A stretch of DNA of 64,000 nt from positions 1-64,000 of the forward strand of contig NW_027451934.1 in NCBI RefSeq assembly GCF_964194025.1. Direction: 5' to 3'. This DNA is from Convolutriloba macropyga. Its lineage: Eukaryota. Numbering within the stretch: position 1 is the stretch's first letter; each line of letters begins with the position of its first letter. A program made the position numbers and the translations under genes. Shown here one piece after another: positions 1 through 64,000 of this stretch. Under the pieces are notes generated by a model that worked only from the letters and a program-made list of their open reading frames with translations, ran no database searches and was not told the origin of the DNA.

Positions 1-683
1 TGATGTTAGTGGTATATAAACGTTTGAAACCTTTAACTAGTTTCCTTAATTGCTCCATAGATATCAAACTTGGCATTTGGTTAATTCGATTAATTCAAAA
101 GACTAAAACAAGAAAATAAAAAGCTGGCAAAAACTCAAGAACTCATTGAAATTTTGGCAAACGGATTTGTCGGAGAATGGAAACCGTGAATTTATTTTTA
201 GTACATCAATTGCTGTTCGTCCATTAAAGCACAGAAGTATTCCAAATGTTACCGAAAAAGATCATCTGAGAAATAATTCAAAAATTGAAAACAAATGTCG
301 AATTTTGGATATCTATCTTATCGGAGGAAACAAAGTGTTTCAACTGAAATCTTCAACTAATTTCTTTAATAGCTCAATAGACAACAAATTTGACCTTTGT
401 TAATACGGTTAAGTCATAGGACTACAAAAGCTAGAAAAACTCAAGGATTCAATGAAAATTTACCAAACCGATTTGTCGGAGCATGGAAACCACAAGTCTT
501 ATTCAGCAAACCCAATTTTTGTTCTTTGAACGTCACTTGAACATAAATGAGATCTCGTTTTAATTGAGGTTCAAATAATGAAAGACTTCTTTGTAGTTGA
601 TATGAAAAAAATCTTAAAAAAGGCCAATTCAAAATGTGTTTCCAATCTTTTTCTTTGCAAAGTCAATGATTTGACCATAACTG

Positions 684-2862
684 GCCTCGCTATTACTGCT
701 CTGTTGCTAGACCTCGGTGTTGCTGCCCTGTTGCTAGACCTCGGTATTGCTGCTCTGTTGCTAGACCTCGGTATTGCTGCTCTGTTGCTAGACCTCGGTA
801 TTGCTGCTCTGTTGCTAGACCTCGGTATTGCTGCTCTGTTATTAGACCTTGGTATTGCTGCTCTGTTGCTAGACCTCGGTGTTGCTGCTCTGTTGCTAGA
901 CCTCGGTATTGCTGCTCTGTTGCTAGACCTCGGTATTGCTGCTCTGTTGCTAGACCTCGGTATTGCTGCTCTGTTGCTAGACCTTGGTATTGCTGCTCTG
1001 TTGCTAGACCTCGGTATTGCTGCTTTGTTGCTAGACCTCGGTATTGCTGCTCTGTTGCTAGACCTCGGTATTGCTGCTCTGTTGCTAGACCTCGGTATTG
1101 CTGCTCTGTTGCTAGACCTCGGTATTGCTGCTTTGTTGCTAGACCTCGGTATTGCTGCTCTGTTGCTAGACCTCGGTTTTGTTGCTCTGTTGCTAGACCT
1201 TGGTATTGCTGCTCTGTTGCTAGACCTCGGTATTGCTGCTCTGTTGCTAAACCTCGGTATTGCTGCTCTGTTGCTAGACCTCGGTATTGCTGCTCTGTTG
1301 CTAGACTTCGGTATTGCTGCTCTGTTGCCAGGCCTCGCTATTAATGCTCTGTTGCTAGACCTCGGTATTGCTGCTCTGTTGCTAGACCTCGCTATTGCTG
1401 CTCTTTTGCTAGACTTCGGTATTGCTGCTCTGTTGCTAGACCTCGGTATTGCTGCTCTGTTGCTAGACCTCGCTATTACTGCTCTGTTGCTAGACCGCGG
1501 TATTGCTGCTCTGTTGCTAGACCTCGCTATTACTGCTCTGTTGCTAGACCTCAGTATTGCTGCTCTGTTGCTAGACCTTGGTATTGCTGCTCTGTTGCTA
1601 GACCTCGGTATTGCTGCTCTGTTGCTAGACCACAATATTGCTGCTCTGTTGCTAGACCTCGGTTTTGCTGCTCTATTGCCAGACCTCGGTATTGCTTCTC
1701 TGTTGCTATACCTCGCTATTACTGCTCTGTTGCTAGACCTCGGTATTGCTGCTCTGTTGCTAAACCTCGGTATTGCTGCTCTGTTGCTAGACCTTGGTAT
1801 TGCTGCTCTGTTGCTAGACCTCGGTATTGCTGCTCTGTTGCTAGACCTCGCTATTACTGCTCTGTTGCTAGACCGCGGTATTGCTGCTCTGTTGCTAGAC
1901 CTCGCTATTACTGCTCTGTTGCTAGACCTCAGTATTGCTGCTCTGTTGCTAGACCTTGGTATTGCTGCTCTGTTGCTAGACCTCGGTATTGCTGCTCTGT
2001 TGCTAGACCACAATATTGCTGCTCTGTTGCTAGACCTCGGTTTTGCTGCTCTATTGCCAGACCTCGGTATTGCTTCTCTGTTGCTATACCTCGCTATTAC
2101 TGCTCTGTTGCTAGACCTCGGTATTGCTGCTCTGTTGCTAAACCTCGGTATTGCTGCTCTGTTGCTAGACCTTGGTATTGCTGCTCTGTTGCTAGACCTC
2201 GGTATTGCTGCTCTGTTGCTAGACCTCTCTATTACTGCTCTGTTGCTAGACCTCGGTATTGCTGCTCTGTTGCTAGACCTCGCTATTACTGCTCTGTTGT
2301 TAGACCTCGGTATTGCTGCTCTGTTGATAGACCTCATTATTGCTGCTCTGTTGCTAGACCTCGGTTTTGCTGCTCTGTTGCTAGACCTCGGTATTGCTGC
2401 TCTGTTGATAGACCTCGGTATTGCTGCTCTGTTGCTAGACATCGGTATTGCTGCTCTGTTGCTAGACCTCGGTATTGCTGCTCTGTTGATAGACCTCGGT
2501 ATTGCTGCTCTGTTGCTAGACATCGGTTTTGCTGCTCTGCTGCTAGACCTCTCTATTACTGCTCTGTTGCTAGACCTCGGTATTGCTGCTCTGTTGCTAG
2601 ACCTCAGTATTGCTGCTCTTTTGCTAGACCTCGGTATTGCTGCTCTGTTGCTAGACCTCGGTATTGCTGCTCCGTTTCTAGACCTCGCTATTACTGCTCT
2701 GTTGCTAGACCTCGGTATTGCTGCTCTGTTGCTAGACCTCGGTATTGCTGCTCTGTTGCTAGACCTCGGTATTGCTGCTCTGTTGTTAGACCTCGGTATT
2801 GCTGCTCTGTTGCTAGACCTCGGTATTGCTGCTCTGTTGCTAGACCTCAGTATTGCTGCTCG
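684..2862. repeat. 27-bp minisatellite, about 80 copies (CTGTTGCTAGACCTCGGTATTGCTGCT)
   Basis: The unit is directly visible and translates as (LLLDLGIAA)n on + and (SSNRAAIPR)n on -. Rare variants recur 378 bp apart (gaccgcgg, gaccacaat), indicating a 14-unit higher-order duplication. Confidence 0.97.
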
Positions 2863-3937
2863 GCTGATTTGATATGAGGGCCATACTCCCAGTATCGAAT
2901 ACTACTTAAAATTCGTCTCGATCGTTTTTTCACATCTTTCCTTGGTTCACTTTTCGGGCTAGTTGAAATTCGCACTGCGTTCTGATCTGGGGATCGGGCT
3001 GCGAAAATTTAGAGATCGAAGTAGTCTAGCCTCATTGAAAAATGCGCATAGTTCTTCTCGCTCTGTTGCCTTGGTGGTCGCGTGGCACTTTTGTTCGCCC
3101 ATTGTTTGCGATTAAAATAAATTCTCGGAATCGGGTCTTCATCTAAATGGTGATCTGTTTTTGTCATATTTTAGATCTTTTCTATTTGCTTTATTCAAAA
3201 TTTTAGAACTCGTTGTAATAAACGGACTTCCCAAATGAGCTTTGAAAGGTGCTACTCGGTTGTTATTTGTTTGCAAATCCCTACGCGATATTTGAACACT
3301 TGAATCGAATTACTTAAGTTCAAGCGTTTGCTTAAATGTATTTCCATGCAAGATACACGACGTTTAATTGTTCGGATTAGTTGTTCTACAAAGTCAATTG
3401 CTACAAGGATCATTTTCTTGTGCGAATAGGACTTCGAGTTTTTTGCTTTTATAAAAACATTCAAACATTTTGCTGTTAGACTTTTAGCTTGATGGATACT
3501 TAAGGATCTTGGAACTCCGTTGTTGTATATCTTTTTTCTATGAAATTGTTTTACACTTGTTCCAGATTCGTTATTGTTAATTTCAACTATGGGGTAGCGA
3601 TCTACTGCAGTGGGAAAATATTGCTCTTTGTGGGCTTTTCCGTTTTCATTTAACAAGGGGCCTTCAAAATCTGTTTGGTCTTCCTCAATCGGTTCGTTAC
3701 AATTATTTTCAGGTGAGTTGCTGCGCGGAACGAATGATGTTACAATCTTACCAATTTTGTTTCACGCTTTACGATTTCGTTGGCAAATATATCACGATGG
3801 ATATATCACAACCAACAATTTTGAGCTAAGCTCAGCTTAGCCCAGCTCTCGGGTGCGTTGATTGTATATCCTCAATTACCGCATCTTCAATCAACTTCGG
3901 AATAGCAATCCGTTAATCTACAAAGACGGGTTGCTCA

Positions 3938-4391
3938 TCATACAAATTTCCTATTAGTCATACTAGGTCATATATGATTCCTAGTAATCATACTAGGTCA
4001 TATATGATTTGTATGATTTCCTAGTAGTCATACAAGGATCATACAAAATATCAAACTTTACACTAATAAGCTTAATTTAATACGGCCTAAACAACTGACA
4101 CCAGAAAAACAGGATAATTGCAGCCATTCTATAAGAACAAAAAAAATAGTTTTCCTTGTAATCATACTAGGTCATATATGATTTGTATGATTTCCTAGTA
4201 ATCATACAAGGATCATACAAATTTTTTTAATGGCGCAACGCAATCGTAATGTTAAAAGAGACTTTCATTGAGAAGAACAAACACCATAAATAGCGTTGGC
4301 AAACCTTAGCAAAGCAAAAAAAATGGACATTTCTTTGTAATCATACTAGGTCATATATGATTTGTATGATTTCCTAGTAGTCATACAAGGA
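3938..4391. repeat. Cluster of palindromic short repeats (TCATACTAGGTCATATATGATTTGTATGATTTCCTAGTA), probable subterminal repeats
   Basis: About four copies near 3958, 3988, 4162 and 4341, with internal palindromes TCATATATGA and TCATAC/GTATGA. Confidence 0.75.
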
Positions 4392-4559
4392 ACATTAAAA
4401 AATTTCAAAAGTTTTATTTAAGCTGTCAAATTGCGTTTTTTCAGCTTCCTGTAAAACATTAATGGGGACGAAGTCACAGTTACAGCAAATCAAGAGTTCT
4501 CAGCCAATGGATTTTTCAATCCAATGAAAAAAAGTGGTTTTTGAATTAACCTTAGCCAT

Positions 4560-7020
4560 CTCTCATTAGAGATGGTTTATTTTCACAAGCTGTATTTGAA
4601 CGTTAGAATAAAAATTTGTGTATAATGTAACCCATAATATTAACCAACATGCCATTATTAAATCAGATCTTTATCAGTGAAGGGCTTTTCAACAGGTATT
4701 GACATGCGTTTTTACATAATTTCACCTGAAAGTTATAAAAACTGTCGGTTTTTAAAGTTGTTTAGGTTAATTAGTAAGCAAAGATTGAACCAAACGAGCT
4801 CAATCTAACCGCAAACGTTTGATAATATTTTTGTTGTTACTACGTACACTTTTTGCGTGGTTCTGGACGATTGGTTGTTGATCAAATTAAAAAAAAATTG
4901 AGTAAGCGCAAAATTTAGTGATAATTCATTAAACAGTGTTTTGTATCTTTAAGGATATGCTATTAATGAAAATGTCTGCATGCTCAATGTTTTGGTTCAG
5001 TTTATGTTTTCTTAGAATGCATTAAGTACACGTCATAACAAATCACCATCACCTCCAAAAATGGCGAAAATTCTGATTTTTTAGATGATTTCTCTTTTTA
5101 AATTGGTTCACATTAAAAAATTTACTGTATTCGAACAATAGAATAAAAATTTGTGTATCATAAAACCCACCAAGTTAAAAAATTTGTCATTATTGAAGCC
5201 AGGTCTTCATCAGTGAAGGGCTTTTAAACGGTTTTTGATATGTGTTTTTACATAAATTCACCTGAGAGTTTAAAAAGATTATCGATGCTTTAGGTTGTTT
5301 AGGTTAATTAATCAACAAGGACAAAACCAAATGAGCTCAACAGAACTGCAAAAGCTTGATTGTAGCCCTGATGTTAATGGATACACCTATTCAAGTGGTT
5401 CCTAATAATTTGTTGTTGATCAATTTATTGAAAACTTTGAATAAGTGCAAAGTTAAGTGATACTTCATTAAACAGTTTTTTACAAATCTTTATGGTCACG
5501 CCATTAGTGTGAATGACTATATGCTCATTTCTGCTAACACAATCTATTTTTGGACACATTAAATAACACTCATTATAATTAAACATCGATCTAAGAAATA
5601 GCAAATACTCTAATTTTTCAACTGCTTTTCCTGTGTAATTCAGTTAAACTTACAAAAGTGCTGCACTCGATCAGTAAAACTTAAATTATTGTATGAAAAC
5701 CAACCAATTTAAAACCATAACACCATGAAAGCCAGAGGACTATCAATCAATGGCTATTCGACGTTTGTTGTAGTGCGTTCTCGCATAATAACAGCTGTAA
5801 GTTTAAAAATTTTTTATGTTTAAAGTGGTTCTAAGTTATTTAGTCAGCAACCATCTGACCAAATGAGCTCATCATTGCAACAAGCGCTTAGCAAAAACGC
5901 CATTAGTGCTGCTGATACCCGTGTGTTTTGTTACTAATGAGTGGTTGTTGATAATTTTAGTAGAAAATTTAAACGAGTGCAAAGTTGAATGAAAATTTGT
6001 TAAACAGTTTTATTCGTATCTTTACGGTTACGCTATCAAATTGTATAATTGATTGCTCAGTGTACTGCTCTTTTAATACGGTTTTTGGAATGCATGAGGT
6101 AACGGCCATTATAAATGAGTGTTCTTTTCGAAAATGGCAAATATTCCTATTTTTTAACGGCTTTTTTTTTAATTCGGTTCAACTAACAAAAAATTACCGT
6201 ATTTGAACGTTAGAATTACATTTTTCCTATCATTTAGCACTACATTCGAGCAATCATGCCATAGTTAAAGCCGGATATTAATCATTGTTGGGCTTTTCAT
6301 AGTTTTTTGACACTCTTTTTTAAAAAAATATCAGCTGAAAATTAAAAAATTATCGACGTTTGAAGTTGTTTATCCTTATTAATCAGCAATCACTGAACCA
6401 AATGAGCTCAACATAGGCGCAAACGCTTGATACTGACCTTGTCGTTTCTGCATACACATGCTTGCGTGGTTAATAATGAGGGGTGATTGATAAATTTGTT
6501 GAAAACTTTGAACAAGTGCAATGTTGAGTGATGCTCAATTTAACTTATTCGTTAGTATCTTTACGGTTACGCTATCGATACACATGTCTGTATGCTTGTT
6601 GTCTTGCTCATTTATTCTGCTTTTTAGGGTGCATCTAGTACAAATCAAAACGTTTGATTTTCATGTTAAAAAATGATGAATACTCTGACTCTTTTCTTTT
6701 TTTCAACTGCTCTTTCTGTTTAATTCGGTTGAACTTAAAAAATGGTGTATTCAAACTGCAGAATTCAATTTTTCGTATCATGTAACTCTGCAATTTATCA
6801 AGCATGTCATAGTGGAGGCTAGAGATCCACCAATAAAAGTTTAATCAACGTTTTTCGATGTGCACTGCTACATAATATCACCTGAGAGTTTAAAAAATTC
6901 ATTATGTTTAAAGTTGATTGCATTAATTAGTCAGCAACCACTGAACCAAATAAGCTCGTCATTGTCGCAATCGCTTGGTATTGAGCACCTAGTTACTGCT
7001 AATACGTGTATTCAATGTAA
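4560..7020. repeat. Degenerate tandem array, ~540-bp unit, about 5 copies
   Basis: The anchor ccaaatGAGCTC(a) recurs at ~4796, 5333, 5865, 6404 and 6952; gtatt(t/c)gaac..tagaat recurs with the same spacing. Confidence 0.8.
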
Positions 7021-7249
7021 CTTTTTAGTGGCTTGTGGCAATTTTAGTGTAAACTGGAAAAAAACACTAATACCTCGAATTCTGTGGTGCTCGAATTTTC
7101 GGTATGATAAAACAGTTGTACTGGTTGTTTTTAATGGTTAATGAAGTGACAGTAACATGTCCTGAGTTCACCCATAGCATTTTTCAGTGCGTTTCTTGCC
7201 CGGAACATGTCAAATTTCCCTCTGTAGCAGTGTAACTACCCATTTTGAG

Positions 7250-8680
7250 GTGTTTGGTACCAAATGTGAATTTTGGAGTTTCTCGTTGTAGAGTTGTTCA
7301 ATTGTGTTGTATTATAGCTTGTTTTACTCCTTATTAGCCGGGGAATCCGCCAAGCAGGTGGTGCATATACGTTTTCTGGGGTCTTGGTGCCGAATTTTGC
7401 CTCTGCAGGTGGTGCACACCCTATATATGTTGTTTTAGTACCAAATGTGAATTTTGGAGTTTCTCATCGTAGAGTTGTTCAATTTTGTTGTACTATAGCT
7501 TGTTTTACTCCTTATTAGCCGGAGAAACCGCCAAGCAGGTGGTGCATATACGTTTTCCGGGGTCTTGGTGCCGAATTTTGCCTCTGCAGGTGGTGCACAC
7601 CCTATATATATGTTGTTTTGGTACCAAATGTGAATTTTGGAGTTTCTCATCGAAGAGTTGTTCAATTTTGTTGTACTATAGCTTGTTTTACTCCTTATTA
7701 GCCGTGCAAATCGCAACGCAGGTGGTGCATATACGTTTTCTGGGGTCTTGGGTCTGAATTTTGCCTCTGCAGGGGGTGCACCCCCCTGTGGGGTTTGGGG
7801 GGGTACCAAACGTGTATTTTGGAATTTCTCATCTTACAAAGGTCCAAATTTGATGTATTATAGGTTATTACACCCCTTGTTATATGTAGAAACTATTTAC
7901 TAGGTGCTGAATATGGGTTTTCAGCGGTCTTGGTGCTGAATTTTGACTCTGCAGGTGGTGCACCCCCCTGTGGGGTTGGGGGGGTACCAAACGTGTATTT
8001 TGGAATTTCTCATCGTACAAAGGTCCAAATTTGATGTATTATAGGTTATTACACCCCTTGTTATATGTAGAAACTATATACTAGGTGCTGAATATGGGTT
8101 TTCAGCGGTCTTGGTGCTGAATTTTGACTCTGCAGGTGGTGCACCCCCCTGTGGGGTTTGGGGGGTACCAAACGTGTATTATGTAATTTCTCATCCTATA
8201 TTCGTCCAATTTCGATGTCATATGGCCTGTTACACCCCTTTTCAACTGTAGGAACTAATGATCAGGTGCTGTATATAGGGTTTCAGCTGTCTTGGGGGTG
8301 AATTTTGACTCTGCAGGTGGTGCAACCCCAGGGGGGGGGGGTCTGGGGGCACCAAAAGTGTATTATGTAATTACTTATCCTATATTGGTCCAATTTCGAT
8401 GTCATATGGCCTGTTACACCCCTTTTTAACTGTAGGAACTAATGATCAGGTGCTGTATATAGGGTTTCAGCTGTCTTGGGGGTGAATTTTGCCTCTGCAG
8501 GGTGTGCAACCACCTGGGGACTGGGGGAGTGTAACAAAGGTGCATTTTGAAATTGTTCATTGTAAAACAGTCCAAAATTGATGTACTATGGCGTGTTGCA
8601 CTCTAAGTTAGATGTAGAAACTAATGATTGGGTGCTGTATATAGCATTTCATTTGTCTAGCGGACGCATTTTGCCAATGC
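7250..8680. repeat. Tandem array, ~182-bp unit, about 8 copies
   Basis: The taccaaa anchor occurs at 7258, 7439, 7622, 7804, 7985, 8166 and ~8350. Neighbouring copies are most alike. Confidence 0.92.
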
Positions 8681-8900
8681 CTTGTGAATCATTCCAGCAC
8701 ACCCCATATGCCCTATTTTGGCCCGTATTTATGTTGTCTCAATGTTAGTTCTTTTCAGCGGTAGGTGTCTCCCCAGCTGCACCCGTCGTGGCAGCGCCCA
8801 ATAATGTGATCGGCGATCATAGGGCTCAAAATTTGTAGGTTAGGGTAAAAGAAAGTTTTTTTTATCCAAATTAAATAAAGGCCTTTTCTTCAGTTGAAAC

Positions 8901-9413
8901 ATGCACGATTTATTTAAGCTGTATAAAGTAGGTCTGATCGGGGATTCGCATGTTGTAAGAATGAAGCCATATATACCAGGCTACATCAAAGTCATTGCTC
9001 GAGGAGGTGAACAAGCGAAAAATCTGCGATATTACCAGGAAGAGATAAAGGATCTTGATATTCTTGTAGTGCTAATTGGCGGGAATGATATAACAACCCG
9101 TCAAGGAACCGAGGGTAGATCAATCAAAGAGTTAACTGACGATATCAAGTCTTTGGTTGATTATGCGGACAGTATTGGCGTCAAAGCATTAACTTGTGAT
9201 TTAATTCCTCGGGCGAATAACAGCAGAGGAACATCTTTCTCGGACCAGAGGCTGCTTAAAAGGATGAAGAAACGGCATATAAGGTTGAAGTTTGACTTCG
9301 TCATTGGAAAGGACAAAGTTCACTTGACGAATTATGAGGAGTTCTGGCTATACCTATATCGAAAAACTGTCATTCGTTCAATTGTTGCAATTGTCTATGA
9401 TGGTTGTAAATAG
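8901..9413 (+). CDS. SGNH/GDSL-family hydrolase (esterase-like), transposon cargo
   Basis: Block I LIGDSH, block II RGG, block III VLIGGNDI and block V DKVHL. A pyrimidine-CAG acceptor lies 7 nt before the ATG. Confidence 0.8.
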   Translation: MHDLFKLYKVGLIGDSHVVRMKPYIPGYIKVIARGGEQAKNLRYYQEEIKDLDILVVLIGGNDITTRQGTEGRSIKELTDDIKSLVDYADSIGVKALTCDLIPRANNSRGTSFSDQRLLKRMKKRHIRLKFDFVIGKDKVHLTNYEEFWLYLYRKTVIRSIVAIVYDGCK

Positions 9414-9639
9414 AAATTAGAAAAATACTTTGTTGCTTGACTTTTAAAATTGATTTGACTTGACTGATAATTCTAAGCCCAATTGTGGCCTCCTGACTTA
9501 TTTTGTTGTGAATGCGATGTTGTTAACTTGATGCCTTCTAAATTTTCCTTTGACACTTTGCATTTCGATTAAAAAAACCTTTTGCAATCTGAATTCATAT
9601 AAATGATCCATGTTTTGTTTTCTCTCAACCTTTAAAATC

Positions 9640-10480
9640 AGCAACCAGTTTAGTGAAATGAAGCACCGAGAGTGGTGCTCATCTTTCCTGTGAAGTCATT
9701 GAGCCGAAAGGGTACCCTTCTATTCGTATCTGGTGAGACAACCAAAAACAGATGAAAGATATATAAGACGCAAAAAATTTCTTTAGTAATCATTTTAACT
9801 TCAACCAGTTAGCTAAGCCACATGTCTGGTGGATTGAGCACCGAGAGTGGTGCCCACAAGGCTTGTGGCGTTGAACGAACTATCCACGGGCTCCTCATTT
9901 TTATCTCTGCTGTACAAACTAATAACACATAAAAGATATAAGACAAAAAAAAATTTCTCTAGGAATCATTTTTAAGCTCAACCAGTTAGCTTAGCCACAT
10001 GTCTGGTGGATTGAGCACCGAGAGTGGTGCCCACGAGACTTGTGGCGTTCAACGAACTAACCACGGGCTCCTCATTTTTATCTCTGCTGTACAAACTAAT
10101 AACACATGAAAGATATAAGACAAAAAAATTATCTAGGAATGATTTTTAACCTCAACCAGTTAGCTAAGCCACATGTCTGGTGGATTGAGCACCGAGAGTG
10201 GTGCCCACAAGGCTTGTGGCGTTGAATGAACTATCCACGGGCTCCTCATTTTTAACTCTGCTGTAGAAACTAATAACACATGAAAGATATAAGACAAAAA
10301 AAACTTCTTTAGGAATCATTTTTAACCTCAACCAGTCAGCTAAGCCGCATATCTGGTGGATTGAGCACGGAAAGGGGTACCCACAAGGCTTTTGGCGTTG
10401 TGTTTATTGTGCAAACTGCCCCCACCCGCATTTAGATCCCTGTTGTATCAACCAATAACATATGAAAGTTATGAGTCGCG
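9640..10480. repeat. Tandem array, ~176-bp unit, about 5 copies, containing the palindrome AGCACC-N6-GGTGC
   Basis: The motif occurs at 9662, 9837, 10014, 10188 and 10364. Confidence 0.92.
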
Positions 10481-10575
10481 GGAAGTTTCTTACTTGAATT
10501 CCTGAATTCTTGAAATAGTGTTTTAATCCGCATTTTAGATCGATATTGTAACAACCTTTTTGTCCGATAAAGGAG

Positions 10576-10914
10576 ATGGAAATGCCAAAATCCGATTGCG
10601 CTGAGAGTGAGCTGTCAAAGGCTTGGAAAATGTTGTGGCTGTTTGTGGAGAAAGGGAAACTTCAGCCTTTTCTCATTTCTTACAACAGTGTGATGTGGCC
10701 GCTGGAGCTGTCAATAAATGACAAAGTTAAACTCCGTTATTATTGCCCGACTGACGTCAAGCTGGTCCACCAATCCAGGAAGATCGATTGCACCCTAAAG
10801 GTTGTAATAAATAAGAGCACGGGTGACGATGTCTTGAGGGCAATCAATAATGTAAAGGATGATGGAGAATCAAGCGAACATGGCCACGTTGAATCTCAAC
10901 TAGATGATAAATGA
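10576..10914 (+). CDS. Hypothetical protein; paralog of the N-terminal domain of the 11628 gene
   Basis: MLWLFVEKGKLQPFLISYNSVMWP aligns with LMWVFVKKGDQNPILIAYNSVMWP. Confidence 0.7.
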   Translation: MEMPKSDCAESELSKAWKMLWLFVEKGKLQPFLISYNSVMWPLELSINDKVKLRYYCPTDVKLVHQSRKIDCTLKVVINKSTGDDVLRAINNVKDDGESSEHGHVESQLDDK

Positions 10915-11319
10915 GTTTTGCAAAGAATTGCGCCAAGATATGTTTACGTTAAAAAACCCAAGAAGTATGATTTGCTGGTCATTTTTGCTTCGACTAATTT
11001 TCTGCTTTGTTCAATGTGAACCCTTTGTACCTACTCTGTGATACTACATTTTCGTTTGAAACAGGATAAGTTTCATTTCAATCATGTTTTTATACGTTAA
11101 TTGAAAGGATTATAGCATCTCCTAGCCCCTAAAAGTTTCTGGTTACTGACATCATGTGCATGTCTCTGGTATCAAGCAGTAACGTACATACAATATTTGA
11201 GTACCAAATATTTAAAGGAATTGGTTTCAAGCTTCAACCAATTAAACAAGCCGAAAGTTTTTCTTGATTTGCTTACGTTTCGGTTTTCGGAAGTTCAAAA
11301 GTGAACGATTGAATTAAGT

Positions 11320-11570
11320 CAAAGGTCTAGTGGATTGAAGCACCGAAAGTGGTGCTCACGAGACTTGTGGCTTAAATTGAGCCAACCGCGCGCGCCTCAT
11401 TTTTATCCCTGATGTATCAACCAATGAACCATGAAAGATAAAAGACGCAAAAATGTTCGTACGGAGATTTTTAACCTCAACAAGTCAGCTAAGCCACAAG
11501 TCTGGTGGATTGAGCACCGAAAGTGGTGCCCACAAGGCTTGTGGCGTTGAATGAACTACCCAACGATTAA
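11320..11570. repeat. Two further copies of the ~176-bp unit
   Basis: The motif occurs at 11339 and 11513 with the same flanks (gctaagccac, cacaaggcttgtggcgttga). Confidence 0.85.
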
Positions 11571-11627
11571 GCAAAAAATCAGCAAATAATCAGTGTGAGC
11601 ATTTTTAATCAATTTTGTAGATCAAAA

Positions 11628-12731
11628 ATGATGCGATCAAATCGAGTTAATAAAGGAATTTTGTCTCAAAATTTTGACAATTTTGACAATGATCTAATGA
11701 AAGAGGCACGGAGTCTGATGTGGGTGTTCGTGAAAAAAGGGGACCAGAATCCTATACTAATTGCATACAACAGTGTCATGTGGCCGACTGAAATGACCAC
11801 TCGACAAAAAGTCAATTTGAAAAATCGCCCGACGAAGACGAAGGTCACGCTTCTTTACGAAAATAGAGAGATCGAGTGCTCTCTAAGTGTTGTCCTTAAT
11901 AAGAATGCGATGTCTGATGCTATGGAATTTATACATCAGAAAATGGTTGACGCTGAAGGACAATTGATCGATGTTAGTTATTATGGATCTCAGCCGTCAC
12001 CATCACCAGCCAGATCTAGCCTTAAAAGGCCTAGCACCTAACCAGGGAAACCCAAGTCGAAAAAGAGCATCACATTTGTTCCAAACACTTATGAGCCCTC
12101 AATATCGCTCAATGCTACGGTAGAAGAAAATAGTTCTGAGAACTATTGCACGCAAAAGGACATTCGGACACCAACCGGGAGCTCGGGTCACTTCGAAAAC
12201 GATATTTCCGATATAATTGACGTTGTGGACGAGAAGTTGCGAAAGATCATTGCCGTTCAAGAGGAGCATGCAAGAAAAATAACCCTTGAGAACAACAGAT
12301 TCAGGACAAGATTTGCTGAGCTGTACAAGAAACAACGGGGTGATCAAACCCCAGTTCCCGTTGTCTCGTCATCTGCAGATCCTCTGATGTTCGGAGAACT
12401 GGACTTGATGTCTCTAATAACTCCTATAGGAGGACCGTCTGCATTCGAACGTCTTTTAGCCGCAACAATTTTTGGTGCCGATGACAAATGTGAGCTAATC
12501 CATCAAAGGCTGGGAGTAAAAATTAGGAAGAATAACTGTCTCACTTCGGCTAATGCTGAAAAAGAAGCCCTTTTCAGAGAATGCGTAGGACGATTTTATT
12601 GCAGCGACACTGCAAATGCCCTCAAGGAAGCTGTACGAGGTGCAAATCAGTACGGCACCGACATGAAAACGAGATACGTAAAGGCAACTGAAAATGACGA
12701 GAACGTAGATCCGAACAATGTTTCAGTTTGA
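11628..12731 (+). pseudogene. BEN-like domain protein with one premature stop (TAA at 12039-12041)
   Basis: ORFs 11595 and 12225 share a frame that is open between them except for one stop. The C-terminal GPSAFERLLAATIFG...LFRECVGRFY...AVRGANQ resembles a BEN helical domain, preceded by a coiled coil. Confidence 0.6.
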
Positions 12732-13268
12732 AAAACTTGACTTTGCTTTAGAGGCCGAGTGTGGTCTCAGAACCGAACTTTCTATTCTTTTATTTGTTTC
12801 GGCGGCTTGCTCAGTTTTGATATGTAAGTTTGAAAGCCAGTAAGTAAGCAGTGCTCTTATTTATAGCGTTGTATGTTAATTTTTGTTTACTTTGAAAGGA
12901 ATTTGTATCCTGTTTTCCATGATTCTGTATATTCAAGAAGTTAACAATCTAAAATTGAGCCCCTTTTTGATTAGCAAAGCGAAAATTCAACATCGGAGAC
13001 TCCTGTGCAATTATAAAAACTTGAATAGGGTTTTAGAAATTAGCGCTCTATCTTGAGAACTGTTGCTAGTGCAATGAAGCACCGACTGTGGTGCTCACTA
13101 GTTATCAAATTTGGTTTCTGAGAAATATTATTAGGGCAATGAAGCACCGGTTGTGGTGCTCACTAATTATCAATTTTGGTTCTTAGGGTCTTTTTATTAC
13201 GGTTTTTTAGATGGGTTTCAGCTGGGGATATTTTTAAAATGAGTTTTTACCGGTTTTAGATACACACC

Positions 13269-14024
13269 ATGTCTCGAATTGCAAATAAACATGTGCTTGA
13301 CTCTAGCTCGTAGTCGGATGACAACGATTCATTTACATTTGAAGATCATGAGGGACGCCAAAACTGTGAGAACTCCGAAACAATAAATGTGAACTCACAA
13401 TTAGATGATGATCAAGATAGAGATGATGTAACACAAGGAAGATTTGAGCCAACACCTTGCTCGTCGTCAATGAACATAAAGGCTACGCAATCTTCAACTC
13501 CCAGGGAAACGAATAGTCGGGCACAAGTTCTTTCTAAAAGACTGGACAACCTAATTGGTCAACATCAGCACAGGTTGAAGAAGATTAGGCAAGAGTTGAA
13601 AGCGGATAATGCTGAGTTCCTCAGCGTCGTTGCGAGTGAATTGTCTGGAGAACCGTTGTCTGCTGATAACTCATCCAATGAGCAAGTCATGTTCAAGGGG
13701 CGCAATTTGATGTCAATTGTTGCGGCTTCGGGTCCTAGTCAATTTGGTCGCGACTTAGCTAAGGCAATTTTTGGCGAAGAAAAAGACTGTGCACTTATAA
13801 ACTATATGATTGGGAAGGAGAGATGTAAAACTATCTCACGGCCTCGTGTTGACCTCCAGCTGGAAAAACTTTTTTGCAAAATAGTTCGATCGAAATACCC
13901 TCGTGAACCAGAATACTGTCTACGCGAAGCTCGAATTTTTGCTAATCAATTGGGTTTGGACTACAAGAAGAAACAGTTGAAAGCAGACAACTGCTTGGAT
14001 GTTGATGAAAGTGACGAAGATTGA
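13269..14024 (+). pseudogene. Second BEN-like domain protein with one premature stop (TAG at 13311-13313)
   Basis: ATG 13269 follows a ttttag acceptor and is in frame with ORF 13389. GPSQFGRDLAKAIFG...RPRVD...LFCKIVRSKY...ANQLG is paralogous to the 12225 C-terminus. Confidence 0.6.
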
Positions 14025-14950
14025 ACTGTCTTGCTGTAGTTTTTTCCTTTAACTTTCGAGAAGCCGAAAGAGGCCTAAAAAACGCTTTCCTTTATTTTGC
14101 TCTTTCCTTTCAGCTATTTAATTGTAAATGTTGCTTGTTAATGAATTGGCGTTTCCTTCTAATTTTCCGCTTCGTCAAACCAAACGACGTACTTCTTGTT
14201 TTCCTGCCATTATAAAATGTTTCTTTGCATCAAGACTTGACTACTGTGCTGTGTCAGATAATAATCTTAGTTGCTTCATCTTTAAATTGCTGCAATATTT
14301 GTAATAAGCCGCGTGTGGCATGCAATAAGTTGTTCAGCGTTTTTTGTACCTGCTGTTGATTGTGATTGTGATTGCTTTTTTGTTGATTTCCTATATGAAA
14401 AAATTGTTTTTTCAGTTACATTTTATACCTAATCAAAATAGGTGAGGGTCAACCAACATAAGTGACTTCTGATTGCTCCTCTAGTAATAAATGAAGGTTC
14501 TTGATTGTCTTTCTGTATAGTGTTTTGTAGCACTGATAGTGGTGCTCACTAGACAAATGAGGTTGAGTAAAAATATTTCGATGTAGAGATCAACACATTA
14601 ATGTAATGGCAAGGTATTCATCTGAGAAAACTCGCCTTTGCCGTCAGTTTTAGATAAAAATTATGACAGGGATTATGAATGAAAATTTGCTCTCCAGCTG
14701 GTGAAACGATGGGGTCGAGCAAAACAATATGTCAAGACAGGGCTGCAGAACGTTAAACGAAACTTGTTATTTTTGTTGAGTCCCGTCTATTTTAATTAGT
14801 TTGCTGTTTTTCTTTTATCTAACGTAACGCCGATAGTGCCTTAGGGAATTTTTTCAAAACAGCGCAAACTGTAATTAAATTCAATCGTTAGTCGTGCCAT
14901 TCTATGGTTCTTGAAATGCAAGCCGACAAGCAAGGGAGCAAAGCATTATT

Positions 14951-15796
14951 TTGGCACAATGTGACAACTTAATTCCGAACAATTTATTGAAAAAGAAGGG
15001 ACGTCAAATAATGTCAATGGTTGAAGATATTGACTATGATTACATTAGTAATTGGATTGTAACAGATAATCGCTATAAGAAGTGCGCCGAAACACTTAAA
15101 AAGTGCTATAATGAAGCTCTTGGTGCAGGTTATATTTTTGAGCATGATGCATTTGGTGGCTATGGTTTGTTCTACAATTGTGATGTGCCTATTGTGGTTT
15201 CTAAGAGACGTGATGTTTTGCTGCACAATCTCTGTGCTTTACTTCAACCAGTAAGCGACAGTGATATGCCACTCTTTAAGCCGATTTCGATTTTTTCTGG
15301 TACTGAAGCCTGCCGCCAAAACCGTATTATGGTTGGCCCGGTAAGATTTGCGAATCATTCTTGTTGTCCAAATGCGGAATATGTTGCTTCTTCGTTTGGA
15401 ACTTTAAAATGTGTAAAGCTCAAATTGTTGAAAACACTTAGCAAAGGAGAAGAAATAACTGTTTTCTATGGCAGCAGTTTTTTCGGCGAGGGAAACTGGG
15501 AATGTAAATGTCCTCATTCCTCCATGCATTCTGAGCGTCCAATGGTTTTCAGCGAGAAACAAAAATCGCTTATATCTGCAAATATTGAAAAACGTTTTAT
15601 TCGTCTAAGCAATCGAAAACGGCGCAAGCCCCTCCAGAAAAAAGTTCTCAATTACGAAATGCATTTTTTTTGTCGAGTGATTCGAGTGTTGAAGAAAGCC
15701 ATACCTCCATCCGTCAGAACTCAGTCGAAATGTCGTTGGATGGCGACATGGAGGAGTTTGACGGCAGAAATAATGATGAAGATACTGAGCAAATAG
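14951..15796 (+). CDS. SET-domain lysine methyltransferase, SUV4-20/KMT5B-like; probable N-terminal part of a SET-transposase fusion
   Basis: GGYGLF, MVGPVRFANHSCCPN and GEEITVFYGSSFFGEGNWECKC match the SET NHxCxPN/GEE motifs and the SUV4-20-type YG..FFG....CxC post-SET. Confidence 0.85.
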   Translation: MAQCDNLIPNNLLKKKGRQIMSMVEDIDYDYISNWIVTDNRYKKCAETLKKCYNEALGAGYIFEHDAFGGYGLFYNCDVPIVVSKRRDVLLHNLCALLQPVSDSDMPLFKPISIFSGTEACRQNRIMVGPVRFANHSCCPNAEYVASSFGTLKCVKLKLLKTLSKGEEITVFYGSSFFGEGNWECKCPHSSMHSERPMVFSEKQKSLISANIEKRFIRLSNRKRRKPLQKKVLNYEMHFFCRVIRVLKKAIPPSVRTQSKCRWMATWRSLTAEIMMKILSK

Positions 15797-17568
15797 AAAC
15801 GACGGAGGCAGTTGTCTTTGATGTGGAACAGGATGGAATAAATGACGATACTACGTTACATAGTGATTTGTCGTCAGTTGCTGAGAGCAATGATAACGAA
15901 GATTCAAACACAAACAGAAACTTTGAGATTGCGTTGACCTCAATCGTTGCCAGGCACGGCACCTCAGACAAAGAACTTAAAGATTGGATGGGATTGATGA
16001 AGGCCTCTTTCCCTAATGCTGACATTCCAAGCTATTCGCAGATGAAAAACCGTCATCATGTCCCCCAAACTCAACACAACTCCTTTATAAAAAGTTGTGG
16101 TACCGGTGAGTACTGGATGCTAGATTTCATGAACGAAATCCTTCAAATTTTGAAAGCTAACCTCGATGTTATAAGTGATTATTCGCTAACGCGTGACTCA
16201 AGTTATGACTTGAATTTGCAGCCCTGTCTCAACTTTGAGAAGAAAGAACTCACGATCTCATTAATTATGAACTCAGATGGTGTACGCATAATAAAGTCTA
16301 GTCCTAAGCATCTGTGGCCTGTGTGGCTAGCGCTGGCTGATCTGCCTCCAAAATTGCGCTGTTCATATAACAATATTTTTCTTGCAACTCTTTGGTGTGG
16401 TGTCGGCAAACCGAATTGGGATGAACTCTTCACGGATTTTGAGCAAAAACCTAAACAGCAGTTTACTGTAGAGTACAAAAATGTTAATTTCAAAATCATT
16501 GCCCAAGTAGTGTTACTGGTTGCCGATATTCCCGCCACTGCTTCGATGCTTAATATGCATCACCATCTCGCCAAGTTCGGTTGTACAATGTGCTTAATTG
16601 AAACAGAAACTGAAGAACGTGTTCGGTACTTCCCCTTGAAAAAATTCCCTCTCCGAACATCTGAAATTCATTCAAGTCACCTCCAGCGTCTTAGGGAGGA
16701 AAATTTAAGTTCGTTCATGGGTGTTAAAGGACCTAGTTTTCTATTCAAAATTATCCGGAATTTACCGCTCAGTGCGCCGCCTGACTGCATGCATCAGGTC
16801 TACATTGGGGTAACTAAAGTTCTATTGCAGGTAATTCTTAAGAAAACCTCTCGCATTGATCTGGAATGCTTAAAGTTAACTGTGTCGAAAATCAATCTTC
16901 TGTCTGACTTCAAGCGGTCAGTACGTCCGCTAAATGAGTTGGAATTCTTTAAAGCTAACGAGCTGAAAACTTGGCTACTGTACATTGGTCCAGCATTATT
17001 TAATGAGACAATAAATGAGCGATTAGCCTCAAGATTTTGCTTGCTTAGCTTTGCTGTGCGCCTTTTAATGACGTCATCGAAACATTGCTGTTACGCAGAG
17101 AAAGTTATCGAAAAGTTTCTTCAAGATACGAAAGAGGATTATTCGGAAGTTGCCTTCTCTGCTAATGTGCACTCGCTCACACACTTGACGTGGCAAGTTC
17201 GAAATACTGGTCCTCTGTGGACAAGTTCGGGAATGATGTTCGAATCAGCAAATTATTTGCTAAACTCGAAGTTTACTGGTACGGTCAACCATTTACCACT
17301 ATTAGTTGAAAGATATCACCGTAACAAGGAGGCCTGGAGGGCTTCTATTAAAGAGAATGAGCCCTTAGCAGCGTTTTGCCTAAAACTGCGAGGTAAAAAA
17401 CCGTTCAAAAAAACCGTTCAAAGAACTTTTCTTTGGAGGGTCCACCAAACGAGAAAGACTGTTTTTTTTCAGCTGAACACAATGGAGCACTTATATGCGG
17501 AAAAGTTTGCGCTTTCTTCACAGAGGAAGACAATCATTATGTATCAGCACAAATGTTCAAAATATTGA
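15670..17568 (+). CDS. CMC-superfamily (EnSpm/CACTA-like) DDE transposase, 3' end decayed
   Basis: NSDG..LWPV..LPP, VADIPA..GCTMC, GVKGPS, DCMH..G, KANEL, NVHSLTHL and GPLW...FESAN. Confidence 0.88.
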   Translation: MSSDSSVEESHTSIRQNSVEMSLDGDMEEFDGRNNDEDTEQIETTEAVVFDVEQDGINDDTTLHSDLSSVAESNDNEDSNTNRNFEIALTSIVARHGTSDKELKDWMGLMKASFPNADIPSYSQMKNRHHVPQTQHNSFIKSCGTGEYWMLDFMNEILQILKANLDVISDYSLTRDSSYDLNLQPCLNFEKKELTISLIMNSDGVRIIKSSPKHLWPVWLALADLPPKLRCSYNNIFLATLWCGVGKPNWDELFTDFEQKPKQQFTVEYKNVNFKIIAQVVLLVADIPATASMLNMHHHLAKFGCTMCLIETETEERVRYFPLKKFPLRTSEIHSSHLQRLREENLSSFMGVKGPSFLFKIIRNLPLSAPPDCMHQVYIGVTKVLLQVILKKTSRIDLECLKLTVSKINLLSDFKRSVRPLNELEFFKANELKTWLLYIGPALFNETINERLASRFCLLSFAVRLLMTSSKHCCYAEKVIEKFLQDTKEDYSEVAFSANVHSLTHLTWQVRNTGPLWTSSGMMFESANYLLNSKFTGTVNHLPLLVERYHRNKEAWRASIKENEPLAAFCLKLRGKKPFKKTVQRTFLWRVHQTRKTVFFQLNTMEHLYAEKFALSSQRKTIIMYQHKCSKY

Positions 17569-18453
17569 AGTGATACAAATAGTGAAACAAATATTTTTAT
17601 GCATAAAAAGCAATTTTCTATCTCTAATATTTCCTTACTAATTGCAACCGCAAGAAATGCAATGCTAAATGTTTGAACCTGGAAAGAAAAGGCTGATTTT
17701 ATTTGTCTAAATTTTGGCAGGAAATTAGGAGTTTTGGAGCAGGGATTAAGGTCAACATAGATCAATGAACATTACGAGCCGTTGTTATGTTCGAAATGCC
17801 ACATTTAGGGATATAAAAATTTACATATCAAGTTGACTTTCAGATTAAGTCTTGATTTACACTAAAGAGGCGAGACAAGCGGTGCGAGGCAAATTTTTTC
17901 GCTCGTGTAGCTAATTGTAACAATGCGCTTTCATTCTCCTACAACCTTTCCTGATATACGCCTCTGATTAATACCAAAACGTTCGAAAGAGAAATGACGA
18001 AAATCTTTAAGGCCAAAGCAATATCAAAATTCAGACACAACTGCTATCCTTCTGGACGGGATCAATTAGAAAACCTAAATGAAAACTGCACCTTCTCTAG
18101 ATGGGGCAAAACCAAGATGGCAGAGACCATGCTTGCTTTGACTTCATTATTATTATTATTATTATTATTAATTAGTCCCTAAATTTCTAATCCCTATAAT
18201 AAATTAGTCAAATTTTCGCTTCACAATATTTGTAAGCAACTTTCTCAATTCCATTATATGGTTTAAAAAAGTTATACAAATCTTAGATGATTGTAGAACA
18301 TTCTCAAAGCAATGCTAATAAAATCATACGGTAATTTTGTTGTAGTCCCATGTCAAATAGATTTCCAGAACAAACCAAAAATAGAAACTATGTTATATTT
18401 ATTGATTTACCCCAGCATACAGAAATTTTGCTTTGAAAATAAGAAAAAATATA

Positions 18454-19404
18454 TTAATCTATATTTGAGGACACAACTTTGCACATACCTTGAAGGTGTG
18501 AGCTCTCTTCGGCAATTTCCTTTGAAAAAATTCTTTGAAGTGTTGATGCTACTTTCTCGTTGAGTGGATCATCAAATCGTGCTAGCAATTGAAGGAAAAT
18601 GAAAGTTTCAAACACAAAAGTGATGCAATCGGCGTGCGAAGCCTTTTTTCCCATTAAAAGTATTTCCCAGTCTTTCAAATTTTCATTCTTTAACAGAGAC
18701 ATAACCAGAAGACGTGTCTTCATTCTGTCGGCAAATTCACCATCGCTTCGTATGAACACTTGTGATAAAAAGTCAACGAGGAATGAAAGAACTGGTATTC
18801 TGATTTCATGAAATGATGGTCTAAAATTGTCCATCTTTTTGGGGAATCGGTGCGCCATTATAATTGTGCTACATATGTCAAAAAAAGCTATCCGATTCTT
18901 TTCAGCCATTGGTTGGATTGTTTTGAAAAGTTCAGATACATTTTTTCTTGTTTGGGTGCTGGGTTGCAATGAGTGATCGAGATTGTAGCAGCACATAACC
19001 TCGGAATATTCTAGGGTAATAATTTTTACATTCTGACGAGAATTGGAGCCCACTTTTTTGAACTTTTCTACAAACTGCTCAAATAAATCTTTATTGGGAT
19101 CAGATTTGTGTGAAAATATCTTATCTGTTTCATCAGTTGTAGCTGGCTTTTTGCATAGCAGAAGATAGACTCGAGTACGCGCATTGAATGCTGTGATAAC
19201 AGCCTTATCGAAACTCCGTTTATACGTCCTCTCAAGTGAAGAGGCGATATGTGCCACGAGGAAGTATTTGAAAGCAGGGAGCAACTTTGTAAAAATGAAA
19301 ATGATGGCGTGATTTTTACTTTCCCAATCTGCAACAAGAAGAAACGTCATCTGTTCGTCTTGAACAATAAGATTAACCTCAAAGGGTTCGTCGAATACTT
19401 TCAA
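18454..19404 (-). pseudogene. C-terminal half of an unknown intronless ~616-aa gene split by the Polinton
   Basis: The ORF begins within the left TSD and joins in frame to 41391-42293 (...QFLHNCS-LKVFDEPF...). Confidence 0.85.
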
Positions 19405-19409
19405 ACAAC

Positions 19410-19481
19410 AGAAGAAATATGAGCGCCGATAGGCACTGACTCGTCATCCAATCAGAGTCAAGCACGAATCGGCGCCCATAT
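19410..19481 (+). repeat. Left TIR of Polinton 1
   Basis: 69/72 identical to the reverse complement of 41321-41392. Confidence 0.95.
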
Positions 19482-20134
19482 CCCCTTATTTAGAGATTCA
19501 TCTAATTAAATCGTACCCCCCCCAAAGACATCAACTACATTTTATTCATATCCAGGTGAAAACCGCAATTCCCCTCATCCAGTAAATCCATCATACAAGC
19601 AGGTGATTTGTGCCCTTTTAATAAATAACAACCGTACTGCTAAAAATGAGTTGCGGTTTCTTTTGTCTAATAAAACAAAACTTGAAGTAGGAGCAGGTGG
19701 GATTAATATTTAACGATAGTAACGGTTGTTTTGCGGCGGGGCTCATTTGAGTTCTAACAAATCATTTCTGCGGTTATCTAAATTTTATCCATCTCTTTTG
19801 TTTCCCTCCAAAATTTATTTTACATCCTAAAGACAATTTTTTTATAATAATGCGAGTCGCTGCTGCGGTTTTAAAATTAAAGGAGAAAAGAATAATAAAA
19901 ACATGCGCTACAGCGCAGAACTCTGCGCGGTGCGCAGATTTCTGCGTTTTACAAAATTTCAAAAAAATGGGTTTTAAAAATGTTTCTTTTCATGCGGATA
20001 TCACTATATTCAGGATTTCTGTACATCGCGCAGAAATCTGCGCGGCATTAAAAATTCATCTCATATTTGAGTCATATGAATCTTGCGTGGATTTTTTTTA
20101 CGTATCTGTACGTTAGGTGCAGACATCCAATGTA

Positions 20135-20671
20135 NNNNNNNNNNNNNNNNNNNNNNNNNNNNNNNNNNNNNNNNNNNNNNNNNNNNNNNNNNNNNNNNNN
20201 NNNNNNNNNNNNNNNNNNNNNNNNNNNNNNNNNNNNNNNNNNNNNNNNNNNNNNNNNNNNNNNNNNNNNNNNNNNNNNNNNNNNNNNNNNNNNNNNNNNN
20301 NNNNNNNNNNNNNNNNNNNNNNNNNNNNNNNNNNNNNNNNNNNNNNNNNNNNNNNNNNNNNNNNNNNNNNNNNNNNNNNNNNNNNNNNNNNNNNNNNNNN
20401 NNNNNNNNNNNNNNNNNNNNNNNNNNNNNNNNNNNNNNNNNNNNNNNNNNNNNNNNNNNNNNNNNNNNNNNNNNNNNNNNNNNNNNNNNNNNNNNNNNNN
20501 NNNNNNNNNNNNNNNNNNNNNNNNNNNNNNNNNNNNNNNNNNNNNNNNNNNNNNNNNNNNNNNNNNNNNNNNNNNNNNNNNNNNNNNNNNNNNNNNNNNN
20601 NNNNNNNNNNNNNNNNNNNNNNNNNNNNNNNNNNNNNNNNNNNNNNNNNNNNNNNNNNNNNNNNNNNNNNN
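20135..20671. other. Assembly gap (537 N)
   Basis: Run of N. Confidence 1.
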
Positions 20672-21892
20672 CGTCATGCGAACGTCAGAAGCAAACTTGC
20701 TCAGTCAAATGAGACGGAACTTATTAGGCTTAATAATCTGGAAAAAATATTTCATGCTTGTTGTTGTTTGTAGTTCTAGTTTTGTGTTCTTTACTGTTTT
20801 TATTGGTTGAATCTTTTTATTGAACTGATGCAAACAATTTTTAATGCTGAAATCCAGCCAAACTGGCTCCGTAACTCAATTAAAAATTCATCTACTGTAA
20901 ATTTCAGGCCTTTTTTGTTTTCATCTTACGACTTACTTGATGTGGTTATAAAGCAATTTAATAACATCTGTCTTCGAAAGAGGGCGCCCCCACAACATTT
21001 AGAGAATTAATTTAGCTTAAGTTGTTTACTGTCTTCTCATGTTGCTGAGGATAAATACTTGTCTTTCTAATTCGGCTCCACTTAGTCTTTTAGTCTTTTG
21101 TTGTGTTTGTTGCTTCAGACTGAGAGTCTTTTTCTGCGGTTTGATGTGCAATTATATCGACCTGGCTGCGTGCACTGTTTCCTTTGAGACTTTATACTGC
21201 TGCGAAAACAAATTCAGTATTGTCATTTGTTGATTGACTGGTTTTGTAAGGTCATTTGCATCTTGTTTTTTCTTTTTTTACAAATTTATTGCAATCGTTT
21301 CTTTTGATCGTAGAGAAAAATGATTGGTTTATTTTGAAACAGAATTGTGAAAAATTGGGCAGGTACTCGGACACAAACACAAAAAATGATCATTTTTGGC
21401 CAATGAGAGGTTTACTCTAAGCAGTTTTTAAATTTTATTGTATCTTTAATTTTTTCAGTAAATTAGAACAAAAATTTCTGTTGTTGGTTCAGTTCTCGTT
21501 TTCTCATTTTGTTGTACTCAGTTCTGCAAATCAGTTCCTCCGTTGAATTCTTTAACCTTTTTCACTTCTTAAAATTTTTACAATCTCTTGTAATATTGTT
21601 ATTCTGTTGTCGATTCTCACAATTTCGTTCACTTTCCGTTGAATTGAAGTATCTAATATTTTTCAATTTCTCTTCGTTATTTAGACATCTCTCAGTTGGG
21701 AACACTGATTGCAAGATTTCTTTTCCGCCGGCCTCACTTTTGTTCTATCTTAAATTTCAGTTTCAATTCTTCCTTTATTTCGGTAGCTAAAAGAAGTCGA
21801 TCAAGTAACATTTCTGACGATATATACATTTAGCGGCAAAAATCGATTTCATATATTTGCTTCTGCTTTACCTTCTCTGTTAATTTCACAAG

Positions 21893-22183
21893 ATGGAGTA
21901 TTTTCTGGACATGGGCTGCAAGTACTTACAGCTCTGTCTACTTCGCTGCACACTGCGTGGATTCTTCACTTCGGAGCCTAAACATTTTGTTGTCATGGAT
22001 CTTGTAGACCAGAGCACAAACAAAGAGATTCGATTTACTCTTTTCAACAATGGCCACAAAACTTATGATGAACTCCTAAACTTTCTGCAGTCTGATAAAA
22101 CTACCTTCTTTCTAGAACACGACAAAGATCTATTGTTTTCAGTTTCCGATCTAAAAGAAACACCTATTGAATTATTTTTCTAA
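21893..22183 (+). CDS. Hypothetical Polinton protein (96 aa)
   Basis: Clean ATG ORF co-oriented with the element; an AG acceptor immediately precedes the ATG. Confidence 0.5.
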   Translation: MEYFLDMGCKYLQLCLLRCTLRGFFTSEPKHFVVMDLVDQSTNKEIRFTLFNNGHKTYDELLNFLQSDKTTFFLEHDKDLLFSVSDLKETPIELFF

Positions 22184-22445
22184 AATTAAAATTTTGGAGA
22201 CAGTTGTTTTAAAATATTTCTGTGATTTTTCGTAGATGCGATTTTGAGTTTTCTGCAAGATGTTTTTCCTATTTCAGATTTTGCTGGTTCTATTCCTGGA
22301 AGGATCCTCGTTTACATTACTTCTGTTGAATTCACATATCTAGAACTTGGTAAGTGTCATTTTGCCAATTACTGCTCTTTTTGTCTAGTCGCTTTTTAAA
22401 AGAAAATTTTTCGGTTTTCATTTTTACTACTTATTGCAAAAATCA

Positions 22446-23258
22446 ATGGCATTTACACTTGAACTGGCGTCAAACTCTTCGCTCAATATTTATCCCGAGA
22501 ACACTCTCGCTTCTTTTCGTACTGTTTTGCTTGAGTGCATAGAATTGTTTGGTCATTGGGAGGTGTCCCTTCTTGAAATTTCGTATCCTAGAAATATTTT
22601 TAATATAGTTGAGGGGACTTTTGATCTTCGCTGGTCAAATAGCACTAGACTCTACAAAGGCTGTAAAATGCGCAAAGGCATGTATCATACAATTGAGGAA
22701 ATACGTATTGAAATGAACAATGCTATCGATCGAAAAAGAGAGCGATCCGATAAATTGAATCAATATCTCGATTTCCAATACGATTCTAGTCATGTACTCA
22801 AAATTTTTTCCTCGACAAAAGCGTCAGAGGTTCATTTTATTAGCGTTTCTAAGGACCTTCAATATATACTTGGGTTAGAGCGAAAAAAACTTATAGGTCC
22901 AATTTTAACCTATGTGCCAACGTACGCAGCCGATATTAATCGGTTTCATCACTTGTTTATATACTGTGACTTTATAGATCCTCAGTTTGTTGGCGAAAAC
23001 AAAGCCCCTTTGCTACGATCCTGTCCGGTATTTGATGTTTCCAAAAAAATACCCGGGGAAGCTGTAAAACCGGGAGGGTTTTTTGGTTACGGTTCTTCAA
23101 TTATTCGAAGCTTTCACCAGGCTCAATTCAAGAAAGTAGCAAAACAGTCTATTGGCGATGTGCTAATAGAAATAAGATCAGAATCGGGAGAACTGCTACC
23201 CTTTGTTGGGGATGGCAGAACTCAGCTTACTCTACAATTTCGACAAAAAACTATCTAA
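22446..23258 (+). CDS. Minor capsid (penton-like, single jelly-roll) protein
   Basis: FTLELASNSS..YPENTLASFR, WEVSLLEISYP, LFIYCDFIDPQFVG..KAPLLR and IEIRSESGELLPF..GRTQLTLQFR are typical of Maverick minor capsid proteins. Confidence 0.88.
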   Translation: MAFTLELASNSSLNIYPENTLASFRTVLLECIELFGHWEVSLLEISYPRNIFNIVEGTFDLRWSNSTRLYKGCKMRKGMYHTIEEIRIEMNNAIDRKRERSDKLNQYLDFQYDSSHVLKIFSSTKASEVHFISVSKDLQYILGLERKKLIGPILTYVPTYAADINRFHHLFIYCDFIDPQFVGENKAPLLRSCPVFDVSKKIPGEAVKPGGFFGYGSSIIRSFHQAQFKKVAKQSIGDVLIEIRSESGELLPFVGDGRTQLTLQFRQKTI

Positions 23259-23274
23259 TACGTTTAGGAAAACA

Positions 23275-23892
23275 ATGGCTTCTCAATGGATGAAAAAGAG
23301 AAAACTGATAACTGGAGTTACCGGCAAAGACCTGTCACTGAAGATTACAGCGGAGGAAGATACTCGAATGAATCCTACGGCAAAGCATTTTGACTTGAGA
23401 GCTCAAAATGGAAGATTTATTCGTTTATCAGTGAAAAAATATGAGTCTGGAGTTTACGCCCACATCAAGTTATTCAAAATTGAGGGCTGTACGAGCGCGA
23501 AGTCAGCAACAGATTGTCTCAACTGGGTCCGGGTAAATCAACTGGGATTAACGATGGATGAATTGATTGCTATAACAGGAATCACAGGCAGTGTACCGTC
23601 TGAATCCTTATCAAGTGAAGATCTTGAGAAAAGGGAAGAGTTTGAGGAGGTCATATCAGATATGCTAGAGCCTAATCAAAAATGTGAGGAAGTGCGAGCA
23701 GATCTGAAACAAATCACCTCGACAGTTGAACTTGGAGATTCGGAGGAAGAAGCTGATGCTGAGCGATCGGAAGTTGTGGCAAAGCAATTTATTGATCTGC
23801 CCCAATCTCAGCCAAATGCTGATGAGATGTGGCAATCAAAAATTTGTATCACAAATAAAAATGGGAAGAAAAAGATTCCAAAGAAGTTTTGA
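23275..23892 (+). CDS. Possible PC4/Sub1-like ssDNA-binding protein with acidic tail
   Basis: FDLRAQNGRFIRLSVKKYESGVYAHIKLFK...QLGLTMDELIAI follows the PC4 beta-beta-beta...GxxLT-helix pattern. Confidence 0.45.
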   Translation: MASQWMKKRKLITGVTGKDLSLKITAEEDTRMNPTAKHFDLRAQNGRFIRLSVKKYESGVYAHIKLFKIEGCTSAKSATDCLNWVRVNQLGLTMDELIAITGITGSVPSESLSSEDLEKREEFEEVISDMLEPNQKCEEVRADLKQITSTVELGDSEEEADAERSEVVAKQFIDLPQSQPNADEMWQSKICITNKNGKKKIPKKF

Positions 23893-24140
23893 CCCAGTTC
23901 GTTTCTTTGTCCCTAATAGAAAAACTACACCAATGTGGCTGCTCATAGCGCAAATTGTGGGCTCTTTTTACTTATTTCAACGAATTTGTTTGGAGCTATC
24001 ATTTGTTTGTGTGGCCCCTTTAGTAGTTTATTGGGTTGACAATTTAATTCTCAAAGCTGAACCACAATTTTTTCTGTAACTTTTAGTTTTTTGAAACTCA
24101 TTTGCCCTAATTTCTAATCTCATATTTCAGTGTTAAGAGA

Positions 24141-24716
24141 ATGGGTGGTGAGGAGTTACGTGTCAATATTTGTTCCGATTCAGAGAGTGATCCGATGCTC
24201 TCACCGGTAGCATCAAGTGGAGAAGAGGAGAATAATCAACCACAACCGGGCAACTTATCAACTGCTGCTTCCATTTCTCAAAACACTGCAAGTCTTAATA
24301 ATGACCATGCACTGGATTCTCTTTGCGAGCAGGGTGCTTCGGGTTTCTGTAAACGATTGGATCAAAGGTTTTCCAAGCATCTGCAGCTGATGCAGAAAGG
24401 AGTTGTTTCTGTTTATAGTGGGGGTTCCGTTGGGCAGAATATGGAGTTCGATGATGCCTGCCTCGCACTTCACGTCCTGGAAAATATGTTGGTACAAGAA
24501 TTGAAAGAGCTGAAAGTATACGATGTGATACAGGATCCTGGAGTGCTGCTGGTACTCCTGAGGCGGTTCTCTGGCATTCTCAAAGAAAATGCAGAAATGT
24601 GCGAGCAAAACTATTTACCCAATAAGGCTTCCAAGAGAAAACGTTACTCCAAGAAATTGCTAGCAACTGATTTAACTTTCCGCGAGCTCTTGAACATCGT
24701 GGACCCAGAATATTAA
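24141..24716 (+). CDS. Hypothetical Polinton protein (191 aa)
   Basis: Intact ORF; tttcag acceptor 10 nt before the ATG. Confidence 0.65.
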   Translation: MGGEELRVNICSDSESDPMLSPVASSGEEENNQPQPGNLSTAASISQNTASLNNDHALDSLCEQGASGFCKRLDQRFSKHLQLMQKGVVSVYSGGSVGQNMEFDDACLALHVLENMLVQELKELKVYDVIQDPGVLLVLLRRFSGILKENAEMCEQNYLPNKASKRKRYSKKLLATDLTFRELLNIVDPEY

Positions 24717-24898
24717 ACTTCTGGATTATATGTCATACTTTGTGTTTTATACAGTTATTTACATTTTGAAAGCGTTGCTTTTGTATTTTTAATTTCTAGA
24801 ATCGTTCCGTTTTTGTTTGCAAGTCTGAGGCTGTCCCCGATTAAATTAGTTTCATACGGAAAAAGTTACAGAAATTTTTTGATTTTCAGTGCCTTATT

Positions 24899-25315
24899 AT
24901 GACAGAAAATCAGGATATAGCAGCCAGACTTTCTGTTTTGAGCAATGAATTACTGGAGGCCGGTACTTTATTGTTTGGTTCAGTTCAAAAACAACCTGAT
25001 TTTCCGCTTGCTCTGCAGAGGTTGTTGCATATTAGAAATTGTTTCCAAGATGTAATCTGCAGTGGTCAACTAACGAATAATATATCCCGTTTCCAGTATT
25101 TCAACTTGATGTTTCGTTTGGAAGCAGTGTACAGATCACTTAGCTATTGCTACAACATGCTTGGAATGCCCAAAGATGCGAATGCGTGTCGAGCTTCAGC
25201 CATCTTCTTCAAAGGAAAATTTGCAAGCTATGTTGCTCCAGGTACTGTTTTTGGCAACCTCCAGGACAAAGATGAGCAACCCAAGTTTCTCAAGCCCTCA
25301 ACAAAACAGAACTGA
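24899..25315 (+). CDS. Hypothetical helical Polinton protein (138 aa)
   Basis: Intact ORF; ttttcag acceptor 9 nt before the ATG. Confidence 0.6.
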   Translation: MTENQDIAARLSVLSNELLEAGTLLFGSVQKQPDFPLALQRLLHIRNCFQDVICSGQLTNNISRFQYFNLMFRLEAVYRSLSYCYNMLGMPKDANACRASAIFFKGKFASYVAPGTVFGNLQDKDEQPKFLKPSTKQN

Positions 25316-25587
25316 GACTCTGGCTGATCCTTCGATCTCTTACTGAAAACATGTCATCATCAATAACTCTAAAAGACAAAGTTGACAAGAAAACTTTGGT
25401 TCTCTTCTTTTTTCTACTTTCTGTGTTTGTTGTGATTCTGAGTATGTTTGTGTGTTTTATAGGTTTTGTTTGTGTAATTTTTATGTTTTTGTAATTAAAA
25501 TTGTCTGAAGCAGATATCTTAAGCACATAGTAAATCGACGTGCCGTTAGTTGATCCATGCTGAGTTCTAGTTTGGTTCCAGAAAACA

Positions 25588-28500
25588 ATGTCGAATAAAG
25601 CTGGTGTCGATGCAACTCAGGATGAAGCTGAGAGCATTTCTCAAGAGAGTGAACCGCGAGACCATGTATCTTCACAGAACGTACAAACAACTGATGAACG
25701 CAACCAGAGACCGTCTGGGTTCGATCCGAGCCAACATTACACTATCATTAGACGGCCTCAGAGAAGAAGCAGCCTTCAAGCCGTTAGCAGGGATTTCGAA
25801 GTACTATTTGTTGATATTGAGCGTAACATCCCCCATCTGAGAGAAATTTTTGAAAGCCTAATCAGTACACTCGTGGCCGATGTGCTGAGCGAAATGAATG
25901 GAGTCTCCCATCGTGTTAGAATTGTTTTGAATGCACCCAGCTTGAACTACCCCATTCATATACCCTTTCAAGATGCGAGTACTATTAATGTTGATCTTAT
26001 TTTAAATGAACTTGATAGAGTTCTCAATTCGCATGAAAGTTTTGATATAAGCAGTGATATCAAATTAAACTTGCTTTGTATATCCCTCCCGTCGATGGGT
26101 GGCAAAAAAATCGGTGGAATTGAAAACAGGTCTGTGCCCGATTTGTACACATTCTTGTCAGCAAAAAGATCTGTCATTACAATCAAATCGCAAAATAATG
26201 ATTGTCTGATAAGAGCTCTTGCCGTGGGTCTAGCTATCAGCAACGCATCAGCAGAAGATAAAAAGCAAAAACGTTGGACCGAGTCTATTCAGACAGCGGA
26301 AGTTAAGCAGCTTCTATTTCGATTGAAACAATTCAAAGAGCTCAAGATATTTCAAAACACTGGAGACAAACTCACTCTCGAGGATCTCAGCAGCATTGCG
26401 GCCACGCCGGTTTTTAATAATGTCAACATTACGATCTACGACAGAAATTTTATGGGTGTCTATTTGAAGAGCTTCAATGACCATAAGGAGCTCCATGTTG
26501 ATCTGCTTTACGACAAGGAGTCCGGTCACGTTGACGTAATTAAGTCAATGAAGGGCTTATTTAGCTGTCGTTTTTACTGCTATGCGTGCCACAAAGGTTA
26601 CTCTTGCGTAAAGCATCAATGTCCAGCGATTGGTTGTGGCTTATGCCGACAGATGGGTTGCTTAAATCGCACTGGATATATCACTACTGCACCCGAGTTT
26701 GGCAAACGTCAAGAGTTCAAGTGTGCTGTCTGTGGTCTATCATTAAGGAGTCAGTTTTGTCTAGACAGCCGCATCGAGAAGCAGATATGCCTGTATTACT
26801 TTAAATGCCCGTTGTGCAACTCAACGATACCCAAACATTCGTCGACTAACCATGTTTGTTCTCAGAAGTTCTGTCTTGTTTGTTATCAACAGTATCCAAA
26901 GATTGGGTCAAAAGAGCACGAGTGTTATGTGCAAAAACCCAGAAAGCGCAAATCTACATTTTTTACAAAAGAAGTCGAAGACAATGAGCCACAAAGAAAG
27001 TTGGAGAGATTTCAGGAAATTGAGTTTGGTGAAGAAGATGGCTTCCACGAGGTTGATGTTGAACAAAGGGATTCACCGGCCGTTGATAATGAAAATATTT
27101 GGGCATTTGATATTGAAACAGATCAGAGCTGCTTGAATGATAACGAGCACAAACCTGTTCTCCTGGTTGCGAGAAATCTTAGTGGCTCGCTGGAGGAAAT
27201 CTACGACGGGTACGATTGTATTGACCGTTTCTGCTCAGAAGTCTTTCTGAAGAACAGTCAACGGGTGAGAAAATATGAATGGTTTATTGCTCATTTCGGA
27301 AGTGGCTTTGATTTCCTTCCAGTCTTGCAATGGCTTTATACTAAACAAAAGTACGTGCCCAAAATTGTTCTGAGAGGAAACAAAATAATTTCGCTCAAAG
27401 TGGGCAACAAACGGTTTATTGACTCATATCTCTTTATTCCTGTTCCCTTACGGAAGTTTCCGGAGACATTTGGAATAGCAGAACTCAGAAAAGGATATTT
27501 TCCTCACTATTTGACATCATCACAATCTTTGAACAACGACATGACGCTGCACGATCGGAAGAAGTGTGAAAGGGGATATCTATGTTTGTGGACATTTATT
27601 AGGACTGATGACTGTAGCCATTGTGTGGGAGATGAATCAAGAACCCTAGAGGCAGGCAATTTTCCTCCTATTTGTGTGTTTGGTGCCAAAATGTTCTCTA
27701 ACAAAAAAGAGTACGAAAAGTTCAAACTGTGGCATGACGGTCAAAAGGAGAAGTACCGAGAAGAAGATCTTCGATACAATTTTAGAGAGGAGTTGTTACA
27801 GTATTGTCGCTCTGATGTTGAACTCCTCAGGATGGGTGTATGCAAGTTTCGTCAATTGATAGCAGAGTCATGTTTTGGTGTTGATGTCTTCAAAACCGCA
27901 TGTACTGCTGCTTCCGCTTGCAATTACATTTATCGACGTTTTTTTATGCCTTCCAACTCGATTGCAATTTTGACTACGAACGGCTATAGAGCTTTGGATA
28001 GAACATCTTTTTCAGCTAACCAGTGGCTCGAATGGAAAGAAGTTTTCTCTCTGACACGCCTAATTCATCCCTCAGGATGTACCGCTCAAATGTATTTTCA
28101 CAGTCGCCGTCAAATATCAGTACCTGTAAACAATCAGGTGAACAAAGAGTTGGGCAGTTCAAAGTTGACGGAATTCTTTTAAAAAACATCTCAAATATTT
28201 GGGATTGCAAAGAAACCTACGAGGCAACAGTTTTTGAGTTTTTCGGTTGCTATTACCACGGCTGTCCAAAATGCTTTAAAAATCGCAAAGAACTTAATAA
28301 AAAGGCCGGAGTTAGTATGGAGACTCTTTATCAAGACAGTTTTGTGAACCGTTTAGCTTGGTTCTCAACACAGAAGGAGTTAGGAACACAATTTCTTACT
28401 AAAGATGGAATTCACTTTTCAATTGTCGACGTTCAGCATATTTGGGGTTGCGATTTTGATAAATTAATACAACGAGAGAATGTAACAACTTGCAGCTTTG

Positions 28501-30104
28501 ACCGCCCTATACTTCCAGCAGAAGAGAAATTATCAACAGTTTTGAAGAAGAGCAACATCTTTGCACCCCTTAAGGCAAGAGATGCTTTTGTTGGAGGACG
28601 AACTGAAAATTTTTACTCTTACTGGTACAAAGGTGAGAGTAAATTCAATTTGAAATATGTTGATGTTTGCTCTTTGTACCCATATGTTAACGCTCATTCT
28701 TTCTATCCTGTTGGTCATCCTGATCAGGTTTTGGTCGCACCCATCTTCAACGATGATCCAGAGCATTATCTGTGCTCCAAAAATAGAAAATTAAAAGCGC
28801 TAGACAATTCTGTTTACAGTGAAAGTTTTACTTATGTTGAAAACTGTGTTTTGACAGAAACGTTCTTTGGCCTAATAAAGTGTGTGGTTCTTGCTCCTCG
28901 TGATCTGCTGATTCCCGTTCTGCCTTTCAAACATAACAAAAAATTGTTCTTCCCTCTCTGTAAGGAGTGCGTGGTAACTAAAAACATGGCACAACAACCT
29001 ATTGAAGAGAGCAATTTCCAATTTTGTTCACATACAGCACCTTCGGAAAGATCATTTTTTGGGACATTTGTTTCGACGGAATTGAAGCTTGCTGTAGAGA
29101 AAGGATATCGGATACTTGATGTTGCTGAAGTTTGGAATTGGGAATACTCAAAGAGATCACAGAACTTGTTCAGAGATTATATAAAGACCTTTTTGAAACT
29201 AAAAACCGCAGCTAGTGGTTGGGGAAATATTTGTGACTGTGTACATAGCAACACAGACGAGCCATGTCAACACAGAGAAAAATTCTTGAGAGACTTTGAG
29301 CAAAAAGAAGGAATTGCTCTGAACGCTTCGAACATGTCTTACAATGAAGGAATTCGTTTCAAATCCAAAATCCTATTGAATTCGTTCTGGGGTTACCTGG
29401 GGATGAGGGAAAATCTCCCCAAAACAAGGTATATCAACAGTTACGCAGATGTTGTGAAAATGTTCACTTCAGATACGAATCGTGTTGTTGACGCATCTTT
29501 GGTTGGCGATGATCTGATGTTCATACAATATCAATTAATCGACGAAGAGGTAGAATCTAACAGAAAATCGAATGTGGTTCTAGCTGCTTTCACAACGGCG
29601 CATGCAAGATGTTTTCTATATAAAAACATGGTGAAGGTGAAAGATCCTAGAAATATTCTATATTGTGATACCGACAGCATTATGTATTTACAAGATGGGT
29701 GCTCGAATACTGAACCTGATATTGAATTGGGGAGTTTCATGGGCGATATGACCGATGAAATTCCCTCTAACGTTGTTATTACTGACTTCTTCAGCGGTGG
29801 GCCAAAATTCTATTGTTTGAGTGGATTCTATTCAGACACATCTAATGATTACAATGTTTTCAAAATGAAAGGCATCACAATGAACAGAGCGTGTGAAAAA
29901 ATATTTGATAAAGATGGATTCAAGAAATTGGTACTCCAAGAAGTTCATGAATTGAGGTCTCCCTTCAGCTCGATGAAAAGATGTGTTCGCAGTGGAAGAA
30001 TTCACAACAGTTTTTGTCAAAAAGTAACAAAAACAACTAGCAATAAACGCGTTTTTTCCTCTGAAACTGGTAGTTCTGTTCCTTATGGATATTGTTGTTC
30101 TTAA
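25588..30104 (+). CDS. Protein-primed family B DNA polymerase (pPolB) with one -1 frameshift near 28040
   Basis: vOTU-like DCLIRA...HVDVI, CxxC clusters, exonuclease FDIET / HFGSGFDF / FIDSY / YCRSDV, Vsr-like VDG...FEFFGCYYHGC, and polymerase YVDVCSLYP, KILLNSFWG and YCDTDS. Confidence 0.95.
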
Positions 30105-30208
30105 TTTGGATTTTTTTTTAAAAAAAGAAACAGTTTGTTAACTTTCCAAATCAAAAATCCCACTGCTATATATTTGATGATAATTGATAGTTTTTTTCAG
30201 AAAAAGCA

Positions 30209-30811
30209 ATGGAATTTCGAAACAGTTGTTCTAGATCCTTTGCTCACTTTGTTTTCTACCCATCTCAAAAAAGCGCAAAGGATGCTTTAGAACAAACCAA
30301 GTGCCTGAAGATAGACCTGGTTAAATTGTTGTCAGACGCAGGCGTCTCATTCGTTCTGGGAGCGCATTATCATCAATGTTTACGACAGTGCGGATTCATT
30401 GATGATGCAAGCGAGTGTGTTGCTGCTGAATGTGACGAGCAGAAAAACAAACGCGGCTACGGCAAGTGCATACTAAGCAGCAATCCAGTCGCTGATTCAC
30501 AAAATTTGTGCAACCATGTGCATTTGCTGCTTCATATCTCTAACAAAGTGAAAAACACCAACGAGAAGGATGATTTTCCCTTTTCGCACATGCCAAGTAC
30601 AAATTGGGGGTTGGAGACTGTGATCGATATCGTACGCAACTACTTTAATGCGCATCAACCTGGACCCGGATTAGCATTTCCAAAGGGGTTTCGTGTTGAG
30701 CAGAGAAATGTGTGGTGTCCGTTCTCAATATTTGCAGCTTTTGTTCACCTGCAAAAGTCGCATGTTGTTATTCAGGGTTCAGTTTTTCAGAAAACTTTTA
30801 AAAAAGCGTGA
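30209..30811 (+). CDS. Hypothetical Cys/His-rich protein with an HUH-like HVHLLL motif
   Basis: Intact ORF with an acceptor 8 nt upstream; contains FVLGAH and NHVHLLLH. Confidence 0.55.
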   Translation: MEFRNSCSRSFAHFVFYPSQKSAKDALEQTKCLKIDLVKLLSDAGVSFVLGAHYHQCLRQCGFIDDASECVAAECDEQKNKRGYGKCILSSNPVADSQNLCNHVHLLLHISNKVKNTNEKDDFPFSHMPSTNWGLETVIDIVRNYFNAHQPGPGLAFPKGFRVEQRNVWCPFSIFAAFVHLQKSHVVIQGSVFQKTFKKA

Positions 30812-31075
30812 CAGAACCACCCAGAAAATCAACGCTATTTTCCCAAACGTCCTCCAGTGCTTCGATCAAAAACAGTTTGGCAACTTCATTGTCATTAGGA
30901 AACCATTTTTGATGTTTCTGTAACTGTGTTTTTTGTTCTCATCTTAGTTAGTGTATGTTGTATCGTAAACAATGTATAACTTTGGTTAATACCTTTTTAT
31001 CAATTGCTCGCGCGATTCGACTTTCCTTAACTAATATTCTATGCATCAGCTTAGTATTTTTTCAGATCTGATAAC

Positions 31076-31600
31076 ATGGCGTTTATGCCTATAACAAAGA
31101 ATTTGTTTGTCAGGGTCTGGTCCTATGACGCAATTTTGTCAGCTTGCGGTGAATCTGTAGATGAGTCTAACGGATTTCAAACACGTGTGGAATTTTTCTG
31201 GCGAAAACAACTACTTGAAAATTCAGAAAGTTTTATCGCTGCGCAGTCTGACGAAGAAGATGGAGCCGAGAACTGCGATGAAGACTGTGTGCCGAATGAA
31301 GCAATCAGTATTATGATTGGAAAAAAGACTTACTTGTTGAAGCCGTTCTTCACACTATCGGGAAAGGAGTTTAGCAGATTAGCTGCGTTTGAGCCAATAC
31401 TAAACCACGTAGATGTCTGGACCAAACGATTTGGCCGACGGCTTGGAGGAGATGGTTTAATTGATCAGGAAGGACGAACTGCATTTTCCGACGGGAGACC
31501 CGGCGAACTATCTTGTAGCTGCTCTCTGCCTGTTAAGCAAGCCCGAAAGTTGTATTCAGGGTATGGCAAGCTCTGCGGAACAAATGAAAGTCACCTTTGA
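31076..31600 (+). CDS. Hypothetical protein, weakly PC4-like
   Basis: FMPITKNLFVRVWSY...RVEFF...FTLSGKEFSRL; acceptor 10 nt upstream. Confidence 0.55.
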   Translation: MAFMPITKNLFVRVWSYDAILSACGESVDESNGFQTRVEFFWRKQLLENSESFIAAQSDEEDGAENCDEDCVPNEAISIMIGKKTYLLKPFFTLSGKEFSRLAAFEPILNHVDVWTKRFGRRLGGDGLIDQEGRTAFSDGRPGELSCSCSLPVKQARKLYSGYGKLCGTNESHL

Positions 31601-31781
31601 ATTTGGAAGTGACGCAGCAGTTACTGGGGATCAATCCAGTTTGGCTTTTTTAACCTTGTTAGTTGGAAGTAAAACTGAAAATATAGTTTCCCCGGGGTAA
31701 ATTTTTTCTAGCAAAAATAGAATTGTTTCTTTTTTTTAGAATTCGTCCGAACGTTTTTCAGTTGCTGTTTTTCAGTTTGTA

Positions 31782-32411
31782 ATGAGTGCTGCCGATTTCT
31801 TCTCATTCCCAAATCAGGAGACAATTGCCAATTCAATCAAAGTGATTGATGTTACAGCCTGTGTGCAATTTCTGACGAAGATAAACGTTCCAGTTGCTGC
31901 TCGATTTTTTCCTGATTTTATTGAAAAATGGAAAAAACGTAAACCGCTATATCTGACTTTATCAAATCCCGCAGCATTTGGATGCCTGTACCCCACGGGA
32001 AAAATGTTAATAAGCGGCTGCAAGACTGTATTCGAGACTTGGGTTCAAGTTGATTGCTTCACCAACAAGTTACGATCGATGGGACTTGCTGCCACCTCAA
32101 TCAGTTTTGAAATCAAGTGGATCAGTGCAGAAATTGATCTGAAGCAGCTTTTATCTCTTGCAGAAATGCCGTCTATAGCTCATATGGCTCATTACGTAAA
32201 ATACAAACTGCGATCAGCACGTGTTCATGTTGTTGCAAATCTAGCTATGTCAGTGAAACTAGAGACAAAATCGGCGGAATTTTTGTTTTTCAAGTCTGGA
32301 AGAATGAAAATCAAAAGCGACTCTTGGACTGATATTGTTGAAGAATCTTCTAAGATCTTGCAACTTTTAAGGCATACATTTTGGTTTGAAAGAGTAACTT
32401 CAGTTTTGTAA
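31782..32411 (+). CDS. Divergent TATA-box-binding protein (TBP)-like protein
   Basis: Two TBP-like repeats. [27 protein letters not shown] aligns with [52 protein letters not shown] with [25 protein letters not shown]; and [11 protein letters not shown] with LLIFVSGKVVL. Confidence 0.8.
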   Translation: [209 protein letters not shown]

Positions 32412-32519
32412 AAGAAGTGTTGCAATTGATTTGTTTTGATATCATACATTCGAAACGATTTCGGTACAGAAAATTAGAACATTTTGCTCACAAGTTTTTT
32501 TTGTTTTTCAGTTGTCAAT

Positions 32520-33188
32520 ATGATTTGCTCGAAAAGAACTGAGAACAAGGAAAATGTTCGTCCACCCAACACACCCGACAGAGCAGTATTAACGGACCAA
32601 GAAGTCAGCAGCCCTCATCAAAACTTTACTGATGCAGTGGAAGCCGGCGACCGACCGCGGTTTTTGTCGCGACCGCACGCGAGCGGGTCTGGCAGCGACG
32701 GGCGGGGCGCGAGCGGATCCGGCGGCGACGGGCGGGCATCTGCACAAGCATCAGCATTTAGTCCTCAGGAATCCATATCAGAAGGTTACAGCTTTTCTAG
32801 ATTCAGACAACCGTTACAAAATATTAGTAATATGGAAAACCATGAAATCGGAGGATCCCAGAATCCTGATCGTGTGGGGCCGCAGAGGCAACTGACAACA
32901 GCTCCAACATATCAACGGAGTTTTGGATTTGATCCAAGCTACTCCCGAGCTAGATTGTTATTGGATGAAAACTTTTGGAGTCCTCTGTCAGAGGCTATGT
33001 CGGACAGTTTACATGGCAGCGATAACGAGGATGAGCATGAGACCGACGCGCATGATGGTGAAGCTGATTCGAGCGGCGAGGCTGGTGATGAGGAAATTAA
33101 TGATTCAGTTTTTGAAGACGGCATTAGGCACTATCCATTTAATGCTGGAACTAGTGCTAGACGCGAAAGACTCAACGCTGAGAGTTGA
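32520..33188 (+). CDS. Disordered acidic protein with KEN-box and D-box-like motifs
   Basis: ATG 32520 follows tttttcag. Contains NKENV, RQPLQNISN, several S/TP sites and a duplicated GC-rich ASGSG.DGR. Confidence 0.65.
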   Translation: MICSKRTENKENVRPPNTPDRAVLTDQEVSSPHQNFTDAVEAGDRPRFLSRPHASGSGSDGRGASGSGGDGRASAQASAFSPQESISEGYSFSRFRQPLQNISNMENHEIGGSQNPDRVGPQRQLTTAPTYQRSFGFDPSYSRARLLLDENFWSPLSEAMSDSLHGSDNEDEHETDAHDGEADSSGEAGDEEINDSVFEDGIRHYPFNAGTSARRERLNAES

Positions 33189-33263
33189 ACTCTTTTTTGT
33201 AAAACTATGTACCTATTATTAGTATTTGACGTGTTTGTTATTTAATAAACAACTTTTTACACC

Positions 33264-33917
33264 ATGTTAGATCAGTTAACAGAAATGAGAAACAGTAAAA
33301 AGCAGCGTGTGGAGCTGCCCTTAGGAGAAGTAACGACTGAGAAGAAATTTGAGTTAAAGTCAATACGCAGCGCCGAGCTTCACGGTGATACGTTTAATTG
33401 CAGTAAAGTTCCTCATAATCAGATCTTGTTCCTTGCTCAGTACTTTGTTTTAGTTCTGTTATTATTTTTTTGTCTCGTACAATTGGCTTTAAAGAACAGT
33501 TCACTCGAAAAGTCAATTTTGACCTGCGCCGAAAACACTACATATTTTACTATTTTGAGTACAACAATTGGATACATCCTTCCGGCGCCTAGGCCCAATT
33601 CAGGAAATAATGTGACACAAACTGTGGAGGTGACAAACTTAGACGAGACTGATAACGCTATTGAAAATAGTTCCTCACCCGATTTCAAGTTCAACCCTGA
33701 AACCGAAAGCAGATCCCAATCAGTTTGGCGTTTTGTGTGCTGCATAACGCGAAGATCCGATTTGTTGTTCTTGAGTCAAATAGCTTTCGTACTGATAATG
33801 TCTGTAGTTTGCGTGCTGCAGTTATCTTTGAGAGAACCCAACTGTGAGGAAAAAACTGCCTATTTCACAATACTTTCAGCACTTTTGACTTTCCTTCTAC
33901 CTCCGATGCAAAATTAA
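33264..33917 (+). CDS. Membrane protein with an internally duplicated two-TM hairpin
   Basis: LFLAQ...CLVQL...YFTILSTTIGYILPAP is repeated as LFLSQ...CVLQL...YFTILSALLTFLLPP. Confidence 0.75.
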   Translation: MLDQLTEMRNSKKQRVELPLGEVTTEKKFELKSIRSAELHGDTFNCSKVPHNQILFLAQYFVLVLLLFFCLVQLALKNSSLEKSILTCAENTTYFTILSTTIGYILPAPRPNSGNNVTQTVEVTNLDETDNAIENSSSPDFKFNPETESRSQSVWRFVCCITRRSDLLFLSQIAFVLIMSVVCVLQLSLREPNCEEKTAYFTILSALLTFLLPPMQN

Positions 33918-33943
33918 CGGTGCTCTGTTGGATAAAAGTTGAC

Positions 33944-34838
33944 ATGAACAAAATTATTCCAACATCAGAGCGAATATTTATGTGTGTATGTGGATCATCT
34001 GAGTCGGGTAAAAGTTTTTTTAATATACAAGATGTTCCGCGAACCGGTCGCAACAAGTGGTATTTTCCAGCCTCCTTTCTATCAAGTTTTTGTTTTTTAC
34101 CGGTTTTGGCAGTCAGTTTATGATCAGATGGCTGCTGAGTGCTCCCCACACTTCATTTTTCACTGCATTTCATCACTGATTACAGAGGGTGTCGAACGTT
34201 CATCCAATGGTATTGACGATTGGTTGAACAAGTTTGTGGAAAACTTTGAACCAGTTACCGGTCAGAGCACACTACTACTATTTGATGATTCATGTGAAGA
34301 AGTTTTAGAGAGCAAGGCGTTTGAGAACCTTGCGACAGCCGGTCGTCACAAAAAACTCCATGTGATTTTCATTAAACACAATCTCTATCAAAAAGGAAAA
34401 TATTCAGTGACTATTGACAAGAATACCACGCATATCATACTTACGCAGTCTCCCAGAATTGGCAGGCAACTGAAAATTTTGGGAACTGAAATTGAATGTG
34501 CCCCTTCTAATTTCATCCACTGTTGCTACCAGTTATCGATGTCAAAACAACAATATGGTCATTTTCTGGTAGATTTAACAACGCAGTGTCCTGACGAACT
34601 TCGTTTTTGCACCAACATAACAAGTCAGTGTATTGGCAGTCTCTCTACTGGGCAGTTGAATATCTCGATCAAAAACAACAAAGTGGTAAACGGAAGCCAA
34701 CTGTCCTGTACAACGTTTTTTAGACCTGCAGTGAAGAGTGGGAGATTGTCAGTTGATTGCATCGATTCACCAGAACTAAGTGAAAAGCATTCAATTCTTT
34801 TTTCTGATTTTTTGAAACGCTTGCAGAACGGCTATTGA
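33944..34838 (+). CDS. A32/FtsK-like packaging ATPase with a +1 frameshift in the T7 run at 34015-34021
   Basis: Walker A GSSESGKS lies in ORF 33920; Walker B LLLFDD, AGRH and FIKHNLY lie in ORF 33984. Confidence 0.9.
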
Positions 34839-34862
34839 TTTTCTGAAGGCTGTTGCAACTCA

Positions 34863-35495
34863 ATGTTTCCTGCTCAATCGCGAAGAACAACCGGCAAACC
34901 AACACAATTTATCCTGCTGCCCATATCTTCAATTGAATCCGAAGATAAAAATGTTGGTAATTTTTCAGCAAAAATACAAAAAATCGGAGCTCTGGGCCGT
35001 GAAGTGGTAGAATCAAGTAACTTAAAAAACACAATATCCTCGCAAAAAGAAATTAACAATGATGAGAATTCTTGTTCTAGTATTCCCGGCCCATCGGATA
35101 AAAGACCTCAGGGTGAAGAGCCAAAAAAAACATTGATTCAAGCTACAAACCCAGCTCCATATTCAAACACTAAAAGCAAGAAAAAGTCAACGGTAAACCT
35201 CCCACGGGAAAAAAACCGTCGAAGAAAAATTCAAGTTCTGCTTTCCCTGCTGCAAGATTGCAGGAACTTGCGTATAAACTTGGCAAAAAAGTCTATTAGG
35301 CTTTCTTCTGGTCGTGCTGAAGTCTCCCTGGTAATTTTGTTAAAAAAACTATCCAGTCCCAAGTCGGACTTTGACAAAAGTTTGAAGCCATTTATCGAAG
35401 CTCTGCTACAAGACTACTCGAAAGAACGACTTTCAAATCTTTTTCTAAACCCATCTGCGATAACATTTTTGAACACTAAAGACAGTTCGCTATAA
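34863..35495 (+). CDS. Hypothetical basic Polinton protein between ATPase and integrase
   Basis: Intact 210-aa ORF whose stop overlaps the integrase start (TAATG). Confidence 0.65.
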   Translation: MFPAQSRRTTGKPTQFILLPISSIESEDKNVGNFSAKIQKIGALGREVVESSNLKNTISSQKEINNDENSCSSIPGPSDKRPQGEEPKKTLIQATNPAPYSNTKSKKKSTVNLPREKNRRRKIQVLLSLLQDCRNLRINLAKKSIRLSSGRAEVSLVILLKKLSSPKSDFDKSLKPFIEALLQDYSKERLSNLFLNPSAITFLNTKDSSL

Positions 35496-36546
35496 TGAGT
35501 TCCCTGCTGACTGAAAACGAATATCGAAGGCTCAAAGGCATTTACACCTCGCTTGATTCAGTTGCCGCTTTTGGCGGGGTGAATGACTTAGTTAGAGAAA
35601 GCGGTTTATCAGTGAAACAAGTCAAAGAATTTCTTCAGTCATCGAAAACTTACACAAAGTTCCGTCCCAATCGAAAACGTTTCAAAAGATTGCGTGTTCA
35701 CAGTTTGGGGATGAATCATGTCTGGTCGGTCGATTTGGCTCATATGGATAAACTTGCCGCCGAGAATGATGGTTACCAGTACCTGTTAGTTTGTGTAGAC
35801 ACTTTTTCTCGGTTTTTGCGGGTTCAGCCCATGAAGGACAAGCAATCTGAAACTGCTTTGGTAGCACTCAAAAAAATGCTTCCGAAAGCACGTGCTGATT
35901 ACCCCTTAAAAATTTGGGTTGATCAGGGCAAAGAGTTTTGCGGTGCTTTTAAAAATTTTTGTCTGCAGAATGATATTGTTTTGTATAACACTTTCAATGA
36001 TTCAAAAAGTGCCATTGCCGAACGATACATAAGAACAATAAAGTCAAAGCTTTATAAATATTTCAATGAACGTCAGACAACCAGATATATTGGTCAGCTA
36101 CAGAAACTCGTCAAAATGTTAAACTCCAGAAGCCACCCAATTTTAGGCATGGCTCCAAAGAACGTGCGGCCGGAGCACACAGTTGATTTGTTGAAGAAGA
36201 ATGTCCCAGACATGCTAAGAAAATGGAGGCCAAAAAAAACATCTAGAAAATTTAGCAAAAAAAGCCAAAGTTCAAAAAAGGTCAAACTGTTCGAATATCG
36301 CGCATCAGCAAATCAGCTTTTGACAAAGGTTATACTCAAAATTTCACCGATGAAATCTTCAAAGTTGCTTCTGTTTCTAGACCCCTTCGCAACGACAACA
36401 AAAAAGACACCCGCCCCATCACCTACAGCTTAGTGGATGGAGCGGGTGAAAAAATTATTGGCAGGTTTTATGAACCGGAACTGGTTGCCTACAGATATGA
36501 AGAAGATCGGCATAGAGCCAGGCATCAAACAACATCCGTTTTCTGA
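35495..36546 (+). CDS. Retroviral-like (rve) DDE integrase with a -1 frameshift in the A runs at 36232-36263
   Basis: WSVDL, VDTFSR, WVDQGKEF and AIAERYIRT. The shifted frame continues KFKKGQTVRI..FDKGYTQNFTDEIF..GRFYEPEL to TGA at 36546. Confidence 0.93.
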
Positions 36547-36631
36547 CAGGAAATCATTTTCACTTTTCTGTTCTTGTTGTTTAGTTGTGTGTGTTTTGAC
36601 AAAAATATCCTTGAAGCATTTTTTTCAGGCG

Positions 36632-37147
36632 ATGGACATTAATCATCACATTAATCGCATAAAAACTAACAAACAGGCAATTGGGTCCAGCTCGCGGCAG
36701 TATGGAAGCGGTATTGGCTCTGCCATAGGAGTTGGGTTGAAGAGTTTTGTCATTCCCTTGGCAAAACGTTATGGCATACCTTTAGCTAAGAATTTCATAT
36801 CGTCAGCTGCTCCTGAGGTGTTGGACATTTTTGAGGGAAAGAAAAAACCCAAACAGGCATTCAAAAAGGCGATAAAAACTACTGTTAGAAAGCAATTGGG
36901 TTCGGGGAGGAGTAAACGTGTACAATTCAGGCAGCGTAATATCAAAGCTAAAAGCAGAAAAAAGAGGAGAAAAAAATCTAGACAGATGGGTAGGCCTTAC
37001 AAGAGGAAAATCAAACGCAAGAGAAGAACACCACGTTATAGTACAAAAAGTACAAGAAAACCACAATCCAAGAAAGCGTCTAGAAAATCAGTCGGACGAA
37101 CTCGGAGAGACTTTTTCTCATCAATTGTCGACTCCGCCTCAAAGTAA
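36632..37147 (+). CDS. Basic virion core protein (adenovirus pVII/pX-like role)
   Basis: QYGSG and QLGSG putative protease sites, an amphipathic helix and an R/K-rich C-terminus; lies directly upstream of the major capsid gene. Confidence 0.78.
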   Translation: MDINHHINRIKTNKQAIGSSSRQYGSGIGSAIGVGLKSFVIPLAKRYGIPLAKNFISSAAPEVLDIFEGKKKPKQAFKKAIKTTVRKQLGSGRSKRVQFRQRNIKAKSRKKRRKKSRQMGRPYKRKIKRKRRTPRYSTKSTRKPQSKKASRKSVGRTRRDFFSSIVDSASK

Positions 37148-37178
37148 AATTCACTCAGAACGTAAACTAATTGCGATA

Positions 37179-38522
37179 ATGTCCAATTTGTTCACCGATC
37201 CCCCAATATCATCAACTCATTCAGATTTGGATGTTTTTTCAACCAGTCATGTATTAGTAGATTTTCAACGCTCCTTTGATGAACAGATCTTTCCACCGAT
37301 AGATAGCAATGCTCCAGTCCTCGAGTTTGAGTTCCAGGGTGCGCGTACTGAACTGGGAGGCACAGTCATTGACACTAGGAACATTTATATGAGCTTAGAG
37401 TTGTCGCTGGAGAAAATAACTTCCGGTAAAGATACAGCTGCAACTATAAGGCCCTATTTTATAAACAACATCGCTCACAGTCTCTGGCAGAACGTCGAAG
37501 TATTTGTTGCTGGCACCCAAGTTACCAATGCTAACAACTTGTATCCTTTCAAAAGTATTGTTGAAGCTGATTTGTCTTTCGAACCTTCCGCAAAAACAGG
37601 AATTCTGGCTTGTCAGGGTTACTCTTACGAACCCGACCCCACAGTTTTCAACAAAAAAGAAGAAGACCTACCCATAAAAAGTGGTTTCAATAATCGGCGG
37701 GATATTGTCGATGCAAGACGGCCCTGGAAACATTGGTTCACTCTCAATGACAGTTTTTTGGCTGGAATTGACAAATACATCCTTCCAGGTTTCCCATTAC
37801 GAATACGACTGACACGCTCAACAGATCCATTCCTTCTTCTGCAGCCAGAAGGAGCAGTTGACGCAAAGAACTATACAATTAAGGTTCTTTCTGCCTCGCT
37901 TTTTGTTCACATGCTCGAGTTACGAACTGAAACCTTTTTATCAATTGAACGAGCCCTGAGCAAGAAAGCAGCGCAATACATTTGGCGAGAGGATGTTATG
38001 GTTTCATTTGTGATTACTTCTGGAACAAGCATTTATTTCCGGGACGACATTTTCAATCGAGCTCCTGTAAGTCATTTTATAATGCTGATGGTTCCAGAGA
38101 AAAGTTTTACCGGCAGCTACCATACAAACCCTTTTCATTTCTCTGATTTTGCTTTGGACACCATTTCAGTTACTCGTGAAGGTCAAACGGTTGGCAACAC
38201 CCCTATAGAAGTGAGAACAAGTAATGCAAGGGTTTATTCGAACACTCTCCGGTCATTAAACATGACTCATTCAGGCAATGGTATAACTTTGGACGAGTTT
38301 GATGATCATTTCACCCCTGTTTTCCGACTGACAGCAGACCTTAGTATTGATGATAACACAATCAGACCAGAGCTGACCGGTGCCAGACTGGCCATTGAAT
38401 TAAAATTTCAAAAAGCAGTACCTAACCCAATTCGTCTGATCCTGTTTGGAGTGCGTCGCTCTGTTGCATTTGCTGATTGCAATAGAGAGGTAGTGAAGAA
38501 CTCTTCTATATACAATGGTTGA
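37179..38522 (+). CDS. Major capsid protein (double jelly-roll, hexon-like)
   Basis: SDLDVF, LEFEF, NNIAHSLW..VEV....Q....NLYPFK, GSYHTNPFHF and FRLTAD; 447 aa, intact. Confidence 0.92.
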   Translation: MSNLFTDPPISSTHSDLDVFSTSHVLVDFQRSFDEQIFPPIDSNAPVLEFEFQGARTELGGTVIDTRNIYMSLELSLEKITSGKDTAATIRPYFINNIAHSLWQNVEVFVAGTQVTNANNLYPFKSIVEADLSFEPSAKTGILACQGYSYEPDPTVFNKKEEDLPIKSGFNNRRDIVDARRPWKHWFTLNDSFLAGIDKYILPGFPLRIRLTRSTDPFLLLQPEGAVDAKNYTIKVLSASLFVHMLELRTETFLSIERALSKKAAQYIWREDVMVSFVITSGTSIYFRDDIFNRAPVSHFIMLMVPEKSFTGSYHTNPFHFSDFALDTISVTREGQTVGNTPIEVRTSNARVYSNTLRSLNMTHSGNGITLDEFDDHFTPVFRLTADLSIDDNTIRPELTGARLAIELKFQKAVPNPIRLILFGVRRSVAFADCNREVVKNSSIYNG

Positions 38523-38991
38523 CAACTTCACTCTGGGTCGTCTCATTTCAAAGGATCCCGAACTGTCCTATCGATTTCTGGGCTGTTTCGCTGCCGACAG
38601 TTTTCCCTATGATTTGTCCGACGAGACTTTTTTCATTCTGAACACAGCTCCAAGAAACTCACCTGGTGAACATTGGTTGATGGTCGCCAAGAAACAACAA
38701 ACTATATATTTTTATGATAGTTTTGGAAGAAAAGCTGAACTTGAATTCGCTGATATCATAAACAAAATCCGAAAGTCGAAATGCCGTGTATTTTTGCAAA
38801 TCTATCCATCTCGGGGCTTTGAACAACCGCTAACGAGTTCAGCATGTTCGCTCTACTGTCTATTTGTTGCTCATTTTTTATTCAAAAATAATCATAATTT
38901 CCCTCGTTGGGCTACAGAGGAAGACATATTACAGTTTGCTGCATCTAATTTTAATATCAAACATCGGTTATTAAAATTAATACATTCATAA
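38515..38991 (+). CDS. Adenain-like cysteine maturation protease
   Basis: FLGCFAAD, ILNT....GEHW, FYDSFG and Q..TSSACSLYC supply the catalytic H, D, Q and C. Confidence 0.92.
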   Translation: MVDNFTLGRLISKDPELSYRFLGCFAADSFPYDLSDETFFILNTAPRNSPGEHWLMVAKKQQTIYFYDSFGRKAELEFADIINKIRKSKCRVFLQIYPSRGFEQPLTSSACSLYCLFVAHFLFKNNHNFPRWATEEDILQFAASNFNIKHRLLKLIHS

Positions 38992-39122
38992 TAAATTATT
39001 AAAAACTTGTTTTGTTGCTAAGAGTAGATCGTAGCAATAAACGTCTCAAACGTACGCATATACATAAATATGTGGGCATCTTAAATATGATGTAACATAT
39101 AATTTTGTATATGTACATATAA

Positions 39123-39162
39123 ATATATATATATATATATATATATTAATATTTATGTATAA

Positions 39163-39197
<35 letters not shown>
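39123..39197. repeat. (AT)n and (GT)n microsatellites
   Basis: Directly visible. Confidence 0.9.
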
Positions 39198-39255
39198 CAC
39201 TTGGATTACTATCGAATTTCAAAAACGCATAGCACTCCGTCTTTGTCAATCTTTG

Positions 39256-40323
39256 ATGCATAAAATATCATGGTATGAACAAAAAACAGAACAGCAGCTC
39301 GCAGTCGGTAGCATGCTTCGACAATTGCTTGATCTTTGCCAGACGTTAAGGTCATTAACATTAGGCAACAACGGAGCCATTCCAGCAAATGATGCCGAGG
39401 CCATAGTTCGCCAGCTGCGTCGTCTAGCGGACGAGATTGAAGAAACGGGGGCTGTGGCCGATAGAACAGTTCAGGATGTCCGCCTTGCTCACCTGCAGCG
39501 AACTGCACCCTCGCATAGCGTTCAGCCATTGATCGTCCGAGCGGCTCATGAGACGAACAGATCAACTGTGAGCCCTTCTCTGCCGTCCTTTATTTCCCAA
39601 GATCAATCAAACAATCTTGGCCTTGAAAGTCCTAGCGAGGCCGAATTTTCAGCGAGAACGGCCGACCCTCTGATAATTGATACTGCGGACACTTTGGACG
39701 TAGGCCAAAGCACTCCGAGCCGATCTCCTCAGCAAGTGGAATTAGTTTCCAATGCAAGCCGCCAGCCTCCTCGTCAATTACAAAGAGTAAATCAGTTGTT
39801 ATATTTTTGGCAAACACTAAAAGACATCTTTCCTGTAAACAGGTTTTGTGACTTTTTTTAGCTGGACGTAATGCGTACCAAACTGAATAGGACAGTTCGT
39901 CGGAGGATCAATGTTAGAATTGTTGAGACAGGAGAACGGCTGAACGATCCTCACCCGAATTTACACGACCTGACCGCTATTCAGATAGCCCAGGCGTTTC
40001 AGACCATAAACTTCAGAGGAAATGTCGGAGCTTTCCGGAATACAAAGAAGATCGGTGTACTGGTCGAAGCGCTTAGGGCCAAGTGTTCGACAACTACAGA
40101 GTTTCGGGAGCTCACACAAGTTCACCTGACAGGTTTTGCTGGCAGGCGGCGGATACAGCAGATGAGCCGGACGCTCAGAGTTCTACTGGAGTATCCACTA
40201 CTTTTGACAATTGAGTATGAGTGGACTCCAGGGACAATCTGGGACAATATTCCGCTCATTGAGCTGGTCTGCCAAGAAAACTCGCAATTCTGGCAGATGA
40301 ACGAGCTTCCAGATAGTTTATAA
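39256..40323 (+). CDS. Hypothetical two-exon protein (predicted intron 39787-39861); start uncertain
   Basis: Two same-frame ORFs are separated only by a TAG that is also the acceptor of a GTAAAT...ttttttAG 75-nt intron. LVCQE occurs near the C-terminus. Confidence 0.55.
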
Positions 40324-40637
40324 CTGTTTAGAGCCGCCTATGGCGGAAGAAGAGCCACTGTGCTCAACTATATACACAGCATTTTAGAAACGGTTTAACA
40401 TTGTAATTTATTTATGCCTCGAGAAGAGGAAGGAGAGCCATGAGCTCATATTTTGTAACATGTGATATGTAATTGTCTTTTCATAATATAAAAGCCTCGT
40501 AAGGAGGAAGAAGAGCCAATCTGCTCTATTTTTTCTAATAAATGTTTTTCAAATATCTCAATAATTTTTAGACCGATTTCAACAAGTAATCTCTGCAGCA
40601 TCGGTTCGCGATTAGTAATTTATTTTTCAGAGTTGTT

Positions 40638-41219
40638 ATGATAAACATTTTAATCATCGGAGCGTCCAACATTAACCCCAATTTCGAAATTTGTAAATGC
40701 CCTGTTTTTTGCCAAAATTCTTACCATATCCACTGCCAATCACAAGGAGTTAATCTTAAAATTTCCAGTGCTCCGGGGGCACGATTCAACCACCCAATAA
40801 AAAATCCATCTAACTTAATTGCGGAAGCTTTGTCCCCTAATTTTTATCCTGATTTCATTATAATCTATTCTGATATTGCCCTTAATTCGTTTGAGCAACA
40901 TAATAATTACGAAGGATGCAGTGTGACTTTTTGTAAGAATGAATTGTTAAGATTAACTTATATTTACAAGACCGTTAAATTTTTAGTTCACCTCAGTCAA
41001 CCCCGTTCGACGACTCCAAACAATTTTAATTGGGATTTTAATTGGCAAATTTACCACAAGGCCAAATTCATACCGAACCTCCATCAAAAATTCATTAAAA
41101 ACTCCCTATCCCAAAATAAACCCTCAAAAAAATTACATAATGTATTATTTCTCCATCTTACCCCCGAGGCAGTTGCCAAAAATTTACAAAACCTTATCAA
41201 CACTGCAGTCAGGATTTAA
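40638..41219 (+). CDS. Divergent SGNH-hydrolase-like protein
   Basis: ILIIGASN, SAPGA, DFIIIYSDIALNS and LHLT lie at SGNH block-like spacing; acceptor 7 nt upstream. Confidence 0.5.
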   Translation: MINILIIGASNINPNFEICKCPVFCQNSYHIHCQSQGVNLKISSAPGARFNHPIKNPSNLIAEALSPNFYPDFIIIYSDIALNSFEQHNNYEGCSVTFCKNELLRLTYIYKTVKFLVHLSQPRSTTPNNFNWDFNWQIYHKAKFIPNLHQKFIKNSLSQNKPSKKLHNVLFLHLTPEAVAKNLQNLINTAVRI

Positions 41220-41320
41220 TTGGTAAGTTGCATTCATTAATAGAGCACAGTCATCTAGTTGTTTATTCAGTCATTTCCATATAAGGATTGGAATATGTAC
41301 TCTGATTCTTATTCGTGGGA

Positions 41321-41392
41321 ATATGGGCGCCGATTCGCGCTTGACTCTGATTGGCTGACGAGTCAGTGCCTATCGGCGCCCATATTTCTTCT
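41321..41392 (-). repeat. Right TIR of Polinton 1
   Basis: Reverse complement of 19410-19481 with three mismatches. Confidence 0.95.
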
Positions 41393-42293
41393 AAGAACAA
41401 TTGTGTAGAAACTGTTTCCAGTCGGCAATTAAAACGCCGTCCGCAACACCAGCTTTATTGAGGAAACTTTGAACAATCCGTGTTTCGTCATTCTGGTTGT
41501 CTTTGAACTCGGAAGGTAATAGAGTGAGTGAGTCGTGGAAATTGGGAAAATGAGTTTTGAAAACTTCTCTGTTGCGTATATAGCGACTTGTCATAGTAGT
41601 TATTGCTACATCCCCAATATCTCTCCATATATGTATCAATTTCAATGTCTCCATAAAAAGATCTTGCCCAGATTCATTTCCCAAAACATCTTCCGATTGT
41701 TTATCCACATGATCAAAAAACGTTTCCAACAGTTTGGTCGTCATGGCACTGGAACGCTGAAGTTGTTGCGCTATGTGCTTTTGCTTTGAGCCAGGGCTGC
41801 GAGCGATGATCATCTTTTCGTTTTTTGGATCAAATTTTAGTTGACGTTGCGACTCCTCATTTATGCTAAAAAATATTGCCGATTGTTCCTGTTGTCCATT
41901 GTTTTTGGCCACCATCATGGCAAAACTAATAACGTGTTTTTCTTTTGCCCGTTTTAAAATTGGGTCCACCATTAATAGATCGAGTAAAACTTGCTCCATT
42001 TCAATTTGGGTTCGATTATCGCCCGAATCCAAAATCAGAACAGCAACAGCTGTCTCGAGTCCGGGTGCTGGAAAAAACAAGTATCCGTTACAGCTCAATA
42101 ACTTTACCAGGAAACCTTTCAAACCCGCGTCTCTGAGGCGTCTCTCGATGGAATTTGTCAAAAGATCCGTCACAAAGATATCGTGGCTAAGTATCTTTGG
42201 ACCCCCCGGAATCATCAAAAGCTTTGTGGAGTAGTCCGGATCTAGTCCACATAACTGGGCTCTGAAGTCAGAGAACTGTTTTCCAGAATCCAT
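41391..42293 (-). pseudogene. N-terminal half of the gene split by the Polinton
   Basis: ATG-initiated 300-aa ORF whose stop codon is created at the TSD/TIR junction. Confidence 0.85.
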
Positions 42294-45200
42294 GTGAACA
42301 CGGTAACTAAACCGTAAGGTAATACGAAACTAAAACTATATGTTCAAATTCGAGTTACTGTTATAAATAGAAGAAAATATAATGCCACGTGGTGTTTGCC
42401 GAGTAAAACTGTCGCCAAATGCGTATAGCAAAAAAAACGATACTGAATTATTGAAAACAGTATTCACCGATGTTCACATTTCCTTTTCCTCAACTAGCTG
42501 TAATACTCTATTTCTGAGAAACAGCATTTGGAAAAATGTGGTTGTTTTGTTTCTGTTTAATATATAATTCATTCTATAGCTTTCAAAAAACAAAAAATAC
42601 AATGAAATTTTCGATGCGTTACTGTAAAAAATAGGCATGGAAATTTACTGCGTCTACAATAAAATTGCTGCAGCAGCCTGTAGCCTAGCAACCACATTTG
42701 TATAAAAGAGACGAAACGTCCATGTTGAGATGTTTTAGTCGCATGAGGATGAAATAAGATTTCATGTAATTGTATTTGGTTGTACATTGCGTTTAGTGTT
42801 ACATAATTATTTGAATGAGCATGGATGAAGTGGAGCTTTCTTAATATATATTTTTGGTTACGCTGTTAGTTGGTCGGCCATATAAAATGTCTGTTCAATC
42901 AAATTTCGAACATGCAACTGGTCTAGAGGACGAACAGATGGATGGAGACACACAAGATGGGAGCGTACAAGGTGAGTTTGTAACCCGTACCGAACTTCAA
43001 GTGTAAATCAGTACTGGGCGATAGTAAATGCAAGTCTCCCGTGTAATATATTTTACTCGCTTTCTCGCTTGAAATTTGCTTCTTTCAAGCGTACATTAAC
43101 GGCGCAAAAGAAATCTTTCAATAGTCGTGGTGCAACAGGAAGCAGAACGAACGTCAAGAGAGCGGGAGATGGTGGGTTCGCGCCCCATACAGAACTTTAT
43201 TTTCCCACTCGGCCCAAATCTGACCATCTTAAAATCAGACTGAACAAAAATCTGACGAGTCAAAAAACTGACATGAATCAGTCTATGATTCAGTACTGAT
43301 GAGGAATTGCATTTATACTAGCCTAGTACTGAAACGCACTTGGAGCTAGGTACGGGAACGTGAAAAAGTTTTTAAGCATAAGAGTAAAACTTTCCAGGAG
43401 CCAGACTCCAGACCTGACCTTGGATAGGCCAAATTATCTTGCACAGAAACCCACCGCCCGGTAAAATGGCTTCCCAAAACTCTTCCTATCTTGTAAATGT
43501 GAGTGGTTAATTTTTTAAAGGGGGTAAAGTTAGTGTTAATATAGGAGTGAGGCAGTAATTTGGTAAGGGGCGCCTTAAATGATGTAAGAATGAGGCTGGA
43601 ATGGACTGCGATATTGAGGTCCCAGACCGAAAATCGATTTGTCTAGACCGAATTGTATGCAACACGGGGAGTTCAAAAAAACACAGTCTGGAAAAAAATT
43701 TGAACGCACGAAAGTCTGGACGCAGATGTTCTTGAAAGCCGATAGTTTGGATATAGGCAATTTGGAACGCAAGAAAGTCTTGACAGCAGCTATTTTGAGC
43801 ACACTAAAGTCTGGACATACGCAATTATGAACGCACAGAGTCTTAACATCGGAGTAGTAATACAATATGATATATGCTGGGGGATTAGACCCCCTCCTAC
43901 ATCGCAATTACCTTTGACAATTTGATTTCATGGGAAATGAAATTAAGGCTCAAGTCTCAGCAGCTTTGCAGATTACTATTATGAGACTTTGATTGCTGAT
44001 TGATGATCAATATATTCAATTCACAAGAAATCAAATTTCAAAGAAAAAGCATATGGCAGATAGAAGACTGACTATAGTTTGTTTAGAATTATGATTTAGA
44101 AATTGCCATTACGAAATCAATAGTGACCCAAACTAAGAAAAAATTTTGGAGCACTATAATTACCTGGAATGGGTCTTGAGCCTTAAAAAGAGCTCTCGAA
44201 GGACATTTTTTGTAGACTACTATTTTTCACCCACGAATTGTGGGCGATCCATGCAGTAAAAAATCTATTTTTAAGTTATCTTTAGGCAAAATTTTGAGTT
44301 TCTAAAGTCGTCTGAAAAAGATCTTGCGTTGTGAGAGAGGTATCAAAAGCCATTTTTTATTGCATTGGTTTTTCACATATATGGTGACTCTGACAAAAAA
44401 TAATCAAATATAATTTTTTTTTAAAAAATTGCTTTTCAAGATTGGATATACAAGAGCACTCATGAACGCTATGATCAATTAAAAGTAAAGTATATTGAAG
44501 AGTTTGAAAAAGTTTTATTTAATTTGGCAGCATGTCTTTACTTAGACCCAGATTTTATCTTGAACATTGTTCAGAATTTAATGCCCCATTGCGATTTAAT
44601 TGCTGCAAACAGATTTTCGCTAGAAAAAAATTGAGTCGTATTAATTCCTTCGATTAAATGCAATACTTCATGACGCTTTAAAGTTTACTGCAGAAACAGC
44701 CAAAAAAGTCCCTGCATTCTGACATGTTTTGTTTTCTACAATAACAATTAGTTATGTTGGTCACCTGAGTGGTTTAGTGCTGTGACGTTTTGTAAGATGT
44801 GTATAAGGAAAATTTTCATTTTCCTGGAATATTGACTTTCGAAATTGTTGTTTCAGATTTTAAAGGTTTGCGGCACAAAAAGACGGGTATCATACATAAC
44901 GAACTATCAATTTTTTTGAAAATTTAATCGGAAACAATGGTACTACCTCCACTAGTGTTACGAAACTCACTTCCGCTTGTGAGAGGAATTGTAGAACAAA
45001 ATCACTTCATTGTTTTGTATCTCAAAAGTTTATTGCAGTTGGAATTCGGACACCGTTTTGAAAATTTTAACCAAAAGAAAAGAGAAAGTGGAATCAAAGC
45101 AAATTCTTTTGAAAGAGTTGGTAAGTTTGGAATTTATTTTACGTCCCAAAGTTAACAAATTTATTCCGCCAATTAACCACCTTACTAGTTCTCTGCACTA

Positions 45201-59827: not shown

Positions 59828-60695
59828 ATGACAGACAATTTAATCTTATGGGAGCTACAAAAGATACATGAAGCTTTAACTAAAACTAATGAAGAACACA
59901 CACTTAACTTTAGAAAGTTAAAGTCAACAGAAAAGTTCAACTTTAGTGAACCTATACTTAATACAACAAAATTAGGTTTAATTAGATTATCAGTCTATAA
60001 CTCAGTGTTTAATGTGAATAGAAGTAATTATCAATTTTTATATGCTAGTACGGTTATAGATAGCGGAGCATGGGTGGAGCCCCATAATGATGCTTTGGCA
60101 GAACCTCTTAGTTCTAACTCAAACACTAACACTAACACTAACCCTATCAATAGTTCTAACATTACATCTGTTCTTAATTATAATTATAAAGGAATCCATT
60201 ATTATATTCAACAATTACACCGGGTGCATATGAGTTAATCGACATAGCAGAATTAATAAAAGAAGAAACTAATGGTAATTTTTTAACAGAACATGATAAG
60301 AATACATTGAAACCTAAAACGGAAATCAAACAAGGAGCACTTAGCTTTGATGTAGAAAACACAATAGCCTCATTACTAGGATTTAGGAAAGTAGTCTATA
60401 AAAAAGGTAAATATTCATCTCAGAAAATTGTTGATATTATGGGTTTTAGTACTATTAACATTCATTGTAATGTGATATCTTGTGTTAAAGATAGTGGGAA
60501 TAACACAGACATACTATATACTTTTACTCTAACAGAACCACCAGGTTATTTGATAAATATTATACCAACTAATATCTTGTATCAAAATGTAACTAAAATA
60601 GAATAGAATATATAGAGTTTCATATTAAAGATGAGCATGGAAGACCTGTAGACTTTAATGGTGATGTAGTAAGTTTTACTTTACATCTGGTGTAA
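59828..60695 (+). pseudogene. Minor capsid (penton-like) protein, frameshifted
   Basis: LSVYNSVFNV, ASLLGF, INIHCNVI, ILYTF..PPGY and IKDEHGRPVDFNG..VSFTLHL. Confidence 0.85.
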
Positions 60696-60747
60696 CCAGA
60701 CACTTCGTTGATCTGACGTAGTCTAGATATAAACTTATACTTAAACT

Positions 60748-61629
60748 AAACTACAAAACTCTCCTATCCCAATTAATTCTTAGTTTACCATTAATATTTT
60801 TATTTTTAGTTATATCAAAGACAATGTAATTATAAGGCTCTTTTCATACCTTATTAAATATAATAGCAAAATCATTATAACTAAGTTCAACATTATTAAA
60901 GAAATCTTGATATATAGATGTGAGGACTTTACCTCTTTGTTCAAACAAAATAAATAGATTACAATTCTCTCTAACACTCTGTCTATCTATTGTGAATAGA
61001 TTTTGGTTAAGATAAATCATATTGCAATTATTATGTCTACCCCTACAAAAGTACTCATTAATAACTGATTCTTTGGCTCTAACATCATCGAATATCATTA
61101 GTTTCAGTAGTTTATCAGGAGAGGGTAAATCTTTTATATGTTTAACAAACACAACATCTGCTTTATCGTTAATTCTCTCTACCCCCTCATATTGATCACC
61201 ATTAGGACCAATAATGTATAGCTTATCTAAGTAAATTCTAGCCAGAATTAGTTTTTTTAATACGAATGTCTTACCACATTCCCTAGGACCAGAAATTATA
61301 CATCTAATGTTCTCTGGGAGTGTAGCTTCTGGGAGTGTAGAATTTAGCCATGATTGTAGATCTTCAATTATATTTACAGAGATATTGTTACTAAGACATT
61401 CTTTGTTGTTAGGTATACCCTTTTGATGTTTTTCATCAAATAGATATATAAAATTATCATTAATATTATCGTTATCATTATTAGCAAAGCTACTTCGTAG
61501 ATTATTATTATTATTATTATCATTATTATTATCATTATTATTATTATCATTAATATTATCACTATTATTATCATTGTCATTATCATTATTAGCAAAGCTA
61601 CTTCGTAGATCAATATCATTATCATTATC

Positions 61630-61660
<31 letters not shown>

Positions 61661-62325
61661 GTAAAGCTACCTCGTAGATCATTATTGTTATTATTAGCAA
61701 AGCTACTTCGTAGATCATTATCATTATCATTATCTTTATCATCTGCGAAACAGGTTCCTTGATTAACATTATCATTATCAATATTAGCAAACCTACTTCT
61801 TAGATCAGTGTAACTGCTTCGCAGATAGGGCTTCGACCATGCTTTGCCATCTTTACTAAAACCAAAACAAAAACACTCATTATATATTCCAGGATATCTA
61901 CATTGATTAATTAGAATATTCAAAACATTGTTAATTCTAAATCCTCAATCAATAAGATACATCATACATAAACAATAAGCCCCATAATAAGATTCATCAT
62001 ACTGTTGTATTCTTTCGTTAGAGCCTAGATCAACACATTCTTCTAAAAATAAAGGTGGGGTCTCAACACCAAAACTATCAAAGTAATACACTGGACCACC
62101 TTCCCGTCTTATAACTAAAACCCAATGTGTACCATCAGTTGGATGTAGGTTGACAATAATGTTGACGTTAGGTTCTCTTGTGTTATCTAGAATTTGATCT
62201 CTCATTACAATTTCAATTGGTGTTAGACTTATATCTTTTCCTATATCTTTTATTCTGATATCACTCATAGCATTATTATCAATATTAAATTTATTATTGA
62301 TTTCCTCAAAAATTAGGATAAGCAT
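60748..62325 (-). pseudogene. Adenain-like protease fused through an N/D-rich linker to an A32-like ATPase; two in-frame stops
   Basis: Protease motifs GTHW, YFDSFG, IQ and YYGAYC (catalytic Cys now Tyr). The same frame continues past TGA 61945 into GPRECGKT, MIFDD, RGRH and VRENCN. Confidence 0.75.
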
Positions 62326-62687
62326 TTTTTATATAAAATTGTTAATTTTTAATTATGGGTCTGAGTCTAAGTCTAAGTCTAATTATGGTGTAGCATCGGT
62401 GAAGCCGTTTCACGGATGGTCGAAGACCCATAAGTCTAATTATAAGTCCAATTATAAGTCTAATTATAAGTTTAACTATAAGTCTAATTATAAGTTTAAT
62501 TATGGCTAAGCATGGTCGAAGACCCATAAGTTTAATTATAGATCAATATTTATCTATGTTTTCATATAATAAATTGGAGACAGGTAGCGTAGTTGTAATT
62601 TTTATTTTCTTAATTATAATTTGATATATAATATATGATTCAATACCAAGTAAATATACAAAACTAGAAGAAAACTTTGGTTGATTT

Positions 62688-64000
62688 ATGAATAAAAGTT
62701 TAGATACTTTTGAATATGAGAAGTCACCATTACATACTATTGTTTATATTGGAACTGGTACAGGCAAAACATATTTTATTAGACAATACTTAAAGTTATA
62801 CTTAGACCAAGATCAAAACCAAAACCGAAACCAAGACCAAAACCAAGACCAAAACCAAAACCAAAACCAAGACCAACACCAAAACCAAAACCAAGACCAA
62901 AACCAAGACCAAAACCAAAACCGAAACCAAAACCAAGCTAAAGATATAATCATAGTATGTAAAGATGATACAGATTGAATAGATCCTGAGACTGGTGAGT
63001 TTTACTTTGAGTTTAGTAAATGTGATATAAAAATGATAACATCAAAAAATAAGTCTAAATTAAAAGATAGTGTAATTGTTCTGGATGATATGGGTAATAA
63101 GTTAAATAAGGGTATAGCTTATTATTTCACAGAAGGAAGACATTATAATATTCAAATGATTGTAATGTGTCATGAACCAGTTCAAATAATTATTAGAGCA
63201 AGAATGAGTTGTGATACTATTTATTTAACAACTTATAATGGAGCTGATCTATTTAAAAATTCTAATGAAATATATAAATGTGAACATAACTTCAATAAAA
63301 AATTAGTGAATTAAATAGTAACTATTATAATTGTACAAACTGAATGTCAGATGAACTTCGTTATGGCATAATTAAATATAATAGGAAAGGGAATACTTTT
63401 AATATTATTGATAAGTATAGAACTATGATATGACTGGAGAGTTGGTTACGTTGACTTAAAAGCTCTTAGTTTAAAAGATAAATTAGAAATTGAAGACAAA
63501 AATAAACTTATACCATATATGAAACCCCTCATGATAAATGCTACAGATAGAAATACTATTAATCATGATAATTATCAGTTTGACTTTAATAAACTTCTTT
63601 CATCAAAAGGTATTAAAATACAGAACGATGTTTTAACAGAAGAAATGATTAGAGCAAATGGTTTTAGGTTATCATCAACTATTTTAGGCATTATAGGTAC
63701 ATGTTTTGTGATATATAATTATATGAGTCCTGATACAACAGTAAGAACTGCAGCACATGTAGCATCACATGCAAGCCATAAGTTAAATAGAGCAAGTACA
63801 TTATTGAACTATGCTTATGGGACTCCTTCCATGTTCCATAATGATGAGAATCAGGGAACCTGCTTCGCAGATCGGGATCATGGAACCTGCTTGGCAGATC
63901 GGGGTCAGGAGCATGAACAGGAAGAATATATAAATCTGAGAAGCTATTTCACAGACGAAGAGACTGGAATTTTAAATAAAGAAGGACAAAATAATTTAAA
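62688..64000 (+). pseudogene. Second A32/FtsK-like ATPase with a DQNQN repeat and a C-terminal extension; partial
   Basis: GTGTGKT, VIVLDD, EGRHYNIQMIVMCH and ARMSCD, broken by stops and frameshifts. Confidence 0.78.

Follow-up and report, generated by a model that had tools for sequence, protein, structure and literature searches.

A divergent TATA-binding protein gene in a Maverick/Polinton element of Convolutriloba macropyga

A Maverick/Polinton element in the genome of Convolutriloba macropyga carries a gene whose product is a divergent, two-lobed member of the TATA-binding protein (TBP) family with the saddle fold. The gene is present in every copy of the element family that was found and is absent from a closely related sister family; it is thus a family-specific accessory gene. 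The residues of its product that correspond to the DNA-binding face and to the surfaces for host partners are extensively changed, and the protein may be a viral promoter factor that acts apart from host TFIIB. The window analyzed here is the whole stretch of 64,000 nucleotides (positions 1 to 64,000, forward strand) of contig NW_027451934.1, and open reading frames are named by their start positions.

The element and its gene map

The element is 22 kb long in a host genome of 1.18 Gb, and all of its genes are on the + strand. Its main features are as follows.

19410..19485, + strand: left TIR; starts with AGAAGA and contains CCAATCAG, which is also in the TIR of the sister family
22278..22349, + strand: candidate ATG-less leader exon with a TTTCAG acceptor and a GTAAGT donor, immediately upstream of the minor capsid gene
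22446..23258, + strand: putative minor capsid protein; homologs in sister families, no informative Pfam match
23275..23892, + strand: conserved protein, 35% identical to the sister family; one of two PC4 candidates (unsupported)
25588..30104, + strand: protein-primed B-family DNA polymerase, in two frames with a break near 28.0 kb; PF03175 in both open reading frames
30209..30811, + strand: conserved Cys-rich protein with motifs AHFVFYP and NHxHLL, directly after the polymerase; 34% identical to the sister family (L036:5263-5949)
31076..31600, + strand: upstream neighbor of the TBP-like gene, conserved toward its N terminus; the other PC4 candidate (unsupported)
31769..31775, + strand: TTTTCAG resembling a 3′ splice acceptor, its end 6 nt ahead of the start codon of the TBP-like gene; another at 31756-31761
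31782..32411, + strand: TBP-like gene, 209 aa, two lobes (lobe 1 at about aa 19-99, lobe 2 at about aa 109-198)
32520..33188, + strand: downstream neighbor, acidic and of low complexity, with a KEN box and a D-box; no match in the sister family
33945..34838, + strand: A32-like packaging ATPase, with a break close to the 5′ end of the gene; PF04665 weak, E 0.033
35495..36433, + strand: rve integrase, PF00665 E 8.7e-12; the C-terminal part changes frame
37179..38522, + strand: putative major capsid protein; many genomic homologs, no Pfam match
38515..38991, + strand: adenain-like cysteine protease, PF00770 over cut-off
41317..41392, − strand: right TIR; its 6-bp flank is one base off the left flank

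The TIRs are 76 nt long and 95% complementary, in agreement with the first-pass annotation, which had placed the gene in a TIR-bounded Polinton. Identical 6-bp flanks are present in seven of nine other copies with both ends read (13 further copy sets were fetched). The element thus displays the Maverick/Polinton hallmarks of TIRs with a 6-bp target duplication, a protein-primed B-family polymerase, an rve integrase and an adenain protease; the ATPase match is weak. The minor capsid label is presumed from Maverick gene content, 37179..38522 is taken to be the Maverick major capsid by position and size, and the motifs of the 30209 product, which has no PDB match and no informative Pfam match, are taken to be HUH-like.

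The element is inserted in a single-copy intronless open reading frame of about 620 codons on the minus strand (41391-42293 and 18454-19409). The two parts share one reading frame, and this confirms the ends of the element. The motifs AGAAGAA, GCCGATAGG and CCAATCAG are common to the TIRs of both families (19410-19485; L044:8487-8598), and CCAATCAG is presumably a CCAAT box. The shared motifs are a possible host-factor site that would serve a promoter or an origin.

The TBP-like gene is found at 15 genomic places with 93%–100% identity, and its full frame is open in 11 of these. The element copies differ by 0.4%–1.9% in a star-like pattern, and therefore the family spread recently. In the copy within the window, the polymerase, ATPase and integrase genes show frame breaks. 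One further copy (L085, L080) is divided between two large contigs, with one part on G000:C5 (near 16.098 Mb) and the other on G000:C2 (near 11.123 Mb). The left and right halves join at 34190/34191 of the window, and the division represents either a rearrangement or an assembly break. In the contigs of four runs from one study there is a gap over the TBP-like gene in X3 and partly in X4, and no contig bridges it.

Other mobile sequences are also present in the window. A second Polinton of another kind, AT-rich and decayed, occupies about 50600–64000; it has endonuclease VII and a DJR-like capsid, and no TBP profile match was found in it. Positions 8901–17568 form a transposon-like block with SGNH-like, SET-domain and DUF1258/Transposase_21 open reading frames amid tandem repeats. 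The element itself has one small helical gene of TPR-like type (24899-25315), of which the sister family apparently has a duplicate pair (L044, minus strand, 129 and 121 aa).

Family assignment and fold of the TBP-like protein

The open reading frame at 31782..32411 (+) has no internal stop codon. Its translated product matches PF00352 (Pfam) with 32 bits against a curated cut-off of 22.9 (E-value = 1.1e-7), in two stretches. The best Pfam match of each lobe taken alone is also PF00352, with E-values of 2.8e-4 for lobe 1 (profile positions 2–84) and 0.019 for lobe 2 (profile positions 2–83). An intact 209-aa frame with both TBP repeats, as had been read from the sequence, is therefore present. 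A lobe HMM built without the TBP-like protein scored both halves above all 2000 of 2000 shuffles, although with a thin margin of about 1 bit (8.3 bits against a maximum of 7.1, and 8.8 against 7.6). In a PDB sequence search 26 of 27 matches were TBP chains or TBP fusions (best E-value = 0.0036). The four clusters listed by the ESM Atlas are all PF00352 at 0.95–0.96, and 29 of 30 matches have the same family set, with a recognition score under the tool's 2300 mark. BLASTP of lobe 1 against lobe 2 gave no alignment.

The single-sequence fold has a pLDDT of only 31. A model guided by an alignment of 37 TBPs reached a pLDDT of 76.8 and a pTM of 0.71, with low confidence at residues 138–152. It matches cellular TBPs with a Foldseek E-value of 4e-11, and yeast TBP with Z = 16.9 and an rmsd of 2.9 Å over 178 residues. 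This model is partly circular because a TBP alignment guided it, and the family assignment therefore rests on the profile results. The comparison with PF00352 by profile and by structure, proposed in the first-pass annotation, thus found both the TBP family and the saddle, the latter in an alignment-guided model. The amino acid identity to the TBPs compared is 14%–20%, and 16%–17% to host TBP.

Residues of the DNA face and partner surfaces

The TBP-like protein was aligned with host TBP and two giant-virus TBPs (L058, L059). Y70 and F170, the G-K/R turns and the S/T preceding the turns are kept; LYPTGK and FFKSGR are present as had been noted. The aromatic position of Y70 and F170 is taken to be L5.1, by way of yeast numbering. 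The four intercalating Phe positions are R53, Y70, R144 and F170, so that two of the canonical four are Arg; the register of R144 (the F3 assignment) is unsure because it lies in the low-confidence residues of the model. The two Asn and two Thr that contact the TATA minor groove are D23, W113, S78 and K178, and the Asn of the NIV/NMV strands is thus replaced in both lobes, as the first reading had it. On lobe 2 the DNA face consists of W113, E166, K176 and K178, and from these residues this lobe may be incapable of DNA binding. Taken together, the alignment bears out the claim of a divergent TBP with an altered DNA-binding face in a Polinton.

The partner surfaces are also changed. The TFIIB-binding glutamates align to K140/K142, and the acidic C-lobe stirrup is absent; whatever the register, residues 129–160 have no D or E. 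In the helix-2 basic cluster (TFIIA, TAF1, Brf1, Mot1) the host residues R, K, R, K are replaced by D, C, N, S. The C position is Arg in a database protein (P0001), and three of the four basic positions are lost in all copies compared. Both lobes have basic stirrups, and the pI is 9.45 as against 10.0 for the host TBP core, i.e. a lower net charge.

According to PMC7221094, viral TBPs keep L5.1, the most conserved nucleic-acid signature, while their TFIIB glutamates and N-lobe basic cluster have diverged. The residue pattern of the TBP-like protein, as aligned, matches this published one. The same paper reports that most viral TBPs pair with a viral TFIIB, and that charge reversal at the TFIIB glutamates (E284R, E286R) cripples human TBP (PMC7221094). 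The loss of partner surfaces, as read from the alignment, speaks against a decoy role toward host partners, and also against recruitment of Pol II by the ordinary TFIIB route.

Distribution and origin

In the sister family the major capsid is 50%–58% identical and the gene order from polymerase to protease is the same. The slot between the homologs of 31076 and 33264 contains low-complexity open reading frames and a microsatellite, and no TBP-like gene, in four of four copies, one of which was covered from TIR to TIR. A TBP profile gave nothing under an E-value of 1 in a total of 20 stretches, taken from the sister family and from four copies of a more distant family. The family comparison scored 94 of 4638 capsid candidates, and further families may thus also have the gene. 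Absence from sister elements had been named as one half of a refuting observation, neutral evolution being the other; the absence is real and marks the gene as an accessory one, but it does not by itself show neutral evolution. The distribution reflects either a gain in the TBP-bearing family or a loss in the sister family.

Searches for homologs of the TBP-like protein found its own family only: there was one match among 188 candidates, and nothing beyond the family. Among 1.84 billion representatives there were three matches and no true homolog beyond its own cluster; two of the three are repeat-rich proteins unrelated to TBP. Sequence searches of IMG/VR and of phage records with the TBP-like protein gave none. 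Scans of IMG/VR with TBP alignments gave three distinct contigs, two of which (genes examined) are giant-virus-like, the third being L108. A scan of IMG/VR for the major capsid and of metagenomes for the 30209 family found nothing; capsid relatives at 34%–56% are present in public assemblies. A further TBP candidate, L032, was rejected as the reverse frame of an integrase-like open reading frame.

A phylogeny had been proposed as a check, and a tree was made from 17 of 38 rows. The TBP-like branch has a length at the limit of 10 and long branches meet; grouping with host TBP is not rejected (p-AU 0.386), and grouping with giant-virus TBPs has support values of 51/72. The tree is thus uninformative on the origin of the gene. 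The host has its own canonical TBP, which is closest to animal TBPs at 77%–85% apart from two near-identical entries. A TFIIB gene and TRF2-like exons are present in the host too, and the element's gene is thus not a substitute for a missing host gene. The host TBP core (L017) and TFIIB (L101-L102) are each encoded by one uninterrupted frame, and the pieces of the TRF2-like gene are spread across about 44 kb.

Selection

Singleton changes in the TBP-like gene among inserted copies are 9 synonymous, 32 non-synonymous and one stop, over 138 synonymous and 489 non-synonymous sites, which is a neutral ratio. The other 19 element genes show 202 synonymous and 597 non-synonymous singletons over 3247 and 11846 sites (a ratio of about 0.8). 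Indels are found in the TBP-like gene in 4 of 14 copies, and in 0–6 in other genes. These numbers measure decay after insertion rather than selection in the active lineage; they show that the TBP-like gene was not domesticated by the host.

When the host TBP core was drifted to 20% identity by neutral random substitution (substitutions only), none of 200 runs was free of stop codons, with a mean of 7.6 stops. The frame of the TBP-like gene is open and both lobes fit the family at 14%–20% identity, a state that neutral drift would not reach, and this points to protein-level constraint. The comparison implies that the gene was under protein-level selection in the past. Its GC (0.39) and GC3 (0.36) match those of other element genes.

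Expression signals and neighboring genes

The sequence T[TC][TC]CAG, ending 3–10 nt before the ATG, is found in 9 of 19 element genes as compared to 12 of 314 other ATGs within 25 nt (Fisher p = 1.5e-7). The nine genes are 24141, 24899, 25588, 30209, 31076, 31782, 32520, 36632 and 40638, and several sister-family homologs have the same signal. The capsid, ATPase, integrase and protease genes do not have it; the element thus appears to have two gene classes, with and without an acceptor. The ATG-less segment from acceptor to GTAAGT before the minor capsid gene is kept in the sister family (window 22272-22355). In adenovirus, the major late unit has a shared cis-spliced leader. The layout seen here would fit either such a leader or host spliced-leader trans-splicing. 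Among the 10 acceptor-less genes, no shared upstream motif was commoner than in random sets, of which 29, 54 and 73 out of 200 had counts at least as high. TATAAAC is present in none of 19 upstream regions of element genes, and TATTWAA in one.

The first-pass annotation had proposed a transcription-hijack module in which the TBP-like gene acts together with PC4-like and degron-bearing neighbors. The degron-bearing neighbor is real: the 32520 product has KEN at aa 10 and RQPLQNISN at aa 96, which we take to be a KEN box and a D-box by consensus, and both occur together in only 1 of 20000 shuffles. It is a candidate APC/C substrate or pseudosubstrate, and it may have arrived together with the TBP gene, since it too has no match in the sister family. 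The PC4-like neighbor was not found: the 23275 and 31076 products have no PC4 match in Pfam, PDB or the Atlas, and Pizza6 matches in this search were discarded as repeat-summed noise. A module that includes PC4 is thereby not upheld, since PC4 is undetected and both candidates are also present in the sister family, which has no TBP. No PF00382 match, as for a TFIIB-like gene, was found in the element by Pfam profile, the comparison for the helical open reading frames 24141, 24899 and 39871 being by profile as well.

Comparison with known TBP-like factors

Nucleocytoviricota TBPs (IMG/VR loci L058 and L059, and BFVD matches) share with the element's TBP diverged surfaces for TFIIB and N-lobe partners (PMC7221094). 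However, in L058 and L059 the YEPELFP stirrup, the Asn pair and the full set of four Phe are retained, features that the element's TBP has lost. It is 18%–20% identical to giant-virus TBPs, and the element has no TFIIB match, whereas most such viruses have a TFIIB.

The KSHV protein ORF24 redirects host Pol II in a virus that has no RNA polymerase of its own; it has a polar DNA face, and it drives late genes even though the acidic residues for TFIIB are missing. It reads TATTWAA, acts with five viral partners and needs a Pro and six Asn (10.1101/2025.08.25.672222). All four Phe are also needed, and extra domains are present (10.1101/2025.08.25.672222; PMC7498053). In contrast, the element's TBP keeps two of the aromatics, has other residues in place of the canonical Asn and, with its 209 aa, consists of the core without any extra domain. 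The combination of four Phe with Pol II- and DNA-binding domains that characterizes herpesvirus vTBPs (ORF24/UL87/BcRF1) is thus absent from it. The likeness to herpesvirus TBP mimics that had been suggested is a loose one: it extends to the missing TFIIB acidic residues, but not to the aromatics or the domain content.

The large subunit of vaccinia VITF-3 is also an atypical TBP: its inner surface carries positive charge, and its intercalating residues are non-canonical. It is reported to bind promoters through a basic surface and through Ile intercalators, in partnership with a TFIIB-like subunit, as part of an obligate TBP/TFIIB ring loaded by the viral RNA polymerase (PMC12917281). The VITF-3 complex chain 8p0j_H matches the TBP-like model with Z = 6.7; neither a TFIIB-like subunit nor an RNA polymerase was detected in the element.

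Host TBP and TRF2/TBPL1 (L017; L019-L021) have a compact two-lobe build and a length similar to that of the TBP-like protein, and TRF2 also departs at intercalating positions (PMC7221094). However, NVV, NNV and YEPELHP are kept in the TRF2-like exons of the host and missing from the element's TBP, and the combination of Asn pair, acidic stirrup and Trp at N.L5.1 that marks TRF2/TBPL1 is absent from the TBP-like protein.

A further comparison is with MELD viruses with an adintovirus-like PolB, among which there is a TBP-labeled gene in a mid-size linear dsDNA virus or Polinton relative (Starrett et al. 2021, PMC8502044). In the text compared, the TBP is a gene-map label, with no residue analysis or function, and the likeness to the element's TBP is by label alone (PMC8502044).

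Possible function of the TBP-like protein

The reading preferred here, with a probability of about 0.45, is that the TBP-like protein is a viral DNA-binding promoter factor which works apart from host TFIIB and the host TBP regulators, and which helps to express part of the element through a partner. On this reading a TBP gene would have entered the Maverick family and been retained, by selection on its protein, as an accessory DNA-binding factor. The protein is probably made from a spliced message, as the acceptor 6 nt before its ATG suggests, the same signal being found at the polymerase and regulatory genes. The saddle would bind AT-rich DNA, with less base reading and more backbone reading than cellular TBP, since Y70 and F170 are kept, the other two Phe positions are Arg and the stirrups are basic. 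Docking of host TFIIB in its usual mode would be prevented, and the protein would escape control by Mot1 and TAF1. Through a partner, it would assist host Pol II in reaching promoters of the element, and the block of capsid, ATPase, integrase and protease genes, which has no acceptors, is the most plausible target. The promoter-specificity factor of the first-pass annotation thus survives as the likeliest role, but with ordinary TFIIB-based recruitment argued against. Several observations weigh against the preferred reading. The sister family has the same gene order and no TBP, so that structural genes can be expressed without one; the element shows no shared upstream motif, no TATAAAC and no TFIIB-like gene; and unlike ORF24, the protein has no extra domain with which to reach Pol II. 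A more specific form of the preferred reading is speculative. It holds that this is a minimal TBP with no need of its own or host TFIIB, which reads a non-TATA signal by means of Arg in place of two Phe and switches host Pol II from the spliced early unit to the capsid block.

The missing promoter motif and TFIIB would also be accounted for if the protein had no role in transcription, and the basic saddle bent or coated element DNA at a TIR origin, in replication or packaging. The stirrups are basic on both lobes and the partner surfaces are gone, and the gene stands directly behind the polymerase, HUH-like and 31076 genes with the same acceptor class. However, the sister family replicated recently without the gene from similar TIRs, the net charge is below that of the host TBP core, and the viral TBP-fold proteins characterized in the literature compared are transcription factors; such a role is therefore considered unlikely. 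Slightly less probable is a dominant-negative repressor, which would sit on AT-rich promoters of the host or the element without TFIIB recruitment or eviction by Mot1, and so damp host transcription or early genes. It would explain Lys at the positions where E284R and E286R cripple human TBP (PMC7221094) and the loss of most of the Mot1-binding patch. Yet a protein that has lost both Asn and two Phe used in TATA recognition would compete poorly at host TATA boxes, and a broad repressor would hinder spread unless silenced, whereas the element has reached at least 15 germline places.

The first-pass annotation also offered a decoy that soaks up the host TBP partners TFIIB, TFIIA, TAF1, NC2 and Mot1. 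In its favor are the retained TBP fold, the fact that some partners recognize shape or contact the concave face, and the Arg at one helix-2 basic position in P0001. A decoy should however keep its partner surfaces and lose its DNA face, and the opposite is seen, i.e. the universal DNA aromatics stay, K140/K142 replace the glutamates with no acidic residue at 129–160, and three of four helix-2 basic residues are lost. This makes the decoy improbable. Least probable is that the gene has no function and is a TBP retrocopy which was captured by the element and drifts within it as a passenger. This would fit its absence from the sister family, the lack of a true homolog beyond its own cluster among the 1.84 billion representatives and the neutral ratio among inserted copies. 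But the other 19 element genes decay similarly after insertion (singleton ratio of about 0.8), an open 209-codon frame at 14%–20% identity was not reached neutrally in any of the 200 runs, and the gene has the GC and GC3 of element genes as well as the element's acceptor signal.

Significance

The novelty claimed for a TBP in a Polinton was overstated, as a TBP label is already present in the MELD-virus maps (PMC8502044); what stands is that this viral TBP-like factor is unusually rewired. Viral TBPs with lost host-partner surfaces are already known, and the element's TBP appears to be an unusually rewired variant among such factors, with a predicted function. In the literature on Polintons, Mavericks and adintoviruses, judged mostly by listing, no study of the function of a Polinton TBP was found.

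The element's TBP is an extreme test of what a TBP needs: its DNA face is more altered than that of the herpesvirus mimic, yet it was selected. If activation without TFIIB is true, this would be a new and very small route to Pol II recruitment. If the switch by a minimal TBP is true, a 22-kb element would have a herpesvirus-like early-to-late switch from one 209-aa protein. The timing of Maverick/Polinton genes, and whether these elements follow a viral early/late program, are largely unstudied in the literature searched, and a family-specific TBP, together with a close sister family that has none, provides a natural comparison for this question of gene timing.
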